Assembly (NCBI GenBank): GCA_905233915.1 | Contig: CAJOFM010000006.1 | Coordinates: forward strand, 16,873 to 80,872 | Source: an uncultured Muribaculaceae bacterium | GTDB lineage: Bacteria > Bacteroidota > Bacteroidia > Bacteroidales > Muribaculaceae | Reading direction: 5' to 3' | DNA: 64,000 nt | In this document: in pieces, positions 1 to 64,000 of the stretch | How positions within the stretch are numbered: the first letter of the stretch is position 1 | Layout of the letters: the number at the start of each line of letters is the position of its first letter | Notes under the pieces: model-generated | The model's database searches: none | The model's input: only the letters and a program-made list of their open reading frames with translations | Told to the model about the DNA's origin: nothing | Position numbers and translations under genes: made by a program

Positions 1-2
1 AC

Positions 3-284
3 TACCAGCGCGAGCAGTTCCGCATCATCAACTACAGCAGCGACAACCAGCAACGCGTGTGGCTCTATAAGCTCGTCGATGAGCCGACGCCTGACTTCAT
101 CCTGGGTGACGTGAACAACGACCACAATGTGAACGTGAGCGACGTCACGCTGCTCATCAGCGTCATCCTGGGCAACAGCGAAATGACACCTTACATCTGG
201 CTAGCCGGCAATGTCCAGGCCGACGACAACATCAATGTGGGCGATGTCACAGCACTCATCAGGATGATCCTGACAGGCCCATAA
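3..284 (+). CDS. 3' end of a secreted protein with C-terminal type-I dockerin (truncated by window edge)
   Basis: Frame is open from the window start: YQREQFRIINYSSDNQQRVWLYKL..., then two Ca-binding repeats GDVNNDHNVNVSDVTLLI and GNVQADDNINVGDVTALI. Confidence 0.85.
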   Translation, partial: YQREQFRIINYSSDNQQRVWLYKLVDEPTPDFILGDVNNDHNVNVSDVTLLISVILGNSEMTPYIWLAGNVQADDNINVGDVTALIRMILTGP

Positions 285-317
285 CCAATGCCAGCACAAC
301 CGATAGCGTCAATCAAC

Positions 318-353
318 AAGTCGCGCGTCCCTGCAGTGTGGGACGCGCGGCTT
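318..353. terminator. Hairpin between convergent genes (probable bidirectional terminator)
   Basis: aagtcgcgcgtccc / gggacgcgcggctt 14-bp stem with one G-T pair and an 8-nt loop. Confidence 0.7.
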
Positions 354-396
354 ATAGTATCGGGTGACCTCAAGGGTCACCGTTGATGGCAGGGGG

Positions 397-3300
397 TTAC
401 ATGAGCACCTTGTTCACTTGGGTAGTGCCATCGTTGTAGCGGGTAACCACGATGTTAACACCCTCGAACGGGGTCTTGCTCTCCTGGCCCATGACGTTGA
501 AGAAGCTGACGCTCTCCACAACACGTGCGGCCTCAACCTCATTGACGTCGGTATAGGTGGAGCCATGACCCAGCAGGTCAAGCGGGAACACCATAAACTT
601 CTCGTCTCCGTCGCCAAAACTATAATCCTTATACTCGCCCATAGCCGTCTCACTAGGTTCACGCTTGGGAGCATTCAGGTTCACGGGGTCTTCAGACTCG
701 ACCGTAATGATAGCAATGTGGAAGTCATAGTCATAGTTCACCATCAAGGCATCGGCGCTTTCACCGGTTTCGTTGGGGTTGCCATAAACGACATCGGTGT
801 CGCTGTTCTTGTCCAGGCGGTTATAGTCCCAGCCAGCCACACGGAACTTGCCGTTCAGGTCATATCGGTTGGTATTGGACGAGTGCTTGTAAACAACAAA
901 CTCGTCATTGCCCTTCCAGACGCCCCACACGTGAACAATTTCGCCAATCTTGGGATTGACAAAGAAGAAGTTGTTCTTGGGGTCATCCTGGTCAGCCTGA
1001 ATAGCCTGCGGACCAGGAGTCTGGCCTTCGTCATAGGAGTAAAACAGGAAGTTACTGGGCGTGTAGTAGTTGTAGCAATATACCACTCCGTTGAGTTCCT
1101 CGTGAGGATCTCTCAAGAAACCAGGATAGCCGATGGTGTCGGCCAGCACTCTGGGAGCTGTGTCCATATATATCTTGAACATGCCGTCCTCGAAGCAGTA
1201 GGAGCCCTTTATCGAGAGGGGTTCTAATTGCTTATTGACAAACTGCGACATCACCTCATCAATAGCGCCATAATCTCCCTCTTCATTCGGGTCAAGCCTA
1301 TAATTCAACCACAGGTAATCCACCAAGTCAACCGCTACCCAGTTGCTCTGGTCCCAATCGCCGTCCTGGAGATCAAACTCCACATTATAGTCACGCTGCA
1401 TGCTCTCGGTGCCCGGAATCATCTGGGGATAGTTAGGAGAGATGGACTTGTTTCCGATGTCCTTGCACCACAAGATGCTGCGGGCGGCCCATACACCAAC
1501 CAGCGTATCACAAACGGTCCGCTCACGGGTAATATGTTCAGCCCTATAATTCTCCAGGTAATGGAGTGGTGTGTACCTGAACCAGCCCGTTTTTTCCACT
1601 TCAATCCAACCTATATAGGCATGGCCCTTGGCCAGGATGTCCATGGGGGCGCAGACGGTAATCGTGTCGCCCTCGACGGTTGTGGAATAATTTATGCTAG
1701 AGTTGAATGCCACCTTCTTGTCAAAGTAGAAGGTTGCATCATCCTCATTGGGATTAATGGCTTGAACCTCTGCTTCAATGTCGCTTGTTGCTGTTACAAC
1801 AGTATTATATGTCACATAAACCGGTTGAGTGTTGGTAGGTCCACCAGCAGGGGTGAGGGTCAACTCGACGGGATGCTTCTCTACCCACATCTGGGTCTTG
1901 TCACCGCTCACGTAGATGGTATAGATGCCCGGCTCGATCTCAAAGGCGGCAGAGTGGTCAGAGCCTGCATTCAAGTGATGCATCACGGGAGATTCACCAT
2001 CCACATAGGAAGTCACGGGATAATCGTTCCAGTCGGCTATCAGATAGTTCCACGGGTTACCACTGGAGTTGTCCTGCACGGTCGAGAAGTGGAAGTAGCC
2101 CTTCTGCAAGTCTCCATCGGTGTACTCACGGCCCTGGCGGATACCTTTGTAATAAACCTTGATGCTATAGGTGTTGGTATTGATATCATATTCCAGGGGG
2201 GTACCGTACATCTGGAAGGTGCTTGAACCGTTGTGGAAGCCCAGCAGATAGAGGCTCTGGGGAGCAACCACGTTGTAGGTGGCAACATCCGAAGCCTCGA
2301 TGTAGCCGATCCACGCGTCGGCAGTCACGGTGTTATTGCCGCCCTGGGTGAGGGTCGCATGGTCGCCGATCACCTTGCCGCCGTTGTTGATGCTGTAGTC
2401 GTTGGTGGCTGCAGGCTCGTTCACGTCGGCATAGAGGTCGGCAATGGCCTGTACCTTCTCGTTCACGTCGCTGGTCCAGGTCACATCGGTTCCGGCGGCC
2501 ACAGTGGCACCGTCCTCGGGGCTGGTGATGGTGAGCGACACGGGGGTCTGTCTCACGGTCACCTCGGTCTTGCCGGTGTTCACGATGATGCGGTAGATGC
2601 CGGCGGGGATGACAAAGGCCTTGCCAGAGTAATTCTGGGCGATCGGCCTTGTCTGGCCATCGACGATGTCCATATCGTAACCATTGTTATCAGGATAGAT
2701 GCGATAATTGCCAATGGTGGCCCAGCCATTCTGGTCACTGGGATCGGCAATCTTGGTCGTCAGGCTGAAGTAGCCGTAGCGGTCATCCCCATTGGTCCAG
2801 TTAAGGCCCTGACGGATACCCTTGAAGTAAACATCGATGTAGTAATACTCGTTGTTGTAGTCATAGGTGAACTTGGGACCATAGGGGGCCCAGGTCTTGC
2901 CCAATGCGGTACCCAGCAGGTAGAGGTCCTCGGGAGCGAAGTAGGCGGTGATGGTCACTGCACCGTCGGGCATGGTGAAGGTGTAGGTGCTGTTCTCCTC
3001 GGTCAGGGGGATTTCGCCCTCGGTGCCGTCGGTATAGGTGACGGTCACGTGGTCGAAGGTGAAGCCCTGGTTGGTGGTCGTGGTGAAGGTCACCGTCTCG
3101 CCCTCTTGGGCCGATGTGGCATCAACCGTGATGCTGCCGCCCTCAGCGGGCTTGCACACGGTGGAGATGTTGTGGTAGTTGTCGGCCAGCTTGTAGAGCC
3201 ACACACGCTCGTCGGTGTTATTGCCATAATTAATGATCCTGAACGAGTTGCTAGCAGCCTCATAGCGGATGGTGCGGTTGGCATTGCCGATGGAGTCAAA

Positions 3301-5304
3301 CGTGCACAGGTAGTTGTGCTCACCATCGGACGAACCGCTGATGTACATCGTGGCATGGTTATAGGCGCTCAAGTCGGGCGTGGACACCACATTGCCTGTC
3401 GTGCCGTTATAGCCGCTGTAGCCCAGATAGCCCACCTGGGTGTTCAGGAAGCCTGCGGGATTGCCGCTGGTGTTGTCGGCATCCAAGCGGAAGAAGCAGG
3501 CATTGTCATCGACACGCACCCTGGACTTGTCTGCCTCAACCCACTCAACGATGGGAGTGCCCTGGAAGGTGGTCTCGCTGCGGTTCCAGTGCTTCATCAC
3601 CTTGTCGTGATACTGGCTCACGATGATGTAGGTGGCACCGTCCACAATCTGGCTGGTGCTGGTCACCAGGTCAAAGATGTCGCCAATCACGCGGTCGAAC
3701 GTCGCGCTCAGCGTCACGTCGTTGGCCGGCATGATGAAGGTGTAGGTGCCGTCGCCGTTGTCAATCAGGTTCAGGTCGCTGCCGTTGGTGTCGTTGGTGC
3801 CCGTCAAGCCCGTGAACACGTAGCCCTGGCTGGGCGACACGGTGAAGGTGACGGTCTTGCCCTCGTTGCTGATGTAGGTATTGTTCAGGTCAACAGCACC
3901 GCTCAGGAAGTCAAACTCGCCGCCATACTGGGGCGTGCTCACGGTGTGGATCTCATAGGGGTCGGTAAACGTGGCCACAATGTGGACATCGGCACCAGGC
4001 ATCACAAAGGTGTAGCTGTTGCCCAGCGCACTCTCGCTGGTGCAGGTCAGCGCCACGGGGTTGCCGATGCTGTCGGTCGCGGTGACCGAGCCGATGCCAT
4101 AACCCTCGCGGGTGCCGACAAAGAAGGTTACCGTCTCGAACTGTTGCGAGGTTTGGTGACCATCGATTTCAAGCACGCCATCGCCCAGGGTGATGAAGCC
4201 GCCGGCAGTGGGGTCGCACTCGGTCGTGATCTCGTAGTTGCGGGCCGGCATGTAAAGGTAAACACGCTGGTTGGCCGCCGAAGCATTTCTCGACGAGTAA
4301 TCAATCGTCCTGAAGTAACTATAACTATTGATATAGCTGATGGCACAAGTGTCGGTATTGGTCGACGTCGTGGCATCGCGCTTGAAACGGATGCGTGCAT
4401 CATAATTATCGGTAGCTCCAATTTCAATCCTCACTGGGCTGTAGGTTGCGTTTAATCCTTCATAGTACAATGAATAGCCATTGTTGGCGGAATTATAGGC
4501 ATTGTAGGGGCTGGTGCTGTTTGCATTACCTTTCTTGACAGAATTGCGACGCAAGTAGTTGTCGGAGCCCGTAATGCCCAATAGCCAGGGGCGATTGGAG
4601 TCGGACGATTCTTTCAGGGTGAAAATCTGCACCTCGGGATTGATAATCACTTTCATCTTGGTATCGTCAACAAACGAAATGCCGACCGCATCCATCGTGA
4701 CCTGAGTGCCACTGAAGCACGACTGGGTTGCAGTGCTCATCGCCATGTTGTAACGCTGGTTGACGATGACATACTTCTGGTCGGGCTGCAACTGCGAGTA
4801 GTCGGTCACCAGGTCATAGATGTCACCCGTCTCCTTCTCGAAGGTAATCTCTACCGAGCCAAAGCGTACGGGCTTGGCCATCGTGGTGAACTGGATCTTG
4901 TTGGTCTCGCCCACCCACGTGCCGGTGTAGCCGCTGTAGGTATAGGTGCCCGGCTCGGACTGATTGTAGAAGTTCTGCACAATCGAGATGGTCGAGGGGC
5001 CCCAATAGAAGCAGTCCAGGTTGTCGCTGGTCGTGTTGTCCACGCAGCGGAAGACAATCTTCTTGATGATGTAGCTCTGGTTGACCGAGCGCACCTCAAA
5101 GTACACCTGCTGGTGCTCCACCAGGTAGTTGGGATTGTTCATACCGCTGGTGAACGTCATCATCAAGCCGCCCTTGTAGCAGTAATAGACGCCGTTCGAC
5201 TCCTCGAACTGCCCCTCGTTGCGGTTGATGACGACCGTCTGCTCTCCAGCCCAGATGGGGATGGACAGCATCAATGTCATCAATAGTAAGAATAGTTTTT
5301 TCAT
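397..5304 (-). CDS. Large multi-module secreted protein (1635 aa): divergent InlB-B (Flg_new_2-like) repeats, SusE/F-like modules, T9SS-like CTD
   Basis: Signal peptide MKKLFLLLMTLMLSIPIWA; three GG..(T/F)...GETVTF...GY...YTF.MP..DV...ATF repeats; two D(I)(Y/F)DLVT...Y(V/I)IV modules; two LYLLG modules; CTD VESVSFFNVMGQESKTPFEGVNIVVTRYNDG...KVLM. Confidence 0.85.
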   Translation of the reverse strand: MKKLFLLLMTLMLSIPIWAGEQTVVINRNEGQFEESNGVYYCYKGGLMMTFTSGMNNPNYLVEHQQVYFEVRSVNQSYIIKKIVFRCVDNTTSDNLDCFYWGPSTISIVQNFYNQSEPGTYTYSGYTGTWVGETNKIQFTTMAKPVRFGSVEITFEKETGDIYDLVTDYSQLQPDQKYVIVNQRYNMAMSTATQSCFSGTQVTMDAVGISFVDDTKMKVIINPEVQIFTLKESSDSNRPWLLGITGSDNYLRRNSVKKGNANSTSPYNAYNSANNGYSLYYEGLNATYSPVRIEIGATDNYDARIRFKRDATTSTNTDTCAISYINSYSYFRTIDYSSRNASAANQRVYLYMPARNYEITTECDPTAGGFITLGDGVLEIDGHQTSQQFETVTFFVGTREGYGIGSVTATDSIGNPVALTCTSESALGNSYTFVMPGADVHIVATFTDPYEIHTVSTPQYGGEFDFLSGAVDLNNTYISNEGKTVTFTVSPSQGYVFTGLTGTNDTNGSDLNLIDNGDGTYTFIMPANDVTLSATFDRVIGDIFDLVTSTSQIVDGATYIIVSQYHDKVMKHWNRSETTFQGTPIVEWVEADKSRVRVDDNACFFRLDADNTSGNPAGFLNTQVGYLGYSGYNGTTGNVVSTPDLSAYNHATMYISGSSDGEHNYLCTFDSIGNANRTIRYEAASNSFRIINYGNNTDERVWLYKLADNYHNISTVCKPAEGGSITVDATSAQEGETVTFTTTTNQGFTFDHVTVTYTDGTEGEIPLTEENSTYTFTMPDGAVTITAYFAPEDLYLLGTALGKTWAPYGPKFTYDYNNEYYYIDVYFKGIRQGLNWTNGDDRYGYFSLTTKIADPSDQNGWATIGNYRIYPDNNGYDMDIVDGQTRPIAQNYSGKAFVIPAGIYRIIVNTGKTEVTVRQTPVSLTITSPEDGATVAAGTDVTWTSDVNEKVQAIADLYADVNEPAATNDYSINNGGKVIGDHATLTQGGNNTVTADAWIGYIEASDVATYNVVAPQSLYLLGFHNGSSTFQMYGTPLEYDINTNTYSIKVYYKGIRQGREYTDGDLQKGYFHFSTVQDNSSGNPWNYLIADWNDYPVTSYVDGESPVMHHLNAGSDHSAAFEIEPGIYTIYVSGDKTQMWVEKHPVELTLTPAGGPTNTQPVYVTYNTVVTATSDIEAEVQAINPNEDDATFYFDKKVAFNSSINYSTTVEGDTITVCAPMDILAKGHAYIGWIEVEKTGWFRYTPLHYLENYRAEHITRERTVCDTLVGVWAARSILWCKDIGNKSISPNYPQMIPGTESMQRDYNVEFDLQDGDWDQSNWVAVDLVDYLWLNYRLDPNEEGDYGAIDEVMSQFVNKQLEPLSIKGSYCFEDGMFKIYMDTAPRVLADTIGYPGFLRDPHEELNGVVYCYNYYTPSNFLFYSYDEGQTPGPQAIQADQDDPKNNFFFVNPKIGEIVHVWGVWKGNDEFVVYKHSSNTNRYDLNGKFRVAGWDYNRLDKNSDTDVVYGNPNETGESADALMVNYDYDFHIAIITVESEDPVNLNAPKREPSETAMGEYKDYSFGDGDEKFMVFPLDLLGHGSTYTDVNEVEAARVVESVSFFNVMGQESKTPFEGVNIVVTRYNDGTTQVNKVLM

Positions 5305-5468
5305 AATACTATGAACTTTGGCGGGTTCTACTCATTCTCTTCGGCACCAGCAAGGAAGAACCCTTTATCCTCGCAGTTGCCATCATCATTATTCAATCTT
5401 TCTTTGTATATCCCAACGCGGTTACTCGATAACGGCGCCAAGTTGGCAATACTTAATACTCTAATGGA

Positions 5469-5476
5469 CAAAATTA
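5469..5476 (-). promoter_or_regulatory. Possible Bacteroidetes -7 promoter element for the 1635-aa gene
   Basis: TAATTTTG on the minus strand matches TAnnTTTG; the -33 element is weak. Confidence 0.4.
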
Positions 5477-5632
5477 TAGACAAAATCCCAAACCGACAAC
5501 ACAGCAACATTGATTTAACATTTCTTTTCAATCAAGCGCCCTGGGCCTTAAGTAAACGCATTAGCATGCGAATTGACGATTTCCAGGGAAAGACAACCTG
5601 ATCTTGATGATTTAATAGTTATTAGCATGATG

Positions 5633-5649
5633 GTGCCAAATAGTGGCAC
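5633..5649. promoter_or_regulatory. Palindromic operator-like site upstream of recA
   Basis: GTGCCA-aatag-TGGCAC perfect dyad, 70 nt before the likely recA ATG. Confidence 0.4.
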
Positions 5650-5718
5650 TTCGCCTTTGTTCCTTTGCAGCGTCAACGTGAATCAACCAACAATAATAAC
5701 GATAAAAACAAAACAGCC

Positions 5719-6825
5719 ATGACAGAGCAAATTTTGAAACAAGAAGTGATGATTGACGGGCAGCAGGTGCTGAGCATCACCACGCCCGACATTGTGACCA
5801 ACCACGTGGCCGAAACGGCACCCCACACGCCGCGCACGGCCGAGGTGGACCCCATGAAACTGCAAGTGATGCAGAATGCGGTGGCCAAGATAGAGAAAGC
5901 CTTCGGACACTGCGCCATCATGCGCATGAATGACGAGAGCGTCGAGGATGTTGACGTCATCCCCACCGGCTCCATCGGGCTGGACCGCGCCCTGGGTGTG
6001 GGCGGCTACCCGCGCGGACGCATCGTCGAGATCTATGGCCCCGAGTCGTCGGGCAAGACCACGCTCGCCCTGCATGCCATCGCCCAGGCACAGCAGATGG
6101 GCGGCATCGCGGCCTACATCGATGCCGAACACGCCTTCGACCGCTCCTATGCCGAGGCTGTGGGCGTGAACACGCGCAACCTGTGGATCTCGCAGCCCGA
6201 CAACGGTGAGCAGGCACTGGAAATCGCCGACCAGCTCATCCGCTCAGCAGCCATCGACGTCATCGTCATCGACAGCGTCGCCGCACTCACTCCCAAGGCC
6301 GAAATCGAGGGCGAGATGGGTGAGAGCAAGATGGGTCTGCAGGCACGACTGATGAGCCAGGCGCTGAGGAAACTCACGGCCACCATCGCCAAGACGCGCA
6401 CCTGCTGCATCTTCATCAACCAGCTGCGCGAGAAACTGGGTGTGATGTTCGGCAACCCCGAGACGACCACCGGCGGCAACGCCTTGAAGTTCTACAGCAG
6501 CGTGCGCCTCGACATCCGCCGCCTGGCACACATCAAGGACGGCGAACGCGTGCTCGGAGCCCAGACGCGCGTCAAGGTCGTCAAGAACAAGGTCGCCCCA
6601 CCCTTCCGCAAGGCAGAGTTCGACGTCATCTACGGCACGGGCATCAGCCGCGAGAGCGAAATCCTGGACATGGGTGTTGAGGCGGGCATCATCAAGAAGA
6701 GCGGCGCCTGGTTCAGCTGGCAGGACATGCGCCTGGGACAGGGACGTGAAGCCGCCAAGCAGTTCCTCATCGACAATCCCGATACCGCCGACGCCATCGC
6801 CGCCCTGCTCCAGCCCACCCCATAA
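5719..6825 (+). CDS. recA: Recombinase RecA (start reassigned to ATG 5719)
   Basis: [14 protein letters not shown] Walker [52 protein letters not shown]. Confidence 0.97.
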
Positions 6826-6944
6826 ACCAACAACCTGATACCATGAAAAACCCAGAGGTGTGCTGCCCCCAACAGGCAACGCACCTCATTTTCTATCGGC
6901 GAACCTTTTGCTCGGCGAAGCCAATTTTGCGGATTATTGGGATT

Positions 6945-7207
6945 GGCATCCGCATTGTAGGGCCTCGCCTTGGCGTGGCCGCTTGCCTCACGCTAAGACG
7001 CTAAAGTTTTCAGTTGGCATCCGCATCCATTTTTTAAAGACAAGAAATACAAGAAAAACTAAGGCTGCGCGCATTCCTTGTTATTAAAAACAACTTAAAC
7101 AACTCAACCAACAGCATCCGCACCCCCGTCGTCACAGGAATGCGGATGCCAAAATTAGTTTAATTAGCGAAATAAGCATTGAAAAAGAAGTTTTTTTGTA
7201 CTTCTTG
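6945..7207. repeat. Intergenic composite repeat/palindrome cluster
   Basis: (G)GCATCCGCA at 6945, 7016 and 7114 with an inverted copy at 7141; CAAGAAATACAAG at 7041 with an inverted near-copy at 7196. The same motifs recur near 42.5 kb and 62.6-62.7 kb. Confidence 0.7.
6957..6982 (+). repeat. GTAG-type REP-like repeat, copy 1 of 3
   Basis: GTAGGGCCTCGCCTTGGCGTGGCCGC is identical to 62871-62896 (+) and 63958-63983 (-); internal hairpin GGCC-T-CGCC-TT-GGCG-T-GGCC. Confidence 0.85.
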
Positions 7208-7495
7208 TTTTCTATCACCTATTGCGCCATGGCGTGAAGAAAATACTGCAGCAAACAACTGATAATGATAGGGTTAACGTAAACGATTGCACAAAAAAAC
7301 ATAGCCTATTTTTCACAAATCGCACATTATTAAATTAAAACAAAATAAATTAGCGGGCCTTTTTCGTCATCAACACTTGATGAAAAAAGTAGTTTTGGGA
7401 TAAGAAATTAAACCAATAAACCTATCAAGCATCTCATTGAAGATGCCTATAACAGACCATCAATATTAGTACTTTTAAATAACCAAATTCTTAAA

Positions 7496-10400
7496 ATGCG
7501 ACATTTTAAACTATTCACCAGGGAGAAGTTCAAGCTATTGCTCTTGATCTTCTGCCTCGCTGTATCGGTACCGCAGCTGCGGGCCGATGTTGTGGTAGCG
7601 GGCAACAACACGACGCTATTTGGCGGCAGTTGGACCACTGCCACTAACTCATCCAACAAGATGACGCAGCACAGTGGCACAAACTACTACTATCTGACCA
7701 AGACCAATGCCAACCTGACTGGAAACTTAGAGTTCAAGGTCGTTGACAATGGCAACTGGTACGGCACCAGCAGTGGCGACAATGTGACCTGCAACGCTAC
7801 TGGCACCCACACCATCACTTTCCTCTATAACTCCAGCAACCATGAAGTTGACCGCATTGGCACCTTCAGCACGGATGTTATTGTGACGGGTAGTGATGCG
7901 CAAGCACTGGGTAGTTCATGGGCTAACTCTAATCTGAGCAATGCCATGTCGACAAGTGATGGCCTCACCTTCACGTTGACCCGTACCGCGCAATACACCA
8001 GCGCAACCTCCATGCAGTTCAAAGTCCATTCGGTCACTACCGACCGATGGTACGGCACCAGCAGTGGCGACAATGTGTACTACAGTATTCCTGGCGCCGG
8101 CACCTATGACGTCACCTACACCTTCAATGTCATTTCCAGGGAAGTGAGCGCCACCGTAACCCCCACATCGGTTACGCCTCCCACTCCCGATTATTACATC
8201 ATTGGTGACAACACCGACTTGTGGCCTAACGGCTGGAACACTTCCAACATTCCCGCCAGCCAACAGATGACCGAGAGCAATGGGGTTTACACCTGGAGTG
8301 TGAGCAATGTCCACCTGGACGCCGGTAGCATCGGTTTCAAGGTCTATGACAGCAATGGTGTTTACCATCCCAGTGGCTCAGGCACCAACATCAATATCAA
8401 TGTCAGCCAATCGGGCACCTATGATCTGGTCATCACCTATGACCCCAACAGTGCTGACGACCGGGCCACCGTTGTTCTCACACCCATCTCCCTTGACCCT
8501 GTCATCCCCCATTATTATGTCACGGGTGACAACGGGTTAGGCCTTGGCGGTTTCACCTGTGTGCCCACACTGGAACTGACCGATGCCGACGGCGACGGGA
8601 TTTTCACCTACACGACCACCGCAACAGCCGACGGAACATACAGCTTTGTGTTTGCCAACGGCAAGGGAGCCAATTCCAGCGACTGGAGCAACTTCAATGA
8701 CAATTATCGCATTGGTCCGACCAATGGCAACACACAAATTGCCATCAATGCCCCCTTCCAACAAACGCAATTGTCCGGTGGTGACCATGGCGCCTACCAG
8801 ATCACTGTAGCGGCAGGTCCTGTGACATTCTACATCAACCACAGCGACATGACCTTCAGGATCGAGGCCACCGAACTCACCATCCCCGTCAATTATTACG
8901 TGAAGGGCGACAATACCGACATCTTCCCCAACGGCTGGAACGACGGAGCAAGCACTGCCATGACCGACAATGGGGACGGCACCTACATCTGGACTTCGGG
9001 GCAGTTCCGCCTCGAGATGGGCACCAGCTATGCGTACAAGGTTTGGGGTGATGACAACTCTTGGCATCCCAATGGTGACAACGCCACCTTCAGTTCCAAT
9101 GTTCCCGGCACCTACACGGTAACCATCACCTACGACAACAACAATGAGACGGTAAATGCCGTGCTGAATCCCATCCAGACCGACCCGACCTACGACTACG
9201 ATATCTACGTGCGCTACACTGGCGAAGAGCCCGTCGAGAACGTCTTCATTTACGCATGGGACGCTGGTGGCGACTTGTCGGATGCGTGGAGCGGCAGCAC
9301 AGGCGGCACCTCGCTGTCGAGCCTCACCACTCAGGAGATCAACGGCTACACCTACTACAAGGTGAGCTATACCTCCTATGCAACAAGCATCGGCGTTATC
9401 TTCAACGAGAACGGTTCTGGCGACACAAAGACCGCCGACCTGACCGCCAACCCTGGCAACAGCTACTTCACCTATGGCGGCGGCAGCGATGTTGTCGGTC
9501 CGTCGTCCCAAGCCGACGTGCCTGACTACTTCGTTGTGGGCCAGGACACCAGCCTCTTCCCCAACGGCTGGAACACCGGCAGCGAGACGCTGATGACCGA
9601 TAACAACGGCACCTATACCTTGACCATGACCAACGTTCAGCTGAACGCCAATCAAAACTATGAGTACAAGGTGCGCGGCACTGACGGTTCCTGGTATCCC
9701 GACGGCGACAATGCCTCGTTCAGCGTGGACGCCAGGGGCACCTACAACGTGGTGTTTACCTTTGACGGCACTAATGTGAATGCAGTAGCAACGCTGGTAC
9801 AAGCCGATCCGACCTACGACTACGACATCTACGTGCGCTACACTGGCAACGAGAATGTGAGCAACGTGTTCGTGTATGCCTGGGACAACGAGGGAACACT
9901 CTCTGACGCCTGGGACGGCAGCACGGGCGGCACCGCACTGTCGAGCCTGACTTCACAGGAAATTAACGGTCACACCTACTACCATGTGACCTACACGAGC
10001 TATGACTCGTCCATCAGCCTTATCTTCAACGAGAACGGCTCGTCATCGACACAAACAGCCGACTTGACCGCAGAGCCTGGTGACAGCTACTTCACCTATG
10101 GCGGCGGCAGCACCGTCGACGGTCCCAATGCCGAGGCCGACGAAGCCATTACCTCGATGTATCTTATCGGCTACGCAGGCACACAGCAATGGGCTGCCAA
10201 CGCCGGTATCGAGATGGAATGGGATGAGGCGAACGGTTATTACAAGCTGACCAATGTCGTGTTGACCGCTGGCAGCCAGTTTGCCTTCGCAACTCAGCTG
10301 GGCAGCAACAATGATGACTGGGAGACGCTCAACAACCATCGTTTGAGCTCCAACGGAGCCAACAACTGGTTGATTACCGATGACATGTTCGACACTTGGC

Positions 10401-13174
10401 TAAATTATCGCGATTACACCGACGAAAACCACAACTGGTATGTCAATCATGCCGGATCCTATGACATCTTTGTCAACCCTGCCACCCGCATGGTGATGGT
10501 TTCGGCACCGCACGAGGAGATGTACATTTCCTATGGCGTCAACTGGACCTATCAGGACAACAGCATGCAGATGAGCACGGTAGACGGTAATATTTACCAG
10601 GCCACCATCACGCTCAACAACGGCGACTACTTCCTGTTCTCGACTAACCTGACCGATGAGACCGCATGGGGAGCCGAGACCAACGGCTACGAGATTACCG
10701 ACATGAGAATCGGCTATGCCCAGAAGATGGTTCAGGGCTCTGCCAACAACTACCACTTCACTGGCACCTCGGGCAAGTATATTGTTGTGGTCAACAAGGA
10801 GAAGAAGACCGTTACCCTGCGCAAGACCACCGATGCCACGGTGACCAAGGTCTATCTGCAGAAGAGCCCCAACGTGGTTCTTGACCCTGCCGGTGGCACC
10901 TATAACAACGTGCCGGTAGAAGGCAAGCGCGGCGGCATCTATGCCTGGAACAAGCTAAACCTGGAAGCCCAGAACGGCCAGACCTACACCTGGGCAATGG
11001 ATAAAGGTCCCACCAACTACACCTACGCTGGCGAGGTCGGTAACGACTATGGTGGCGACAACTATCTGAAGGACTTGAACGACACCATCACAGCCGATGG
11101 CAAGCAGTGGTATGCCTGGAGCATCCGCAACTCCATCTGCGAGTTCTACTTCATCCGCAACAACAAGGATGACCACAAGTCGCAGAATGTGATGCGCCGC
11201 GCCGGTGAGGTGTGGCTCGTCTGGACCGACGAGGATGCCACCAGCAACCGTCAGGACGACGCTGTGCAATGCGACAGCCTGCAGGAAGTGACACGCGACT
11301 ACTATGACGTGAGTGCCGGGTCGGTTGGCGACTGCGCCACCATGCTCGAGGGTCACTATTATGTGTATTACACCAACACCACCGGTTGGGATTCAGTTTA
11401 CTGCTACGCTTGGAGTGAGAATCCTCTGGTTGAATTCAATGGCACTTATCCCGGCAGCAAGTGTACCTTTGTCGGCTATGACGAGCACGGTTACGAGGTT
11501 TGGTGCTATGACTTCGGCCTGATTGACCAACACGGCGATAATGCGCCCGAACATGTCATCTTTGACAACGGCATGAACACCGACGAGACCCGTCAGCAGA
11601 CCGGCGACATGGTCTATGACAATGGCGCATGCTACGACTATCTGGGAATGATTTACCTGGGCAACTCGCTGAATGCCATCATCAACAGCGGCGTTGTCAA
11701 CGGTCCCAAATACACCGTCGAGGATGACCTGATTGGTGTTTACTACGACGAGAATGCCATCACGCTCATCAAGGCCTTTGACGAGAGTGGAACCGAGGTT
11801 GATTACTACGTCCGTGGTGCCCTCTATGCCAAGGACAACGAGAACTACAGCGCCAAGTCCAAGATGGCAGGCGGAAGCACCGACTACGTCTATGACATCT
11901 GTGCCCACCCCAAGACGACACAGTACCCCGGCGGCTCTCAAATCCAGCTCAAGCGCACTTACTACGATCAGAGTAACTGGGTAAAGATTGTGCTCTCGCC
12001 CAACTTTGACAACACCAATGCCAAGAGTAACGGTGATGTGACCATCGACGCCGACCAGTTTGACACGATGAACTATGAGCAGGCAACAGCTGTCGAGGGG
12101 GGTTACCTAAGCCGCTACGTCGGTAAGATCATCCCCGGCCACTCCATGTCGGGTAATCTAGTCAACAACGTCAATCCCCAGATGCACATCACCAACATCG
12201 CCAATCCCGTTGCGGCCAACCAGCAGTACGAGAAGAACGTGTATGTCACGACCCACTTCAACGACTCGGTAGTATTCAGCTACGCGCATCAGGACTGGAA
12301 GCCCGGCAACTATCAGGGTGTGTATCGGACCGTTCCCTATCTGGGCACCGACGACCAGGGCAACACCATCATCGACCACACCGAGGTGGACGAGTCTGTC
12401 CTCTACAAGATGTACTATGTGGCACCCAAGCCCCAGGAGGTAGCTTACATCACTTGGGCAGTGTTTGACCACCCCAATCCCAATAACAACATCGGCACTC
12501 CCAGCTGCGTGCAGGAGCCCGATGAACCCGGTGCCTTCTATGCACCCATGAATTGGGATAGGACCGGCCAGTTGTGGGATGGCACCAACCCCAATGATCC
12601 CAATGCTCCTTGGGGCACCACCTATGGCCCGTTCAGTAACGGTTACATGCAATACGGCGCATTCCAGGTCAACTGGTCACTCTTTGAGGACATGGAAATT
12701 CCCGTGAGCAACACTAACCGTGAGCAGCTCCCCTGGTATCAGGTCTTCAAGCCTGGTCAGGCCTATAAGATTCTTGCCATCATCCGCTACGCCCATGGTG
12801 ACAAGCCCGAGGATGTCGAGTACACGCCAGGCGTTTATTCGGGCAACGAATACAATGAGGGTGCAGGCAGCCACGTGGCTAACGCTCCGCGCCGCAGCAA
12901 CACCCGCTGGGCCGACATCAAGCCTGTGGAGTATGATGACCTGGATCAGAGCAAGTTCATCATCTTCCCCCTGAGGGGAAGCAGTGAGGACTCCAATGGC
13001 AACGACATTGGAAACGTGACCGTTGTCAAGGAGGTCAGCACCGCTCGCACCGTCGTCAGTGAGCGCTACTACAACCTGATGGGTGTCGAGAGCGACAAGC
13101 CGTTCAGCGGCATCAACATTGTCGTGACCACCTACAGCGACGGCAGCCGCACGAGCAAGAAAATCCTGCGCTAA
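7496..13174 (+). CDS. Very large secreted protein (1892 aa) with about 12 starch-binding-like modules (X25/SusE-F-like, CBM26-like) and T9SS-like CTD
   Basis: N-terminal hydrophobic signal; repeated Y(Y/F)(V/I).GD...(F/W)PNGW modules; YVYYTNTTGWDSVYCYAW and VFIYAWD...VIFNENG CBM26-like modules; CTD VVSERYYNLMGVESDKPFSGINIVVTTYSDG...KILR. Confidence 0.85.
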   Translation: MRHFKLFTREKFKLLLLIFCLAVSVPQLRADVVVAGNNTTLFGGSWTTATNSSNKMTQHSGTNYYYLTKTNANLTGNLEFKVVDNGNWYGTSSGDNVTCNATGTHTITFLYNSSNHEVDRIGTFSTDVIVTGSDAQALGSSWANSNLSNAMSTSDGLTFTLTRTAQYTSATSMQFKVHSVTTDRWYGTSSGDNVYYSIPGAGTYDVTYTFNVISREVSATVTPTSVTPPTPDYYIIGDNTDLWPNGWNTSNIPASQQMTESNGVYTWSVSNVHLDAGSIGFKVYDSNGVYHPSGSGTNININVSQSGTYDLVITYDPNSADDRATVVLTPISLDPVIPHYYVTGDNGLGLGGFTCVPTLELTDADGDGIFTYTTTATADGTYSFVFANGKGANSSDWSNFNDNYRIGPTNGNTQIAINAPFQQTQLSGGDHGAYQITVAAGPVTFYINHSDMTFRIEATELTIPVNYYVKGDNTDIFPNGWNDGASTAMTDNGDGTYIWTSGQFRLEMGTSYAYKVWGDDNSWHPNGDNATFSSNVPGTYTVTITYDNNNETVNAVLNPIQTDPTYDYDIYVRYTGEEPVENVFIYAWDAGGDLSDAWSGSTGGTSLSSLTTQEINGYTYYKVSYTSYATSIGVIFNENGSGDTKTADLTANPGNSYFTYGGGSDVVGPSSQADVPDYFVVGQDTSLFPNGWNTGSETLMTDNNGTYTLTMTNVQLNANQNYEYKVRGTDGSWYPDGDNASFSVDARGTYNVVFTFDGTNVNAVATLVQADPTYDYDIYVRYTGNENVSNVFVYAWDNEGTLSDAWDGSTGGTALSSLTSQEINGHTYYHVTYTSYDSSISLIFNENGSSSTQTADLTAEPGDSYFTYGGGSTVDGPNAEADEAITSMYLIGYAGTQQWAANAGIEMEWDEANGYYKLTNVVLTAGSQFAFATQLGSNNDDWETLNNHRLSSNGANNWLITDDMFDTWLNYRDYTDENHNWYVNHAGSYDIFVNPATRMVMVSAPHEEMYISYGVNWTYQDNSMQMSTVDGNIYQATITLNNGDYFLFSTNLTDETAWGAETNGYEITDMRIGYAQKMVQGSANNYHFTGTSGKYIVVVNKEKKTVTLRKTTDATVTKVYLQKSPNVVLDPAGGTYNNVPVEGKRGGIYAWNKLNLEAQNGQTYTWAMDKGPTNYTYAGEVGNDYGGDNYLKDLNDTITADGKQWYAWSIRNSICEFYFIRNNKDDHKSQNVMRRAGEVWLVWTDEDATSNRQDDAVQCDSLQEVTRDYYDVSAGSVGDCATMLEGHYYVYYTNTTGWDSVYCYAWSENPLVEFNGTYPGSKCTFVGYDEHGYEVWCYDFGLIDQHGDNAPEHVIFDNGMNTDETRQQTGDMVYDNGACYDYLGMIYLGNSLNAIINSGVVNGPKYTVEDDLIGVYYDENAITLIKAFDESGTEVDYYVRGALYAKDNENYSAKSKMAGGSTDYVYDICAHPKTTQYPGGSQIQLKRTYYDQSNWVKIVLSPNFDNTNAKSNGDVTIDADQFDTMNYEQATAVEGGYLSRYVGKIIPGHSMSGNLVNNVNPQMHITNIANPVAANQQYEKNVYVTTHFNDSVVFSYAHQDWKPGNYQGVYRTVPYLGTDDQGNTIIDHTEVDESVLYKMYYVAPKPQEVAYITWAVFDHPNPNNNIGTPSCVQEPDEPGAFYAPMNWDRTGQLWDGTNPNDPNAPWGTTYGPFSNGYMQYGAFQVNWSLFEDMEIPVSNTNREQLPWYQVFKPGQAYKILAIIRYAHGDKPEDVEYTPGVYSGNEYNEGAGSHVANAPRRSNTRWADIKPVEYDDLDQSKFIIFPLRGSSEDSNGNDIGNVTVVKEVSTARTVVSERYYNLMGVESDKPFSGINIVVTTYSDGSRTSKKILR
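8891..10150 (+). repeat. Intragenic tandem duplication of about 630 nt (X25-like + CBM26-like pair)
   Basis: DPTYDYDIYVRYTG at 9182 and 9806, with near-identical DNA through GGT.LSSLT.QEING.TYY and YFTYGGGS. Confidence 0.85.
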
Positions 13175-13201
13175 GCGCAAGAGATATCCCGACGATTGAT
13201 G

Positions 13202-13230
13202 AAAAAGGGGGGCTAAAGGCTCCCCTTTTT
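13202..13230 (+). terminator. Intrinsic terminator
   Basis: aaaaaggggggc-taaag-gctccccttttt stem-loop just after the stop codon. Confidence 0.75.
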
Positions 13231-13296
13231 CTGTGCGTTTGACACATGTTAATAAAAAAACTACCCGTGGGACTGATGTCTGCCGAAAAAAATCAT

Positions 13297-13304
13297 TAAT
13301 TTTG
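13297..13304 (+). promoter_or_regulatory. -7 promoter element
   Basis: TAATTTTG 30 nt upstream of the DUF1599 ATG. Confidence 0.55.
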
Positions 13305-13334
13305 TAGGTTTAATTGACAACTCAACCGACTACT

Positions 13335-13883
13335 ATGCAGAATACCAGCAAACAATATGACGAGGTGATTGCCCAGTGCCGCAAACTGTTCATCAACAAG
13401 ATGAAGGATTACGGACCATCGTGGCGCATCCTGCGTCCCCAATCGGTGACCGACCAGATCTTCATTAAGGCCAAGCGCATCCGCACCCTGGAACTCAATG
13501 GCGAGACCAAGGTGGGAGAAGACATCTGGCCCGAGTTCATCGGCATCATCAACTACGGCATTATCGGGCTCATCCAGTTGCGACTGGGCTACAGCGACGT
13601 GGTGGATATCACCAGTGAGCAGGCCCTGGAGCTCTATGACGAGCTCATCCAGGCCACCAAGGACCTGATGATTGCCAAAAACACCGACTATGGCGAGGCA
13701 TGGCGCGACATGCGCATCTCAAGCTATACCGACCTGATCCTGACCAAGATACAGCGCACCAAGGAAATCGAGAACCACAACGGCAAGACCCTGGTGAGCG
13801 AGGGTATCGACGCCAACTATCAGGACATGATCAACTACAGCGTGTTTGCCCTCATCAAGCACAACGAGGGAACTGATAGTTAA
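13335..13883 (+). CDS. DUF1599 (nucleotide-modification-associated domain 1) protein
   Basis: Two repeats of K..DYG..W...R..S.TD.I..K..R; typical Bacteroidetes length. Confidence 0.85.
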   Translation: MQNTSKQYDEVIAQCRKLFINKMKDYGPSWRILRPQSVTDQIFIKAKRIRTLELNGETKVGEDIWPEFIGIINYGIIGLIQLRLGYSDVVDITSEQALELYDELIQATKDLMIAKNTDYGEAWRDMRISSYTDLILTKIQRTKEIENHNGKTLVSEGIDANYQDMINYSVFALIKHNEGTDS

Positions 13884-13885
13884 TA

Positions 13886-13913
13886 GTTTAGAGTTTAGGG
13901 TTTAGAGTTTAGA
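13886..13913 (+). repeat. Heptamer tandem array GTTTAG(A/G) x4
   Basis: gtttaga gtttagg gtttaga gtttaga, read directly. Confidence 0.8.
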
Positions 13914-13930
13914 GAATTCTTGATGCGAGA

Positions 13931-15259
13931 ATGATGAAAATCAAGACCATAGTCAATGCCGTCAAGGGTGAGAAGTGGTGCAAAGTGCTCACCACGCTCA
14001 TGCGGCTCGTCGTGGGCGGCGTGTTCATCTTCTCGGGGTTTACCAAAGCGGTAGACCCGTGGGGTACCTGTTACAAGATTACCGACTACCTCAATGCCAT
14101 GGGATTGGAGAGCTGGACCAGCACGGCGTTAATCATTGCCGTGGCACTGGCAGCCCTAGAGTTTGTGTTAGGCATGTGCCTTGCACTAGGCACCTACCGC
14201 CGCAGCTCTCCCATCATCGCCCTGCTGCTTTTACTGGTGATGACACCGCTGACGTTGTGGCTCGCCGTTACCAACGCCGTACCCGACTGCGGCTGCTTTG
14301 GCGACGCACTGCACCTGAGCAACTGGGCCACCTTCGGCAAAAACCTGCTGCTCTTGCTGGGCGGCATCTACCTGCTGTTGTTTAACACGTCGCTGCGAGG
14401 CGTCTATGGGCCTGCAGTCCATTGGGTTGTGTCGGCTTTGTCATTCGCATTGGTCATGAGTGTGGCCTACTATGGCTACTTCTATCAACCCCTCATCGAC
14501 TACCGCCCCTATCCCGTAGGGACACAACTCTTGTCCACGACCATTGAAGAGAGCGACGAGGAAAGCGAGGACGATTTCATCTTCATCTACAGCAAGGATG
14601 GCGTGGAGCATGAGTTCACCATCGACAGCCTGCCCGATGAGGAAGACGGCTGGGAATATGTCACCCGCTACCATGCTAACCGCCCCCACGGCAAGGTCAT
14701 CCTGCAGAACGGCAATGCACAGAACGCCATTGCCATCATGGACGAGGGTGGCAATGACGTCACCGCAGATGTGCTGGGCAGCAACCGCCGCATGGTGTTG
14801 CTCCTGTTCCCTGACCTGGAACAGGTGGGAGTCGTTAACTCGTTTGCATTGAATGAACTCACCGACGCGGCCCTAGTCGCCGATGCCGAAGTCGTTGGTC
14901 TCACGCCCGCCACTAGCGAGCAAATCGAGCAGTGGCAAGATGTGTCGATGGCCAGCTATCCCATCTACAACATGGATGACAGCGAGCTCAAGATGGTGGC
15001 CCGCGGCAATCCTGCAGTGGTCTATCTCGAGGACGGAACCATTAAGTGGAAGCGCACCCTCTCATCGCTGGAAGATGTGGAACAACCAGTGGAGCTGAGC
15101 GACATGAACAATGACTATGACGCTGACAAGATCTTGACGACTCTCATGCTCACTTTCCTTGCCGCCATGGTGGCCTTGCTGATGCTCAACCGAAGCCACC
15201 TGGCCGTCAAGTACATCGTGGGCAGGAAGAAACATAATACCGATAATCCCAACAACTAA
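13931..15259 (+). CDS. BT_3928-family DoxX/MauE-like membrane protein
   Basis: RLVVGGVFIFSGFTKAVDPWG, VPDCGCFGD, PLIDYRPY; N-terminal TM helices, a periplasmic thioredoxin-like part and a C-terminal TM. Confidence 0.85.
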   Translation: MMKIKTIVNAVKGEKWCKVLTTLMRLVVGGVFIFSGFTKAVDPWGTCYKITDYLNAMGLESWTSTALIIAVALAALEFVLGMCLALGTYRRSSPIIALLLLLVMTPLTLWLAVTNAVPDCGCFGDALHLSNWATFGKNLLLLLGGIYLLLFNTSLRGVYGPAVHWVVSALSFALVMSVAYYGYFYQPLIDYRPYPVGTQLLSTTIEESDEESEDDFIFIYSKDGVEHEFTIDSLPDEEDGWEYVTRYHANRPHGKVILQNGNAQNAIAIMDEGGNDVTADVLGSNRRMVLLLFPDLEQVGVVNSFALNELTDAALVADAEVVGLTPATSEQIEQWQDVSMASYPIYNMDDSELKMVARGNPAVVYLEDGTIKWKRTLSSLEDVEQPVELSDMNNDYDADKILTTLMLTFLAAMVALLMLNRSHLAVKYIVGRKKHNTDNPNN

Positions 15260-15296
15260 AAACCAGGGACTAGAAACTAAGGACTAAAAACTAGAA
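15255..15296 (+). repeat. Heptamer tandem array ACTA(A/G)(A/G)(A/G)-like x6
   Basis: actaaaa accaggg actagaa actaagg actaaaa actagaa, directly before the kinase-AAA ATG. Confidence 0.75.
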
Positions 15297-15298
15297 AC

Positions 15299-17140
15299 AT
15301 GATACTCAAAGAAGGACAACCGATTGGCCAATGGCACGTGGTTTACCTCATCAAGGAAAACCCTTACGCCGAGAGTTACCGCGTCGAGGACGAGAGCGGC
15401 AACCCTTACTTCATGAAGATTTACCGCCTCAAGAACACGCCCGACAAGCTGATTCGTAACGGCGAGGTGAACGAGATCGCAATTTGCCGGCAGTTGAGCC
15501 ACAAGAACATTGTGAGCATTATCGACGACGGCGTCTATGACGACAAGGCGGGCGAATGCCAATACATGGTGTGCACCTACTTCAGCGGAGAGTTGTTAAG
15601 CGAGATGCTGCAGCGCAAAAAGAAAAAGAAACTCGACAAGAAAACCGCTGTCAAGATTTTCATCGAGATGCTCCAAGGCCTGCAATACCTGCATGAGCGT
15701 CCCGGTGTGCTGCTGCACAACGACATCAACCCCACCAACGTCATGTTGAGCAAGAAAACAGGCGGCACGGCTGAACTCATCGACTTGGGTCACGTGTCAT
15801 CACGCTTCATGGGCAACGCCCTGTTCGACACCGCCGACCTCGACCCCCGCTATGCCAGCGGGCAGTCCTTCCTGGGCAAGTATGACGAGCGGAACGACAT
15901 CTTTGCCGCTACGGGCGTGTTCTACACCATGCTCACGGGCAAAGCCCCCTGGGGTGTGGAATTCACGCCTGGCATGAGCCGCAAGGAGAAAATCCGCCTC
16001 GTGCAGAAGGCCCGAAGCGAGCAGGGCGAAATCGACGTCGATGACATCAAGGACGAGAAGCTGCAGGCCATCGTCGCTTGTGGCTTGTCTTTGAGCTACA
16101 CCGAGCGCTACGAGAGCGTTGACGAGATACTCAACGACCTGCTTGTTGACGATGACAGCGAGATGGCGCAGGAAATACGCGACCGACTCAATGCCCGTGA
16201 CCAGGAGGCCATTAAGGGCGAATTTGAGGATTCCTCAAACCGCGGCAATGACAACCGCAGCCAGGCTGCCAGCGAAACCAGTGCCGATGTCGAGATCAAG
16301 AAAGGCGGTGGTAACGGCTTTGCCGACATCGCCGGCATGGATGAACTCAAGGAGATGCTGCGCAAGCGCGTCATCCTCATCCTCCAAAACAAGGAGCTCG
16401 CCGACAAATATAAACTCACGCCGCCCAACGGCATGCTGCTGTATGGTCCTCCGGGATGCGGTAAGAGCTTCTTTGCCGAGAAGTTTGCCGAGGAGACTGG
16501 CTTCAACTTTATCCTCGTCAAGGCGAGCGACCTGGGCTCCATCTACATCCACGGCTCGCAAGGCAAAATCGCCGACCTGTTCAAGAAGGCCGAGGAGAAT
16601 GCCCCTACAGTGCTGTGCTTCGACGAATTTGACGCCTTTGTGCCTAGCCGTTCGGGCGACAACGTGGGTAGCAACCAGGCAGGAGAGGTCAATGAGTTCC
16701 TCTCGCAACTCAACAACTGCTCCAAGCGCGGCATCTTTGTCATCGCCACCAGCAACCGCCCCGACAAGGTGGACCCCGCTGTGCTACGCACTGGCCGCAT
16801 CGACAAGCAAGTGTATGTGCCCATGCCCGACTTGACCGCACGCAAACTCATGTTCGAGCTGTACCTCAAGGACCGCCCCTGCGATGAGATTGACTGCGAG
16901 GCCCTGGCAGTGAAGGCCGACGGCTATGTCGCCAGCGATATCGCCTATGTTGTCAACGAGGCAGCTACCATCGCCGCCTTCAACCGCGAGAATATCACCC
17001 AAGAACTGCTCATCAAGACCATCGAGGGCATCAAGCCGTCGATTAACAAGGAACTGCTCAAGGAATATGAGGAGATGAAAGACAAGATGGAAGGCGTTGA
17101 GCGCAGCAACTCCCTGCCTCGCGTAGGCTTCAATGTTTAA
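15299..17140 (+). CDS. Ser/Thr kinase-like domain fused to a classic-clade (Cdc48/FtsH-like) AAA+ ATPase
   Basis: Kinase part: LSHKNIV, HNDINPTNVML, LIDLG, DIFA.G. AAA part: GMLLYGPPGCGKS, LCFDEFD, ATSNRPDKVDPAVLRTGRID. Confidence 0.88.
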   Translation: MILKEGQPIGQWHVVYLIKENPYAESYRVEDESGNPYFMKIYRLKNTPDKLIRNGEVNEIAICRQLSHKNIVSIIDDGVYDDKAGECQYMVCTYFSGELLSEMLQRKKKKKLDKKTAVKIFIEMLQGLQYLHERPGVLLHNDINPTNVMLSKKTGGTAELIDLGHVSSRFMGNALFDTADLDPRYASGQSFLGKYDERNDIFAATGVFYTMLTGKAPWGVEFTPGMSRKEKIRLVQKARSEQGEIDVDDIKDEKLQAIVACGLSLSYTERYESVDEILNDLLVDDDSEMAQEIRDRLNARDQEAIKGEFEDSSNRGNDNRSQAASETSADVEIKKGGGNGFADIAGMDELKEMLRKRVILILQNKELADKYKLTPPNGMLLYGPPGCGKSFFAEKFAEETGFNFILVKASDLGSIYIHGSQGKIADLFKKAEENAPTVLCFDEFDAFVPSRSGDNVGSNQAGEVNEFLSQLNNCSKRGIFVIATSNRPDKVDPAVLRTGRIDKQVYVPMPDLTARKLMFELYLKDRPCDEIDCEALAVKADGYVASDIAYVVNEAATIAAFNRENITQELLIKTIEGIKPSINKELLKEYEEMKDKMEGVERSNSLPRVGFNV

Positions 17141-17165
17141 ACAATGGACTAAAAACTACAATACA

Positions 17166-17582
17166 ATGGACTTAAACAAACTGATGATGGATTACCTGGC
17201 CGAGGAAGGGTTCCGTCCCCACGAGACCCCCTTTGGCATCGCTTTCAAGAAAGAAGGCATTAATTTCTTGTATTTCAAGGATGAGGACGACGAGCAGTAC
17301 TTCAGGCTCATGATGCCCGCCATCTTTGTCGTCACCGAGGACAACGAGGATATGATCCTGCACGCCATGAACGATGTGAACAGCAACATCAAGGTGGTGA
17401 AACTCTACACCATGGACATGGAAGACGAGCAAGGCAATAAAGAGACCAGCGTTTGGGTTGCCTTTGAAATCCTTGCCGACACCACACCCGAACTGGGCGA
17501 CATCGTGCCACGTGCCATTACCTTGCTGCAAGGCGCACGCATTGCCTTCCTCGCCCGTCTTGAAGAAGTAGCTGACCATTAA
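17166..17582 (+). CDS. YbjN/T3SS-chaperone-like protein
   Basis: Acidic 138-aa protein with DYLAEEGFRP...YFRLMMPAIF...NDVNSNIKVVKLY...WVAFE, a YbjN-like pattern. Confidence 0.65.
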   Translation: MDLNKLMMDYLAEEGFRPHETPFGIAFKKEGINFLYFKDEDDEQYFRLMMPAIFVVTEDNEDMILHAMNDVNSNIKVVKLYTMDMEDEQGNKETSVWVAFEILADTTPELGDIVPRAITLLQGARIAFLARLEEVADH

Positions 17583-17604
17583 TTGATATAATCCAGACAG
17601 AACA

Positions 17605-18114
17605 ATGAAAAAGTACATATGCATGGCTGCACTATTCATCGTGGCAGCCCTCACCCTCACCTCATGCGGCGATGATGAGCCCAAAGAGACCGTAACGGCA
17701 ACCGCAACCTATAATATGAGTTTCTCGCAGGACCTGCTCAATGCCTGCAATGTGTTCATCACTTACAAGGCCGAGAATGGCCGCAACGTGATGGAGGCAG
17801 TTACATCCACCTGGTGGAGCAAGTCGGTCACAAGCGACAAGTTCCCCGCAGAGTTTGGGGTGATGTACAAGTTCAGCACCAAATCCGACGCCGAACTTGT
17901 ACAGGAGAAGTATGACCTCACCTGTGAGCTGAATTTCTCCTGCAAGACCAGCAAGGGAGCCAGCTACACCAATTTGGTGACCATCATCAACAGTAAGGGT
18001 GTAGCCAGGGACAAGGTAGTGAGCACCCTGGACAGACTGAGTGGTAAGTCCACGGGATTCAGGGTTACAAAGGACGGCATCGTCTCACCGGCCAACAGCC
18101 TGGATTACGATTAA
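17605..18114 (+). CDS. Hypothetical lipoprotein
   Basis: Lipobox LTLTSC-GDDEP; beta-rich 169 aa. Confidence 0.75.
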   Translation: MKKYICMAALFIVAALTLTSCGDDEPKETVTATATYNMSFSQDLLNACNVFITYKAENGRNVMEAVTSTWWSKSVTSDKFPAEFGVMYKFSTKSDAELVQEKYDLTCELNFSCKTSKGASYTNLVTIINSKGVARDKVVSTLDRLSGKSTGFRVTKDGIVSPANSLDYD

Positions 18115-18134
18115 GCTCTCCTTACACAATATCT

Positions 18135-18177
18135 AAAACAGCGAAGCGCCAGAACACGTCCGGCGCTTCGTTGTTTT
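18135..18177. terminator. Bidirectional terminator
   Basis: aaaacagcgaagcgcc...ggcgcttcgttgtttt between convergent genes. Confidence 0.8.
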
Positions 18178-18189
18178 ATTTTGAATACT

Positions 18190-19074
18190 TCATTTTTTCG
18201 GCTCCATGTGAATGGTCACGTGGGTCTGCTTGCCGAAGCGTTGCCTGATGCTCTGCTCGATGGCTGTTGCCCGGTCATGAGCGGCAGTGAGTGACAGGTT
18301 CCCGTCCATGCGCACATGGGCTTCGATGGCAAAGCGGTTGCCGATGCGTCGCGTGCGCAGGTTGTGAGGCTCGCTCACGTCGGGGAAAGAGCAGATAATT
18401 TCCTCGATTTCCTTCTCAATGTCTGATGAAAGTGAAGACTCGGTGAGTTCGCCCACACTGCTGTGCAGCAAGTTGACGGCAACCTTGACCAGCATGCCAC
18501 CCACGAGCACCGAGGCTAACGGATCAAGTACTGTCCAACGATTGCCTAGCAAGATCGCGCCGCCAATGCCCACCATGGTCCCTATCGATGAGAAGGCATC
18601 ACTGCGGTGATGCCAGGCGTTAGCCACAAGGGCTTGCGAGTCAAGCCGTTTGCCCAGTATAACCGTGTAGCGGTACAGCACTTCCTTCACGATGATTGAG
18701 ATGATCGCTGCTGCCAGCGCCAGCCATCCCGGTGCTGCAAGCTGCTTGCCGCCCGCCCAGTCGATGAGTTTTGTCACACCCGAAACAATGATGCCTGTGG
18801 CGGCTGCTATCAACGCCAGACCAATGATGAACGTGGCAAACGTTTCATACTTGCCGTGGCCGTAGTCATGGTCTTTGTCCTGGGGCTTGGCGCTCACATG
18901 AACAAACGCCAGCACGATGACGTCGGTAATGAAATCCGAGAGCGAGTGTACGGCATCGGCAATCATCGCCGAGCTATGTCCCATCACACCCGCGATGAAC
19001 TTGAAGGTCAGCAGCGCCACATTGCCCGCACTGCCCACCAGCGTCACTTTATATATTTCCTTCTCCCGGTTCAT
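18190..19074 (-). CDS. Cation diffusion facilitator family transporter (FieF-like)
   Basis: ADAVHSLSD, HDYGHGKYE, ANAWHHRSDA, and C-terminal HNLRTRR...HVTIHMEP. Confidence 0.93.
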   Translation of the reverse strand: MNREKEIYKVTLVGSAGNVALLTFKFIAGVMGHSSAMIADAVHSLSDFITDVIVLAFVHVSAKPQDKDHDYGHGKYETFATFIIGLALIAAATGIIVSGVTKLIDWAGGKQLAAPGWLALAAAIISIIVKEVLYRYTVILGKRLDSQALVANAWHHRSDAFSSIGTMVGIGGAILLGNRWTVLDPLASVLVGGMLVKVAVNLLHSSVGELTESSLSSDIEKEIEEIICSFPDVSEPHNLRTRRIGNRFAIEAHVRMDGNLSLTAAHDRATAIEQSIRQRFGKQTHVTIHMEPKK

Positions 19075-19160
19075 AACACGCCGACAAAGATAAACCTTTA
19101 CTCCATCCCATCCAACACTCCACCACAGTATTTTTTAGCAATGGGGGTAATTTATGCGAC

Positions 19161-19190
19161 AACGAGGGCATGCCATGGCACGCCCTCGTT
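19161..19190. repeat. REP-like palindrome
   Basis: AACGAGGGC-A-TGCCA/TGGCA-C-GCCCTCGTT. Confidence 0.6.
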
Positions 19191-19209
19191 TAATTATCTA
19201 TCTCAAGGT

Positions 19210-21207
19210 TTACTCGGCGGTGGGTTGGAATTTGTCGGGAGCGGGAGAAGTGCCTACGGACTCTATCTCGCGGTCGATGGCCTCGAACTTGCTCTGCTGG
19301 CTCTTATACTCGGGCACAAAGACCTTCATGGCATAGACCATGTCATGAACATTTCCATCAGCTGCCAGCTTGATAATCTTATCGATATTGTGGCACACCT
19401 CATCATAGTCATAGGTCTTGACCTTGGCAATCATGATCTTCTTGTTGACGGTTGCCGTGGTCTTTTCCTTGTCGTTGAGCAGTTCCTCATAGAGTTTCTC
19501 TCCGGGGCGCAGGCCCACCTCTTCAATCTTGATATCCACATCGGGTTTGAGGCCGGCAAGTGATATCATGCGGCGTGCCATGTCGTAAATCTTAACCGGC
19601 TCACCCATGTCAAAGATGTAAATCTCACCGCCGCTACCCATACAACCGGCCTCAAGGACAAGCGAGCAAGCCTCGGGGATGGTCATGAAGTAGCGGATGA
19701 TCTCCTTGTGCGTTACGGTGACAGGGCCACCGGCAGCAATCTGGCGACGGAACAGCGGAATCACCGATCCGTTACTGCCCAAAACGTTACCAAAGCGCGT
19801 GGTGATAAACTGCGTCTTCTTGCCCTCGCTCTGGGCCTTGCGGAAGAGTGATTGACAATAAATCTCGGCCAAGCGCTTGGTACAACCCATGATATTGGTG
19901 GGGTTGACCGCCTTATCGGTTGAGATCATGACGAACTTATAAACGCCATATTTCAAGGCCACGTCGGCCACGTTGCGGGTACCCATCACGTTGGCAAGAA
20001 TGGCCTCGGTGGGGTTAATCTCCATCATGGGCACATGCTTGTAGGCAGCAGCATGGAAGACGTAGCAGGGATGGAACTTGGCGAAAGCCTCCTCGAGACG
20101 TTCCCGGTTGCGCACATCACCCATAAAGAGTTCAATATCGGCATCGGGATACGACTTGCGAATCTCGATAGACACATCATGCATGGGGGTTTCGGCCTGG
20201 TCGAACAAGACAATCTTGCTGGCGCCATAGTTAGCCACCTGACGAACAATCTCGCTACCAATTGAGCCACAAGCACCGGTAATGAGCACACAACTGCCAT
20301 TGATGTGCTTCTTTACCAAGGGGTTGTCGAGCACGATGGGGTCACGGCCAAGCAGGTCCTCGATCTGCACCTCCTTGATGAAGGTGGAGATGTTCTTGTT
20401 GGACTCCTTGTCCTGCTCAAACTCTGCCACCCTGTTCATGGCCAGCAAGGGCAGGTCATTCTTGATGAAATAATCGGCAAAGCCGCTGCGCATCAAGTTA
20501 TTGCTCTTGGCGTCAAAAATCAGGGCTGAGATATTCTTCTCGGCAAACAACTCGGTCATCTTGGACGGGTCAAAACGATAGACCTTAAAGCCGTTAATTT
20601 CAGTATTCTCCGGTCCGGCCTTGATGCTCAACAGGCCCACTGGCAGGTATTTGCCGCCAATCTCGCCCTTGAGTGCGTTGGCCAGGAACACCGAGTTGAA
20701 CGAGGTGCCAAGCACAAGCACGCGTTTACGGCCCTCGGTGGCACTGTTCATGCGCATATACAGGTACTTGATGCACAAGCGTTCGATCATCATGATTGAA
20801 AATGACAAGGCACCAATGACAAGCAAATTCCAATATTTGACAAACGAATGCCCCGTAAATCCCTGATAAACAGCGTTAATTCCTATAAGTAAAGTTGTAG
20901 CAATGGCTACAGCCATAAAGATGCGATACAAGTCCTCAATCACCGACAAGCGGATGACACAAGTATAGGTCTTGGAGATAAAGGTGACGAAGAAATACAC
21001 AAATAGCACAATACCACCCACTTGCAGCACGTGCATCGAGCCTGTGGGGTGTATCTGTGAGTAAGTATCGGCGAGTACCGTGCAGGCATAGCACACTAAT
21101 ACTATGACCATATCAAGTAATAGAATAATCCAGCGTGGTGTGGTTCTCACCTTGAAAGACCTGAACATCTTCAGATCCAATATCTTATCTATAAGTCTTG
21201 TAATCAT
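19210..21207 (-). CDS. CapD/WbpM-like nucleoside-diphosphate-sugar dehydratase (polysaccharide biosynthesis protein)
   Basis: Four N-terminal TMs; LITGACGSIGSEI, FHAAAYKHVP, ISTDKAVNPTNIMG.TKR, RFGNVLGSNGSVIP, GLRPGEKLYEEL. Start moved to the second Met. Confidence 0.93.
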   Translation of the reverse strand: MITRLIDKILDLKMFRSFKVRTTPRWIILLLDMVIVLVCYACTVLADTYSQIHPTGSMHVLQVGGIVLFVYFFVTFISKTYTCVIRLSVIEDLYRIFMAVAIATTLLIGINAVYQGFTGHSFVKYWNLLVIGALSFSIMMIERLCIKYLYMRMNSATEGRKRVLVLGTSFNSVFLANALKGEIGGKYLPVGLLSIKAGPENTEINGFKVYRFDPSKMTELFAEKNISALIFDAKSNNLMRSGFADYFIKNDLPLLAMNRVAEFEQDKESNKNISTFIKEVQIEDLLGRDPIVLDNPLVKKHINGSCVLITGACGSIGSEIVRQVANYGASKIVLFDQAETPMHDVSIEIRKSYPDADIELFMGDVRNRERLEEAFAKFHPCYVFHAAAYKHVPMMEINPTEAILANVMGTRNVADVALKYGVYKFVMISTDKAVNPTNIMGCTKRLAEIYCQSLFRKAQSEGKKTQFITTRFGNVLGSNGSVIPLFRRQIAAGGPVTVTHKEIIRYFMTIPEACSLVLEAGCMGSGGEIYIFDMGEPVKIYDMARRMISLAGLKPDVDIKIEEVGLRPGEKLYEELLNDKEKTTATVNKKIMIAKVKTYDYDEVCHNIDKIIKLAADGNVHDMVYAMKVFVPEYKSQQSKFEAIDREIESVGTSPAPDKFQPTAE

Positions 21208-21307
21208 ATATTTACAAACGGTTACATGTACCCTAACGAGTTGACGGTTACTCATCCATCATCTGGAGAATAGGGTTTATCATGTTTCACCTCTTCATTA
21301 GAGCCTA

Positions 21308-21376
21308 CAAAATTAGCTATTTTATCCCAACAAACAACAATAAACTTTGTTTTTTCCTTACTTTGGATTAATTTTG
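21308..21376. promoter_or_regulatory. Divergent Bacteroidetes promoters (capD-like / GAF-rarA)
   Basis: Minus strand TAATTTTG at 21308-21315; plus strand TTTG(21346)-N19-TAATTTTG(21369). Confidence 0.7.
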
Positions 21377-21381
21377 CAGGC

Positions 21382-21846
21382 ATGGACAAGACAGCAACTT
21401 ACCAATTACTATTAAAGCAGGTCGAGAGCCTCATCGAGGGAGAGAATAACCCTGTTGGGCAACTCGCCAATACCGCCGCCATCCTCCAGGAGACCATGGG
21501 CTGGTGGTGGACAGGGTTTTACCTCGTCAATGATGACACATTGCAATTGGGACCGTTCCAGGGTCCGGTGGCATGCTACAATATCAAGTGTGGCCGCGGC
21601 GTGTGCGGCACGGCATGGCAGGAGAATCGTACCATCGTTGTTCCCGATGTGGAGCAATTTCCAGGGCACATTGCCTGCAGCAGCCAGTCACGCAGCGAGA
21701 TTGTCGTCCCCCTGCGCGGCGCTGATGGCGAGGTCATCGGCGTGCTTGACATCGACAGCAAGGACTTAGCCACCTTTGACGAAGTGGACGCCCACTGGCT
21801 GGAACAAATCGCCCGCGTCATTGAGAAACACGCCCTTAACAAGTAA
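21382..21846 (+). CDS. GAF-domain protein, free methionine-R-sulfoxide reductase (MsrC/YebR-like)
   Basis: WTGFYL, LGPFQGPVAC, GRGVCG, VPDVEQFPGHIAC, SEIVVP, GVLDIDS. Confidence 0.9.
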   Translation: MDKTATYQLLLKQVESLIEGENNPVGQLANTAAILQETMGWWWTGFYLVNDDTLQLGPFQGPVACYNIKCGRGVCGTAWQENRTIVVPDVEQFPGHIACSSQSRSEIVVPLRGADGEVIGVLDIDSKDLATFDEVDAHWLEQIARVIEKHALNK

Positions 21847-21851
21847 CTGAA

Positions 21852-23153
21852 ATGGCTTACGAACCTCTTGCCGAACGATTAAGGCCCCGCACGCTCGATG
21901 ACTACATCGGCCAACGCCACCTGGTGGGCGAGGGCGCGGTGATACGCCGCATGATTGAGAGCGGCAACATCTCTTCCTTCATCCTGTGGGGACCGCCGGG
22001 TGTGGGCAAGACCACGCTGGCCCGCATCATCGCCGAGCAGACTCAGGTGCCGTTCTACACATTGAGCGCGGTAACCTCGGGCGTGAAGGACGTGCGCGAG
22101 GTGCTCGACCGTTGTCAAGCCGATGCCCGCAGTGTTTTCACCAAGGGCCGACCCATCCTGTTCATCGATGAGATCCACCGTTTCAACAAATCACAGCAGG
22201 ACTCCCTACTCGGCGCTGTGGAACGCGGAACGGTGACGCTTATCGGTGCGACGACCGAAAACCCGTCGTTTGAGGTCATCCGTCCCCTACTCTCCCGCGC
22301 CCAGGTCTATGTGCTCAATCCGCTCGACCGTGATGACCTGCTGCAACTGCTGGATCATGCCATCAAGACCGACAAGATGTTCCAAGGTCGCGAAGTGCGT
22401 GTTGAGCAGACCGAGGCCCTGTTGCGCTTCTCGGGTGGCGACGCGCGCAAACTTCTCAACATCCTCGACCTGATCATGCAGTCGTTGCACGATGGCGAGC
22501 CATTTGTCATCACCGACGACATCGTCACCGACCGTCTGCAGAAAAATCCGCTCGCGTTCGACAAGGACGGTGAGATGCACTACGATATCATTTCGGCTTT
22601 TATCAAGAGCATACGCGGCAGCGATCCCGACGCTGCAGTCTATTGGCTGGCAAGGCTTATCGCTGGCGGCGAGGATCCCAAATTCATCGCGCGCCGATTA
22701 TGCATCCTGGCAGCCGAGGACATCGGCCTCGCCAATCCCAATGCGTTGTTGCTGGCCAATGCCACGTTTGACATCATCAACAAAATCGGTTGGCCCGAGG
22801 GGCGCATCCCCTTGAGTGAATGCGCTATCTACCTGGCTACCAGCGCAAAGAGCAATAGCGCCTATCTTGCCATTGACGATGCTTTGGCACTAGTCAACCA
22901 GACAGGCAATGCACCCGTGCCGCTGCACCTGCGCAACGCCCCCACAGGACTGATGAAGCAATTGGGATATGGCAACGACTACAAGTATGCCCACGATTAC
23001 CCGGGCCATTTCGTTGTCGAGCAATATATGCCCGAGGAATTGAATCACCCGCAACTGTGGCACCCGCAGGACAACCCTGCCGAGAACCAGATGACGGCAC
23101 GCCAACAAAGCCGTTGGGGCAAAAACGCCGGGCACGGCCCAGAAAAAAAATAG
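21852..23153 (+). CDS. rarA: Replication-associated recombination protein A (MgsA family)
   Basis: PLAERLRP, ILWGPPGVGKTT, FIDEIHRFNKSQQD, GATTENPSF, ISAFIKSIRGSDPDAA, EDIGLA. Confidence 0.95.
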   Translation: MAYEPLAERLRPRTLDDYIGQRHLVGEGAVIRRMIESGNISSFILWGPPGVGKTTLARIIAEQTQVPFYTLSAVTSGVKDVREVLDRCQADARSVFTKGRPILFIDEIHRFNKSQQDSLLGAVERGTVTLIGATTENPSFEVIRPLLSRAQVYVLNPLDRDDLLQLLDHAIKTDKMFQGREVRVEQTEALLRFSGGDARKLLNILDLIMQSLHDGEPFVITDDIVTDRLQKNPLAFDKDGEMHYDIISAFIKSIRGSDPDAAVYWLARLIAGGEDPKFIARRLCILAAEDIGLANPNALLLANATFDIINKIGWPEGRIPLSECAIYLATSAKSNSAYLAIDDALALVNQTGNAPVPLHLRNAPTGLMKQLGYGNDYKYAHDYPGHFVVEQYMPEELNHPQLWHPQDNPAENQMTARQQSRWGKNAGHGPEKK

Positions 23154-23169
23154 TTAAAACGATTGGAAA

Positions 23170-26112
23170 TCAGTCGGCTGTGGTGTTGCGCGCTTCGGTG
23201 GGCGTCATGCCATAGTGCTGACGGAATACGCGCGAGAAATAAGCCACGTCCATAAAGCCGCACTGCTCGGCCACATCACCGATGCGCAAGTCGGGACGCG
23301 CCTTCAACAAGTGCATCGCACGCTCCATGCGCAACTGCACAATATAGGCCGCCATATTCTTTCCCGTTAACTGCTGTACACGACGGCGCAACTTGCTTTC
23401 ACCCATCTTGAGCGACAAGGCAATCTTGTCATAGTCGAGTTTGAAACCCACGGCCATCTGTTTATCGACTTCATGCTTGAACTTATCGAGGAACACGTCA
23501 CCATCGTCTTGATTATCACAGTATTTACTGGATTCAGTATCAGGTAGCGGCCTCTCTATGCCAGCCTCCTGACAAGCACGCACACAGTCTTCCAACTGCA
23601 CGCTGCGGCTCTCTAACAACCGCTGAACCCAAGCAAGCAATTCCTCGGGGACGAAGGGTTTGACCAGATAGGCGTCGGCACCCGCCTTAATGCCCTGGAC
23701 GCGGTAGGCATCGGCCGTGCGGGCACTGAGCAGGATGATTGGTATGCTTCTCAAGTCACTTGATGATCTCATCTGCCTACACAGCTCCAGGCCATCCATT
23801 TTGGGCATTTTCACATCGGTGATGACCACATCGGGCCGCTGCTGACGCATCTTTCTCAAAGCCTGCTCTCCGTCGCTAGCATAGATAACATTATAGTTGC
23901 CGTCCAGCACCCTACCCACGAGATGAGCCACGTCGGTGTGGTCCTCAACGACGAGTGCCACAGGTAAAGAGTTGTCCACCTGGTTATCAGACGTTAGGCC
24001 AGATTCATATTCCTGACGTCTTCTAGCCAACGCAGTAACAGGCTCTATCATGTATTCAATGCGCTTTTTCACACCTTCATCATGCCTCAATGGCAGGCTC
24101 ACGACGAAACAAGAGCCTTGACCTTTCACGCTGGTGGCTGACACCTCGCCGTCCATTGCCATAGCCATGTCTCGTGCTACCGTCAAACCGATGCCCACGC
24201 CATCCACCATGTGCTCAGCCATCGCTCCGCGGAAGAACGGTTCAAACACGTGTGGCAGGTCCTTCTCGGCAATACCCATGCCATTATCGTTCACTTTGAC
24301 AACAAAATGGTCTTTCTCAACAGATGAAATGACAGTGATTTTACTGAAATCATTGCTATAGGCAATTGCGTTCTCAAGGTAACTGCCAAGGATGGCTTTG
24401 AGATAAGGGGGAACCGTATCGATGGTAACACTGGCCTCGTTGGGTGTATAGGTCAGCTCGATGTGGCGCTCGGCGCAACGCTCGCGATACGTCTCGATCA
24501 CCATGCGCACAAAGGTAACAGCATCACCCGTACGCCATTCAGGCTGACGCAGGGCGCTGCGCACACTACCCACCTGCAGGATGCGGTCCACAAGCACAAG
24601 CAGGTTCTTACCCTGGCGCTCAATAATCTCAACATTCTTGCGTTGTTCAACATCATCAGTAGCATCTGCTGCCACAATTCTATCGGTGGCGCCCATGATA
24701 GCCGTCAAGGGAGTGCGCAATTGATGCACCACATTGGTAAAGAACAGGGAGCGCGTTTCTTCGACCTGACGCAGCTTGCGTTGAGTGCGGCTCCTCAATC
24801 GAATTGCATAGACCAGTGCGGCAATAATGGCACCAGCCATCAAGAACAAAAACAGAGCGAAGACAGCCATCATGTTACGCACCCGCTTCAAATGCGAGAT
24901 GTCCTGATTAAGGGTATTCATTTCGCCACTCTTGATGACGCTCTCATAATCGGTGCGCTGGCAGCGTATCTTCTCACTATTCTCCAAGCTATAGATGCTA
25001 TCTTCCAATTCCTCGCTCTTGACATAATAGTTCAACGCTTCATTGGCATTGCCCTCGAGCAAGGCCAAATCATAGTGAGCCATATAAGCTCTGGCAAGGT
25101 ATTCATTGTTGTTGATGCGACGGGCCTCGGTCTCGGCTTCCTGAAGGAAGTGCCGCGCATCGTCCTGCTCACCGAGCAGGATGTTCACGCTGGCTAACGA
25201 CAGGCACGCATCCAGCCAATGATAGCTTTCGCCCAACTCCTTGAGGGCTTCGTAGGCCAATTTGTATTCCTCGCGGGCATGAGAGAAATTGCGCTCGCTT
25301 TCCAGCAACTCGCCATAGTGAAGATGACAAACAGCCTCACCATCAGCATTTCCTGTTATCTGGTCCAATGCCTGAGCCTTACGATAATATACCCAGGCCG
25401 AGTCGGTTTCTCCCAAGGCAGACATTACATCTCCAAGCCTGGCATAGTTGATAGCCATACCCGATTGGCTACCCAGCTCCATCTCGCCTTGCAAAGCCAA
25501 TCGAAAGATGCTGTCGGCAATAGCATAATTGTACATCTCAAGCTCAATGACACCGACGCCGTTAAGAGTGACAACGCGGCTCTTTAATGCTTCGGAACTC
25601 GCATGATCACTATAAGTATCACTCAACTTGAGTGCATGGTAATGGTAACCGCCGGCTGCGCTCAAGTCACCCATGCGGCGGAAATCAGTACCGATGTTGT
25701 TCAGTGCCGCAATCATTTCTATCGTGTCGGCGGCATTAGTAGCCACATTCAGCCCGCGGGTGTGCGCCTTGACAGCATCGTCATATCGCGATAATTTGCG
25801 CAGACGCAAACCTAAACGCTTGAGGGCGAGCATCTCGCCAATGTGATCATCGGCTTTCTGGTATTGATTGGCCATGGCCACCAACGTGTCCACATCCTCA
25901 ATACCGTTCAGCAAGCTGTCCAACTGAAGATAGTGGGCATCGGCGCTGTGGCTAAGTGCCGGTGCCGAGCGATGACACGACATCAACACAGACAACAAGA
26001 CTGCAGCGGCAACTAAGACAGTAGCCACCCGCCGACAGGTATTAAAACAGGCCATTGGATTTTTCATCCCACAAGCAATCATTTTAAGATTAAACCGCAA
26101 ATATAAGGACAA
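23170..26112 (-). CDS. Hybrid two-component sensor/regulator (TPR sensor, HisKA, HATPase, receiver, AraC HTH); exact start uncertain
   Basis: TPR-like helical periplasmic part, one TM, HQLRTPLT, DNGMGI, GVGIGL, VVEDH/DVKMP/KPF, VAEQCGF.DVAYFSRVF. Confidence 0.9.
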   Translation of the reverse strand: MSLYLRFNLKMIACGMKNPMACFNTCRRVATVLVAAAVLLSVLMSCHRSAPALSHSADAHYLQLDSLLNGIEDVDTLVAMANQYQKADDHIGEMLALKRLGLRLRKLSRYDDAVKAHTRGLNVATNAADTIEMIAALNNIGTDFRRMGDLSAAGGYHYHALKLSDTYSDHASSEALKSRVVTLNGVGVIELEMYNYAIADSIFRLALQGEMELGSQSGMAINYARLGDVMSALGETDSAWVYYRKAQALDQITGNADGEAVCHLHYGELLESERNFSHAREEYKLAYEALKELGESYHWLDACLSLASVNILLGEQDDARHFLQEAETEARRINNNEYLARAYMAHYDLALLEGNANEALNYYVKSEELEDSIYSLENSEKIRCQRTDYESVIKSGEMNTLNQDISHLKRVRNMMAVFALFLFLMAGAIIAALVYAIRLRSRTQRKLRQVEETRSLFFTNVVHQLRTPLTAIMGATDRIVAADATDDVEQRKNVEIIERQGKNLLVLVDRILQVGSVRSALRQPEWRTGDAVTFVRMVIETYRERCAERHIELTYTPNEASVTIDTVPPYLKAILGSYLENAIAYSNDFSKITVISSVEKDHFVVKVNDNGMGIAEKDLPHVFEPFFRGAMAEHMVDGVGIGLTVARDMAMAMDGEVSATSVKGQGSCFVVSLPLRHDEGVKKRIEYMIEPVTALARRRQEYESGLTSDNQVDNSLPVALVVEDHTDVAHLVGRVLDGNYNVIYASDGEQALRKMRQQRPDVVITDVKMPKMDGLELCRQMRSSSDLRSIPIILLSARTADAYRVQGIKAGADAYLVKPFVPEELLAWVQRLLESRSVQLEDCVRACQEAGIERPLPDTESSKYCDNQDDGDVFLDKFKHEVDKQMAVGFKLDYDKIALSLKMGESKLRRRVQQLTGKNMAAYIVQLRMERAMHLLKARPDLRIGDVAEQCGFMDVAYFSRVFRQHYGMTPTEARNTTAD

Positions 26113-26227
26113 ATCTTGAATACCACGCTACAGTAGGGCATTTTTCTTTCATAAAAGACCTATAAAACAATTTTTATTCACAAGGAGGCGCTATATCGAT
26201 TAAAATGACTAACTTTGCCATTTGATT

Positions 26228-26770
26228 ATGGCGACAGAGACCAAGAGCATCTATCAGCGGGCTGGCGAATGGGGAATTCCGTTCGGCCTTTACATGGCGT
26301 GCACCGCCGTGGCATCCATCTTTGCCGACAAGTTCCCGCCACTGGCCTATGTTTTCATGATTTTGCTGGTGTGCACACCCATCGTGGTGTATAATTTCCA
26401 GCGGCGCAAGTTCATCGAGGATGGCGGTTTTGGCGAGCATTCATCCTTGTGGATGCTTGGCATCATGCTGTTCATCCTGGGTTCGGTCATCTCGGGTTTC
26501 ATCGTCTATCTCGTCCTGCAATACATCAGGCCTAACTACATGTATGAGCAGGGACAGGCCGCTATCGACGCCTACAGCAAAATCCCGCAGATGGCCAACA
26601 GCGACATGTTGCTCGTGCTGCGCCGCATGGTCAACGAGCGCCTCATGCCGTCAGCCATCGAGGTGGTGTTCGACGCCTTCTGGTTCATCGCCTTTGGCGG
26701 TTCGGTAGTAAGCGCCATCACGGCGATTTTTGCCCGTCGCTCTGTCAACAAGAGGGGCACCCCAAGTTAG
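26228..26770 (+). CDS. DUF4199-like membrane protein
   Basis: Four TM segments; directly upstream of the GT2/DUF6452/DUF6048 block; TAACTTTG promoter at 26210. Confidence 0.7.
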   Translation: MATETKSIYQRAGEWGIPFGLYMACTAVASIFADKFPPLAYVFMILLVCTPIVVYNFQRRKFIEDGGFGEHSSLWMLGIMLFILGSVISGFIVYLVLQYIRPNYMYEQGQAAIDAYSKIPQMANSDMLLVLRRMVNERLMPSAIEVVFDAFWFIAFGGSVVSAITAIFARRSVNKRGTPS

Positions 26771-26820
26771 ATTAAACGATTTTCACGATATAAAACGACA
26801 TATAACTCAATACAAGGAAA

Positions 26821-27864
26821 ATGGATATTTCAGTAGTAGTGCCATTATATAACGAGGCCGAGTCACTGCCCGAGTTGGCGCAGTGGATTGAGCGCGTGAT
26901 GCAGGAAAACGGCTTTGACTACGAGGTGCTGTTCATCAACGACGGCAGCACCGACGACTCGTGGCAGGTCATCAAGCAGCTGCACGAGCAGAACCCGCGC
27001 ATGAAAGGCGTCTCCTTCCGCCGCAACTACGGCAAGTCGCCGGCGCTCAACACAGGTTTTGAACGTGCCCAGGGCAATGTCATCATCACGATGGACGCCG
27101 ACCTGCAGGATAGTCCTGACGAGATTCCCGAACTCTACCGCATGATTACCAAGGATGGTTATGACCTGGTGAGTGGATGGAAAAAGAAACGCTACGACCC
27201 GCTGAGCAAGACAATTCCCACCAAGTTGTTCAATGCCACAGCACGCCGGGTGAGCGGTATCCACAACCTGCATGACTTCAACTGCGGCCTCAAGGCCTAT
27301 CGCCGCGAGGTGGTCAAGCACATCGAGGTCTATGGCGACATGCACCGCTATGTCCCCTATCTGGCCAAGAGTGCCGGTTTCACCCGCATCGGCGAGAAAG
27401 AGGTAAAACACCGGGCCCGCAAGTACGGCACCACCAAATTCGGCCTCGACCGCTTTGTCAACGGCTATCTGGACCTGCTGACGTTGTGGTTCCAGGCCAA
27501 GTTCGGTGTCAAGCCGATGCATTTCTTCGGCCTGTTAGGCAGCCTGATGTTCCTGCTTGGTTTCATTGCTGTAATTCTCGTGGGCGGGCTCAAGCTTTAC
27601 AATATGTACCACGGCAACCACTATACCTTGGTTACCAATTCGCCCTACTTCTACCTGGCATTGACGTCAATGCTCTTGGGTACCCAGCTGTTCCTCACAG
27701 GTTTTCTGGGCGAACTCATCATCCGCCACAGCAACGACCGCAACCACTACGAGATTGGTGACGAAATCACCGGTGACGCGCCTGCCATTGAGGCCCGCAA
27801 GAGCAAGCAGACCTTAACCGAAGAACTCAACGTCGAACAAACCGTTCCTGTCAAAACGAAATGA
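26821..27864 (+). CDS. Glycosyltransferase family 2 (ArnC/GtrB-like polyprenol-phosphate GT)
   Basis: ISVVVPLYNE, FINDGSTD, RNYGKS, TMDADLQD, HDFNCGLKAY, two C-terminal TMs. Confidence 0.93.
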   Translation: MDISVVVPLYNEAESLPELAQWIERVMQENGFDYEVLFINDGSTDDSWQVIKQLHEQNPRMKGVSFRRNYGKSPALNTGFERAQGNVIITMDADLQDSPDEIPELYRMITKDGYDLVSGWKKKRYDPLSKTIPTKLFNATARRVSGIHNLHDFNCGLKAYRREVVKHIEVYGDMHRYVPYLAKSAGFTRIGEKEVKHRARKYGTTKFGLDRFVNGYLDLLTLWFQAKFGVKPMHFFGLLGSLMFLLGFIAVILVGGLKLYNMYHGNHYTLVTNSPYFYLALTSMLLGTQLFLTGFLGELIIRHSNDRNHYEIGDEITGDAPAIEARKSKQTLTEELNVEQTVPVKTK

Positions 27865-28361
27865 CACGCTTGACCCACATAGCCAGCCTGTTCTCGCTGC
27901 TCGTTGTTCTGCTCCTAGGCACGGCATCTTGCGGCGATAACAGTTGCTATGACAACGGCAACAGCCTGCCGCTGGCCACATTCTATGTGGGCAACAGCCA
28001 ACAGACGGTGTCCGGACTGACCATCATGGGAATCGGCGTCCCTGGCGACAGTCTTCTTGCCGATTCCAGCAGTCTGAAGGAGATTTATCTGCCCTTGCGC
28101 ACCAGTGTCACAACCACAGCCTACAAGGTGTCACGATGGATCACTATCGGCGACACCAAGGCACAGACTATCGACACCATAACGTTTGATTATCAGCCCA
28201 TTGAGTTCTTCCACTCTATCGAGTGCGGAACGATGTTCAATTTCGATATCAAGCGTTTGACCTACACTACTAACGGCATCGACTCGGTCGTGCTGCTCAC
28301 GCCACTTGTCACCAACTCACCCACCCCTGCCCTGCGCATCCACTTCACCAATTTCAACTAA
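27861..28361 (+). CDS. DUF6452-like lipoprotein
   Basis: Lipobox GTASC; C..N.NSLP, LYLP-like motif, F.S.ECG; overlaps the GT2 stop codon. Confidence 0.7.
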   Translation: MTRLTHIASLFSLLVVLLLGTASCGDNSCYDNGNSLPLATFYVGNSQQTVSGLTIMGIGVPGDSLLADSSSLKEIYLPLRTSVTTTAYKVSRWITIGDTKAQTIDTITFDYQPIEFFHSIECGTMFNFDIKRLTYTTNGIDSVVLLTPLVTNSPTPALRIHFTNFN

Positions 28362-29248
28362 TGACACGCCGCCACACATATCCGCATGACATCATCAAAG
28401 GGACGCTTCTTTTGATGGTACTCTGCCTGTTCTTTGCCTTCAGCGGCATGGCGCAGGAACCCGACAAGCGGCATGTCACCCCCGTCAAGCCCGAGACCAA
28501 CCGCGTGCAGCCGCCGCCCAAGGGCACCGACGAGAAAGTTATCCAGCAATACATCAGCGGAGACAGCACCGCAGCCATTCAGGAAGCGCGCAAGGACTCG
28601 CTGCGCCGGGCTTACAAACGCTATCCCCGCCTGACCGATTTCACCGTGGGCATCAACCTGGCAGACCCCTTATTTATGGCCTTTGGACAGAGCTATGCCA
28701 GTGCCGACGTGAGCGCCACACTCAACATGTGGAACCGCCTGCAACCCACCATCGAGTTGGGTCTGGGTTGGGCCAAATCCACGCCCGACGACATGAACTT
28801 CATCTACCGTGGCAAGCCATCGCCTTACGTCAAGGTGGGAGCCAATTACAACTTCCTGTTCAAGAACAGTCCCTACTATCAGGTCTATGCAGGTATCAGG
28901 CTGGGTTACAGCACCTTTGGCTACGATATCGACGAGGCCCGTTACATCAATAGTTACTGGCAAGAAGACAAGGAATTCAGCATCAAGGGAGAGCATTCCC
29001 ATGCCCTGTGGGGTGAGGCAGGAATTGGCCTTAAGGTCAAGTTGTGGGACCGTCTGTCGATGGGATGGATGATCCGCTACCACGGCATCTTCAACTACGG
29101 CAAGAGCGATCACTCGAGGCCGTGGTTCATACCTGGTTACGGCCCTCGCAACAGTTCGCTGGGATTCTCGCTCGGCTTCTATTACACCCTGCCCTTACAT
29201 CGTGACAATGGCCGCGCCATCAACAATGACACCACTCCCACGCCATGA
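28361..29248 (+). CDS. DUF6048-like outer-membrane beta-barrel protein
   Basis: Signal peptide, alternating beta strands, PWFIPGYG near the C-terminus; conserved position in the operon. Confidence 0.7.
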   Translation: MTRRHTYPHDIIKGTLLLMVLCLFFAFSGMAQEPDKRHVTPVKPETNRVQPPPKGTDEKVIQQYISGDSTAAIQEARKDSLRRAYKRYPRLTDFTVGINLADPLFMAFGQSYASADVSATLNMWNRLQPTIELGLGWAKSTPDDMNFIYRGKPSPYVKVGANYNFLFKNSPYYQVYAGIRLGYSTFGYDIDEARYINSYWQEDKEFSIKGEHSHALWGEAGIGLKVKLWDRLSMGWMIRYHGIFNYGKSDHSRPWFIPGYGPRNSSLGFSLGFYYTLPLHRDNGRAINNDTTPTP

Positions 29249-29382
29249 TCAAGAAATCTTTTAAAATACCGCGTCCCGGCGGCCGCATCGCCCCCATCAG
29301 GCCCGCAACCCGTCCCGACTGGTACAAGCGTTTCCGCCAACTCGCCCAGCGCGCTGGCAAAACCTTCACGACCAAGCCCTGA
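29245..29382 (+). CDS. Putative 45-aa basic small protein (absent from the ORF track)
   Basis: ATGA overlap with the DUF6048 stop; MIKKSFKIPRPGGRIAPIRPATRPDWYKRFRQLAQRAGKTFTTKP; lies before the operon terminator. Confidence 0.4.
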   Translation: MIKKSFKIPRPGGRIAPIRPATRPDWYKRFRQLAQRAGKTFTTKP

Positions 29383-29462
29383 CGAGCACGCAGTCATCAT
29401 AGCATCATCTTTGCTTTTTTCACCGAGGTTCAGCGTTGATTCACCTCGGTATGTACCCTAAC

Positions 29463-29480
29463 AAGCCCTACGGGCTTTTT
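29463..29480 (+). terminator. Intrinsic terminator
   Basis: AAGCCC-tac-GGGCTT-TTT. Confidence 0.6.
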
Positions 29481-29560
29481 CAGTTGACACCGGCATCATA
29501 AAAATCATTTATCTGACGAGGGAATGTTAATAGTTTTTTAGGGCGATTTTTCAAAAAAAT

Positions 29561-29591
29561 TTTGTCAGTTCAAAAAAAGTTCGTAATATTG
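29561..29591 (+). promoter_or_regulatory. Bacteroidetes sigma promoter
   Basis: TTTG-N19-TAATATTG (one mismatch to TAnnTTTG). Confidence 0.55.
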
Positions 29592-29774
29592 TAGTCTGAA
29601 AAGCGGGAAAAATGGGGCTTTTTATACCCAGTTTTCTCATTTTCAGTGAATTACATTCATTCGTAACACCTTGCCACTAGACTTGTATGGCAAGGGAGCC
29701 GATGGATGTTTATAACGTGTTGAAACCAAAAAATATTAATTAACATTATTACTAACTATTTAATTCATTTCACT

Positions 29775-30761
29775 ATGAAGGTAAAAAATTTACTTCTTTT
29801 TGCAGCTGCCGCAGCCTTGAGCGCAACCGCAATGGCTCAGGATCTGAAGACCGGTGAGTATGCTGTTCAGAATGACGGTAGCCCCGCCATCATTGGTCAG
29901 TGCGTACAGGACCACCTCTTCGTACGTAACGATTATGACGATCAGGGTGAGACCAAGACCTATGACAACGTTATCAGCTTCAAGACTGGTACTCCTCAAG
30001 TCGTAGCTTTCTTCCTTGATGACCGTGAAATCTACAACAATGCCGAGGTTCAGGCTCTGACTCCTGTGCCCTGCACAGATGGTGGTAGCGAGCTCTATAA
30101 GGAGATCACTTACAACTCAGCTCAGTTCGACATCTATCTGCCCATGACCATGTCGCTGATTAAGTACAAATTCCCCGGTGAGAAGCGCGCTATTGAGGCT
30201 CAGGCTGGCGATCGTCTTCCCTATGACGCAAGCATTTCTTGGTCCAAGAAGGATAACACCAAGACCATCGACGGTATTGAGTACAATGTTTACACTGTTC
30301 TGATCACCAACCAGAAGAACGACGCTTGCCACTTCTCTGGCAACGAGGACACCTATGCTGACAATGAGGGTGCCCTGATGATGGACGACGCTCCCCTGTT
30401 CAAACTGGCAGTCGAGAACGCTAACCAGGCTGAGGTTGAGGGTCACCTCGCTGACATGATCATTGCTAACCAGGAGTTTGGTATCCGTGAGGCCAACATC
30501 AATTGGGGTACTGATCCCAACAAGTGCCGCTACATCTATGGTACTGGTGGTAACAACGTTGAGCAGCGCTTCCAGCTCTACAACCGCGTAAGCCTCTATG
30601 GCAGCAGCGCCGTTGTTGAGAACCTGGCCGAGAAGACCATCAAGAGCGTACGTTACTACAACATCGCCGGTATGGAGAGCGAAGTTCCCTTCGAGGGTGT
30701 TAACATCAAGGTGACCACCTACAACGATGGTACCAACAGCACCTGCAAGGTGATCAAGTAA
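29775..30761 (+). CDS. Secreted protein with a cohesin-like core and T9SS-like CTD
   Basis: Signal peptide ending ATAMA; AQFDIYLP...YTVLITN...FSGN...LFKLAV; CTD IKSVRYYNIAGMESEVPFEGVNIKVTTYNDG...KVIK; strongly biased codons. Confidence 0.8.
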   Translation: MKVKNLLLFAAAAALSATAMAQDLKTGEYAVQNDGSPAIIGQCVQDHLFVRNDYDDQGETKTYDNVISFKTGTPQVVAFFLDDREIYNNAEVQALTPVPCTDGGSELYKEITYNSAQFDIYLPMTMSLIKYKFPGEKRAIEAQAGDRLPYDASISWSKKDNTKTIDGIEYNVYTVLITNQKNDACHFSGNEDTYADNEGALMMDDAPLFKLAVENANQAEVEGHLADMIIANQEFGIREANINWGTDPNKCRYIYGTGGNNVEQRFQLYNRVSLYGSSAVVENLAEKTIKSVRYYNIAGMESEVPFEGVNIKVTTYNDGTNSTCKVIK

Positions 30762-30785
30762 GAAATTTTTCACACTTGATAAATC

Positions 30786-30817
30786 AAAAAGCCACGGGCA
30801 AATGCCTGTGGCTTTTT
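30786..30817. terminator. Bidirectional terminator
   Basis: aaaaagccacgggc-aaat-gcctgtggcttttt. Confidence 0.85.
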
Positions 30818-30819
30818 CT

Positions 30820-32700
30820 TTATCGTGTGCCGGGTAACCAGACGTCGCAAGCGAGTGACTTGTCGGGAGCAACCTGGCGAGGAACGACCAAGCCGTCCTC
30901 CATCAGCAGCAGACCAATGGCACGCGTCATCAGGATGTCGTCGTGTTTGCCCTGGCGGGCTCCGTAGCGTCCGCCACCCAGGTCCTGATAGTCACGCATC
31001 TCGTTCACCGCATCTTGGTCGCGCTCCACATATTTCCCGTCCCTGACCGCACCCACCAGTGCGGCAATCGCTTTGCCCTTTGTCTTGACATTGGTGTGGA
31101 AACCCAGTTTGTGAGGTGCGCGTTGATAGACGTTGCCATACACGCTGTACACCTTCTGCAGGATGTAATCGCTCTCCCCGGCACGCGCGGCCTCGTTGGT
31201 GAGCGTGTTGCTCTCAACGACAAGCAAGGCATTGTTATAAAATAAGGCCAACTGCATCGCTTTCCATGCCAGCATGTCGTGGTCGATGTGGCCGCGCCAC
31301 TGGGCGACGATGGCTGCCGGACGGACACCGCACGGCAGACGCCACACGGCAATCACCGAGTAGTCGCTGACCACACTCTTGCCACCCACATCCACCACTG
31401 CCATGTAACGTGCCGTGACCGGCCCATCCCGTTCAGGTTGTTCCCACACCTTGAGCAAGCCGTTGCTCGCTGCCACCAGATGAACGTTGACCTTCGCCCG
31501 GCTGCCGCTCAGCCCGTCGGCCTGGATATCACCAACAAACGATGGCGCAGCCACGCTTTGCCGCTCCATGCGGTCGAGATGCTCAGGTGCAAACGGGTTG
31601 CTACTTGTTGCCGTGAAGGCCTCGGTTGCCGTCGTGGGATATTCGGCCATCATGAGTGTCTGAGTATGATATTCCTTGCGTTTTTGATGATACCAGTTAA
31701 TCTGCTCCAGGGTGCAGCCGTTTTCCCACAGTTCACGCTCATAATCGTCCATCGCATCCCATAGTGCCTGCACATCATCCACCGGTTGACGATAAATCTC
31801 GATCTCATGCCATGGCACAAACAATGGTTCCTTGTCACTGCGCCCCATCTGCGCCCTTAACCACTCGTCATGGAAATAATTACCCACACCGTTTGCCGTG
31901 GACTCGAGCACGATAACCGTGTCGGGCTTGAGGGCCACACTGCCACACACGCTGCGCACCACATCGTCGGGGTTATGCATCGTGCTCGTTTTCCAGAAGG
32001 CCACTTCACTCAGGTGGGCCATCGAGATATCATAGCCACGCGCCATGTCCTCGCTGCGCGAACTCCCTGTGAGCACCAAGCAGTCCCGAGTTTCAATCTG
32101 CTGCACATTGGGTTGCCCCTCCAGCTTGGTAAAGCGCGGCGGGGCCTCCTCGTCGAGTAATTCCCGAGGATAATGACGCAGCAACAGGTTATACATGCGC
32201 TTGATGCTCTTACTGGTAACGTGCAAGTGACCGCAGATGAGGCTGTTCCAGCCCGTGTGCCTCACTATCTGCATCCATGCCATGTAGAGCTGCACCAGCG
32301 TGGAGCCACCCCACTGGCGGGCTTTTAACAGGATAACGCGCACGGGGCGGCCCGCCACGCGCTGTCCTTCCATCAGGGCCAGCAGCCTGCGTTGCGGGCG
32401 ATTGGGCACAAAAGGGATATTGCGGCTCAGGACTTTGTCCTTGATGGTCGCGCACCTCACGCACCAGAACTCAAAATCCTCCTGGATGCGGGCCCGATCC
32501 CGTGCCACCTCATCCAGCGTCAAGTAATCGGGGTGGTGTTCCAGCTCTGCCCGCGGCACCAGGCTGCCATCTACCTCTACCCTGTCTCCCCAGCACCCCA
32601 CGCCGGTCATCGGGTCATAAGGATTTCCCTCGAGTCGCGCCGTGCGCCTGCGGTTCTCTTCCAGGATTTCCTCTATATTATTATATAATGTGTGTTTCAT
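30820..32700 (-). CDS. terL: Phage terminase large subunit (orphan)
   Basis: ILLKARQWGGST (Walker A region), AHLSEVAFW (Walker B), VLESTANG (coupling motif), RNase H-like VVDVGG..SDYS and HDDILM. Confidence 0.85.
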   Translation of the reverse strand: MKHTLYNNIEEILEENRRRTARLEGNPYDPMTGVGCWGDRVEVDGSLVPRAELEHHPDYLTLDEVARDRARIQEDFEFWCVRCATIKDKVLSRNIPFVPNRPQRRLLALMEGQRVAGRPVRVILLKARQWGGSTLVQLYMAWMQIVRHTGWNSLICGHLHVTSKSIKRMYNLLLRHYPRELLDEEAPPRFTKLEGQPNVQQIETRDCLVLTGSSRSEDMARGYDISMAHLSEVAFWKTSTMHNPDDVVRSVCGSVALKPDTVIVLESTANGVGNYFHDEWLRAQMGRSDKEPLFVPWHEIEIYRQPVDDVQALWDAMDDYERELWENGCTLEQINWYHQKRKEYHTQTLMMAEYPTTATEAFTATSSNPFAPEHLDRMERQSVAAPSFVGDIQADGLSGSRAKVNVHLVAASNGLLKVWEQPERDGPVTARYMAVVDVGGKSVVSDYSVIAVWRLPCGVRPAAIVAQWRGHIDHDMLAWKAMQLALFYNNALLVVESNTLTNEAARAGESDYILQKVYSVYGNVYQRAPHKLGFHTNVKTKGKAIAALVGAVRDGKYVERDQDAVNEMRDYQDLGGGRYGARQGKHDDILMTRAIGLLLMEDGLVVPRQVAPDKSLACDVWLPGTR

Positions 32701-32702
32701 TT

Positions 32703-34721
32703 CTAAGTCCGTTTTGGTTTCTCCAGCGAGTACAGCAAGGTGGGGAGAAGCAGGCTACCCGTTTGGGCCTCGCCAGTCACGGCAAGGCGCAAGGTGCGTG
32801 ACTGCACCGCCATCGTGGGCGACGCCAGAGGCTGCTCTACACGGCCCTCAACGGTTGTCACACTCACGTCACTGTCTTGTGCCATGATGCCACGCTGTCC
32901 CGTGACACGCAGCGTGAGCGAGACCTCCTCCCCCGACACATGCCACACGACCCGATGCACCGCCTGTCCCATCAACGGATGCAAGGCAACGGGGTGCGAA
33001 CGCCACTCAACGGGCATTAGCCCCGCTTGCTCCTGTTCCAGGTCAAGCACGTCACCTGTAGGCGCCACTGCCACGGCATGGCGCGGGTCACTATAGAGCT
33101 GCGCCACGTCCACCGTGCGGCGGCTCATTGTGCCGCTCGCCATCATCACCATAGGGTCGCCCTCGGGCGGCAGGAGCCACAACTCGTCATGGGCATTGCA
33201 CCATGCCAGCGCACGATAAGCCACATCTCGCTGGCACACGGTGAGCCTCGAGCCGCTCAACCGGCACAAGTGGCCGTGACGCGACACCAGCCACACGTCA
33301 TGTCCCGCCTCGACAGGATGAACCGTGGCAGCAATAATGGTGCGGTCCACCAGGCGGGCTTCGCCCATGTGTCCCGTTGCCCCCTGAGGTATGGCATAGA
33401 TGCCGTCGTCGCTGAAGACATACACCGAATAACGCCCAAAACCGCCCGAGTACAACGGGCTGGTGACTACCGCCATGGCAATAGGCACCGTTCCCAGCAC
33501 AGCCCGTCGGTGCGCCTCAATCAAGGCATTGCCTGGAGCACTCACCACCACCTCGCCGCGGGAGTTACAGCAGTACAACCTGCCCGCCGCAACCGTCGAG
33601 CACACCACATCAGTCACACGGAACGGTGTGGCAATGGTGGCACACTGACTCGCCGTCAGCGTCAACGCTTCGACTGGAGCCGTGAAATCCTGGCTACCCG
33701 TACGAGCCGACGCTGGGGCCGTAGCAATGAGTCGCCAAGACGATGCCTCCAATTGATGCCCGATTGCCGTTGACGAGCGTCTGGTCAACCCCATCTCGAG
33801 GACATATTCACGACCGCCAGCCGTGCGCATCAGGCAACGGTAATCGAGTGCACGGCTCGACGACACCAGCTGAGCCTCGTCGGTAGCCAGCACGTCGATG
33901 CCCGCCACCAGCGGTTGCCACGCCTCGGGGATGGCACGCACCAGCGAGATGCCTAACAAATAACGTTTCAACGTCATCGCAGTGGCCTGGGTCCCCGTGA
34001 AACCACTGTTGTTGCTGTTCACCACAGCGCTGACGCGGTCGGCATTGGTCAACGTCTCGTCACCCACACGCACGGGGTCGCTCATCCACAGGTAGGAGCC
34101 GTCAATCAGTCGCACGGCCCACCGCACCAGCACGGGTGCCGTGCGAAAGCCCTCGGCACGGGCATCGGCGTTCAGCGTGTTCCATGCCGAGCGGATCAGA
34201 GTGGAATACACATTGATGTCAGCATCGGCCAGCGGCGCCTGCCAATGGCTGTAAGGGCTCTCAAATGTCACTGCGGGGATGTCGGCACTGGTTGTGTTCA
34301 CGTTTGCCGTAAAAGCCAACGTGGGTATGGCATCGGCTGGATCCATTCTTTGCCAGCCATCATCGGCGAGCAGTAGGTAGGTCAATCCTGTAGTGGCGAC
34401 GATGACGACAAAAGGCCCCACGACATGGGCGCCCACAATAGTGCCGTCAATCGTCACGCCATGGGCACCATCCAGCTTCACCATCGAGCCGTGGCAGGTG
34501 ATCATGTGACCTGCCGCCAACGTCAACAGGCGGTCGTCCTCGGGCACCTGCCCCACCCTGACGGGCAGTCCTGTCACTTGCAGGGATTGTTCCCGTTCCC
34601 TGATGTTCACTGCCGCAACGGCCTGGCCAGGCCGGGCCGCCTCACCGTTGGCGAGCGCCACAGCACCCCGAGGCACGATGCGGATCTCTCTCATGTTTCT
34701 TTTTCTTCTCGTGTTTTTCAT
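32703..34721 (-). CDS. Hypothetical protein resembling Bacteroidetes phage virion-stabilisation/tail-tubular proteins (start 34721 or 34694)
   Basis: Stop is 2 nt from the terL start; beta-rich; the N-terminal G....A.N.R...L pattern recalls P22 gp10/T7 tubular-B-like proteins (by eye only). Confidence 0.55.
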   Translation of the reverse strand: MKNTRRKRNMREIRIVPRGAVALANGEAARPGQAVAAVNIREREQSLQVTGLPVRVGQVPEDDRLLTLAAGHMITCHGSMVKLDGAHGVTIDGTIVGAHVVGPFVVIVATTGLTYLLLADDGWQRMDPADAIPTLAFTANVNTTSADIPAVTFESPYSHWQAPLADADINVYSTLIRSAWNTLNADARAEGFRTAPVLVRWAVRLIDGSYLWMSDPVRVGDETLTNADRVSAVVNSNNSGFTGTQATAMTLKRYLLGISLVRAIPEAWQPLVAGIDVLATDEAQLVSSSRALDYRCLMRTAGGREYVLEMGLTRRSSTAIGHQLEASSWRLIATAPASARTGSQDFTAPVEALTLTASQCATIATPFRVTDVVCSTVAAGRLYCCNSRGEVVVSAPGNALIEAHRRAVLGTVPIAMAVVTSPLYSGGFGRYSVYVFSDDGIYAIPQGATGHMGEARLVDRTIIAATVHPVEAGHDVWLVSRHGHLCRLSGSRLTVCQRDVAYRALAWCNAHDELWLLPPEGDPMVMMASGTMSRRTVDVAQLYSDPRHAVAVAPTGDVLDLEQEQAGLMPVEWRSHPVALHPLMGQAVHRVVWHVSGEEVSLTLRVTGQRGIMAQDSDVSVTTVEGRVEQPLASPTMAVQSRTLRLAVTGEAQTGSLLLPTLLYSLEKPKRT

Positions 34722-34776
34722 GTCATTTGGTTTTATTGTATAAAAAAGTGAGCACGCGCTCATTTGTATTGTCCTG

Positions 34777-34784
34777 CAAAAATA
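34777..34784 (-). promoter_or_regulatory. -7 promoter element for the phage-like pair
   Basis: TATTTTTG on the minus strand, CTTG 21 nt upstream, located after the upstream gene's terminator. Confidence 0.55.
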
Positions 34785-34810
34785 CGTTATCATCCATCAC
34801 TCCCGCAAGT

Positions 34811-34847
34811 ACAAAAAGCAAGCAGGCCGTGCCAAAGCACAGCCTGC
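34811..34847 (-). terminator. Intrinsic terminator of the dockerin gene
   Basis: GCAGGC-C-GTGC-caaa-GCAC-A-GCCTGC followed on the minus strand by TTGCTTTTTGT. Confidence 0.75.
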
Positions 34848-34876
34848 CGCTAATCTTTTTTCAAAAAACTGTCGCG

Positions 34877-36055
34877 TTAGTTACTCAGCACAATAGAGAT
34901 CAATGCTGTAACGTCAGCCACATTAATTGCACCTTCAGCATCTCCGTTTACGTTTGCCTCTTCAACAAAGAATGGTTCAGGCTCATTACCCAGCACATAC
35001 TGGATCAAGGCAGTCACATCGGCCACGTTCACAAAACCATCGTGGTTAACGTCGCCCAACTCGAAGCTAACGCTTGAAGGTACTACAAACGTTGAGCCAT
35101 CGGTATAATACAGGCGGTTATCGGTCCAGCCCGACCAAGTGCGGGCACGGTTCCAGGGCATCGTAGCTCCCCAAGTGATTTCCTCCTGATTGACAGCACC
35201 AGTGTTGCCACCAGCAATGTCACCGCCGTTATCGGTAGCGTTATACCACACACCCATACCGCCGGCTGCAGCCTCGTCGGGAATGTCACGCAGCATCTGC
35301 AGGGGATAGGTCATCGTGCCGTCGCTGTTCAAGATCATGGCAATCTCGGGGGCACCATAACCATAGATGTTGGTCACATACACGGTGTCGCCACTCTGAC
35401 GGATGCACACATCCACCATGCGGGCCTCACCAGTGGCCACATCGGTAAACTCATGCTTGCCATTGGGCACCAGAAGCTTCAGGTCGCGGAAGATGCGTGA
35501 CACATCGGCGGTCTCGTCGGTAAAGGTGCGGCTCTCGCCGTTACGGCCAGTGATGGTCGTGGTCTTCACCGTCTCGATATAGTAGGCAAAACCGCCAGGG
35601 ATATGGATGTTGTCGTTGGCGTCGACCACACCCTGAACATCGGCCAATTCTCCGCCAGTAATCCACTCCTCATTCACCACATAGAAGTTCTGCACGCTGT
35701 CCACCCTGGTGATGACACCGTCATTCTCGATGGTGGTTGTGCCCATTACTGAAGCAAACGGATTGTCGCTCGTGGCGTCGAGCGTCACTGTGCCCGTGCG
35801 GTAGTCGATCTGCAACGGCTGGGACACCTGATAGAGCGTGAGTCCATTGCGGGCTACCAATACGTCACCCTCGGCCGACGGCTGCATGATTACCGTCCAG
35901 CCACCATAATAATAGGGGTCAGCCTCGCTGATAGTCACAGCGCCCGTCGTGGACTCGTTCCAGTTATACAGATGAAACATGCTGATGCGGTTCTGGGCCA
36001 TTGCCGTCAAGCACACAAGCACGCTCAAGATTGCGACAATATTTCTCTTACACAT
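34877..36055 (-). CDS. Secreted protein with C-terminal type-I dockerin
   Basis: Signal peptide ending LTAMA; GDVNHDGFVNVADVTALI and ANVNGDAEGAINVADVTALI. Confidence 0.85.
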   Translation of the reverse strand: MCKRNIVAILSVLVCLTAMAQNRISMFHLYNWNESTTGAVTISEADPYYYGGWTVIMQPSAEGDVLVARNGLTLYQVSQPLQIDYRTGTVTLDATSDNPFASVMGTTTIENDGVITRVDSVQNFYVVNEEWITGGELADVQGVVDANDNIHIPGGFAYYIETVKTTTITGRNGESRTFTDETADVSRIFRDLKLLVPNGKHEFTDVATGEARMVDVCIRQSGDTVYVTNIYGYGAPEIAMILNSDGTMTYPLQMLRDIPDEAAAGGMGVWYNATDNGGDIAGGNTGAVNQEEITWGATMPWNRARTWSGWTDNRLYYTDGSTFVVPSSVSFELGDVNHDGFVNVADVTALIQYVLGNEPEPFFVEEANVNGDAEGAINVADVTALISIVLSN

Positions 36056-36104
36056 AATATAAATAATGTACTGTTATAAAGATGATTTCATTTCAAACTG
36101 CAAA

Positions 36105-36218
36105 GTTACGTATAAACGAGAGAAAAGCAAAAAGAAAAATTGTTTTTTATTTTTGCTTTTGCGAGTGCCAGTAACTTCGGCGAAGCCAACGTTACGTATA
36201 AACGAGAGAAAAGCAAAA
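36105..36218 (+). repeat. 28-nt direct repeat x2 (period 86 nt), Bacteroidales intergenic element
   Basis: GTTACGTATAAACGAGAGAAAAGCAAAA at 36105 and 36191, with TAACTTCGGCGAAGCC between the copies. Confidence 0.75.
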
Positions 36219-36273
36219 GGAAAACTCGTTTTTTATTTCAGAGTATTCAGATGATTCAGTTGTTTGATACAAC

Positions 36274-36305
36274 AAAGAGGCCAGGCTTGAAGCCTGACCT
36301 CTTTT
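36274..36305 (-). terminator. Intrinsic terminator
   Basis: aaagagg-ccaggct-tga-agcctg-acctctttt. Confidence 0.7.
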
Positions 36306-36350
36306 ATTCATTGGACCGGAATTGCTTCCAGCCTGTTTTATCGCAACTGA

Positions 36351-38075
36351 TTATTGGTTGAGAACCAACTGGATCAGAGCGGTAACGTCAGCAACGTTGA
36401 GGACGCCAGCGGCATCGCCGTCACAGTTAGCCTGCTCTACATAGAATACCTCGGGCTCCTCGCCAGAAGTCAAGACGAACTGGATCAGAGCGGTAACGTC
36501 AGCAACGTTCACGTTTTTATCGTGGTTAACGTCACCAAGCTTCCAAGTCTCAACAGGCTCGGGCAAAGTCAGAGGAGCGTTGAAGGTCAGCTTGTTGTTC
36601 AGCCAGCTTGCCAAGTAGCCATAAGCCAGGTGCAGGTAATCATCCTCCTCGGTGGTGTACATATTATAGATATCGGTAGCTGCCCAGGTGATCTCGGTCT
36701 TGTCGGCGTTCAGCTCGCAAGGAGTGTCATCCCAGCTCCAGCCGGTCATATAGTAACCGTTAAGGCCTCCCTCGTTGTAGAGGGCATAGGTAGGAGCGAA
36801 GTTAACGAAGGCATCGGTCATGGTAATACCGTCCTGATTATAGGCGCTCATGTCCTCGTGGTAAACGGGCTGCCAGGGGAAGTTAACCAGACCATCGGCA
36901 TCGAGTGAGAACTCTACACCAGGATAGTTAGACAGACCAAACAGGTTCCAAGCAAAGATGGTGTCACAAGCCTGGTTCTGATACATGAAGACGGGAACTT
37001 GTACTTCAGGAATAATGGAGTCCTTAAGAACTACATTGTATGTGCTATCGTCAACAGTAACGCTTACAGTGTGAGGATCAACATTGGGCTCATAGGCCTG
37101 ATCGAAGGTGTGAGTAGCATTAGGCAACATAAACATGTTGTCGGTGTACACGGCGTTTCTATATGAAGTCGAGTCGCTGACAGTCATGGTGTAGGTCCAA
37201 CCATACTGGGCAAACAAATCCTGGTATGTGTTCAAATAGAATGCCATTTGACGAACATTTGATGAGGAAGACGAAGTACCAACACCTAATGCGTTAGCAA
37301 TAGCATTATAGTTGGTCCTGGAAATACTGATCGTCTTGGTCACTTGAGCCTCGATGGGGCCGAAGGGCTTGTCAAGCTCGATCATGCCATAGTCCCAATT
37401 TACAACACCATGAGAAACATTGCCAGCGAGTTCGCCATTCTCATCACCGATACCGGTGTACCAGTAGCGAGCGTTAATGGTATAGGTGGTGTTACCATTC
37501 CTTGTTGCAGCCAGAGGATAGGTGTACATCCAGCCACCAAAGATGCCGATGCTGTCGGTTGCAGGCTCATACCATGCATAGCAATCGGGGAAGTCAGTGT
37601 AATGACCCGGATCGTACTGCGTGCCAGAACCATCAGGGTCAGTCATGAAGGGCATAGCACCCAGGTAAACCTCGCAATAACCACGATCCTCAAAGATGGT
37701 GTCGATCTTGAAATTCAAACCAGCGATGCCATACCAAGTGGGAGTTGTCTCGCCATTGGTAATAACATTCTCGATGCTGCTGTAGATCCAGTTGCCCTCG
37801 ATGTCGGTGTAGGTGCTGGCGCGACGGGGAGCGCGGTTCATCAGCGTGTTCTGGCTCAAGTCATGAGTCTTTACAAACTCATTGAGGGTTTTAGCCTCGC
37901 TAGCCTTAACCATCTTGTTGGTCAGGTCCTTGGCCAGCGTGTTGGTCTTGAACAACTGAGCTCCTCTTTCGAGCTGACGCTGCTGCATCTTAGATGTGTT
38001 TACGTGATGCACGGGATTGATAGCCATGGCGGTCAGTCCAGCGCACACAAACAAAAGTGCAAATAATTTCTTCAT
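36351..38075 (-). CDS. Secreted protein with C-terminal type-I dockerin (574 aa)
   Basis: Signal MKKLFALLFVCAGLTAMA; GDVNHDKNVNVADVTALI and ANCDGDAAGVLNVADVTALI; strongly biased codons. Confidence 0.87.
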   Translation of the reverse strand: MKKLFALLFVCAGLTAMAINPVHHVNTSKMQQRQLERGAQLFKTNTLAKDLTNKMVKASEAKTLNEFVKTHDLSQNTLMNRAPRRASTYTDIEGNWIYSSIENVITNGETTPTWYGIAGLNFKIDTIFEDRGYCEVYLGAMPFMTDPDGSGTQYDPGHYTDFPDCYAWYEPATDSIGIFGGWMYTYPLAATRNGNTTYTINARYWYTGIGDENGELAGNVSHGVVNWDYGMIELDKPFGPIEAQVTKTISISRTNYNAIANALGVGTSSSSSNVRQMAFYLNTYQDLFAQYGWTYTMTVSDSTSYRNAVYTDNMFMLPNATHTFDQAYEPNVDPHTVSVTVDDSTYNVVLKDSIIPEVQVPVFMYQNQACDTIFAWNLFGLSNYPGVEFSLDADGLVNFPWQPVYHEDMSAYNQDGITMTDAFVNFAPTYALYNEGGLNGYYMTGWSWDDTPCELNADKTEITWAATDIYNMYTTEEDDYLHLAYGYLASWLNNKLTFNAPLTLPEPVETWKLGDVNHDKNVNVADVTALIQFVLTSGEEPEVFYVEQANCDGDAAGVLNVADVTALIQLVLNQ

Positions 38076-38286
38076 AAATCTAATTGATTTTAAAGTTGTT
38101 AATAAAAAATATTAGTTTTAAAAAATAATTTCTTAATCCAAATCAGGTTTACGAACTTCTTGCAAAGGCAAAGCCATTAATAATAGCCTACTTTCATAAG
38201 ATGCCACAAATTTACATCTTCTATTTCAAATGAACAACATTTTTTATAAAAAAAATCACAATTGTTTACAATTATTACCCGTTATG

Positions 38287-38838
38287 TCACTGCAGCAACA
38301 TCCCGTCGGCAACCTGTCGAGCGGCATCAGCACCAAGGGACTGGGCGACAAGGGCCAACGCAAAGGGGGCAGCGGCCGCAGGACCGTTACCAGTCACCAC
38401 GTTACCGTCAACAGCAACAGGACCATCAGCCCAGTTCACGCCCTCGATGCCCTGCTCCATGCCAGGATAGCACACCGCTTCACGGCCGGCAATGATGCCC
38501 AAGGGAGCCAGCACCACCGCTGGCGAGGCACAGATCGCCGCCACACGGCCGCCACGTTCATCCTGAGCCACTAACTCGCGGCACAAGGCCTCGTGGGCTG
38601 CCAGATTAGGAGCCCCGGGAATGCCACCAGGCAGCACGAGCCACTCGGCATCGGTATAATCGTTGTCGTCATAGAGGCTGTCGGCCAGCACCGTCACGCC
38701 ATGCGCTCCCGTCACCTCCAGACCGGGGTTAATCGACACCGTCGTCACAGGCATCCCCGCGCGACGCAACACATCCACACACGTCAAGGCCTCAACTTCC
38801 TCAAAGCCATCGGCCAGAAAAACATAAGTCTCTTTCAT
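38287..38838 (-). CDS. DJ-1/PfpI (YajL/ThiJ) family protein
   Basis: VFLADGFEEVEA, LVLPGG.PGA, AAICASP, VVTGNGP. Confidence 0.93.
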   Translation of the reverse strand: MKETYVFLADGFEEVEALTCVDVLRRAGMPVTTVSINPGLEVTGAHGVTVLADSLYDDNDYTDAEWLVLPGGIPGAPNLAAHEALCRELVAQDERGGRVAAICASPAVVLAPLGIIAGREAVCYPGMEQGIEGVNWADGPVAVDGNVVTGNGPAAAAPFALALVAQSLGADAARQVADGMLLQ

Positions 38839-38954
38839 CTTCTCTGTTATTATTAAGTTATTCAAAATCAATTAAATTGCATTAATAGCAGAATCCGTCT
38901 AACTGAGCGGAAATCTATTCAAAAAACTTCACTCCCAACCTCGTAGAGGCCAAG

Positions 38955-39717
38955 CGGGTTGAAGACCCGATTTCACAGAAAAACACCATGCAAGCGGGCA
39001 GTAGGCCCGCGCAGCTTGGTGCCAGGGCGCCAAGTAACAAGTGCGTCGAAGACGAACTTCAATCAGGTCAGTCTATAATCATTCCAATCCAGTCCAGAGG
39101 ACTCTATCATGGTCCTATACTCATCCTCAAATGTTTTCGCCTTGTGGTGTTCACGTTGATTGATGATATAGTTAATGATGACATCCTTTTCACGCTGACT
39201 GCAAGAGAATGCGCCGTACTCTTTACCCCATCCGCTGAATTGAGGGAAAAGAGCCTGTTGCCTGGCCCACTTGCTGCTGCCCTGTTTGACATCACGCACA
39301 AGATCACTCAACGCCATTGTGGGGGAAAGCTCAATAAGCATGTGAATGTGATTGCCTATGCCATTAATGCGATAGAGACGGCAACCACGGCTCTTGACAA
39401 TCGACCAAATATATCGATAAAGATGTTCACTAGTTTCATCGGGTATGGTCATCTGACGTCGATAGGTGTTGATGACAACATGAAATATGGAACTGACTGC
39501 ACTCATTCTTCAACTTGGTGTGAGGGTTGGAACTGCAAAGTTAAGATTTTTGTTTTTCCCATGCAAGTGCAGCAGGTTTGAAGTTCGTCTTCGACGCACA
39601 TTCACATCATCATCATTCACACCAAGCGTCGAACCCCGCTGGGGTTCTTGCATGGTGTTTGCACACAACGGCGGCACTTCGAGCCGCCAACCTCTTCGAG
39701 GTCACCCTTGCGGGTGA
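38955..39717 (-). mobile_element. Y1 HUH transposase locus with mirror-symmetric hairpin flanks (REPtron-like)
   Basis: Perfect 22-bp IR 39041-39062 / 39578-39599; 14-bp IR 38981-38994 / 39647-39660; several short hairpins on each side; no tnpB. Confidence 0.7.
39063..39506 (-). CDS. tnpA: IS200/IS605-type (Y1) transposase, TnpA/TnpA-REP-like
   Basis: FHVVINT, HUH motif NHIHML, KQGSSKW, W..EYGAFS, catalytic YIINQ.EHH; own TAACTTTG promoter at 39536-39543 (-). Confidence 0.9.
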   Translation of the reverse strand: MSAVSSIFHVVINTYRRQMTIPDETSEHLYRYIWSIVKSRGCRLYRINGIGNHIHMLIELSPTMALSDLVRDVKQGSSKWARQQALFPQFSGWGKEYGAFSCSQREKDVIINYIINQREHHKAKTFEDEYRTMIESSGLDWNDYRLT

Positions 39718-39870
39718 GACGCGACTTGAAATGGAACACCAATTATTCCACATGACCAAAAAGTTTTCATCCATCAGAGTACATCATCGGGCAAAATGGG
39801 CAATTTTGGGCTAAAAAAACGGGGGATTTTGAAAAAAAACGGCTTTTTTTGAAAAAAAATCGCGATTTTG

Positions 39871-39901
39871 TTTGGTGGTTTAAAAAATAGCAGTACCTTT
39901 G
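39871..39901 (+). promoter_or_regulatory. Canonical Bacteroidetes promoter of tRNA-Val
   Basis: TTTG-N19-TACCTTTG. Confidence 0.8.
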
Positions 39902-39921
39902 CATCGCTTTTGACAATTCTT

Positions 39922-39999
39922 GGGCAGTTAGCGCAGTTGGTTCAGAGCATCTGCCTTACAAGCAGAGGGTCGGGGGTTCGAATCCCTCACTGCCCACCA
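39922..39999 (+). tRNA. trnV: tRNA-Val (anticodon TAC), CCA encoded
   Basis: GGGCAGT/ACTGCCC acceptor stem, anticodon arm TCTGC-CTTACAA-GCAGA, T-loop GGTTCGAATCC. Confidence 0.96.
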
Positions 40000-40005
40000 A
40001 CAAAG

Positions 40006-40037
40006 GTCCCGCACCACCTCGGTGTGGGATTTTTTTG
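40006..40037 (+). terminator. Terminator after tRNA
   Basis: gtcccgcacc-acctc-ggtgtgggat followed by a T run. Confidence 0.75.
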
Positions 40038-40117
40038 TGTAAAAAACCATAAAAAGAACTGCAAAAAGGAGCAGTTTGGAAAATTATGTGTAGTTTTGGG
40101 GTTTGAAATCACCATAG

Positions 40118-40717
40118 ATGCAGAATATGAACAAGAGACTTCTCATCGCAATCCTGATCACCGCCTTCCTGTCACTGCCCGCAGCAGCACAGGTGAGGTT
40201 TGGCGTTCGTGGCGGTTTGACCATCGGCGAGCTGCGCTTTGACCGCGACATCATCGACAGCGACAACCGCATGGGATGGTGTGGAGGCTTGCTGATTGAT
40301 GCAGGCATTCCCGTCATCGGGCTGGGCGTCGAGGCCAGCGTGATGTACACCCACCGCAACAACCGTCTGACCGACGAGTACCGCCTGTTCAAGCGCCACT
40401 ACATCGAGATTCCAGTGTATGCACGCTACCGCCTCAACCTGCCCTCGGTGGAAAGGTTTTTTGCGCCCCTGGTGTTCACCGGCCCTAACATCTCGGTGCT
40501 GTTCAACGACAACGGGTCCAGCTCCTATAACAACAGCAAGACCTACCTGTCGTGGGACGTGGGCGCCGGTGCCGACCTGTTCAGGCACTTGAGAATCACG
40601 GCGACCTACGGCATCGGCATCTCCAAGGCGATGAAATACATCAACCAGGACTACAATGGTGATGTGGTCCAAGGCAAGGACCGCTATTGGACCCTGAACG
40701 CCGCCTGGCTCTTTTAG
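40118..40717 (+). CDS. Outer-membrane beta-barrel (porin/PorT-like OMP family)
   Basis: Signal peptide, FGVRGG, YIEIPV, FTGP, terminal aromatic residue WLF. Confidence 0.8.
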   Translation: MQNMNKRLLIAILITAFLSLPAAAQVRFGVRGGLTIGELRFDRDIIDSDNRMGWCGGLLIDAGIPVIGLGVEASVMYTHRNNRLTDEYRLFKRHYIEIPVYARYRLNLPSVERFFAPLVFTGPNISVLFNDNGSSSYNNSKTYLSWDVGAGADLFRHLRITATYGIGISKAMKYINQDYNGDVVQGKDRYWTLNAAWLF

Positions 40718-40792
40718 TCCGCGTCAGCGTCAATCCATACCGTGGCTCAGCCACGGTTCTCCAGCAACAAAAACAAAAAAATCAATAATAGA

Positions 40793-41416
40793 ATGAAAAA
40801 GTTAACACTTCTCATCACAGCCCTTATCCTCTCCACGGCCGCCGCTACGGCGCAGACCTCCTCACGCTGGGGTGTCACCGCCGGCGCCAACTTCAATGAG
40901 CTCCACTTCAAGCAGAAAGACATCGTTCCCTCTGAAAGAAGGTGGGGACCGCAAGTGGGCGTGATCGGAGAGATGAACTTCAGCGGCATCGGTTTCGGTG
41001 TCGAGAGCGGACTGCTCTACACCCTCAAGCAGAGCAAGGTGAACTATGGCTCACGCACGATGTGGGACGCATTGGGCAAGGGCAATGAGACCGTGTCGAT
41101 GCACTACCTTGATGTGCCCCTGCACCTCAAGTTCAAGTACCACCGCCTGGGCGGACTGGAGACCTCCTTCATGCCTCTGGTCTATGTGGGCCCGCAGTTC
41201 TCCTTCCTGGTACACGGCAGCCAAGGCGACCTCAACAAGTACCCACCCGTTAACGTCTATCTAGACATGGGTGCGGGCTGCGAACTCATGGAGCGCGTAC
41301 AGCTCAGGGTCGGCTACAACTTCTCGGTGGGTCAGACGCTCCACACGCGCCTGCTCGACGACAATGTCGCCAAGAACCGCACCTGGTACGCCAACATCAC
41401 CTGGTTCTTCAAGTGA
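40793..41416 (+). CDS. Outer-membrane beta-barrel, tandem paralogue
   Basis: MKKLTLLI signal, WGVTAG, YLDVPL, YVGPQFS, C-terminal WFFK. Confidence 0.8.
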   Translation: MKKLTLLITALILSTAAATAQTSSRWGVTAGANFNELHFKQKDIVPSERRWGPQVGVIGEMNFSGIGFGVESGLLYTLKQSKVNYGSRTMWDALGKGNETVSMHYLDVPLHLKFKYHRLGGLETSFMPLVYVGPQFSFLVHGSQGDLNKYPPVNVYLDMGAGCELMERVQLRVGYNFSVGQTLHTRLLDDNVAKNRTWYANITWFFK

Positions 41417-41473
41417 TTTCAAGTCAGTCTAAAGCACAGCCACTTGAATCCCTCTTAAGACTAAGTCCCATCA

Positions 41474-42481
41474 ATGAATAGACGATATGCGGCCATACTG
41501 ATAGCGCTGGCCGTCGCGATTGTGGCGATGTTCTGCTCGCGCGACCGCATGCGATTCTTCTCCCATGAGGGTGTGGTGTGGACCACCGATTACCACATTA
41601 CCTACGAGGCCACCCGCGACCTGAACGACAGCATCCAGCTCATCCTTGGCAACATCGACATGAGCGCCTCGCCCTACAACAAGGCCTCGCTCATCAGCGC
41701 CATCAACGAGAATGCCACCAACCGTGTGGACGCCTATATCAAGCTACTTATCGAGGCCTCGCGCATCGTCAACCGCGAGAGTGAAGGTGCCTTTGACCCG
41801 ACGGTGATGCCGCTGGTCAACGCCTGGGGTTTCGGCTACAAGAGCGGAGCCCTTCCTACCCGCGCCCAACTCGACAGCATCCTGCTTTTCATCGGCATGG
41901 ACAAGGTGACCCTCCACGGCGACACCCTCATCAAGAGTGACCCGCGCGTGATGCTAGACTTCAGTTCTATCGCCAAGGGGATGGCTTGTGACGAAATCGG
42001 CCGCATGCTTTCCCGAAACGGCGCCCGCAACTGGCTCGTCGAAATTGGCGGTGAGGTGGCCGTCCACGGCAAGAATGCGCAAGGCAAGCCCTGGACAGCA
42101 TCGGTCGATATGCCCACCGACGAGCAAGACGGTGCGGTTTCCCATGAGAGCGCCATGCTGCTCACCCTAGACAACGAGGCTGTCGCCACCAGCGGCAACT
42201 ACCGCAAATGGCGCAACGAGGGCGGGAAAAAACTGTCACACATTGTGGATCCCAAGACGGGTGACAGCCGTGCCGGCACGCTGCTGAGCGCCACCGTCAT
42301 TGCCAACGACTGCATGACCGCCGACGCCTGGGCCACGGCCTGCATGGCGATGGGCGAACAAAAAGTGAAAAACATGATGCAAGGCCGCAACGACCTGGGT
42401 GTGATGACCATCTCAGCCGACACCGTAGCCGGCGCCCTCGTCGTGTGGAGCAATGCTGCCTTTGCCAACCACATCCCCTAA
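41474..42481 (+). CDS. apbE: FAD:protein FMN transferase
   Basis: GAFDPTV.PL...WGFG, LDFSSIAKG, LVEIGGE, AVATSGNYR, HIVDPKTG, ADAWATA. Confidence 0.93.
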   Translation: MNRRYAAILIALAVAIVAMFCSRDRMRFFSHEGVVWTTDYHITYEATRDLNDSIQLILGNIDMSASPYNKASLISAINENATNRVDAYIKLLIEASRIVNRESEGAFDPTVMPLVNAWGFGYKSGALPTRAQLDSILLFIGMDKVTLHGDTLIKSDPRVMLDFSSIAKGMACDEIGRMLSRNGARNWLVEIGGEVAVHGKNAQGKPWTASVDMPTDEQDGAVSHESAMLLTLDNEAVATSGNYRKWRNEGGKKLSHIVDPKTGDSRAGTLLSATVIANDCMTADAWATACMAMGEQKVKNMMQGRNDLGVMTISADTVAGALVVWSNAAFANHIP

Positions 42482-42500
42482 AACAACCCAATTAAGAAGG

Positions 42501-42615
42501 CAAGAAATACAAGCCATCCAGCGAACAGCATCATTAAAAACAACCCAAACAACCGATATCGATGTTGTTTGGGTTGTTTTTATTGTGGAGGGTGTGGATG
42601 GCCTTGTATTATTTG
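42501..42615. repeat. Nested long palindrome between convergent genes
   Basis: Perfect 18-bp IR AAAAACAACCCAAACAAC (42536-42553 / 42564-42581) inside an outer imperfect IR 42501-42520 / 42595-42615. Confidence 0.8.
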
Positions 42616-42624
42616 TCTATATTA

Positions 42625-43389
42625 TTACTGGGCGATGATGAGTTCGATGCCCAAGTCCTCGATTTTCTTGATGAGTTTGGGCGGGATGCCTGCGTCGGTG
42701 ATGATGATGTCAACGGCATCGATGTCGGCAATCTTGGCAAATCCGCGGCGCCCGAACTTGCTGCTGTCGGCCAGGACGATGGTCTTCTGGGCCGCGGCAA
42801 TCATCTTCTGATTCAACGCCGCCTCGCGCATCTCGGTCGTGGTGATGCCATAATCCATGTCAATGCCGTCAACTCCGAGATACAGTTTGCTGAAAGAACA
42901 CAACTCCAGGATGCGGGAAGCATACTCGCCTACCACCGACAGGCTACTGTGCCTGAGCATGCCGCCCAACTGCATGATATCGATGTTCTCGTGCTGGGAC
43001 AAGATGTTGCTCACGGGCAACGAAGCCGACACGACCGTCAGTTTGTGGATGGGCTGGATGTTGCGCGCCAGGGCATGAACCGTCGTTCCCGAAGCGATGC
43101 AGATGCTGTCGTTGCGCGTGATGAGTCGCGCGGCCTCACGGCCGATGGCGTGCTTCTCATCGGTGGCCAGCTTCTCTTTCTCGTTCACCGAGCGGTTATT
43201 GATATAAGGGTTGACCAGCACCGCCTTGCCGTGGCTGCGGTACAGCTTGTCACTCTTCTCCAGTTCGGTGAGGTCCTTGCGCACCGTGACGGCACTCACG
43301 TCAAGCATCGACACCAGATCAGACACCTGCACCGACCCATGCTTGATCAACGCTTCCATGATTATCTCGTGACGTTCTTCCTTGGTCAT
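42625..43389 (-). CDS. DeoR/GlpR family transcriptional regulator
   Basis: VS.VTVRKDL..LE HTH, IASGTT, KLYLG.DGID; divergent from glpA. Start moved to MTKEERH. Confidence 0.92.
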   Translation of the reverse strand: MTKEERHEIIMEALIKHGSVQVSDLVSMLDVSAVTVRKDLTELEKSDKLYRSHGKAVLVNPYINNRSVNEKEKLATDEKHAIGREAARLITRNDSICIASGTTVHALARNIQPIHKLTVVSASLPVSNILSQHENIDIMQLGGMLRHSSLSVVGEYASRILELCSFSKLYLGVDGIDMDYGITTTEMREAALNQKMIAAAQKTIVLADSSKFGRRGFAKIADIDAVDIIITDAGIPPKLIKKIEDLGIELIIAQ

Positions 43390-43410
43390 AACAAAATGGA
43401 TTAAAGATGA

Positions 43411-43721
43411 TTTCGTTTTGATGCGGCAAAAGTATATAAAAGATAAATACACTCCAAAAAATTTGGCAAAAAAGTTTCGATTTTTACCAAAATGAAACAT
43501 AAAATAGGAACAAAATAGTAATTATTACTTTTATTTTTAGAACAAAACGAAATCATAATGAAATACTATCGAAACCACTATTTACAGTAAAAATTCAATA
43601 TCGGAATTCTCATAATTGCTTATATATCAATAATTTCTATCAATATTTCAATATATGTCATCAAAATAAATACGAAATTGTTTTGCTGTTCCAAAAAGAA
43701 GCAGTAACTTTGCAGCGAAAC
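43411..43721. promoter_or_regulatory. glp promoter with candidate DeoR operator half-sites
   Basis: TTTG(43682)-N19-TAACTTTG(43705); repeated CGAAA/TTTCG at 43411, 43475, 43548, 43570, 43673 and 43716. Confidence 0.6.
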
Positions 43722-43762
43722 TAATTCACTCAATTAGTTTTGCTACCTTAAAAACTTCATTT

Positions 43763-45406
43763 ATGGTAACAGAGGACATTTATAACAAAGAATATGACGT
43801 GATCATCGTGGGAGGCGGCGTCACCGGCGCCGGCACCGCGAGGGATTGCGCGTTGCGTGGACTGAGCGTGCTGCTCGTGGAGCGCAACGATTACAGCACT
43901 GGTGCCACAGGACGCAACCACGGCCTGATGCACAGTGGAGCGCGCTATGCCGTGACCGACGGCGAGAGTGCCCGCGAATGCATCAGCGAGAACATGATCC
44001 TGCGCCGCATCGCCCGCCACTGCGTGGAGGAGACCGACGGCCTGTTCATTACCCTGCCCGAGGACGACCTGGCTTACCAGCGCACCTTCGTCGAGGCGTG
44101 CCAGAGTGCCGGCATCCGTGCCGACATCATCGACCCCGAGGAGGCTCGCCGCATCGAGCCGGCGGTTAACCCCGACCTCATCGGCGCTGTGCGCATTCCC
44201 GACGCCTCGATCGACCCGTTCCGCCTCACCATCGCCAACCTGCTCGATGCCCGCATGCACGGCGCCGAGGCTCTCAACCACCACGAGGTGGAGGGCCTCA
44301 TCCTCAACCAGGGCCGCGTCGAGGGCGTGAAGCTGTTCAACAAGCTTAAAGGCGAGCACGTCGAGGTGCGTGGCCGCGTTGTGGTCAACGCCGCAGGCAT
44401 CTGGGGTCAGCGCATCGCCGAGATGGCAGGCTGCAAGATTTCAATGTTCCCCGCCAGGGGTGCGTTGCTCATCTTCGGCCACCGCGTGAACCAGATGGTC
44501 ATCAACCGCTGCCGCAAGCCCGCCAACGCCGATATCCTGGTACCCGACGACACCGTGTGCGTCATCGGCACCACCAGCGACCGCATCCCCATCGAGACCG
44601 TTGATGACATGCGCGTCACCCGCGAGGAGGTGGACATCCTGCTCAAGGAGGGCATCAAGCTGGCACCGTCGCTGGCCACGACCAGGGTTATCCGCGCCTA
44701 TGCCGGCGTGCGCCCCCTTGTTGCCAGCGATGACGACCCCAGCGGCCGCAGCATCAGCCGTGGTATTGTGTGTCTCGACCATGCCAAGCGTGACGGCGTC
44801 GAGGGTTTCATCACTATCACCGGCGGCAAGATGATGACCTACCGCCTGATGGGCGAGATTGCCACCAATGCCGTGTGCGCCAAGTTGGGCAACACCGCTG
44901 CCTGCGTCACCGCTGCCCAGCCGTTGCCCGGCTCGGAGGAGGGTGCTCCTTCACAGAGCGACCTAACCAAGCGCTACAGTTTCGGCCAGCGCGCCGCCAT
45001 CGGCCGTCACGGCTCATTGGCAGCCCGCATCGAGAAGGACAACGATATCGACAACGCCCTGGTGTGCGAGTGTGAAGGCGTCACCGTGGGCGAAATCAAA
45101 TATGCCGTCCAGCAACTGCATGTCCACAACCTGGTGAACCTGCGCCGCCGCACCCGCGTGGGCATGGGCACCTGTCAGGGCAAACTCTGCTCCTGCCGCG
45201 CCGCGTCGCTCATGGGAGAAATGAGCCACGACGTGAAGCGCGCCCAGCAAGATCTCGCCTCGTTCCTTGACGAGCGATGGAAGGGCATGAGGCCCGTGGC
45301 ATGGGGCGACACATTGCGCGAGGCACAGCTGACCGCAGCCATCTACGAGGGCCTGTGCGGACTGGATATGGCTGTTAATACCCAAGGAAAGGAGGACCAG
45401 CAATGA
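43763..45406 (+). CDS. glpA: Anaerobic glycerol-3-phosphate dehydrogenase subunit A
   Basis: IIVGGGVTGAG, GATGRNHGLMHSGARY, TITGGK, BFD-like CECE...RTRVGMGTCQG..C. Confidence 0.96.
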   Translation: MVTEDIYNKEYDVIIVGGGVTGAGTARDCALRGLSVLLVERNDYSTGATGRNHGLMHSGARYAVTDGESARECISENMILRRIARHCVEETDGLFITLPEDDLAYQRTFVEACQSAGIRADIIDPEEARRIEPAVNPDLIGAVRIPDASIDPFRLTIANLLDARMHGAEALNHHEVEGLILNQGRVEGVKLFNKLKGEHVEVRGRVVVNAAGIWGQRIAEMAGCKISMFPARGALLIFGHRVNQMVINRCRKPANADILVPDDTVCVIGTTSDRIPIETVDDMRVTREEVDILLKEGIKLAPSLATTRVIRAYAGVRPLVASDDDPSGRSISRGIVCLDHAKRDGVEGFITITGGKMMTYRLMGEIATNAVCAKLGNTAACVTAAQPLPGSEEGAPSQSDLTKRYSFGQRAAIGRHGSLAARIEKDNDIDNALVCECEGVTVGEIKYAVQQLHVHNLVNLRRRTRVGMGTCQGKLCSCRAASLMGEMSHDVKRAQQDLASFLDERWKGMRPVAWGDTLREAQLTAAIYEGLCGLDMAVNTQGKEDQQ

Positions 45407-46644
45407 GAATGGATACCGTCATCATGGGCGGAGGCCTGAGCGGCCTTACCTGTGGCATCGCGCTCGCCAAGCGCGGCCAGCGTGTTACCATCGTGGCCAG
45501 CGGCCTGAGCACCCTGCAGTTCAACTGCGGCTCGATGGAGTTACTGGGCTGCATCGACGGCAAGGCGGTCACCTCCCCACTTGAAGCCATCGCCACCCTA
45601 CCCCAGGGCCATCCCTACAGCAAAATCGGCACCGACCGCATCGCCACGCTCGCCGAGCAGGCCAAGTCGCTGCTTGATGATGCAGGCGTCATCATGGAGG
45701 GTAACGCCGCCGCCAACCACTGGCGCATCACTCCAATGGGCATCGCCAAGCCCGCATGGCTCACCCTATTCGGCCACCTGCACATCGACGACCTCAACCA
45801 GTTGCCCGCCCGTCGCGTGGCGCTGATGTGCGTCCGCGGGTTCTTTGACCAGCCCAATGGCATGCTGGCCAACGGATTAAAGGAGCTGGGCTTCGAGGTG
45901 GAAAAAATCGAATTCACGACCGACGACATCACCGCCCTGCGCCGCAGCCCGAGCGAGATGCGTGCCAGCAGCCTCTCCAAGCATCTGGTGAGCAACCATG
46001 CCCTGCTGCGCGTGGCCGACCAGATCAACAGCCTGACCGGAGACGCCGAACTGGTGCTGATGCCCAGCGTGCTCGCCGACGAGGAAGCCGTGCGCACCCT
46101 GCAGTCGATGGTCAACAAGCCGCTGCGCATGATTGCCACACTGCCACCCTCGGTTCCCGGGGCGAGGATTCAAACCTTGCTGCGCCACTACTTCAGGATG
46201 CTGGGCGGCAACTATCTGATGGGCGACTCGGCAGTGAGCGGCACCTTCGACGGCGACCTGCTGACCGCCATCACTACCGCCAAACTGGGCGACATGCCCC
46301 TCAAGGCTGACAATTTTGTCCTCGCCACCGGCTCGTTCATCAGCCGCGGACTGATTGCCGACTATGAGCGCGTCTATGAACCCGTGCTGGGCCTGGACGT
46401 GGATGCCGACGCCGAGCGCGAGCAATGGACCCGCTTCGGGGTGCTCGAGCAGCAGGCCTACATGGGTTACGGTGTCGCCACCGACAACAACCTGCGCTGC
46501 CTCAAGCAAGGCAAAACCATTTCCAACTTACATGCCATCGGCTCGGTCCTGAGCGGACACGATGCCATCAAGATGGGAGACGGCACCGGCGTGTCACTGT
46601 TAACAGCCCTTGCCGCTGCCCAAGACATCCTGGGCAACAAATAA
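45403..46644 (+). CDS. glpB: Anaerobic glycerol-3-phosphate dehydrogenase subunit B
   Basis: IMGGGLSG, TLPPSVPG.R, FVLATGSF.SRGL, G.GVSL; overlaps the glpA stop. Confidence 0.95.
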   Translation: MRMDTVIMGGGLSGLTCGIALAKRGQRVTIVASGLSTLQFNCGSMELLGCIDGKAVTSPLEAIATLPQGHPYSKIGTDRIATLAEQAKSLLDDAGVIMEGNAAANHWRITPMGIAKPAWLTLFGHLHIDDLNQLPARRVALMCVRGFFDQPNGMLANGLKELGFEVEKIEFTTDDITALRRSPSEMRASSLSKHLVSNHALLRVADQINSLTGDAELVLMPSVLADEEAVRTLQSMVNKPLRMIATLPPSVPGARIQTLLRHYFRMLGGNYLMGDSAVSGTFDGDLLTAITTAKLGDMPLKADNFVLATGSFISRGLIADYERVYEPVLGLDVDADAEREQWTRFGVLEQQAYMGYGVATDNNLRCLKQGKTISNLHAIGSVLSGHDAIKMGDGTGVSLLTALAAAQDILGNK

Positions 46645-46725
46645 ACGTCAGTGCACGGGGCAGCCACCCCGACAATGATATATAGATAGATAAAGATTTG
46701 ATTGATGATTTTTTAATGGGATATC

Positions 46726-47988
46726 ATGGCTGAAAGAATGCAATTGTGCAATATCAGCGTCAACAACTTTGAGCAATGCACCAAGTGCTCCATCTGCACG
46801 ACGGTGTGCCCTGTTGCCGCTGTGACTACCGACTATCCCGGTCCCAAGCAGGCGGGCCCCGACGGGGAGCGCTACCGCTTGAAGGACCCCGCCTACTATG
46901 ACAAGATGCTCAAGCTGTGCCTCAACTGCAAGCGCTGCGAGGTGGCATGCCCCAGCGACGTGCACATCGCCGACATCATCCAGCGGGCACGCATGAGCGC
47001 CAGCGAGGGCAAGCGCGCGAGTCTGCGCGACACCATGCTCGCCAACACCGACCTGCTGGGCACGATGGCCAACCTGGTGGCACCTGTTGCCAACGCCACG
47101 CTGGGCCTCAAACCCACCAAATTGGTGATGGACAGCATCATGGCCATCGACAAGCACCGCACCTTCCCCGCCTATAGCCGCCAGAAGTTCACCACATGGT
47201 TCAAGCGCAACGCTGCCAAGGAGCAGGACGCCTATGCCCACCATGTGAGCTATTTCCATGGCTGCTACGTCAACTACAACTTCCCCAAACTGGGTCAGGA
47301 CCTGGTCAAGCTGATGAATGCCATCGGCTACGGTGTGCACCTGCTCGACAAGGAGCAGTGCTGCGGCGTGGCCCTCATCGCCAACGGCCTATACAAGCAG
47401 GCCCGCCGTCAGGGACAGACCAACATCACCAGCATCCGCAAGTCGGTCAACGATGACCATCGCCAGGTCATCACCACGAGCTCAAGCTGCACCTTCAACC
47501 TGCGTGACGAGTATCCCGCGATGCTCGACATCGACAACAAGGACGTGCGCGACGGCATCTCACTGGCCACCCGCTTCATCTACAACCTGGTGGACGACGG
47601 CAAGGTGAAACTCGTGTTCAAGCAGGACTACAAGCGCCGCCTGGCCTATCACACCGCCTGCCACATGCAACGCATGGGCTGGCAACTGTTCAGCATCGAG
47701 CTGCTGCGCATGATTCCGGGTCTCGACCTTGTGGAACTGGAGCAGAACTGCTGCGGCATCTCGGGCACCTACGGCTTCAAGAAGGAGAACTACGAGCGCA
47801 GCCAGGCCATCGGCTCCATCCTGTTCAAGGACATCGCCGACGCCCAGGTCGAGGCCGTCACCACCGACTGCGAGACCTGCAAGTGGCAGATCGAGATGTC
47901 CACCGGCCTGCCCGTCGAGAATCCCATCAGCGTGCTGGCCGACGCCCTTGACGTCGAGGCCACCCGCCAAGCTAACAACATCAACTAA
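46726..47988 (+). CDS. glpC: Anaerobic glycerol-3-phosphate dehydrogenase subunit C
   Basis: CTKCSICTTVCP and CLNCKRCEVACP 4Fe-4S motifs; CCG domains YFHGC/CCG and YHTACH/CCG. Confidence 0.96.
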   Translation: MAERMQLCNISVNNFEQCTKCSICTTVCPVAAVTTDYPGPKQAGPDGERYRLKDPAYYDKMLKLCLNCKRCEVACPSDVHIADIIQRARMSASEGKRASLRDTMLANTDLLGTMANLVAPVANATLGLKPTKLVMDSIMAIDKHRTFPAYSRQKFTTWFKRNAAKEQDAYAHHVSYFHGCYVNYNFPKLGQDLVKLMNAIGYGVHLLDKEQCCGVALIANGLYKQARRQGQTNITSIRKSVNDDHRQVITTSSSCTFNLRDEYPAMLDIDNKDVRDGISLATRFIYNLVDDGKVKLVFKQDYKRRLAYHTACHMQRMGWQLFSIELLRMIPGLDLVELEQNCCGISGTYGFKKENYERSQAIGSILFKDIADAQVEAVTTDCETCKWQIEMSTGLPVENPISVLADALDVEATRQANNIN

Positions 47989-48036
47989 CAATCAATATTT
48001 CAAACATTAAGCTTTAAACTATAAACATTAGAAATT

Positions 48037-49461
48037 ATGGCAAGTTTTTTAGCTCCCCCGGCCTATAAGCCGGAACAGACCGGCCCTGAGGCCGATGCCA
48101 AGTACAAGAGACTGCGTTGGCAAGTCTTTATCGGCATCTTCATCGGCTATGCCGGCTTCTACCTGGTAAGAAAGAATTTCTCCATGGCGATTCCCATGCT
48201 CGAGCCCTTCGGATTCACCAAGGGTATGCTGGGTACCGCCCTGGCGATGAATGCCGTGGCCTATGGCTTCTCCAAGTTTGTCATGGCCAGCATCAGCGAC
48301 CGTAGCAATGCGCGCCGCTTCCTGCCGCTGGGCTTGATCCTGTCGGCCATCGCCATGTTGTTCATGATGGTTCCCATCACCATGCTCGACCCCATCGGTC
48401 ACCCCGAGCGCAAGGGCCTCGCCGTCTTCCTGATGGGTGCCTTCAACTTCCTCGTAGGTTGGTTCCAGGGTATGGGCTGGCCTCCGTGCGGACGTGTCAT
48501 GACCCGCTGGTTCTCCATTAAGGAACGCGGCACCTGGATGAGCGTGTGGAACTGCGCCCACAACGTGGGTGGCGCCCTCGTCGGCCCGATGGCTGCCTAT
48601 GGTGCCATGTGGTTCGGCTCCTGGTTCTACGGCAACGATGAGAAGATGTACTTCCTCATCGGCACCTATGCCTTCCCCGCCGCTGTGGCCATCCTGATCG
48701 CCATCATCGCCTATGTGCTCATCCGTGACACCCCCCAATCGTGCGGTCTTCCCTCGATCGAGAAGTGGAGCGGCAGTGCCTCCAAGAACTACGACGAGAA
48801 GAAAAGCGAGCAGTCGCTCAGCATCGGTCAGATTTTCAAGACCGTGCTCTCCAACAAGTTCCTGTGGTACATCGCGCTTGCCAACTCCTTTATCTATATG
48901 GTGCGCTACGGCTGTCTGGACTGGGCTCCCACCATCCTGAGCGAACAGGGCGTGGACATCAAGAATGCCGGTTGGGCTTACTTCGCCTATGAAATTGCCG
49001 CTATCCCCGGCACTATCTTCTGCGGTTGGTTGAGCGACAAGGTCTTCAACGGCCGCCGTGCGTTGCCCACGATGATCTTCATGGCGCTGATTATCGTCGC
49101 CATCGTCATCTACTGGCAGAACATGACCAACCTGAGCGTTGTCATCGCTTGCCTCATCGCCATCGGTTTCCTGATTTACGGTCCCGTGATGCTCATCGGT
49201 GTGCAGGCGCTTGACCTGGCTCCCAAGAATGCTGCGGGCACCGCTGCCGGCCTCACTGGCTTCATGGGCTACGTGCTCGGTACCGCTATCCTCGCCAACA
49301 GCGTGCTCGGTTATGTTGCCGAGAGCACCGGTGGCTGGGACATGCCCTTCATCCTGCTCATCATCGGCTGTGTGATGGCCATCTTCTTCATGGCATTGAC
49401 CTACAAGGAGGAGCAGTACCTCGTTGCCGACCGCAAGGGCGAACACATCGAGAAGAAATAA
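48037..49461 (+). CDS. glpT: Glycerol-3-phosphate transporter (MFS, OPA family)
   Basis: YLVRKNF, SDRSNAR, GWFQGMGWPPCGR, WNCAHNVG, RDTPQSCGLP, GPVMLIG, AAGTAAG.TG. Confidence 0.95.
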   Translation: MASFLAPPAYKPEQTGPEADAKYKRLRWQVFIGIFIGYAGFYLVRKNFSMAIPMLEPFGFTKGMLGTALAMNAVAYGFSKFVMASISDRSNARRFLPLGLILSAIAMLFMMVPITMLDPIGHPERKGLAVFLMGAFNFLVGWFQGMGWPPCGRVMTRWFSIKERGTWMSVWNCAHNVGGALVGPMAAYGAMWFGSWFYGNDEKMYFLIGTYAFPAAVAILIAIIAYVLIRDTPQSCGLPSIEKWSGSASKNYDEKKSEQSLSIGQIFKTVLSNKFLWYIALANSFIYMVRYGCLDWAPTILSEQGVDIKNAGWAYFAYEIAAIPGTIFCGWLSDKVFNGRRALPTMIFMALIIVAIVIYWQNMTNLSVVIACLIAIGFLIYGPVMLIGVQALDLAPKNAAGTAAGLTGFMGYVLGTAILANSVLGYVAESTGGWDMPFILLIIGCVMAIFFMALTYKEEQYLVADRKGEHIEKK

Positions 49462-49504
49462 TCAACAATTATCACAATAATTATTCATTAAAAATCAATT
49501 ACTT

Positions 49505-51187
49505 ATGTTTAAAAATCTCGTTAGAGTAGGCTTGTTGAGCACCGTTATGCTTGCAGCCTTCACCTCATGTGAGGACGAACAGCAGTTCACCAATGAGAAT
49601 ACCGATGCCCGCAGGATCGAGGTTTCTGTCCTGCCCGACAACCTGGCAAAGGTACGTGACTATGTGCCCTTGTATGCCGTGGCAGCCCACCGTGGCTCCA
49701 TCTTCTGGACTCCCGAGGAGACCGAGGCATCGTGGCGCTGGGCCCGTGAAATGGGTGCTGACTATCTGGAGAGCGACATGCAGGCCACCAAGGACGGTAT
49801 CGTGCTCGCCAACCACGATGAGAACCTGAAGCGCACCACCAACATCCAGTACGTCTTCAGTGACTACGTTCCCACCACCCGCAAGGACTTCTACCGCAGC
49901 TTCCGCAACGCCGACGGCAGTCAGCACTTTACCGAGGCCGACATCGAGGCTCAGTACCAGCGTGACGTGAACGACTTCCGCACGTTCTACACCATGTCCT
50001 ACTACTATGCCGAGCTGCTCATGCTCGACGCCGGCAGCTGGTTCAACAACAGCAGTCTGGAGGAGGCACGTCCCGGTTTCGCTGCCAGCCACAACGGTTA
50101 CTACCGCGACGGCAAGATCGTCTATAGCGACGGCCAGTATGTTTCGGCCATCCAGGACCAGATTGCTTTTGCCGAGGGCAAGAAGCTGCGCCGCAACGCC
50201 GATGGCGAGCGCATCCTCACCTACAAGATCAAGGACAAATATGCCAACATGACCCTTGAGCAGATCTACAACAGCGAGCACAAGACCGTCAAGTGCGACG
50301 ATCCCAACGTGAGCTACAGCTATGCTGCCAAGTACATGGACTTCGTGGAGTATGACTTCGCCAACGCCTACGTGGACGACGAGCAGGACACCGGCAACCG
50401 CCCTGGTATCTACATCGAGTTCAAGGAGAGCTGGCTGAATCCCAAGGACATGGAGGTGCGCGTTTACAACGTGCTCGCCGAGCAGGGCTGGAACATCATC
50501 ACCAAGCCCGAGAGCGAGAAGCGCTTCTACATCAATGGCAAGGTCAACGTGGGTAACACCAACGGTAAGGTCATCCTGCAAACCTTCTCGTTCGACGCTC
50601 TGCACCGTGCTTATGACGTCTTCAAGGGCCAGATGCCCATGTGCTTCCTGCTCTGGATCAGCGAGCCCCCCTATGCTACCGACATCGCTTTCGACACCCC
50701 CACCGGCTATGCCGACTTCATCCGCTACGGACAGGAGTACGGTGCCCACATCATGGGTCCGGCTATCAGCGGTGCTCCCAACAACTATCCCGAGATGAAC
50801 CAGCCCTGGCAGGCCTACATGATCCGCAAGAGCCAGATGCTGAACCATCCCTACTCGTTCGACAGCTATGCCCAGATGGCAAAGTACATGGGCTACTATG
50901 TTGACTACTATGGCCAGGGCAACACCACCATGTTCGACGACCTGCTGCGTCTCACCATCCCGGCTACGCCCTACACCAATTTCACCGGCTCGAACAGCGT
51001 TCCCGTTTATCTGGACGGTTACTTCACCAACCGCAGTGAGATCTCGCTGCAGTACATGATCGAGAACGGTTTCCGCTGCAACGGCGCCCTGCCCGATCCC
51101 TTCCACCCCGGTCAGACCTACGACAACTCGCAGGCTCCCAGCAAGGTGCCCGATCCCAAGGCTCTGCTTACCCGTCTGGGTTACTAA
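49505..51187 (+). CDS. Glycerophosphodiester phosphodiesterase lipoprotein (GDPD/GlpQ-like) with large insertions
   Basis: Lipobox FTSC; AAHRG, DYLESD, LANHD, IYIEFK, VILQTF, GYFTN. Confidence 0.88.
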   Translation: MFKNLVRVGLLSTVMLAAFTSCEDEQQFTNENTDARRIEVSVLPDNLAKVRDYVPLYAVAAHRGSIFWTPEETEASWRWAREMGADYLESDMQATKDGIVLANHDENLKRTTNIQYVFSDYVPTTRKDFYRSFRNADGSQHFTEADIEAQYQRDVNDFRTFYTMSYYYAELLMLDAGSWFNNSSLEEARPGFAASHNGYYRDGKIVYSDGQYVSAIQDQIAFAEGKKLRRNADGERILTYKIKDKYANMTLEQIYNSEHKTVKCDDPNVSYSYAAKYMDFVEYDFANAYVDDEQDTGNRPGIYIEFKESWLNPKDMEVRVYNVLAEQGWNIITKPESEKRFYINGKVNVGNTNGKVILQTFSFDALHRAYDVFKGQMPMCFLLWISEPPYATDIAFDTPTGYADFIRYGQEYGAHIMGPAISGAPNNYPEMNQPWQAYMIRKSQMLNHPYSFDSYAQMAKYMGYYVDYYGQGNTTMFDDLLRLTIPATPYTNFTGSNSVPVYLDGYFTNRSEISLQYMIENGFRCNGALPDPFHPGQTYDNSQAPSKVPDPKALLTRLGY

Positions 51188-51239
51188 TCAGCCACTGGTG
51201 TAATGAAACATTATCAACATTAAATCGACTCAATTCAAT

Positions 51240-52580
51240 ATGAAAAAATATATTTTGATGCCTCTTTTGGCAGTCTTTGCGCTGACAGCCGCTGCTCAGG
51301 ACTTCGACACCGACCCCACCCTGGAGCTCGAGAACGCTGAGAAGGAAGTGAAGTTCACCGTGGGCGCACGCATGATGGCCGACGCTGCTTACTATAACAG
51401 CGACTTCACCCCGCTGCAGAGCGGTGCCTCGATCACCGATGCCCGCATCCGCACCTCGATGACCTACAAGGACTGGTACTTCTATGCCGACTTCGGTTTC
51501 GGTGGCGGCAAGTTCGCTCAGAAGAACATCTTCCTGCAGTACAGCCACCTGGACAATAACGACAACACCCATGCCATCAAGTTGGGTTACTACAACGACC
51601 CCGCTGGCTCCATGGCCCGCAACACCTCGCTGGGTAGCTACCACTTCATCAGCCGTCCCGGTTCGACCAATGCACTGGGCGAAGGCCGCGAGCTGGGTGT
51701 CAGCTACAAGTTCAACAGTAACCGTTTCATGGCCTATCAGGGTGTATTCACCGAGAACGCCTACAACAAGATTGAGGCTGGTTTCAACGGCATGACCGTA
51801 GCAGGCCGCTACCTGTTCCGTCCCATCGTTGACGAGACCCAGACCCTGCACATCGGTGCCAACGTACGCTTTGCCCACATGGGTGGCGGCGTCGTTACCA
51901 ACAACGTCCTGAAGAAGACCCTGCACCTGGGTCAGGCACTTGAGACCTACGTTGACGAGGACGACCAGTTCGTTAGCTGCGAACTGCCCTGGATCAACAA
52001 CGTGTTTGATGCCGGTGCCGAGTTGCTCTACCACAACGACCGTTTCTTTGTGCGCGGTGAGTATCTCTACAAGCACACCACCAAGAAGCGCGACAGCAAC
52101 ACCCTGTGGGAGGCCAGCAACAACAACATCGACACCTGGGGTTCCTATGACTGGTGGTTGGCTGCCAACCCCCTGCGCAACGACAACTTCCATGGTTGTT
52201 ATGTGGAGGCCGGTTTCATGATCTTTGGCAACCCCTACCACTACAACATGCAGGAAGGCATCCTGGGCGGTCTTGACGGCAAGGCTCTGGAGATTGTAGC
52301 CCGCTACAACTACACCAGCCTCAACGACGTCAACAAGGGCGAATACTACGCAATAGGCCGTGACCAGTACTATCCCAACGGCTACATGGAAGACTGGCCC
52401 TACGCTTCATCGAGCGTGGGTGGCGGTAAGGCCAACAGCTATACCATCGGTTTGAACTACAGCTTCAACCGCTACGTCCTCTGCATGGTTGACTACACCT
52501 ACCACCGCCTGCAGAAGGACTTCCTCCCCTACGACCGCAACATGCACGTGGCTCAGGCCCGCGTACAGTTCACCTTCTAA
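51240..52580 (+). CDS. OprO/OprP-like phosphate-selective porin
   Basis: Signal peptide, GARMMADA, DARIR, FYADFGF, GRELG, LEIVARYNY, terminal RVQFTF. Confidence 0.8.
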   Translation: MKKYILMPLLAVFALTAAAQDFDTDPTLELENAEKEVKFTVGARMMADAAYYNSDFTPLQSGASITDARIRTSMTYKDWYFYADFGFGGGKFAQKNIFLQYSHLDNNDNTHAIKLGYYNDPAGSMARNTSLGSYHFISRPGSTNALGEGRELGVSYKFNSNRFMAYQGVFTENAYNKIEAGFNGMTVAGRYLFRPIVDETQTLHIGANVRFAHMGGGVVTNNVLKKTLHLGQALETYVDEDDQFVSCELPWINNVFDAGAELLYHNDRFFVRGEYLYKHTTKKRDSNTLWEASNNNIDTWGSYDWWLAANPLRNDNFHGCYVEAGFMIFGNPYHYNMQEGILGGLDGKALEIVARYNYTSLNDVNKGEYYAIGRDQYYPNGYMEDWPYASSSVGGGKANSYTIGLNYSFNRYVLCMVDYTYHRLQKDFLPYDRNMHVAQARVQFTF

Positions 52581-52680
52581 TGGGGAAACCGCGATTCATG
52601 GAAAGAAATTGATCTAATGACATCTGATTACCAACATAGATAATACATTTAGTCTAAATTTTTCCTATCAATCACAATCG

Positions 52681-52720
52681 TCCCGCCTCACCCGCGATGG
52701 GTCAGGCGGGATTTCTTTTT
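52681..52720 (+). terminator. Terminator of the glp operon
   Basis: tcccgcct-cacccgcgatgggtc-aggcggga followed by tttcttttt. Confidence 0.8.
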
Positions 52721-52750
52721 GGGCAAGGCGATGCCTTGCAACACCTCGAC

Positions 52751-52795
52751 TCAACACAATAGGCACCGCCAATATGGCGATGCCTATTGTGTTGA
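52751..52795. terminator. Long hairpin after the convergent CTD-protein gene
   Basis: TCAACACAATAGGCA...TGCCTATTGTGTTGA, a 15-bp perfect stem. Confidence 0.65.
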
Positions 52796-52812
52796 TCGTT
52801 AAGTGATGCTGA

Positions 52813-54045
52813 TTACTTGATGACCTTAACGGCGCTGGTGGAGCCATCGCTATAGGTGGTCACTTGGATGGTCAGGCCACTGGGATGAGTCATCTCCTGT
52901 CCGGCGACGTTGAAATAGCGCACGCTGGACACGCTCTTGCCGGCGTTGACTTCGTCTACTGCCGAGGGCTTGGGATAAACATCCAGATAAACGATATTGG
53001 ACTTGTTAGAGATGCCGTCAACGGTGTAGTTCAACTGGATGCCGATGCGCCAGGTGAACATGGGATTCTCACCGTCATTGGTGCGATAGAAGTAAACGCG
53101 GCGCAGGTAGAAGTCCTCACCACTGAAGCCGTAGGGAATCTCAGTCATGTCGGTATCGAAGCCGTTGAGCGCGCCATAGGTTTCGGCATCAAATGTGAAC
53201 AGCTCATCATCGTCGGTAAAGATGCTGTAAGTCAGGTAATCGCTGTTCAACGGGTTGCCGTCAACGTCAACCAGGTTGATGTTGAAATCAAGTCGCGTGT
53301 AACCACTCTCATCGCCACAGTCAAAGAACTCAATCACCTCGGGATCGGCGGGAACGGCGGGTACAGCCTCGCCCATCCTGGTCCAGGTAGAACCCCACTC
53401 GATGGTGGCGATCGAACCGTCATCGCTCCAGATACCTGCAAGGCCAGTAGCGACACAGTCATAGGGGTAAGGATTGTTCATGTCACCCTCACTGCCCTGC
53501 AGCGTGATGGTGCCGTTCTCGGGATCGATGGCGTAAATCGCCTCGGTCTCGCGCTCATCGGCATAGAATTCAAACCAGTAAAAATCGTCACCCAAGTCAA
53601 TAACGTCGGTTGAGCCCCAAGCCAAAACAACGCCATAGCCATATAGCTCATTATAGGCAACATACTGGCCGAGAGGAACAGAAATCGACAGTCCGTCGGG
53701 ACTCAATTCGCCAACGACCCACGTGCCGGTACCCTCGGCATAGCACAGGATGTCCTGGATGTAAACGGTAGTGCCGTCATCGGCATAGACCACCTTGACG
53801 CGACCCGTTTGAGCGGCAGGCTCGTAGCCGTAGAAGCTTGAAAGCACATACTCGCCGCTGCGCAAGTAGTTCACCACGGTGCCCTCGGGCTGCTCGGTGA
53901 TGATGTCAACACGCGACGGGGCATTAATGGCTGTTCCGGGAGCAGCCTTGCCCATCGGACGATAGGCATTACCTGCCGACTTGATACCAGCCGACGCACT
54001 CACGGCAATCGCCGCACTCAACAAAAGTAAGGTTAATTTCTTCAT
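52813..54045 (-). CDS. Secreted protein with T9SS-like CTD (410 aa)
   Basis: Signal MKKLTLLLLSAAIAVSASA; IITEQPEG domain; CTD VSSVRYFNVAGQEMTHPSGLTIQVTTYSDG...KVIK. Confidence 0.82.
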   Translation of the reverse strand: MKKLTLLLLSAAIAVSASAGIKSAGNAYRPMGKAAPGTAINAPSRVDIITEQPEGTVVNYLRSGEYVLSSFYGYEPAAQTGRVKVVYADDGTTVYIQDILCYAEGTGTWVVGELSPDGLSISVPLGQYVAYNELYGYGVVLAWGSTDVIDLGDDFYWFEFYADERETEAIYAIDPENGTITLQGSEGDMNNPYPYDCVATGLAGIWSDDGSIATIEWGSTWTRMGEAVPAVPADPEVIEFFDCGDESGYTRLDFNINLVDVDGNPLNSDYLTYSIFTDDDELFTFDAETYGALNGFDTDMTEIPYGFSGEDFYLRRVYFYRTNDGENPMFTWRIGIQLNYTVDGISNKSNIVYLDVYPKPSAVDEVNAGKSVSSVRYFNVAGQEMTHPSGLTIQVTTYSDGSTSAVKVIK

Positions 54046-54207
54046 AATAGTTTAGGTTTTAAATGAATTGTTGGTTATCGTGTATTGTGACACATTTTCT
54101 GCTTTTCGCCGCAAATCTATAAAAAAATGCTAAGACTTACAACTAAAAGGCAACAACTGAAAACTATTTTCACTATATTTGCACTTTCAACCTTAATAAC
54201 GACCTTA

Positions 54208-55572
54208 ATGATGGAAACCTTGAACGCCTTTTTTACGACAATGAGTGACTACCTCTGGGGGTGGCCCATGATTATATTGCTGTTGGGAACACACATTTAC
54301 CTCACCATCAGGCTGGGTGTGCCACAGCGCAAACTACTGACAGGCATTAAGTTGTCGCTCAGCAAGGACAAAGGTTCGACCGGCGACGTGTCACAATTCG
54401 GCGCGCTGGCAACGGCCCTGGCTGCCACCATCGGCACGGGTAACATCGTCGGCGTGGCCACTGCTGTTGCCCTGGGCGGACCAGGTGCAGTGCTGTGGTG
54501 CTGGCTATCGGGCGTATTTGGCATCGCCACCAAGTATAGCGAGGGTTTGCTCGCGATTAAATATCGTGTCAAGGCCGAAGACGGACGCATGCTGGGAGGC
54601 CCCATGTATGCGTTGGAACGTGGCTTGGGCTGGAAATGGCTGGCGGTGTTGTTTGCCCTGTTCACAGCACTGGCATCGTTCGGAATCGGCAATACGGTGC
54701 AGGCCAACGCCATCTCGACCATCGCCAACGAGTCCTACGGCATCCCCGCCTGGATTACTGGAGCCGGTGTATGTCTGCTGTCGGCACTTGTGCTGCTGGG
54801 TGGCATCAAGAGTATCGCCCGCGTGTGTGGCGCGCTGGTACCTTTCATGGCATTCTTCTATGTCTTGGGCTGTATCTATATCCTGATAGCTAACGGGCAG
54901 TATGTGTGGCCAGCTATCAAACTCATCTGTGAATCGGCTTTCACCCCTCAGGCTGCAGGAGGTGGCTTTGTGGGTACCACGGTTATCATTGCGGCACGCA
55001 TGGGTATCGCCCGCGGTCTGTTCAGCAATGAATCGGGTCTTGGCTCTGCACCCATTGTGGCTGCAGCGGCTCAAACACGCAATCCAGTACGCCAAGCGCT
55101 TGTCTCCTCAACGGGCACCTTCTGGGACACGGTGGTCATTTGTGCCTTTACGGGCCTGGTGATCGTCAGCTCCATCATCGCTTACCCCGACATCAGCTGC
55201 ACCGACGGCGCCGCCCTGACCAAGGCCGCCTTCTCCAAGATACCCTACGTGGGCACGCCGCTGCTGACCTTCGGCCTGTTGACCTTCGCCTTTACAACCA
55301 TCCTGGGCTGGTGTTATTATGGTGAACGTGCCGTAGAGTACCTCAAGGGCAAGCGATGGATGCTCGCCTACCGCATCATGTTTGTCGCAATGGTGTTTGT
55401 GGGCAGTATTGTAAGTCTCGACATCGTGTGGAATGCTGCCGACTGCATGAACGCCCTCATGGCAATTCCCAACCTCGTCGCGTTGCTGCTGCTGAGCAAT
55501 GTGATAGCCCGCGAGACCCGCCACTACCTGTACGGGAACCGCTTGGACCATCACGCCCCCAAAGAGGACTAG
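54208..55572 (+). CDS. Alanine/glycine:cation symporter (AGCS family)
   Basis: ATIGTGNI.GVA, GGPGA, GGPMY, ARGLFSNESGLGS, FAFTTILGW.YYGE, MAIPNL; TATATTTG promoter at 54175. Confidence 0.95.
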   Translation: MMETLNAFFTTMSDYLWGWPMIILLLGTHIYLTIRLGVPQRKLLTGIKLSLSKDKGSTGDVSQFGALATALAATIGTGNIVGVATAVALGGPGAVLWCWLSGVFGIATKYSEGLLAIKYRVKAEDGRMLGGPMYALERGLGWKWLAVLFALFTALASFGIGNTVQANAISTIANESYGIPAWITGAGVCLLSALVLLGGIKSIARVCGALVPFMAFFYVLGCIYILIANGQYVWPAIKLICESAFTPQAAGGGFVGTTVIIAARMGIARGLFSNESGLGSAPIVAAAAQTRNPVRQALVSSTGTFWDTVVICAFTGLVIVSSIIAYPDISCTDGAALTKAAFSKIPYVGTPLLTFGLLTFAFTTILGWCYYGERAVEYLKGKRWMLAYRIMFVAMVFVGSIVSLDIVWNAADCMNALMAIPNLVALLLLSNVIARETRHYLYGNRLDHHAPKED

Positions 55573-55590
55573 TAATAAAAGAAACGTTTA

Positions 55591-56019
55591 TTAGAATTCT
55601 TCGGCCTGAACGTCAATGATTTCGGGCAGATTTAAATCTTCGGCTTCGTCCACATCGGGGCCGAACCACTCACGCATGCGCTGGCGTGCCTTGCGCTCAA
55701 TCTCGGGCGTGATGTGTTTCCTGATTGTGAACAGCGCCCATGCCAGGGCCGCCAAGTCATCGGTGAAGCCAAGTCCCAGAATGGCATCGGGGATGAAGTC
55801 CAGCGGCAAGATGAAATACCCCAGTGCACCCAAAATCTTGAGTTTCAACTTGGTAGACACCGAGGCGTCACGCGACACGTAGTAGAGCACAAGCACATAA
55901 TAGACCGCCTTGCGGCCAGCACGTTGTGCCACTTTCTTGAGCTTTGCCCACAACTTGCTGTCGTTGAAATACTTGGCAAACTCATCCAGATTGATGTTAC
56001 TCATGTTCATCGCTATCAT
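55591..56019 (-). CDS. YkvA/DUF1232 family protein
   Basis: GALGYFILPLDFIPD...LGFTDD. Confidence 0.9.
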   Translation of the reverse strand: MIAMNMSNINLDEFAKYFNDSKLWAKLKKVAQRAGRKAVYYVLVLYYVSRDASVSTKLKLKILGALGYFILPLDFIPDAILGLGFTDDLAALAWALFTIRKHITPEIERKARQRMREWFGPDVDEAEDLNLPEIIDVQAEEF

Positions 56020-56136
56020 TGTTTAAAAACCAAAACTGCATCAGCAAATCCCGTGCCAAAACCATAGTCTGATGCAAAAAGATACTGGAGCTTCCTTTAC
56101 GGCAGGCTGGTCGAAGACCTCGTGTGCCCTGGGGAT

Positions 56137-56178
56137 ACAAAAACAGACATCGCCGCGACCTGCCGTCGCAGCGATGTC
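56137..56178 (-). terminator. rpsO terminator
   Basis: GACATCGC-C-GCGAC...GTCGC-A-GCGATGTC followed by TGTTTTTGT on the minus strand. Confidence 0.8.
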
Positions 56179-56211
56179 AAAAATGAGTTTCGTTCTTGTC
56201 GAAGTGACTGA

Positions 56212-56487
56212 TTACTTGCGGATACCCAGCTCCTTCTTAGCGATGAGAGCGCGGTAACGGTTGATGTCCTTGCGCATCAGGTAATCGAGCAATTTGCGGC
56301 GCTTACCTACCAGCATCTTCAATGAACGTTGAGTCGTATGATCCTTCTTGTTGACCTTCAAGTGCTCGGTCAAGTGGGCAATACGGTATGAGAATAATGC
56401 AATCTGGGCCTCGGGAGAACCAGTATCAGTATTGCTTTTGCCGTAAGTGCCAAAGATCTCTTTCTTTTTCTCTGAATCTAAGTACAT
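56212..56487 (-). CDS. rpsO: 30S ribosomal protein S15
   Basis: DTGSPEAQIAL, HLTEHL, LVGKRRKLLDYL; TATCTTTG promoter at 56527-56534 (-). Confidence 0.97.
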   Translation of the reverse strand: MYLDSEKKKEIFGTYGKSNTDTGSPEAQIALFSYRIAHLTEHLKVNKKDHTTQRSLKMLVGKRRKLLDYLMRKDINRYRALIAKKELGIRK

Positions 56488-56604
56488 TACAATAAGTATT
56501 TAAAAAATTATTCGTAAAAAGCGGTGCAAAGATACAACCAATTTTTGAACTGGCAAGCCCTTTTCATAAAAATATTTTCAGGAAATCTCTAATCCCTATG
56601 ATTT

Positions 56605-57714
56605 TCAACCTCTTGTGGCAAACACTTGTGACAACACCTCTCCCGTTAACTCACCGAACATCGGGCCGTTGCACATCTGGTGGAAATCCACTTGCCCGAA
56701 GGTCATGTTCACCTCGATGACAACAGGTTCTCCATCGGCCCCGATGGCCAGATCCCATGACAACAGCTTGGAGGTGGTGCAGAACCTGCCTGCCAACGAC
56801 TTGACCAGTTCGCAACACTTGTCATAGCCCACAATTTCATAGCCCTTGAAAACAGTCCCCTGGGGATGTTGCGTCCAGGTGTTACCCTTGGTGTCATGGG
56901 CATGCGCCTTCAACGTGCCATCATTATTGATGCCGCAAAAGATGCCGCCGCTGCTGGCGTTATCCACACGGGCTCCGTCGCGTCCCATCCTGAGCACCGA
57001 CGACAGGAGATGAACCTTGTCTTGATAATAGAACGTCATGATCCTCACGGTGTTAACGCTCTTATCATGGATTTTGTTGAGGCACTCATGCTGACTGACA
57101 ACCTCTTGTATGATAAAATCATAGTGACCGTCCATTCTTGACTTCAACTCGTCAAGAGAGCCAGAAGTGGCGTCATAGAAGAAGATGCCCTTGCCCCCCT
57201 GGGAGTTGCGCGTGGGCTTATATATCACCTGGCCCGCCTCTTGGCACAATTTGATGGCCTGATCGATGGTGAGCGGATGATAATCCTTATCCATGAGCGC
57301 GCCATTGCACTTGCGCGCCACAGTGACCGGGCGCCTCACGTCGCCAAAGAAGAGGTCATACAGGTTCTTGTCATCCAGCTCATAACTGCGGCGGACATCA
57401 GTATAGAACATGTCTATATCTGTATAGAAGACACTGTCAGGGATGTAATACTTGAGGCTGCCCTTATCTTCACAGAAACGGTTATAAAATGCAAACCAGT
57501 TCAACTCGCTGGAGACATCAGCATAGGGCTTCCAGTAAGCGATGATGTCAGCCTTCTGGGCTTCGGTGAGCGGCAGTTGGTGCTCCTGTTTGGGCTGGAA
57601 ATACTTCTTGGCCTTACTGAGCCGGTCATTCTTCAGGTGCTTATTCCTGCTTACCGTGTAGATATCACTCAAGCGGCCTTTTATCCCGGTGATTATCGAT
57701 TTTATCATACTCAT
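56605..57714 (-). CDS. Sugar-transfer-associated ATP-grasp protein, paralogue 3
   Basis: KPTRNSQGGKGI, IIQEVVSQHE, SVNTVRI, VDNASSGG, SWDLAI...IEVN. Confidence 0.85.
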   Translation of the reverse strand: MSMIKSIITGIKGRLSDIYTVSRNKHLKNDRLSKAKKYFQPKQEHQLPLTEAQKADIIAYWKPYADVSSELNWFAFYNRFCEDKGSLKYYIPDSVFYTDIDMFYTDVRRSYELDDKNLYDLFFGDVRRPVTVARKCNGALMDKDYHPLTIDQAIKLCQEAGQVIYKPTRNSQGGKGIFFYDATSGSLDELKSRMDGHYDFIIQEVVSQHECLNKIHDKSVNTVRIMTFYYQDKVHLLSSVLRMGRDGARVDNASSGGIFCGINNDGTLKAHAHDTKGNTWTQHPQGTVFKGYEIVGYDKCCELVKSLAGRFCTTSKLLSWDLAIGADGEPVVIEVNMTFGQVDFHQMCNGPMFGELTGEVLSQVFATRG

Positions 57715-57759
57715 AATTCATTCTTAATAAACTGCATGCAACGGGCCTAACGCCTCATG

Positions 57760-58857
57760 TCATTTCCCAGTCTTGTAAATCTCGTTGAGCACGCGCTCGG
57801 TCAAGTCACCGAATATCGGCCCGTTACACATCTGGTGAAAATCCACTTCACCGAATGACAAATTCACCTCAATAATCACGGGGTCCCCGTCCGTGTCAAT
57901 TGCCAGGTCCCACGAGATGAGTTTAGAAGTGGTGCAGAACCGCCCGGCAAGACTCTTGACAAGGGCGCAGCACTTATCATAGCCTTCAATTTTCTGCCCT
58001 TTAAAGACAGGTCCTTGAGGATGCTGCGACCATTGGTCCCCCTTGGTATTATAGGCATACTCCTTGAGCGTGCCATCCTCATTGATGCCACACACGATGC
58101 CTCCCTTGCTTGCATTATCCACGCGCGAGCCGTCACGGCCAAGCCTCAGCACACCCGACAACAGATGCACCTTTCCGTCAAGCACAAGCGACATGATTCT
58201 CACCGTGTTGATGCTCTTGTCATAGATGTTGCCTATTGACTCATGCTGATGCAGAACCTCTTGAATGATAAAATCTTTGGAATCGTTCAGTTCCCGGGTT
58301 AACTCCTCGTCGGTCGTGGCCGAGAGGTCCATGAACTTGATGCCCTTCCCCCCCTGGGAATTACGGGAGGGCTTTTTAATGATCTGCGACTCCTTGCGAC
58401 ACAAGTCCACGGCCTGCTCAATGGTCATGAGCTGATAATCCTTGTCAAGGATAACGCCATTGCACTTCCTGACGATTGCGCGCGGCAATTTGGCATCCTT
58501 GAAGTAAAGGTCATACAGATTCTTGTCATCGAGCTGATGGGAACGTGCCGGATCGGTTAACGTCAAGTCGATATCAAGATACATGATGCTGTCGGGGATG
58601 TAATACTTCAGTTGCCGCTTGTCACTGCAGAAACTATTGTAGAACTCAAACCATCGCATCTCGTCGGCAACGTTCTTGAAGGGTTGCCAGAACCGTATGA
58701 TTTCTTCCCGTTGAGCGCCATCAAGTATGGTCAGATGATTCTGCTTTTTAGCCAGGTCATTGTTGGTGAGTTTCCTGCGGTGTCTCTTGCGATACATCAA
58801 ATGGCCATCCACGTACAGCTTTTCCAGCATGTCATGCAGCTTCATGTAAAGTGACAT
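57760..58857 (-). CDS. Sugar-transfer-associated ATP-grasp protein, paralogue 2
   Basis: Same motifs: KPSRNSQGGKGI, SINTVRI, VDNASKGG, SWDLAI, IEVN. Confidence 0.85.
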   Translation of the reverse strand: MSLYMKLHDMLEKLYVDGHLMYRKRHRRKLTNNDLAKKQNHLTILDGAQREEIIRFWQPFKNVADEMRWFEFYNSFCSDKRQLKYYIPDSIMYLDIDLTLTDPARSHQLDDKNLYDLYFKDAKLPRAIVRKCNGVILDKDYQLMTIEQAVDLCRKESQIIKKPSRNSQGGKGIKFMDLSATTDEELTRELNDSKDFIIQEVLHQHESIGNIYDKSINTVRIMSLVLDGKVHLLSGVLRLGRDGSRVDNASKGGIVCGINEDGTLKEYAYNTKGDQWSQHPQGPVFKGQKIEGYDKCCALVKSLAGRFCTTSKLISWDLAIDTDGDPVIIEVNLSFGEVDFHQMCNGPIFGDLTERVLNEIYKTGK

Positions 58858-58915
58858 CTCTTCCAAATTGAAATTAATGAGGTTAGTAATTCATCAGCTC
58901 TTGTGATAACCATAA

Positions 58916-60019
58916 TCACTGATTCTTGTACACACGGGCCAGCACGCGCTCGGTCAAGTCACCGAACACGGGTCCGTTACACATCTGGTGCATGTTGACA
59001 CCGCCATAGGTGAGATTGACCTCTATCAGAATCGGCTCACCGTCGGCGCCGATGGCAAAGTCCCACGACACGAGGCGGGATGCGCTGCACATGCGGCCAG
59101 CCACCTTGCGGATGACCTCATAACACTTCTCCAGCCCTATGATCTTGACTTCATTGAAAACCGTTCCTTGCGGATGCTGCATCACCTTCTCTCCGTAGTT
59201 GCCAAAAGCGATATCCTTCAAGTAACCCTTTTCATCGATACCGCACATGAGGCCTCCGCTGCTTGCGTTATCGACCTTGGCTCCATCCACGCCCATGCGC
59301 AACAATGCCGACAAGACGTGCACCTCCCCGTCAAACATCAACGAGATGATGCGCAGCGTGTTGATGCTGTTACGGTGTATCTTGTTCAGGCTCTCGTGCT
59401 GGGACACCACTTCCTGAATATTGATGTTGTCATTTTTCTTCTGGGAGAGCCACTTCTTGAACTCCTCCACATTGCATGACGAGAAATCAAAGAATTTCAA
59501 GCCGAAGCCTCCGCACGAGAGTCTTGACTCCTTGCTGATGACATTGCTGGCATTGACGCAAAGGTCCACTGCCTGGTCAAGCGTTATCACCTGGTAATCC
59601 TTGTCAAGGTAGAACCCATCGATTTTCCTCACGATGGTGCGTGGCATGTTCACGTCGTAGAACAACAGGTCATACAGATTCTTGTCGTCCAACTCCTCGC
59701 AGCGCCGGGCGTTGGTGAAAAAAGTGTCTATCTCGGTGAAATAGATGCTGTCAGGAATATAATACTTCAGTTTTGACTTGTCTTCACAGTGGAAATTATA
59801 GAACTCAAACCACCCGATTTCCTTCTCCACGTTGCGATAGGGTTTCCAGAATTCTATAATCTCAGCCTTTTGGGCCGCGCTGATGGGCTCGGCCTGCAGT
59901 CGTCTCTTGCGATAACCTCTGTTAACGGTCCGCTTCCTGGAAATCTTGACCAGGTCCTCGGTGTAAAACTTGACGAAACGGTCACGCAAACCTATCCTGA
60001 TTGAAGATATCAAACTCAT
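58916..60019 (-). CDS. Sugar-transfer-associated ATP-grasp protein, paralogue 1 (start moved to MSLISS)
   Basis: KESRLSCGGFG, SINTLRI, VDNASSGG, SWDFAI, IEVN; TACCTTTG promoter at 60098-60105 (-). Confidence 0.85.
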   Translation of the reverse strand: MSLISSIRIGLRDRFVKFYTEDLVKISRKRTVNRGYRKRRLQAEPISAAQKAEIIEFWKPYRNVEKEIGWFEFYNFHCEDKSKLKYYIPDSIYFTEIDTFFTNARRCEELDDKNLYDLLFYDVNMPRTIVRKIDGFYLDKDYQVITLDQAVDLCVNASNVISKESRLSCGGFGLKFFDFSSCNVEEFKKWLSQKKNDNINIQEVVSQHESLNKIHRNSINTLRIISLMFDGEVHVLSALLRMGVDGAKVDNASSGGLMCGIDEKGYLKDIAFGNYGEKVMQHPQGTVFNEVKIIGLEKCYEVIRKVAGRMCSASRLVSWDFAIGADGEPILIEVNLTYGGVNMHQMCNGPVFGDLTERVLARVYKNQ

Positions 60020-60275
60020 AGACAAAACAGCATTTAATGTGAGTTGTTTAACACCTGTTGTTACGTGGAGGCGACTGAAAACCATCCAGTCATGCCACAA
60101 AGGTAATCATTTTTTTTGATTACTTCCTTAAAACGATGAAAACATGGTGCTTATTTGGAAAATAATGTGTACCTTTGCCCGATTTTTACAAAATTAGCGC
60201 AAACCGAGCGCACAGTCGGGCTTATCCAATGGTGTTGAAACGACGCCTAATTTACCAATATTATAGTAATTTTTT

Positions 60276-62549
60276 ATGACACCTACTACAAAAACCATCG
60301 TACTGAGTGACGGACGTGAGATCACTCTGCAGACTGGAAAGCTTGCCGAGCAAGCCGATGGAGCTGTTGAATTGAGGTTCAACAACACTATGTTGTTGGC
60401 CACCGTATGTTCGGCCAAGGAGGCCGACGAGGGCGTGGACTTCATGCCCCTTACTGTTGAATACAAGGAGAAATTCTCGGCCTATGGCCGCTTCCCCGGT
60501 GGCTTTACCCGCCGCGAGGGCCGCGCCAGCGACTACGAGATCCTGACCGCGCGTCTTGTTGACCGCGTGTTGAGGCCCTTGTTCCCCTCTAACTATCACG
60601 CTAACACTATCGTTCACATCTTGATGTTCTCGAGCGACGGTGTTGACGCCCCCGATGCCCTGGCAGGTCTTGCCGCATCGGCAGCCATCGCAGTGAGCGA
60701 TGTGCCGTTTGAAGAGCCCATTGCCGAGGTGCGCGTTGCACGCATCGACGGCCAATTCGTTATCGACCCGACGTTTGAGCAGATTGAGAAAGCTGACATG
60801 GAATTGATGGTAGGTGCGACTTACGATAATATTATGATGGTCGAGGGCGAAATGGACGAAGTGAGCGAGGATGACCTGATTGCCGCCTTGAAGGCTGCCC
60901 ACGAGGCTATCAAGCCCATGTGCCTGATCCAGAAGGAGTGGGCCCGTGAGCTGGGTGTAGCCAAGCGTGAGTACTGCCACGAGACCGACGACGAGGAACT
61001 CCACGAGCGCGTTCGCAAGGAGATTTATCCCAAGTGCTACGCTGTTGCCCAGGCCGGCAAGGCCGACAAACAGTGGCGCAACGAGACCTTCCAGAAGGCC
61101 TATGACGACTTCATGGAGACCATCCCCGAGGAAGAGCGTGAGGAGAAGGAACCGATGATCAAGCGCTACTACGAGGAAGTGCAGCGCGACGCCGTTCGCC
61201 GTTGCATCCTCGACGAGCACATCCGCCTGGATGGCCGCAAGACCAACGAGATCCGTCCCATCCTGTGCGAGCCCGACTACCTGCCCTACCCCCACGGTTC
61301 GGCCCTGTTCAAGCGTGGCGAGACTCAGGCATTGGCCACCGTCACCCTGGGCACCAAGGACGACGAGAAGCTCATCGATGACGTGCTGCGTCACGAGAAC
61401 GAGCGCTTCCTGTTGCACTACAACTTCCCCGCCTTCTCGACCGGTGAGGCCCGCGCACCCCGTGGTGTAAGCCGCCGCGAGATTGGCCACGGTAACCTGG
61501 CCCACCGCGCCCTCAAGCGCATGATCCCCGAGGACACCCCCTACTGCATCCGCATCGTGAGCGACATCCTGAGCAGTAACGGTTCGTCGTCGATGGCTAC
61601 CGTGTGCGCCGGCTGCATGGCACTGCTCGACGCCGGTATAAAGCTCAAGAAGCCCGTGGCTGGTATCGCTATGGGTCTGATCACCGACGAGGGCAACGTG
61701 AAGCACGCCGTGCTGAGCGACATCCTGGGTGATGAGGACCACCTGGGCGACATGGACTTCAAGGTGACGGGTACCGTTGACGGTATCACCGCCACTCAGA
61801 TGGATATCAAGTGCGACGGTCTGCCCTACGAGATTCTCGAGCAGGCATTGCACCAGGCCAAGGAAGGCCGCCTCCACATCCTCAACCTCATCAACGAGGC
61901 CATTCCCGAGGCTCGTGCCGACTACAAGCCCCACGTGCCCCGCATCGTCACCATGGTTATCGACAAGGAATTCATCGGTGCCGTTATTGGCAAGGGTGGT
62001 GAAGTTATCCAAGGTCTGCAGGAAGAGACCGGCACCAGCATCAGCATCGAGGAGGTTGACGGCAAGGGAATCGTCGAGATTGCTGCCGCCAACAAGGAGA
62101 GCATCGAGGCTGCCGTGGCCCGCATCAAGGCCATCACCGCAGTACCCGAAGAGGGTCAGGTCTATACCGGTAAGGTTGTCAGCATCCTCGAGTTCGGCGC
62201 CTTCGTTGAGTTCATGGCTGGCCGTGACGGCCTGCTGCACATCAGCGAGATCAGCTGGGATCGCCTCGAGAACATGGAGGCCAGCGGTCTGCACGAGGGC
62301 GATGAGGTCACTGTCAAGCTCATCGAGATTGACAAGAAGACCGGCAAGTTCCGCCTGTCGATGCGCGCCCTGCAGGACAAGCCCGAGGGTTATGACGAGC
62401 GTCGCCAGAACGGCCCCCGCGGTCCCCGTGGCAACGGTGGCAATGGCGGCAACGGTGGCAACCGTGGTCCCCGCCCCAACGGTCCCCGCGGTCCCCGTCC
62501 CAACGGCCCGCGCCGTCCCCGCCGTGACGACCGTCGCGACGACGAGTAA
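60276..62549 (+). CDS. pnp: Polyribonucleotide nucleotidyltransferase (PNPase)
   Basis: Two RNase PH domains ([26 protein letters not shown]), KH (IGAVIGKGG), S1; TACCTTTG at 60170. Confidence 0.98.
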
Positions 62550-62574
62550 GAAAGATACTCACATCCATAACACT

Positions 62575-62610
62575 AGTGCCGAGGCCCACAACGCCCCGGC
62601 ACTTTTTTTT
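62575..62610 (+). terminator. pnp terminator
   Basis: AGTGCCG-AGGC...GCCC-CGGCACT followed by a T run. Confidence 0.8.
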
Positions 62611-62634
62611 CCAAAAAACAACTAATTTGATTTG

Positions 62635-62930
62635 GGCATCCGCACCCCCTTTTTCAAACAACATGAACAACAATGAACAACCATAACAACACTATTATTT
62701 AGCATCCGCACCCATTTTTCAAACAACAGAACAACAAATGCTATTTAGGGCCCGGTAAAAGCTCCGCCAGGAGCGGCTAGAGCACAGGCAGATGTGTAAC
62801 GAGGCGAAGCCGAGTGCAACCCCTGCAACAGCGAACACCCGCCCAAGCCCCATCGGGGCGGCAGAAATGGGTAGGGCCTCGCCTTGGCGTGGCCGCATGT
62901 CGTCGGGCGAGGCCGAGGGCCTCGAATTGC
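62635..62930. repeat. Intergenic REP/BIME-like cluster including GTAG-REP copy 2 (62871-62896)
   Basis: GCATCCGCACCC x2, several short GC hairpins, and an exact 26-nt REP copy. Confidence 0.75.
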
Positions 62931-62942
62931 GGCAACACCAGG

Positions 62943-63794
62943 CTATAAGATATATTCGGTATAGTATCCGACGATGTCCAGCGCTTCCATTACGGTGTCA
63001 ATCATCGTGGGGAAGAACAGCCAGATCAATAACATGAAGAAGACAACGACACAGACCGAAACCAAAGCTTGACGCCACAGGGTGCCCCATATCCCATAAC
63101 CGAACAATTGCTTATAACCGACAAAATAATAGGTCATTATCAACAAGTCATAGGCGACAGTAGTGATTATGGATTGGGTGAAATCAAGCGGTATAGTCAA
63201 TATTGACAGCACGATGGTGAGCGTTTGGAAGAACACCTGGATGAAGAAGCCCTCAGGAATCGTGTGGCGGGTGTTGCGTGGCGAGCGCCTGAAGATGACC
63301 CATGTGGGGATGATGGCTAAAGCCGACATAATCAGCATGGCCCAACTATAGTGTTCCCTGATCCACAACTTATACCCTACCACTCCCTGTTCCTCCAGCG
63401 GCAGTTTCAACACTTCGGGGAAAAACCAAAAGTAGATATTGGCATAAATCAAAGCGATGATAAACAGCATCTTGACCGGCGGGAAACTCAACTTCCGCTT
63501 GCCACTGATGTAGTCACCGATGAAATAACCCGGGCGGTACAACAGCTGCCAGACGGACAGGGTCATCGACCGCGTGCCCAGACCCCAAACGTCCATCACA
63601 CCAATCAGGACGCTGCGCCAAGTGATGCGCCCAAGTTCCGCCTTTTGGGAACAGCGCGGACAAAAGTTCCCGCGATAGCTGTGTCCACAGCATTGGCAGC
63701 GATGCTCCTCTTCGCTCAAGGGACTGAACGGGGGCGTCCGCCGCACCCAGCGCCTGAAGCGCACAAATCCTCTTTTCAGTTGTTGTAGGTTCAT
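62943..63794 (-). CDS. DUF3667-like membrane protein
   Basis: N-terminal zinc ribbon CQCCG...NFCPRCSQ, L.RPG..I..YI.GKR, several TMs. Confidence 0.82.
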   Translation of the reverse strand: MNLQQLKRGFVRFRRWVRRTPPFSPLSEEEHRCQCCGHSYRGNFCPRCSQKAELGRITWRSVLIGVMDVWGLGTRSMTLSVWQLLYRPGYFIGDYISGKRKLSFPPVKMLFIIALIYANIYFWFFPEVLKLPLEEQGVVGYKLWIREHYSWAMLIMSALAIIPTWVIFRRSPRNTRHTIPEGFFIQVFFQTLTIVLSILTIPLDFTQSIITTVAYDLLIMTYYFVGYKQLFGYGIWGTLWRQALVSVCVVVFFMLLIWLFFPTMIDTVMEALDIVGYYTEYIL

Positions 63795-63957
63795 TGCATC
63801 TATTGCACTTTATTTTAGGCTTGTGCAAAATTACGCAAAAACCGCTATCAAACAACACCTTGCCTCAAAAAAACCGACAATTTTTCACCACCCCCCTACG
63901 CTGCGACGACAAGTAAACCCCGACGGTGTATCAGGCAAGGGGGTCGCCTGGCCGGGG

Positions 63958-63983
63958 GCGGCCACGCCAAGGCGAGGCCCTAC
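63958..63983 (-). repeat. GTAG-type REP-like repeat, copy 3
   Basis: Exact reverse complement of 6957-6982. Confidence 0.85.
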
Positions 63984-64000
63984 CTGCCCGACGCCCCCTC

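What the first reader, a model, noticed from the sequence alone, without database searches (positions are those of the whole stretch)
15299..18114. Kinase-like/AAA+ fusion, YbjN-like protein and lipoprotein as a compact three-gene module
Seen: the kinase domain lacks the Gly-rich loop (KENPYA) and has HND-INPTN, DLG and no APE. It is joined by an acidic linker to an intact single-ring Cdc48/FtsH-type AAA ending in RVGFNV. A YbjN-like gene and a lipoprotein follow, closed by a terminator. Established: classic AAA proteins unfold substrates via adaptors, and kinase/ATPase modules are frequent in conflict systems. Inference: an undescribed signalling, quality-control or anti-phage unit in which a (pseudo)kinase gates an unfoldase and YbjN acts as adaptor.
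Basis: partly seen in the sequence, partly recalled or inferred. Interest (0 to 1): 0.65.

Follow-up and report, generated by a model that had tools for sequence, protein, structure and literature searches.

The report
Kinase-headed unfoldase with YbjN-type partner
A gut or rumen Muribaculaceae bacterium carries a conserved, unstudied gene pair, a protein kinase fused to a Cdc48-like unfolding motor plus a small chaperone-like protein, and in sister lineages the same pair sits in one operon with its own ClpP protease gene, which points to a new kinase-linked protein-degradation machine.

Summary
They are a 613-aa Hanks-type kinase fused to a single classical AAA+ ring ending in RVGFNV, a YbjN-fold protein, a lipoprotein and a terminator hairpin.

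The conserved unit has two genes, not three. The lipoprotein follows the pair in only 1 of 9 orthologous loci.

The pair is fixed at this locus in 22 of 22 sampled species of one subclade of the genus. It is under strong purifying selection (dN/dS 0.04-0.24). Elsewhere in Bacteroidota the family is rare (1.5-3% of genomes), and several copies lie beside restriction, CRISPR, BREX or TIR genes.

Three results bear on mechanism:
- A [V/I]G[F/Y] motif on a disordered C-terminal tail is kept in 37 of 41 family members. Only 4 of 76 other classical AAA proteins have it. This genome's own ClpX loop reads VGY at the position I take to be its IGF loop.
- In a sister clade (45-49% identical), at least 20 metagenome contigs carry YbjN-like, kinase-AAA and ClpP-paralogue genes 29-104 bp apart, in several genomic contexts.
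- The kinase catalytic residues are conserved throughout this clade.

My best reading is a ClpP-activating unfoldase with a kinase head and a YbjN-type adaptor. I found no description of it in the literature or in the curated family models. The mechanism is inferred, not shown.

The parts
13297..13304 (+). Bacteroidetes-type -7 promoter motif (TAATTTTG) just upstream of the DUF1599 gene. It is the only + strand match between 13297 and 18114, so the five genes from 13314 to 18114 may form one transcript.
   Evidence: 40 matches in the window against 21 expected by chance. This is a consensus match only.
13931..15259 (+). BT_3928-family (MauE/DoxX-like) membrane protein. It is the upstream neighbour, 39 bp before the kinase-AAA gene. 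It is context for this lineage only and is not part of the mobile module.
   Evidence: NF045576, 360 bits against a cut-off of 250. It lies next to the pair in all 22 subclade genomes but is absent from xenologous loci. In seven genomes without the pair whose locus I read, it is followed directly by a tpiA-like ORF in six.
15299..16147 (+). Kinase-like head (aa 1-283). It is a Hanks-type fold with a glycine-less first loop. K40, E59, H140-N141-D142, N147 and D162 are retained, and the APE glutamate is lost.
   Evidence: (Pkinase, 83.1 bits), alignments, and the model (pLDDT 85-95).
16148..16303 (+). Acidic, low-complexity, disordered linker (aa 284-335).
   Evidence: residues 306-329 have pLDDT below 50. 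Length and sequence vary between relatives.
16304..17092 (+). Single classical-clade AAA+ module with its lid (aa 336-598). It has Walker A GPPGCGKS, Walker B DEFD, pore loop SIYIHGSQ, sensor-1 and arginine fingers.
   Evidence: CDC48, FtsH and PAN models all far below their cut-offs; best solved relatives are the Cdc48/p97/VAT D2 ring.
17093..17140 (+). Disordered C-terminal tail ending in RVGFNV, plus the stop codon. It carries a [V/I]G[F/Y] motif and is the proposed ClpP-docking element.
   Evidence: residues 601-613 have pLDDT below 50. The motif is in 37 of 41 family members against 4 of 76 other classical AAA proteins. The genome's own ClpX loop reads VGY.
17166..17582 (+). YbjN / type III secretion chaperone-fold partner (138 aa; an alternative start at 17133 gives 149 aa). 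It is the proposed adaptor or client chaperone.
   Evidence: It is linked to the kinase-AAA or to a kinase-less AAA.
17605..18114 (+). Lipoprotein (169 aa, LTSC lipobox) with no family assignment. It is a lineage-specific passenger and not part of the conserved module.
   Evidence: no family. A homologue follows the pair in only 1 of 9 orthologous loci.
18142..18170 (.). A 12-pair GC-rich hairpin between the lipoprotein gene and the convergent cation-efflux gene. It looks like a bidirectional terminator.

Best explanation
The conserved unit is a two-gene module.

**Gene 1** encodes a single-ring unfoldase of the classical clade (Cdc48/FtsH/PAN-like). A Hanks-type kinase domain takes the place of the usual substrate-recognition N-domain. 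The protein ends in a flexible tail carrying a [V/I]G[F/Y] tripeptide.

**Gene 2** encodes a chaperone of the YbjN / type III secretion fold.

**Proposed mechanism.**
- The AAA+ domains form a hexamer that threads client proteins through the SIYIHG pore loops. This step follows from the intact motifs and from established knowledge of classical AAA proteins.
- The tails dock into the hydrophobic sites of ClpP, as the IGF loops of ClpX and ClpA do. Unfolded clients are then degraded. This step is inferred from the tail motif and from the ClpP operon link in a sister clade.
- The kinase head binds ATP and selects, marks or gates clients, or gates the motor, by phosphorylation. This step is inferred from conserved catalytic residues and from phosphatase neighbours of some relatives.
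- The YbjN-type protein holds a client or acts as an adaptor at the ring. Type III secretion chaperones hand effectors to their ATPase in a similar way, as do SspB, MecA and ClpS for Clp proteases. This step is inferred from the fold and the strict linkage.

**Biological role.** In this lineage the pair is a stably inherited accessory proteolysis or regulatory module. It may be co-transcribed with the DUF1599 and BT_3928 genes. Its clients are unknown.
For: **Domains and motifs.**

**Linkage of the AAA and the YbjN-like gene.**
- 5 of 6 diverged family loci.
- 9 of 9 orthologous loci and 5 of 5 xenologues at 55-61% identity, one of them split by an inserted ORF.
- Kinase-less AAA proteins of 325-373 aa, with one or two YbjN-like genes, in about 8 Bacteroidaceae loci.

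**Tail.**
- [V/I/L]G[F/Y] lies in the last 9 residues of 37 of 41 members down to 29% identity, although the neighbouring residues vary.
- Only 4 of 76 other classical AAA relatives have it.
- Many archaeal Cdc48 proteins in the same set end in Tyr-X tails that look like the proteasome-docking HbYX motif. This serves as a positive control for the idea that the tail carries a docking motif.
- The tail is disordered in the model.
- ClpX of this genome has VGY at the position I take to be its IGF loop, and some orthologues of the fusion end in IGY.
- IGF loops dock in the ClpP H sites (PMC9035409).

**ClpP link.**
- A Prevotella MAG has a 48%-identical fusion followed 14 bp later by a second ClpP gene (PF00574, E 1.6e-53). 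This is in addition to its housekeeping ClpP.
- In a metagenome scan with that ClpP, 20 of 50 loci with enough upstream DNA have the fusion directly upstream, with gaps of 29-104 bp.
- The usual order is YbjN-like, fusion, ClpP, seen in at least 5 different flanking contexts.
- These fusions carry a different extreme C-terminal tail (..VxGL..VNPW..IVTW). That fits co-variation of the tail with a dedicated ClpP.
- The window's genome has one ClpP.

**Kinase.** K, E, HND..N and DxG are invariant in all members at least 45% identical. LMW-PTP and Metallophos phosphatase genes lie next to relatives.

**Selection.** The pair is fixed in 22 of 22 subclade genomes. dN/dS is 0.09-0.24 for the fusion and 0.04-0.18 for the partner, similar to the flanking housekeeping genes.
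Against: - No physical interaction was tested. Structure prediction of complexes was not available.
- In the window's own clade there is no dedicated ClpP gene. The docking idea there rests on a tripeptide and on analogy.
- Known ClpP partners all belong to the Clp/Hsp100 group and use an internal loop, not a C-terminal tail.
- In some Prevotella-like contigs the same ClpP paralogue sits at the same site without the pair. That paralogue is therefore not strictly dedicated to the pair.
- The ClpP-linked clade does not use the VGF tail, so the two tail types may have different partners.
- The glycine-less ATP loop and the lost APE motif may mean weak or no phosphotransfer. More distant branches have lost the catalytic residues, which suggests the head can work without catalysis.
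- The tail could bind the YbjN-like partner rather than ClpP.
Confidence: 0.5

Rival explanations
1. The pair is an anti-phage or other conflict system. The kinase head or the YbjN-like protein senses an invader protein. The unfoldase, with or without ClpP, then destroys the invader or a host target, causing abortive infection.
For: - The family is sparse and patchy. It is in 10 of 301 sampled Bacteroidales genomes and 7 of 401 Bacteroidota genomes, and some genomes carry two copies.
- Several non-orthologous copies lie beside defence genes:
  - an MvaI/BcnI nuclease, a methylase and a TIR protein (L013);
  - Cas1 and a repeat stretch that looks like a CRISPR array (L039);
  - type I HsdM/HsdS (L130);
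  - GmrSD (L132);
  - BREX-1 on a Haliscomenobacter plasmid;
  - an S_4TM effector domain (L050);
  - a NACHT/Avs2-like protein (L049).
- Partner genes vary, as they do in conflict systems.
- IetAS is a known defence pair of an AAA ATPase and a protease, and the AAA half resembles IetA at domain level.
Against: - This copy is fixed in 22 of 22 species of its subclade at one locus and is absent from that locus in the rest of the genus.
- It evolves under constraint as strong as its housekeeping neighbours.
- It sits between a BT_3928-family gene and a cation-efflux gene, not in a defence island.
- No PADLOC model fits the partners, and the NCBIfam anti-phage IteA and MAD6 models are far below their cut-offs.
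- No full-length copy was found in 50,697 phage records.
- The defence-neighbour count is anecdotal and was not tested against a background.
Confidence: 0.25
2. The pair is a ClpP-independent remodelling machine, such as a segregase or disaggregase like Cdc48, Msp1 or katanin. The kinase-headed ring extracts or unfolds clients for refolding or relocation. The VGF tail binds the YbjN-like chaperone or another partner instead of ClpP.
For: - The closest solved relatives are Cdc48/p97/VAT D2 rings, and many classical AAA proteins work without a protease.
- Chaperones of this fold bind extended peptides in hydrophobic grooves, so a hydrophobic tail is a plausible ligand (fold match).
- The Hsp70-linked relatives suggest a chaperone network.
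- The window clade has no ClpP gene nearby.
Against: - The tail motif is also kept in Hsp70-linked relatives that have no YbjN-like neighbour.
- The operon link to ClpP in the sister clade is direct.
- The tail changes exactly where a ClpP paralogue is adjacent.
Confidence: 0.18
3. The pair is toxin-antitoxin-like. The kinase-AAA protein is a growth-arresting toxin that is held in check by the small YbjN-like protein.
For: There are two tightly spaced genes, one large enzyme and one small acidic partner, and the family appears mobile.
Against: - The order, with the large gene first, and the 25-bp gap are not diagnostic.
- Relatives carry two to four YbjN-like paralogues, or none.
- The pair is fixed and vertically inherited.
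- No known toxin family has this architecture.
Confidence: 0.04
4. The lipoprotein would be a functional third component, for example an envelope sensor that feeds the kinase.
For: The lipoprotein gene is on the same strand, 22 bp after the YbjN-like gene and before the terminator hairpin. A 30%-identical lipoprotein follows the pair in one orthologous locus (L031).
Against: It is absent from 8 of 9 orthologous loci and from all xenologous loci. In 7 of 9 orthologous loci the gene after the YbjN-like gene is convergent.
Confidence: 0.03

Closest known systems
ClpXP, ClpAP and ClpCP (Clp/Hsp100 ATPases docking on ClpP through IGF/IGL/VGF loops, with the adaptors SspB, ClpS and MecA)
   Same: - An AAA+ unfoldase is predicted to feed ClpP.
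- A hydrophobic-Gly-aromatic tripeptide sits on a flexible element.
- A small dedicated partner protein is present.
- The sister clade has an operon link to a ClpP gene.
   Different: - The motor belongs to the classical clade (Cdc48/FtsH/PAN-like), not the Clp/Hsp100 group.
- The tripeptide is at the C-terminus, not on an internal loop.
- The N-domain is a protein kinase.
- The partner has a YbjN fold, unlike any known Clp adaptor.
McsB-McsA-ClpC-ClpP with the YwlE phosphatase (phospho-arginine tagging for degradation in Gram-positive bacteria)
   Same: - A kinase is coupled to an unfoldase-protease.
- LMW-PTP genes, the family to which YwlE belongs (my own knowledge), lie next to two relatives.
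- The McsB/YwlE/ClpC system is described in bioRxiv 10.1101/2022.09.15.508104 (listed).
   Different: - Here the kinase is a Hanks-type Ser/Thr/Tyr fold fused in cis to the motor. McsB is a separate guanidino-kinase-like enzyme.
- No phospho-binding site has been identified.
- The taxon is Bacteroidota.
Archaeal Cdc48/VAT and PAN, and actinobacterial Mpa/ARC, with the 20S proteasome (C-terminal HbYX docking tails)
   Same: A classical-clade AAA ring uses a short C-terminal tail motif to dock on a self-compartmentalised protease. Archaeal relatives in my own sample end in Tyr-X tails that look like HbYX.
   Different: - There is one ring, not two.
- There is no double-psi barrel N-domain.
- The tail is [V/I]GF at a variable distance from the end.
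- No 20S proteasome is expected in this phylum (my own knowledge), so ClpP is the candidate partner.
IetAS (anti-phage pair of the AAA ATPase IetA and the subtilisin-like protease IetS)
   Same: A classical-type AAA ATPase is paired with a protease. The AAA half resembles IetA at domain level (PADLOC E 1.7e-31).
   Different: - NCBIfam IteA scores 97.8 bits against a cut-off of 510.
- No IetS-like protease is present.
- IetA has no kinase head and no YbjN partner.
Type III secretion class I chaperones with the SctN/InvC ATPase; E. coli YbjN and Erwinia AmyR
   Same: The partner has the same fold. The mechanistic idea is that a chaperone presents a client to an ATPase, which strips and unfolds it.
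   Different: - There is no secretion system here.
- The ATPase is an AAA+ protein, not an F1/RecA-like ATPase.
- To my knowledge, YbjN and AmyR have no known ATPase partner.

Membership tests
Classical AAA clade (Pfam PF00004, with second region of homology) | Walker A and B, sensor-1, arginine fingers in the SRH, a pore-1 loop, and a score above the Pfam cut-off | tested here: met
   (117 bits against 21.2). GPPGCGKS, DEFD, ATSN and LRTGRID were read. The pore loop is SIYIHG, with one extra residue compared with the usual aromatic-hydrophobic-Gly.
CDC48 family (TIGR01243) | Two tandem AAA rings and a double-psi barrel N-domain; score of at least 802.65 bits | tested here: not met
   179.7 bits. 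Only profile positions 452-728 (the D2 ring) are matched. There is one ring, and the N-domain is a kinase.
FtsH (TIGR01241) | Membrane anchor, AAA module and M41 zinc protease; score of at least 600 bits | tested here: not met
   158.3 bits, with the AAA part only. There is no M41 domain or transmembrane segment.
Hanks-type protein kinase (PF00069) | Pfam score above the cut-off and the catalytic set of beta3 Lys, alphaC Glu, HRD Asp, catalytic-loop Asn and DFG Asp | tested here: met
   (83.1 bits against 31.7). K40, E59, D142, N147 and D162 are present and conserved in the clade.
Hanks-type protein kinase (PF00069) | Gly-rich GxGxxG loop and the APE motif | tested here: not met
   The loop is KENPYAESY and the APE position reads ASGQ. 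One distant relative (L138) still has GEGAFG, HRD and DFG, so the ancestor was canonical.
Hanks-type protein kinase (PF00069) | Phosphotransfer activity | not testable with these tools
   This needs a kinase assay.
YbjN family (PF10722) / TY-chaperone superfamily | Match to the Pfam model | tested here: inconclusive
   The window's copy gives no hit even at E up to 10. 34 of 68 homologues hit PF10722 and 24 of 68 hit PF22551.
YbjN family (PF10722) / TY-chaperone superfamily | The fold: a meander sheet flanked by helices | tested here: met
   The model has pLDDT 97. The best PDB matches are YbjN 6vu7 and AmyR 5fr7 (probability 1.0, TM about 0.6), then SycT and VecA.
ClpP-partner ATPases (ClpX, ClpA, ClpC, ClpE) | Membership of the Clp/Hsp100 group | tested here: not met
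   The best family and structure matches are classical-clade proteins. The ClpX model hits the real ClpX elsewhere in the genome.
ClpP-partner ATPases (ClpX, ClpA, ClpC, ClpE) | A [I/L/V]G[F/L/Y] tripeptide on a flexible element that docks in ClpP H sites | tested here: inconclusive
   The tripeptide is present and conserved on a disordered tail. Docking was not tested.
Anti-phage IetA/IteA (NF042959) | Score of at least 510 bits and an IetS protease neighbour | tested here: not met
   97.8 bits. There is no subtilisin-like neighbour.
PD-T4-6 and MADS MAD6 defence kinases | Family-level match and architecture | tested here: not met
   The PADLOC hits cover the kinase domain only. NCBIfam MAD6 scores 63.2 bits against a cut-off of 460. 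As far as I know, neither family has an AAA module.

The most novel reading that the evidence does not exclude
The family is a fourth kind of ClpP activator. It would be a Cdc48/PAN-like single-ring AAA+ that docks on ClpP through a C-terminal tail, as proteasomal ATPases dock on the 20S core. A built-in Ser/Thr kinase would write or gate a phospho-degron, and a YbjN-fold protein would be a new class of protease adaptor. The Hsp70-TerB-linked and YbjN-linked branches would then be alternative input modules of one regulated-proteolysis platform. Some lineages would have recruited that platform for immunity.
Probability: 0.3. Interest if true: 0.85.

Novelty: new variant of a known kind. Interest (0 to 1): 0.62.

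Why it matters
- All ClpP partners known to me are Clp/Hsp100 ATPases. A classical-clade AAA+ that feeds ClpP through a C-terminal tail would link the bacterial Clp system and the archaeal/eukaryotic proteasome-activator design.
- A kinase fused in cis to the motor would be a direct bacterial case of phosphorylation-coupled unfolding or degradation.
- It would also give the widespread but functionally obscure YbjN family a concrete role as partner of AAA+ machines.
- The family is common in Muribaculaceae and in Prevotella-like gut and rumen bacteria. The biology is therefore relevant to abundant gut commensals, and it is testable with a few recombinant proteins.

Tried and rejected
**Rejected readings.**
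- Three-gene module with the lipoprotein: rejected by synteny.
- Universal housekeeping gene: rejected by the sparse distribution.
- Known defence system:
  - PADLOC gives only domain-level hits to IetA and PD-T4-6 and nothing for the partners.
  - The NCBIfam anti-phage models are far below their cut-offs.
- Member of CDC48, FtsH or PAN: all far below their cut-offs.

**Searches that led nowhere.**
- Fusion proteins joining the YbjN-like domain to an AAA domain: the longer hits in the representative search that I read carry other domains or repeats.
- Phage origin: no full-length match in the phage collection. Only one plasmid copy was found, of the Hsp70-linked type.
- Literature: seven full-text searches and four papers read found no description of a kinase-AAA fusion, of a YbjN-AAA pairing or of the Hsp70-kinase-AAA-TerB operon.

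**Technical limits.**
- The genome search scores only a few candidates per genome in the large samples, so the frequencies are lower bounds.
- I first took the first gene of the Hsp70-linked operon for a J-domain protein because of its NPYRLLGV start. It has no Pfam hit and I saw no HPD motif in its N-terminal stretch, and RefSeq calls a homologue a CFI-box-CTERM protein. I do not call it a J-domain protein.

Full report
**What is in the window**

The stretch holds three + strand ORFs: 15299-17140 (613 aa), 17133-17582 and 17605-18114. The genome is a Muribaculaceae (Bacteroidales) assembly of 2.8 Mb (names).

The 613-aa protein reaches the Pfam cut-offs for Pkinase (residues 30-278) and AAA (379-508).
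- The first kinase loop, LIKENPYAESYRV, has no glycine.
- The beta3 lysine and the alphaC glutamate are present.
- The catalytic loop reads HNDINPTN, the DFG position reads DLG, and the APE position reads ASGQ.

The AAA module has all working motifs, and its nearest solved relatives are the D2 rings of Cdc48/p97/VAT. It still fails every curated family cut-off (CDC48, FtsH, PAN, anti-phage IteA) by a wide margin. A structure model shows two folded domains, a disordered acidic linker (306-329) and a disordered tail (601-613) that carries RVGFNV.

The second ORF gives no Pfam hit by itself.
- Half of 68 diverse homologues hit YbjN or TY-Chap1.
- Its model (pLDDT 97) matches YbjN and AmyR best, then type III secretion chaperones.
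- Homologues are called at 138 aa, so the start is probably 17166.

The third ORF is a lipoprotein without a family. A 12-pair hairpin follows it at 18142-18170.

**Which genes belong together**

Comparison with related loci settles this.
- In nine orthologous loci of the same genus the order is large surface protein (seen in 4 of the 9), DUF1599, BT_3928, kinase-AAA, YbjN-like. The lipoprotein has a homologue in only one of them (30% identity). In seven of the nine the next gene is convergent.
- Xenologues 55-61% identical lie in unrelated contexts but keep a YbjN-like gene nearby, in one case behind an inserted ORF.
- Copies 29-46% identical also keep it.
- In Bacteroidaceae, closely related AAA proteins without the kinase (325-373 aa, 43-48% identical in the AAA half) are followed by one or two YbjN-like genes.

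The conserved core is therefore this AAA plus a YbjN-fold partner. The kinase head defines one large branch.

**Distribution and evolution**

The full-length fusion occurs in about 6 of 61 sampled Muribaculaceae genomes, 10 of 301 Bacteroidales and 7 of 401 Bacteroidota.

Within the window's genus the picture is sharply bimodal.
- All 22 sampled species whose BT_3928 protein is 68-77% identical to the window's carry the orthologous fusion next to it.
- None of the 33 species with BT_3928 at 57% identity or less has it at that locus, although several hold xenologues elsewhere.
- In the seven genomes without the pair whose locus I read, DUF1599-BT_3928 is followed directly by a tpiA-like ORF in six.

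dN/dS against the nine orthologues is 0.09-0.24 for the fusion and 0.04-0.18 for the partner. This is the same range as the two flanking genes, although dS is near saturation. This copy is therefore a stably inherited, constrained part of its lineage, while the family as a whole moves around.

The only Bacteroidetes-type -7 motif on the + strand between 13297 and 18114 lies before DUF1599. A single five-gene transcript is possible.

**A second, wider branch**

Most distant relatives (32-40% identical) lie in a different conserved operon. Its genes are a roughly 500-aa protein, a coiled-coil membrane protein, an 830-850-aa Hsp70-like protein, the kinase-AAA and a TerB-like protein.
- A cultured example is on plasmid pHALHY02 of Haliscomenobacter hydrossis. 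RefSeq names the genes CFI-box-CTERM protein, septum formation initiator, Hsp70 family protein, AAA family ATPase and TerB family protein. The operon abuts a BREX-1 system.
- In this branch the catalytic aspartate is mostly glutamate (HNE).
- One member still has a canonical GxGxxG, HRD and DFG. Two YbjN-linked members (L017, L018) have lost the lysine and both aspartates.
- The head was therefore a normal kinase originally, and it can persist without catalysis in some branches.

**The tail and ClpP**

Alignment of 41 family members shows that the one feature kept outside the folded domains is [V/I/L]G[F/Y] within the last nine residues (37 of 41). Its distance from the end varies from 0 to 6 residues, and it is set in otherwise variable sequence.

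Among 76 other classical AAA relatives fetched in the same session only four have such a tail. One of those four is a 47%-identical member of this family from Terriglobales. Many archaeal Cdc48 proteins in that set end in Tyr-X tails that look like HbYX, the motif that docks on the 20S proteasome.

The tripeptide is the kind that ClpX and ClpA use to dock in the hydrophobic sites of ClpP (PMC9035409). This genome has one ClpP next to ClpX, and at the position I take to be its IGF loop the ClpX reads VGY. Some orthologues of the fusion end in IGY.

The direct evidence comes from a sister clade.
- In a Prevotella MAG a 48%-identical fusion is followed after 14 bp by a second ClpP gene (PF00574, E 1.6e-53), in addition to that genome's housekeeping ClpP.
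- I scanned metagenome contigs with that ClpP. Of 50 loci with at least 1.9 kb upstream, 20 have the fusion directly upstream, with gaps of 29-104 bp.
- The usual order is YbjN-like, fusion, ClpP (once fusion, ClpP, YbjN-like), in at least five different flanking contexts.
- These fusions keep the same kinase signature as the window's. They end in a different, strictly terminal tail (..[I/V]VxGL..VVNPW..KIVTW).
- The ClpP paralogue differs from housekeeping ClpP at many positions but keeps the conserved motif stretches that hold the catalytic residues.

A tail that changes where a dedicated ClpP is present fits tail-ClpP docking, although this is an inference. One caveat: in some contigs the same paralogue sits at the same site without the pair.

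**The kinase**

In every member at least 45% identical to the window's protein, K40, E59, H-N-D142, N147 and D162 are invariant. This includes the ClpP-linked clade. Conservation of all five catalytic residues argues for nucleotide binding and probably phosphotransfer, despite the glycine-less loop. HND in place of HRD makes it a non-RD kinase (my own knowledge of kinase classification).

Two relatives have an LMW-PTP gene next door, and one of them also has a Metallophos phosphatase gene. Phosphatase neighbours fit real phosphorylation. LMW-PTPs include the phospho-arginine phosphatase YwlE of the McsB-ClpC system (my own knowledge; the system is described in bioRxiv 10.1101/2022.09.15.508104, listed).

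**Defence or physiology?**

Several non-orthologous copies lie beside defence genes that I verified with Pfam or record annotation:
- an MvaI/BcnI nuclease, a methylase and a TIR protein;
- Cas1;
- HsdM/HsdS;
- GmrSD;
- BREX-1;
- an S_4TM effector domain;
- a NACHT/Avs2-like protein.

This is suggestive for the family, especially for the Hsp70-TerB branch, but I did not test it against a background. The window's copy shows the opposite behaviour: it is fixed, syntenic, constrained and has housekeeping neighbours. I therefore rank a regulated-proteolysis role first for this copy and defence second.

**Known or new**

No curated model names the fusion or its partners. Public records call it 'AAA family ATPase' or 'transitional endoplasmic reticulum ATPase' and call the partner 'hypothetical protein'. 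Seven full-text searches found no description.

Earlier notes of this scan describe the same family in other genomes and reached similar readings. I treated them as leads and re-derived the ClpP link independently.

It works like a Clp-type or proteasome-activator-type unfoldase with an adaptor. It is a member only of the classical AAA clade, the Hanks kinase superfamily and the YbjN-fold superfamily. I rate it a new variant of a known kind.

**Shown and inferred**

*Shown:*
- the domain architecture and motifs;
- the YbjN fold of the partner;
- two-gene linkage across wide divergence;
- fixation and purifying selection in this lineage;
- tail-motif conservation and its rarity elsewhere;
- the operon link to ClpP in a sister clade.

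*Inferred:*
- hexameric unfoldase activity;
- tail-ClpP docking in the window's clade;
- kinase activity and its role;
- the adaptor role of the partner;
- any role in defence.

Noticed in passing
L016, L041-L044, L048, L127-L139 and L154-L158; annotated example L175 (Haliscomenobacter hydrossis plasmid NC_015512.1, 8539-16064): A conserved five-gene operon occurs in roughly 1.5-3% of sampled Bacteroidota. Its genes are a roughly 500-aa protein (CFI-box-CTERM in RefSeq), a coiled-coil membrane protein, an 830-850-aa Hsp70-like protein, the kinase-AAA (mostly HNE in place of HRD) and a TerB-like protein. It lies next to BREX-1, type I restriction-modification or GmrSD genes in three loci. PADLOC has no models for its parts. 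It is a candidate undescribed conflict system.
   Followed up: partly
L165-L167, L170-L174 and L048:9762-11616: Kinase-less AAA proteins of 325-373 aa from the same family, ending in [A/V/T]IGF, are followed by one or two paralogous YbjN-like genes in many Bacteroidaceae. In one Muribaculaceae contig such a set sits directly after the Hsp70-linked operon.
   Followed up: partly
L179-L190, L209-L219 and L255 (rumen and gut metagenome contigs): These contigs carry a three-gene operon of YbjN-like, kinase-AAA and ClpP paralogue. The fusion's tail there is ..VxGL, ..VNPW or ..IVTW instead of VGF.
   Followed up: yes
L225, L226, L240, L248, L253 and L254: ClpP genes 57-67% identical to the fusion-linked ClpP paralogue lie in contigs that look phage-like to me, judged by eye and not checked with any family library. 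They appear to carry vWA-like and DNA-methylase-like genes, and one has what look like DnaK/DnaJ homologues. The paralogue clade may have a phage connection.
   Followed up: no
L050:5447-10256: A kinase-AAA relative (31-33% identical) is flanked by an LMW-PTP phosphatase gene and a Metallophos phosphatase gene. A protein that joins an S_4TM (SMODS-associated) effector domain to LicD follows.
   Followed up: partly
L049:5950-12042: A 679-aa kinase-AAA relative without the VGF tail is followed by a 1348-aa protein with a weak NACHT/Avs2-like NTPase match.
   Followed up: no
L017:6178-7150 and L018:9009-10897: These are branches in which the kinase head has lost its lysine and both aspartates. 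The fusion is followed by two to four YbjN-like paralogues and preceded by two shared genes with no Pfam hit.
   Followed up: no
window 13314-15259; L141-L147: In the seven other species of the genus whose locus I read, DUF1599-BT_3928 is followed directly by a tpiA-like ORF in six. In the window's subclade the kinase-AAA pair occupies that place instead.
   Followed up: partly
G000:C1:291138-292912 (L140, L176): This genome's ClpX has VGY at the position I take to be its IGF loop. clpP and clpX are adjacent, after what looks like trigger factor.
   Followed up: yes
L046:356-8822: In one xenologous locus a 1950-aa ORF on the opposite strand separates the kinase-AAA from its YbjN-like gene. It looks like an insertion into the pair.
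   Followed up: no
L039:5127-8247 and 10282-11588: Repeated short ORF translations on both sides of the kinase-AAA pair look like a CRISPR array and other GC-rich repeats. They lie next to a cas1 gene.
   Followed up: no

Follow-up and report, generated by a model that had tools for sequence, protein, structure and literature searches.

Assemblies held together by cohesins and dockerins are textbook machinery of Gram-positive bacteria. In the type I cohesin of C. thermocellum, the dockerin is contacted by residues N37 and D39 of strand 3 (N37-C-D39). A known arrangement relevant here is found in R. flavefaciens, where the sortase-anchored ScaE and the protein ScaG/CohG (4n2o, 4wkz) each combine a single cohesin-type module with a surface-attachment signal and contain no enzyme. 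The same layout is proposed below for a small protein of a Gram-negative bacterium.

In Bacteroidota, dockerins have been reported just as orphan modules in metagenome surveys (e.g. PMC6487960). A literature search for the partners of Bacteroidota dockerins, or for a docking system of this kind, did not find either described.

The window studied here is a stretch of 64,000 nucleotides from the 2.8-Mb genome of an uncultured Muribaculaceae bacterium (G000; C-numbers denote its contigs). A first-pass annotation had proposed that a small secreted protein encoded in the window is a cohesin-like surface adaptor and the missing partner of Bacteroidales dockerins. The idea of a missing partner fails, because ordinary cohesins occur elsewhere in the same genome. 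An accessory docking role is tentatively preferred here.

The open reading frame lies on the forward strand (29775..30761) and encodes 328 amino acids, comprising a signal peptide, a module referred to here as CORE, a linker and a short C-terminal tail. The signal peptide occupies residues 1-22 (29775..29840, forward strand). It was read from the sequence as MKVKNLLLFAAAAALSATAMA|QD, with predicted cleavage at AMA|QD, is conserved in the alignment of 44 homologues (A1), and is modelled by AF2 with a pLDDT below 50. The N-terminus MK(I/V)KNLLL is conserved among these homologues, which settles the start codon. The product is, as the first-pass annotation had it, a protein carrying a secretion signal, and the motifs quoted there from its core (AQFDIYLP, ISWS, YTVLITN, FSGN, LFKLAV and IIANQEF) are all present.

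CORE itself is a module of about 255 residues (23-278; 29841..30608, forward strand) that forms a beta-sandwich in the AF2 model. It is followed by a short linker of low confidence in the full-length model and then by the 48-residue tail (30615..30758, forward strand), which was delimited by tblastn and AF2 and has three predicted strands.

Upstream of the gene, a terminator-like hairpin lies at 29463-29477, and a consensus scan gives a weak promoter-like site about 185 nt 5' of the start codon (29562..29590, forward strand). Downstream, a hairpin terminator with a 14-bp stem and a following T-run (30786..30817, assigned to neither strand) separates convergent genes. As far as such signals can be read, the gene looks monocistronic. 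Its neighbourhood is conserved. A scan of the window with Rfam returned one tRNA and no other RNA match.

The strong codon bias claimed for the gene is real. Measured against ribosomal-protein genes, its codon adaptation index is 0.73-0.75, which places it at the 94th percentile among 2143 ORFs; codon adaptation serves here as a stand-in for expression level, and a high value is typical for the whole class of genes that bear the same tail. The gene product is very probably secreted, and with it probably displayed on the surface and abundant.

The last 48 or so residues of the protein recur at the C-termini of three other genes of the window, in agreement with the first-pass annotation (tblastn, E 1e-12 to 4e-12). 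These encode a 1635-aa protein (397..5304, reverse strand), a 1892-aa X25/CBM26 protein (7496..13174, forward strand) and a 410-aa protein (52813..54045, reverse strand). Over the whole genome, 29 six-frame ORFs carry this tail, in each case as their very last residues, and those listed all have signal-peptide-like N-termini. The tail thus behaves as a C-terminal sorting domain (CTD) does, in that it is strictly terminal on Sec-signal proteins and is common to many unrelated cargoes.

The type IX secretion system (T9SS) was sought through SprA/Sov (PF14349), which is present in the genome as a 2498-aa ORF (E 1.4e-188). The whole protein has no match to PF18962 or in NCBIfam, and the isolated tails have none to PF18962 at E-values up to 10. 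When the tail was aligned by hhalign with the PF18962-positive CTDs of the same genome, the probability was 13.8% over 17 columns. These comparisons did not confirm a plain PF18962 CTD as a description of the tail. The earlier proposal of a T9SS-like CTD is in keeping with the terminal position and with the presence of SprA/Sov. Sorting by the T9SS is preferred because the tail has a strand pattern like that of type A CTDs, because some 29 signal-peptide proteins have it strictly at the C-terminus, and because SprA is encoded. On these sequence features, the tail most likely directs the protein through the T9SS to the cell surface.

The genome is rich in dockerins, with 142 matches to Dockerin_1. 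Three of the proteins concerned are encoded in the window, as had been noted before. Two end in Dockerin_1, one of 392 aa (34877..36055, reverse strand; Pfam E 3.9e-8) and one of 574 aa (36351..38075, reverse strand; Pfam E 1.9e-5). The third is a partial ORF that runs off the window and represents the C-terminal end of a dockerin protein (3..284, forward strand; dockerin at C6:16974-17144, 27.5 bits). All three are without the 48-residue tail. Their proximity to the CORE gene is uninformative, since chance alone predicts about one dockerin per 20 kb.

Cohesins are also present. The Pfam Cohesin model gives one sub-threshold match over the genome (17.2 bits), in a 741-aa protein at C9:14747-16975 with the order LRR_5, Big_2, cohesin, dockerin, cohesin-like module and C-terminal sorting-like domain. 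When the two modules of this protein were used as queries, further cohesins were found, giving about eight modules on five proteins, with three modules on tail-anchored proteins. One protein (C15:20969-24544) has the order LRR, Big_2, cohesin, dockerin, cohesin, and another (C17:28087-30249) the order LRR, dockerin, cohesin; both finish with the short tail known from the CORE protein. The others are a 213-aa protein consisting of signal peptide, cohesin and dockerin (C15:20204-20842) and a 174-aa protein (C4:112193-112714).

These modules, called lineage cohesins below, are divergent. A profile of 15 of them (A4) matches the solved cohesin 5n5p at 2.5e-4, and also matches C. acetobutylicum CipA (6kgc), C. 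perfringens NagJ, the archaeal 2xdh, and 5m2o, 5aoz and 5m2s. A smaller profile (A2) gives similar matches. One of the modules also matches Pfam Cohesin, at 16-17 bits. Because of these profile matches to solved structures, the lineage modules count, on sequence grounds, as genuine cohesins.

The CORE family is of a different kind. A database search with the 328-aa protein returned 246 homologues, all of about 325 aa and none of them named; where a label is given, it is that of a Muribaculaceae or Bacteroidales MAG. Among 1.84 billion protein-cluster representatives, 66 are relatives of CORE. At E-values up to 10, Pfam yields zero families for the protein, Cohesin included, and NCBIfam nothing meaningful. 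Searches of PDB sequences with the protein and with the family profile likewise gave no match for CORE.

The distribution of CORE was determined with an alignment of the core alone, since searches with the whole protein are swamped by tail-only matches. CORE occurs in 46 of the 133 species genomes of the genus to which the window belongs and is absent from the other 87; in the same family, 34 further genera were sampled through 144 genomes, and CORE appeared in none. Very probably, CORE represents a new and unannotated family that is limited to one genus.

Conservation within the family is high. Mean column identity in A1 is 65%, and numerous Tyr, Arg, Asp, His, Asn and Gln residues are invariant. 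The most conserved stretch, defined by the invariant columns of A1, is Y108-x-E-x-T-Y-x-S-x-Q-x-D-x-Y-L-P123 (30096..30143, forward strand). In addition, about 100 residues beyond the cohesin-like part contain the strongly conserved polar motifs GQ..DH.F.R and YGTGGNN..QR.Q.Y.R. This placement of the two motifs hints at a further binding site, or at a different one.

Confident models of the protein were obtained with AF2, both at full length from the 44-sequence alignment (pLDDT 85, pTM 0.76) and for the domain alone, residues 23-280 (pLDDT 92, pTM 0.90). When both models were compared with the PDB by Foldseek, cohesins received the top estimated probability of homology, up to 0.98. They include CohG of R. 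flavefaciens (4n2o, 0.95-0.98), 4wkz, and the type II cohesins 3fnk and 4wi0. The match to the cohesin fold, a nine-stranded beta jelly roll, is nevertheless weak, with a query TM-score of 0.31, target TM-scores of 0.40-0.44, an rmsd of 6-7 A and an E-value of 0.03. Nothing in the PDB was matched by either model with an E-value below 1e-3 or a TM-score above 0.44.

The cohesin match became no sharper when signal peptide and tail were removed. Nearly equal probabilities are reached by integrin calf domains (0.97) and by Gram-positive pilins (0.92-0.94). The best E-values belong to alpha-haemolysin and IL-12, which were rejected as relatives at a TM-score of about 0.2. Because the PDB matches are weak, the model of CORE is regarded as an elaborated beta-sandwich to which no solved structure is closely related.

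When A1 was aligned with the lineage cohesins by hhalign, the probability was 87.7-88.6%, with an E-value of about 3e-6 over 53-54 columns. With more diverse alignments (48 cores, fused variants included, against 14 cohesin modules), the probability rose to 94.8% and the E-value fell to 5.4e-8, over 80 collinear columns. In this alignment, residues 108-216 of CORE (30096..30422, forward strand) correspond to cohesin positions 28-107, that is, to strands 3 to 8.

Controls show where the signal lies. The real score of 54 compares with at most 21 in 200 column shuffles and with 16 for the reversed profile. In 200 shuffles of 8-column blocks, the median was 32 and the maximum 50. Since block shuffles keep most of the score, a single motif supplies most of the signal; the remainder comes from collinear extension beyond it. 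The motif is the Q-x-D-x-Y-L-P stretch of CORE, which matches the strand-3 motif a-x-Q-x-D-L-x-L-P-E-G of the lineage cohesins. Q117-x-D119 presumably takes the place of N37-C-D39 in the C. thermocellum cohesin.

A lineage cohesin HMM, run with filters off, scores 30 of 51 CORE representatives at 8.5-22.7 bits and at a constant position, and all 30 outscore 10,193 background ORFs, the best of which reaches 8.1 bits. The protein of the window itself scores 6.3 bits only. An iterative HMM built from the cohesins of its own genome did not recruit it within that genome, and it lies outside PF00963, for which the gathering score is 24.1 bits and no match appears even at E up to 10.

Taken together, a relation to accepted cohesin modules is seen at the profile level (hhalign 88-95%, E 5e-8 to 3e-6), and CORE is fairly probably homologous to cohesins. 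The first-pass description of the core as cohesin-like is thus sustained by hhalign and by the top Foldseek probability, but not by Pfam Cohesin, nor by the TM-scores of 0.44 or less.

CORE is a mobile module that occurs in four architectures. In the first, that of the protein in the window, CORE is followed by the short tail. In the second, found in many proteins of 308-346 aa, a dockerin replaces the tail at the C-terminus. In the third, CORE forms the N-terminal tip of proteins with one or more Big_2 domains followed by cohesin, dockerin, cohesin and tail; in paralogues of these proteins, the tip is instead a BspA-type LRR head. In the fourth, CORE stands at the C-terminus of proteins with an LRR, a dockerin and in some cases an FGE-sulfatase domain. 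Pfam Dockerin_1 was found in six of seven large CORE relatives scanned.

Most of these architectures have a parallel among the lineage cohesins. CORE-tail corresponds to cohesin-tail, CORE-dockerin (about 320-346 aa) to the 213-aa cohesin-dockerin protein, and LRR-dockerin-CORE to LRR-dockerin-cohesin-tail. Because of these fusions, the CORE family appears to be a built-in part of the cohesin-dockerin system of the genus, and its integration into the Muribaculaceae system can be held with good confidence. The architectures fit a docking module and a cargo or adhesin head equally well.

The co-occurrence of the components was followed in 13 genomes of the genus, with first-look dockerin candidates as the dockerin count. 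All five CORE-positive genomes checked are dockerin-rich, with 210-323 candidates. The dockerin candidates and cohesin modules number 210 and about 8 in G000, 247 and 15 in G229, 301 and 12 in G223, 323 and 14 in G167, and 233 and 3 in G266. Without CORE, the counts are 236 and 10 in G169, 215 and 12 in G098, 146 and 11 in G121, 92 and 2 in G074, 73 and 4 in G154, 63 and 2 in G046, 9 and 0 in G016, and 6 and 0 in G142.

Canonical cohesin counts follow dockerin counts across these genomes (Spearman rho 0.86, uncorrected for phylogeny), whether CORE is there or not. Six genomes, two of them dockerin-rich and four moderate, have dockerins and canonical cohesins without CORE. CORE therefore does not show the co-distribution with the dockerin repertoire that would mark an anchoring scaffoldin. 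The wide presence in dockerin-lacking genomes that the first-pass annotation had named as evidence against its proposal was not seen either, as CORE was confined to dockerin-rich genomes among the 13. These data reject the missing partner and leave room for an accessory role.

The tentatively preferred reading is that the CORE protein is an accessory, ScaE-like docking site with a single module, in which CORE would bind dockerins as a divergent cohesin. As part of this reading, CORE is taken as a divergent relative, larger in size, of its own lineage's cohesin modules. The protein, probably abundant, would be exported by Sec and carried to the cell surface by its 48-residue tail through the T9SS. 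There CORE, its sole functional part, would hold a subset of the roughly 140 dockerin-tagged secreted proteins, with the dockerin contacted by the face that carries the conserved strand-3 Q117-x-D119. The CORE-tail protein would act alongside the canonical cohesin-dockerin-cohesin scaffold proteins and would not replace them. The high codon adaptation fits an anchor present in high copy. Against docking stand the TM-scores, which lie under the usual same-fold line, the position of CORE at the N-terminal tip of Big_2 stalks where paralogues carry a BspA-type LRR, and the six genomes, two of them dockerin-rich, in which the dockerin system does without it.

It is also quite possible, if short of probable, that CORE serves as a cargo or adhesin head rather than as a receptor for dockerins. 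It would then be a ligand-binding beta-sandwich, with a glycan, a molecule of the host or a second cell as examples of what it might bind. Such a head would be displayed by the tail, by a dockerin (CORE-dockerin), or on top of Big_2 and cohesin-dockerin-cohesin-tail stalks, and any cohesin ancestry would be merely historical. The exchange with the BspA-type LRR at the tip, seen when L006, L008 and L010 are compared with the proteins of G000 on C9 and C15, fits this explanation, and cargo domains typically show such a C-terminal exchange of tail and dockerin as is seen here. Likewise, there are many invariant positions (Tyr, Arg, Asp, His, Asn, Gln) beyond the cohesin-like segment, pilin and integrin calf domains score much as cohesins do in a comparison where the cohesin fold match is itself weak, and the dockerins are already provided for by canonical cohesins. 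However, no known CBM, lectin or adhesin family is matched by CORE in Pfam, NCBIfam or Foldseek, and its sole significant sequence relation is to cohesins and centres on the strand that contacts the dockerin in solved complexes. CORE-dockerin and LRR-dockerin-CORE proteins, moreover, read equally well as adaptor scaffoldins.

The docking reading can be carried further. CORE might constitute a new class of cohesin beyond current models that binds a subset of dockerins. The CORE-tail protein would then be the main high-copy docking site of the outer membrane and the CORE-dockerin proteins would be adaptors that switch specificity, so that this Muribaculaceae clade would have a two-tier, T9SS-anchored, cellulosome-like display. 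In this extended form the reading is unlikely.

More doubtful still is an unrelated, lineage-specific beta-sandwich, such as a surface-coat or vesicle protein, whose likeness to cohesins is a short convergent motif. This would explain why most of the hhalign score survives block shuffling, why no PDB entry is matched at a TM-score of 0.5 or more, and why codon adaptation is as high as in other short-tail proteins. It does not readily explain a motif match specific enough to lift 30 of 51 members above all 10,193 background ORFs, nor an alignment that is collinear over 80 columns, nor the repeated fusion to dockerins and cohesins, for which a simple coat protein would have no use.

Finally, that Bacteroidales dockerins otherwise lack a principal cohesin partner and find it in the CORE protein, as its surface-sorting-type tail, codon adaptation and cohesin likeness might suggest, is highly improbable given the eight or so recognisable cohesin modules on five proteins of the same genome, some of them on tail-anchored proteins, the correlation of cohesin and dockerin counts (rho 0.86, 13 genomes), the six dockerin-bearing genomes that lack CORE, and a distribution in which 87 of the 133 species in the genus, and all 144 genomes from 34 further genera, are without it.

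Whichever function applies, some 140 dockerins, cohesins on tail-bearing proteins and CORE together provide a Gram-negative, T9SS-linked docking system that is open to direct test. CORE is suited to this as a defined unit of 255 residues that is predicted by AF2 to fold well and that is free of database annotation. If it binds dockerins, the definition of a cohesin will be widened in both sequence and structure. If it does not, it will be a new adhesin head displayed via the cohesin-dockerin system.

Four known systems can be compared with the CORE protein. The first is ScaE and ScaG of R. flavefaciens, whose CohG is the Foldseek match of CORE with the best probability (0.98). The role proposed for both, by analogy, is to anchor or shuttle proteins that bear a dockerin. 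ScaE and ScaG are Gram-positive proteins with sortase or wall anchoring, whereas the CORE protein has a T9SS-type tail. CORE also differs in being about 100 residues larger, in its extra conserved motifs, in a TM-score of only about 0.4, and in having no Pfam Cohesin match.

The second is the lineage cohesins, with which CORE has in common the strand-3 motif, the collinear hhalign match, the same short tail and the same fusion partners. Lineage cohesins are recognisable modules of 120-145 aa that occur in every dockerin-bearing genome checked, whereas CORE has 255 aa and occurs in about one third of the genus. The codon adaptation of the CORE gene is higher than theirs.

The third is the type A CTDs of the T9SS (PF18962/TIGR04183), an example of which is RgpB of Porphyromonas gingivalis. 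They too are found at the extreme C-terminus of signal-peptide proteins, and the tail pattern V-x-Y-x-N-x-x-G ... G-x-N-I-x-V ... K-V-I-K resembles their last strands. Type A CTDs have about 70-100 residues and seven strands, compared with about 48 residues and three predicted strands in the tail.

The fourth is the BspA-type LRR proteins of Bacteroidota (LRR_5), whose LRR takes the same N-terminal head position on Big_2 and cohesin-dockerin-cohesin-tail proteins as CORE. The likeness is one of position, since the BspA-type LRR is a solenoid and CORE a predicted beta-sandwich, an unrelated fold with no sequence similarity to it.

In the 2.8-Mb Muribaculaceae genome to which the window belongs (G000, where it spans C6:16873-80872), a genome-wide search yields 142 Dockerin_1 matches, approximately one per 20 kb, in proteins spanning a very wide range of sizes. 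One 791-residue protein (C1:559063-561435(-)) carries two tags: immediately after its dockerin comes a C-terminal domain (CTD) of the canonical Por_Secre_tail-like type.

The same genome encodes cohesins (Coh) together with dockerins (Doc). These modules are genuine though divergent cohesins, and the proteins that bear them all lie outside the window, at C9:14747-16975(-), C15:20969-24544(-), C15:20204-20842(-), C17:28087-30249(+), and C4:112193-112714(-). Their architectures include LRR-Big2-Coh-Doc-Coh-tail, LRR-Doc-Coh-tail, and SP-Coh-Doc. Proteins bearing cohesins and a dockerin together could polymerise into chains at the cell surface.

The tail of the target protein (window 30615-30758) belongs to a class of 48 residues with three predicted strands, found at the C-terminus of approximately 29 G000 proteins. 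The 28 other open reading frames include those with tails at window 397-540(-), 13028-13171(+), and 52816-52965(-). Neither of the models for the T9SS type A CTD, PF18962 and TIGR04183, matches this class in G000. Taken as a group, the tail-bearing proteins show high codon adaptation.

Upstream of the target, a GT2-DUF6452-DUF6048 operon ends in terminator-like hairpins (window 29463-29477 and 29424-29450), leaving approximately 300 nt for leader and promoter. An Rfam search of the window matched only a tRNA gene, at 39922-39996(+). On the other side of the target lies a pair of genes (window 30820-32700(-) and 32703-34793(-)) whose products, of 626 and 696 residues, have no Pfam match. In other species (loci L002 and L003), the pair adjoins the target's orthologue (65% identity) in unchanged position. 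The pair is thus a conserved chromosomal feature rather than a recent prophage remnant.

The beta-sandwich module of the target, CORE, also occurs in large fused proteins of other genomes. At L010 974-5525 (G265:C36), two tandem genes encode LRR-Big2-Coh-Doc-Coh-CTD and CORE-Ig-Coh-Doc-Coh-CTD. In another genome, the two appear as one fused protein of 1292 residues (P0138), in which CORE replaces the second cohesin of the LRR-Big2-Coh-Doc-Coh-CTD protein. Other large proteins (L005 524-5212 in G167:C38, P0155, and P0159) have the order BspA-LRR, dockerin, FGE-sulfatase (SUMF1-like), and CORE, and lack a C-terminal tail of any kind. An enzyme-like domain is here joined to a docking system, which is an unusual combination.

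Follow-up and report, generated by a model that had tools for sequence, protein, structure and literature searches.

Gene transfer agents (GTAs) and related viriforms, among them RcGTA of Rhodobacter capsulatus, BaGTA, VSH-1, Dd1, and VTA, are made from phage-derived head, packaging, tail, and lysis genes that have become fixed in the chromosome. The genes lie at several loci, lack an integrase and replication module, and, throughout a large clade, are vertically inherited and kept by purifying selection. The particles carry mostly random host DNA, in amounts too small to hold the genes for the particle itself, and pass it on to recipient cells. RcGTA, the best characterized of them, is siphovirus-like. 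FpGTA, a GTA-like element of the gut commensal Faecalibacterium (phylum Bacillota) characterized experimentally, has been called the first GTA of podovirus-like type (Borodovich et al. 2026, PMC12946183). High-efficiency GTA activity is reported in the family to which Faecalibacterium belongs, and no GTA has been reported for Bacteroidota (PMC12946183).

The locus considered here, a pair of genes encoding a large terminase (TerL) and a protein with the fold of a tail nozzle in a species of Sodaliphilus (Muribaculaceae), shares with the GTAs the genetic traits just listed, and with FpGTA a gut commensal as host and a podovirus-like character. It differs from the GTAs listed first in that the host belongs to Bacteroidota, the ancestor would have been a podovirus with an SU10-type capsid and a T7/P22-type nozzle, and the genes are far more fragmented, into units of one to four. 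Furthermore, the capsid gene was not found in this genome. We think it probable (about 0.6) that the pair belongs, as one locus, to a dispersed and domesticated particle system that is GTA-like and podophage-derived.

The closest phage relatives are the temperate Bacteroides phages BS-TP4, BKO1-TP3, and BF1-TP2 (Gut Microbes 2025, PMC12694917), whose TerL is 39% identical to the one considered here. Their portal is 35% identical to the portal kept by the host, and their capsid protein is 40% identical to that of Sodaliphilus. In the same group, gp26 is weakly similar to the nozzle, and gp9 is related to what we call the small-terminase-position protein, encoded upstream of TerL in phages and prophage-like relatives. 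These are, however, complete phage genomes of 64-68 kb. Their genes for giant proteins, their diversity-generating retroelement, and their genes for lysis and regulation are all missing from the host loci.

The two-gene locus and its surroundings

The features of the locus are collected in Table 1. According to the ORF map, 2 nt separate the stop codon of the nozzle gene (32703-32705) from the ATG of TerL, as had been claimed from a first reading of the sequence. That reading also saw a promoter belonging to the pair, following the terminator of the gene upstream, and a bidirectional terminator at the end of the operon, and both were recovered. The box fits the Bacteroidota -7 consensus TAnnTTTG; the upstream hairpin sits after the stop codon of a dockerin gene; and the downstream hairpin separates the stop codon of TerL (30820) from that of a convergent gene for a secreted protein (30761). 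The dockerin-gene terminator is predicted to insulate the pair from read-through, making of it an insulated host transcription unit. Since the -7 box falls within the longest ORF, the true start of the nozzle gene should lie downstream of the start of that ORF. The candidates are ATG 34721 (672 aa) and ATG 34694 (663 aa), either of which agrees with the 670 aa attributed earlier to this protein. Its homologues have about 662 aa.

Table 1. Features of the nozzle-TerL locus, with positions in the window (the whole 64,000-nucleotide stretch of DNA that was analyzed)
Feature	Positions	Strand	Remarks
Intrinsic terminator of the upstream dockerin gene	34821-34848	minus	12-bp stem with 8 GC pairs, then TGCTTTTTGT
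Predicted promoter -7 box TATTTTTG	34777-34784	minus	Consensus match only, read from sequence
Tail-nozzle gene (P2)	32703-34721	minus	About 670 aa; longest ORF 32703-34793, 696 aa
TerL gene	30820-32700	minus	626 aa, intact
Bidirectional terminator hairpin	30786-30817	both	14-bp stem between an A run and a T run

TerL is the predicted DNA-packaging motor of an ancient short-tailed phage. It matches phrog_2 (8e-17) and, by sequence, T4 gp17 in the PDB, with a full ATPase domain and an RNase-H-like nuclease domain. Its AlphaFold2 model (pLDDT 85) finds T4 gp17 through Foldseek with an E-value of 2e-25, the ATPase domain aligning with that of T4 gp17 (TMt 0.61, rmsd 4.2) and the nuclease domain with that of RB49 gp17 (TMt 0.78-0.79, rmsd 2.7-3.9). 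The motifs are present and the frame is uninterrupted, as originally predicted, though the ASCE P-loop ATPase is deviant in both Walker motifs. Walker A (LLKARQWGGST) has no GK[ST], its Lys standing at the start of the loop, and in Walker B (AHLSE), Ser replaces the Asp of T4 gp17 while the catalytic Glu is kept. The coupling (C) motif is ESTANG, and the nuclease has its three acidic residues, in the motifs VDVGG, ESNT, and HDD. Because the catalytic motifs are invariant across Muribaculaceae and identical in TerL (gp7) of the isolated phage BS-TP4, the deviations are a trait of the clade and not a sign of decay. The genome encodes a second TerL as well, a diverged one, whose gene shares a small island with primase/helicase-like and restriction-modification genes.

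The partner of TerL had been called virion-like, and its modeled structure is more specific. The AlphaFold2 model (pLDDT 90) is a multidomain beta-rich fold with a beta-propeller, and Foldseek matches it to nozzle chains of E1004, HRP29, T7, SU10, and P22 in the PDB (E-values 1e-13 to 1e-8, probability 1.0). The top 20 PDB matches are all podovirus nozzle or tail-hub chains (1e-13 to 3e-7). Matches in BFVD, the best with an E-value of 3e-30, include "Tail tubular protein B" and "P22 gp10 DNA-stabilising." Judged by this model, the protein is a podovirus tail nozzle of the T7 gp12 / P22 gp10 / SU10 type, which in T7 gp12 and P22 gp10 is a hexamer docked under the portal-adaptor complex. It shares with the nozzles of these five phages the overall fold, propeller included, but differs in that sequence identity is only 7-10% and TM-scores are about 0.4, the latter because multidomain proteins are compared as rigid bodies. 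The protein is encoded once in the genome and matches phrog_32516 (4e-7). No tblastn match was found in 50,697 phage records; the homologues in relatives match weakly, by tblastn, a "putative structural protein" (gp26) of BS-TP4. Neither the nozzle protein nor TerL has a match in Pfam, NCBIfam, or PADLOC. The possibility that the protein is a portal was rejected, as it bears no resemblance to the BS-TP4 portal and has the fold of a nozzle.

Pfam and PHROGs searches within about 10 kb of the pair found no gene for an integrase, a portal, a capsid, lysis, or a small terminase, no replication genes lie beside this TerL, and a repeat search found no direct repeats or att repeats flanking the pair. 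On both sides lie host genes, encoding one signal-peptide protein and two dockerin proteins. Both observations agree with the original prediction. The convergent neighbor (29775-30761) encodes the signal-peptide protein, a secreted protein of 328 aa with no phage match and no sign of a tie to the phage-derived set. An IS200-type transposase gene (38988-39581) and a tRNA-Val gene (39922), 4-5 kb from the pair, were considered as marks of an integration site and rejected: the nearest relative keeps the flanking order without a transposase gene, and there the OMP and dockerin genes are separated by one for DJ-1/PfpI. An ORF of 114 aa (38230-38574) looks spurious. All three phage-derived loci in this genome adjoin genes for dockerin surface proteins. 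With about 140 dockerin ORFs in the genome, a rough post-hoc estimate puts the odds of this adjacency arising by chance at 1e-3 to 1e-2.

Partner genes elsewhere in the genome

A search of the genome for scattered partner genes found, on one other contig, a solitary P22-type portal gene with a scaffold-like gene, between the TIM and acyl-CoA dehydrogenase/ETF operons. A lone homologue of the small-terminase-position protein is encoded on another. Two "unknown" ORFs at the portal locus, of 584 and 346 aa, proved to be artefacts, lying antisense to the genes for acyl-CoA dehydrogenase and ETF-alpha. Relatives also carry an SU10-type capsid gene and an M15 lysin (endolysin), so that in congeners, where capsid, portal, TerL, nozzle, and lysin are all present, the complement for a complete particle is largely there. 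No tail fiber, holin, or regulator was identified among the phage-derived genes. No adaptor gene was found in this genus; only other genera showed a gene in the adaptor position.

In this genome, the recovered complement of capsid, portal, terminase, tail, and lysis genes is incomplete. Neither the capsid gene (SU10_MCP, PF17236) nor the M15 lysin was found in the assembly, which is 93% complete, and a hunt for the capsid gene in this species, by tblastn, by the PF17236 profile, in conspecific contigs, and in the flanks of metagenome capsid loci, was negative. None of 71 metagenome capsid loci has flanks matching this genome, and in six independent assemblies of the same species, the portal and scaffold genes are directly followed by host genes. 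Either the set is incomplete here, or the two genes may belong to the part missing from the assembly, roughly 7%. Perhaps the species has truly lost capsid and lysin, and TerL, nozzle, and portal, under strong purifying selection, do a job that requires no capsid, for example as a portal/nozzle-gated, terminase-driven device for DNA export or import or as an anti-phage packaging decoy. We regard this as improbable. If true, it would be a second exaptation step atop a family-wide GTA-like system.

Inheritance and selection

TerL is present in all 24 genomes of the genus and in 187 of 201 Muribaculaceae genomes (34 of 35 genera), and its reading frame is intact in nearly all of the 187. The portal was found likewise in 24 of 24 genomes of the genus and in 59 of 61 of the family (35 of 35 genera), and the SU10-type capsid in 76 of 81 (34 of 35 genera). 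Most genomes in which both TerL and the nozzle were detected have them 0-3 kb apart, in any orientation, and where separate loci share a contig within the family, the distance between them is 100 kb to 956 kb. Losses also occur: one genome, 99% complete, lacks TerL, nozzle, capsid, and portal together, two lack TerL, and another lacks the capsid gene. The order of the locus is syntenic in seven Sodaliphilus relatives (six species genomes and one metagenome contig), and in congeners farther removed the pair is surrounded by different host genes (for a P-type ATPase, for a TonB receptor, and for dockerin proteins). The distance matrices of the host marker MgsA and of TerL, nozzle, and portal are correlated with one another (Mantel r 0.87-0.96, p <= 2e-4), those of the phage-derived genes with MgsA alone giving r = 0.87-0.92. 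Inheritance is thus vertical and the genes are usually in single copy.

Compared with a contig of the same species, TerL has 7 non-synonymous changes among 34 changed codons (dN/dS, or w, of 0.07), and the nozzle gene has w = 0.17. The corresponding values against a relative with 81% TerL identity are 0.105 and 0.19, and neighboring host genes in that comparison range from 0.04 to 0.39. By these estimates, TerL and nozzle are under purifying selection (dN/dS 0.07-0.19), like their host neighbors. Vertical inheritance with purifying selection across a clade, and chromosomal phage-derived structural and packaging genes without an integration or replication module, are both features of GTAs.

A neutral remnant of a prophage that once occupied the site might also consist of just two phage genes, with a GC content (58-62%) above the genome mean (52%). 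But the GC content of the pair follows that of the host in 20 genomes, the frames are intact, dN/dS is low, the catalytic motifs are invariant, and no fuller prophage occupies the syntenic site in any relative examined. Nor is there at the locus a contiguous phage genome, patchiness of distribution, or relaxed selection. A decaying prophage, against which the original prediction had also argued, is extremely improbable. It is very unlikely, too, that the pair belongs to an active mobile element (a temperate phage, a satellite, or a PICI-like island) inserting at many sites. Related TerLs do occur in real temperate phages, at the 39% identity given above, and the second TerL of this genome lies in the small island described above. 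The copy in the window, however, lacks an integrase, replication genes, and att repeats. It is flanked by host genes in conserved synteny and co-diverges with its host, and its partners are on other contigs or, in relatives, hundreds of kilobases away.

A probable GTA-like particle and its possible significance

Given vertical inheritance, purifying selection, and scattered portal, scaffold, and capsid genes, the pair is probably a piece of a GTA-like system, one of the functions first proposed for it as a domesticated packaging module. This reading builds on the two protein identities, the intact catalytic motifs, the dispersed partners, and the mode of inheritance and selection, which are observed; to these it adds particle formation, packaging of host DNA, and transfer, which we infer. 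According to the model, a gene set derived from a short-tailed phage like BS-TP4 or SU10 became fixed at several chromosomal loci, vertically inherited and close to core in Muribaculaceae. The nozzle-TerL operon would be one locus; others encode portal and scaffold, in most cases together with an SU10-type capsid, an M15 endolysin, and a protein in the adaptor position, and the small-terminase-position protein is present too. A subpopulation, under host control, would assemble procapsids; TerL would cut DNA and pump it through the portal; the nozzle would then close and extend the portal channel; and lysis would release DNA-filled particles, a GTA-like viriform.

The pair may instead have been domesticated for something other than gene transfer, though we think this less likely. 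It might serve a lysis-coupled killing or decoy particle, an interference that diverts or blocks packaging by incoming podophages, or capsid-independent handling of DNA by TerL, nozzle, and portal. That these three are kept (w = 0.07-0.17 within the species) where the capsid gene was not found speaks for such a role, as do the partial gene sets in a few other genomes and the proximity of all three loci to dockerin genes. On the other hand, scaffold, capsid, portal, nuclease-intact TerL, nozzle, and lysin are what a DNA-filled particle needs, and they are kept together in about 95% of family genomes. Moreover, no PADLOC defense model matches, and the capsid gene may simply be unassembled here.

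In a 2026 preprint, uniform coverage of Muribaculaceae (Duncaniella) contigs by DNA from virus-like particles was reported and left unexplained (10.64898/2026.07.08.737213). Membrane vesicles or transduction would fit this pattern too. A DNA-packaging particle owned by the host across the whole family, if true, could explain unexplained bacterial DNA in virus-like-particle fractions from the gut, and it would be the first GTA-like system in Bacteroidota. Since the genes of the TerL/nozzle set are conserved host genes, virome and prophage pipelines should not score them as prophage signal. The genome studied here offers a natural experiment, as motor, nozzle, and portal are kept in a lineage where the capsid gene was not found (in a 93%-complete assembly and conspecific contigs).

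Muribaculaceae are among the most abundant bacteria of the mouse gut and are common in the guts of ruminants and humans. Were its members to make such a particle, gene flow in this genetically manipulable model microbiome would have a route that has so far gone uncounted.

Layout of the pair and its surroundings

The arrangement described in the original prediction holds: two minus-strand ORFs with a 2-nt spacer, a TAnnTTTG box and flanking terminators (see table). Since the -7 box falls inside the longest ORF of the upstream gene, and since homologues of that gene are about 662 aa long, translation probably begins at the ATG at 34721 or the one at 34694.

The flanks, too, are as had been predicted, made of host genes without an integrase or att repeats. 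Ordinary host genes occupy about 10 kb on both sides, encoding on one flank a hybrid histidine kinase/AraC regulator, DUF4199, a GT2 glycosyltransferase, DUF6452, DUF6048 and a signal-peptide protein, and on the other two dockerin proteins, outer-membrane beta-barrels and ApbE. No integrase was found within about 10 kb of the pair, and no direct repeats bracket it. The transposase ORF and the tRNA-Val gene listed in the table were rejected as marks of an integration site. They are unrelated to the pair, because in the nearest relative (L072) the corresponding syntenic stretch carries a DJ-1/PfpI gene between OMP and dockerin genes and has no transposase gene.

Features of the pair, its neighbourhood and related loci (plain numbers are window positions; C1, C4 and C15 are other contigs of the same genome, L203 and L025 loci on C4 and C15)
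Feature	Location	Strand	Remarks
Upstream (nozzle) gene, longest ORF	32703-34793	minus	ORF call
TerL ORF, 626 aa	30820-32700	minus	2-nt spacer after upstream ORF
Hairpin terminator, strong	34848-34821	minus	3' of dockerin-protein gene stop, upstream of pair
-7 box TATTTTTG	34784-34777	minus	after hairpin terminator; fits Bacteroidota consensus TAnnTTTG (consensus match only)
Hairpin, 14-bp stem, A and T runs	30786-30817		between convergent stops of TerL and secreted-protein gene
Two 52-nt direct repeats	36101-36238		92% identical, 86 nt apart; intergenic between both dockerin genes
IS200-type Y1 transposase ORF	38988-39581		4-5 kb from pair
tRNA-Val	39922-39999		4-5 kb from pair
Dockerin-bearing secreted-protein genes	34877-38075; C1:227968-230628; C4 (L203:7734-12523)		adjoin all three phage-derived loci
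Portal, 477 aa	C1		Pfam P22_portal 6e-16; phrog_156 3e-39
Scaffold-like gene, ~99 aa	C1		directly after portal
ASRFFISE protein, 153 aa	C4:120621-121082 (L203:6621-7082)		solitary copy
Second TerL	C15:97885-99696 (L025:9885-11696)		outside window

A terminase and a tail nozzle

TerL matches PHROG 2 'terminase large subunit' (8e-17) and, among solved structures, T4 gp17. Foldseek aligned its AlphaFold2 model (pLDDT 85) with full-length T4 gp17 at an E-value of 2e-25, with the gp17 ATPase domain at a TMt of 0.61 and with the RB49 gp17 nuclease domain at 0.78-0.79; the next matches were the TerLs of HK97, D6E, Sf6 and P22. The ATPase motifs are unusual, LLKARQWGGST lacking the classical GK[ST] and AHLSE having Ser at the Walker-B Asp position. 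These deviations are a trait of the clade, probably a working variant, rather than decay, because both motifs, along with ESTANG, VDVGG, ESNT and HDD, show no variation in any relative examined and are identical in the TerL of the isolated temperate phage BS-TP4. That phage and two other temperate Bacteroides phages, BKO1-TP3 and BF1-TP2, are the closest phages (TerL identity 39%).

The genome carries a second TerL, 41% identical to the first. It has intact ATPase motifs but no longer the nuclease residues, with VITIGSES and ENQNL in the places of VDVGG and HDD. It adjoins AAA_25 helicase-like and DUF6371 primase-like genes and a Dcm and EcoRII restriction-modification pair, a setting that suggests a small island, mobile or satellite-like in character.

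The 670-aa upstream protein, originally described as virion-like, found no match in Pfam, NCBIfam or PADLOC, nor by tblastn among 50,697 phage records. Its model is confident (pLDDT 90) and resembles the podovirus tail nozzle, or tail tubular protein B, of E1004, HRP29, T7 (gp12), SU10, Carin-1 and P22 (gp10), with E-values of 1e-13 to 1e-8 and a probability of 1.0. Predicted viral structures labelled 'tail tubular protein B' or 'P22 gp10 DNA-stabilising' match as well. By its predicted fold, the protein is a podovirus-type tail nozzle; comparison with the BS-TP4 portal ruled out a portal identity.

Partner genes at separate loci

Partner genes were sought with proteins of the three Bacteroides phages as probes, and the search turned up scattered phage genes in the same genome: a portal and a scaffold-like gene on one contig and a small-terminase candidate on another. 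The former two lie between a triose-phosphate isomerase gene with an LRR-dockerin gene and an acyl-CoA dehydrogenase/ETF operon. The closest congeners have two more genes after portal and scaffold, one for a 468-aa capsid protein of the SU10 type (PF17236; 40% identical to BS-TP4 gp11) and one for a Peptidase_M15_3 lysin. In other genera, scaffold comes first, followed by capsid, a protein of 180-204 aa at the adaptor position, portal, and a small protein with the motif ASRFFISE. This last protein is a candidate small terminase, because prophage-like relatives encode it directly upstream of TerL, and because BS-TP4 gp9, two genes upstream of the phage TerL, is related to it. In the genome at hand its gene has AraC/efflux genes on one side and two C10-peptidase-dockerin genes on the other.

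Capsid and M15 genes were not found in this 93%-complete assembly by tblastn or with the PF17236 profile. Six independent assemblies with an identical portal protein have host genes directly after portal and scaffold, and the flanks of 71 metagenome capsid loci gave no match to this genome. An adaptor gene was not found in the genus, and no tail fibre, holin or regulator gene was recognised. Either the two genes have moved to an unassembled part of the genome, or they were lost in a lineage that still constrains TerL and the nozzle. Elsewhere, in-frame stops or split genes affect the capsid in three relatives (G011, G020 and G021) and the portal in a fourth (G015); these may be pseudogenes or errors of metagenome assembly.

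All three phage-derived loci of this genome adjoin dockerin genes; with about 140 dockerin ORFs in the genome, the odds of this arising by chance are roughly 1e-3 to 1e-2 (a post hoc estimate). Dockerin genes stand beside the pair again in distant congeners.

Inheritance, distribution and possible function

The original prediction favored a domesticated packaging module, perhaps GTA-like, over a decaying prophage, and both selection and descent agree with it. TerL and the nozzle are under purifying selection: 7 of the 34 TerL codons that differ from a same-species contig change the protein (dN/dS 0.07; nozzle 0.17), and comparison with a relative at 81% TerL identity gives 0.105 and 0.19. For the host genes on the flanks the ratio lies between 0.04 and 0.39. 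Inheritance is vertical: six species genomes of the same genus and one closer metagenome contig keep the whole neighbourhood in the same order. In more distant congeners TerL and nozzle are still together, in either order, next to other host genes (P-type ATPase, TonB-dependent receptor, dockerin proteins). For TerL, nozzle and portal, pairwise distances follow those of the host marker MgsA (r = 0.87-0.92) and one another (r up to 0.96; p <= 2e-4 throughout), and the correlation persists inside the distant subgroup alone. The pair is not a prophage stump. With a GC content of 58-62%, TerL, nozzle and portal lie between the 95th and 99.7th percentiles of a genome whose mean is 52%; across 20 genomes (flank GC 37-61%), the GC content of the pair follows the host's yet is almost always 2-12 points above it.

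TerL, portal and capsid each occur in 24/24 other species genomes of the genus, Sodaliphilus. Within Muribaculaceae, TerL was found in 187 of 201 genomes (146/152 of high quality) and 34/35 genera, portal in 59/61 genomes and 35/35 genera, and capsid in 76/81 genomes and 34/35 genera. The nozzle evolves fast and could be detected in 23/35 genera; most genomes in which both it and TerL were found have the two 0-3 kb apart. On single contigs, 100 kb to 956 kb separate the TerL-nozzle locus from the head locus. One 99%-complete genome is without all four genes. Roughly 600 species have the TerL signature LKARQWGG / HL[ST]EVAFW. TerL and portal were absent from 16 other Bacteroidales families (one genome each). 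The gene set may predate Muribaculaceae or extend to sister lineages, since the capsid gene occurs in 8/150 genomes outside the family, six of the eight at family-like identity (52-55%).

No such system is described for Bacteroidota in the literature searched, and nothing relevant was found there on Muribaculaceae with terminase or portal. FpGTA of Faecalibacterium has been termed the first podovirus-like GTA (PMC12946183), and Duncaniella contigs show uniform, unexplained particle-fraction coverage (2026 preprint, 10.64898/2026.07.08.737213). As read from sequence, the retained set (scaffold, capsid, portal, nuclease-intact terminase, nozzle, lysin and small-terminase candidate) would cover the needs of a DNA-filled short-tailed particle. 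The set is chromosomal, multi-locus, integrase-free and vertically inherited, all features that mark gene transfer agents in genomes, and it may form particles and transfer DNA.
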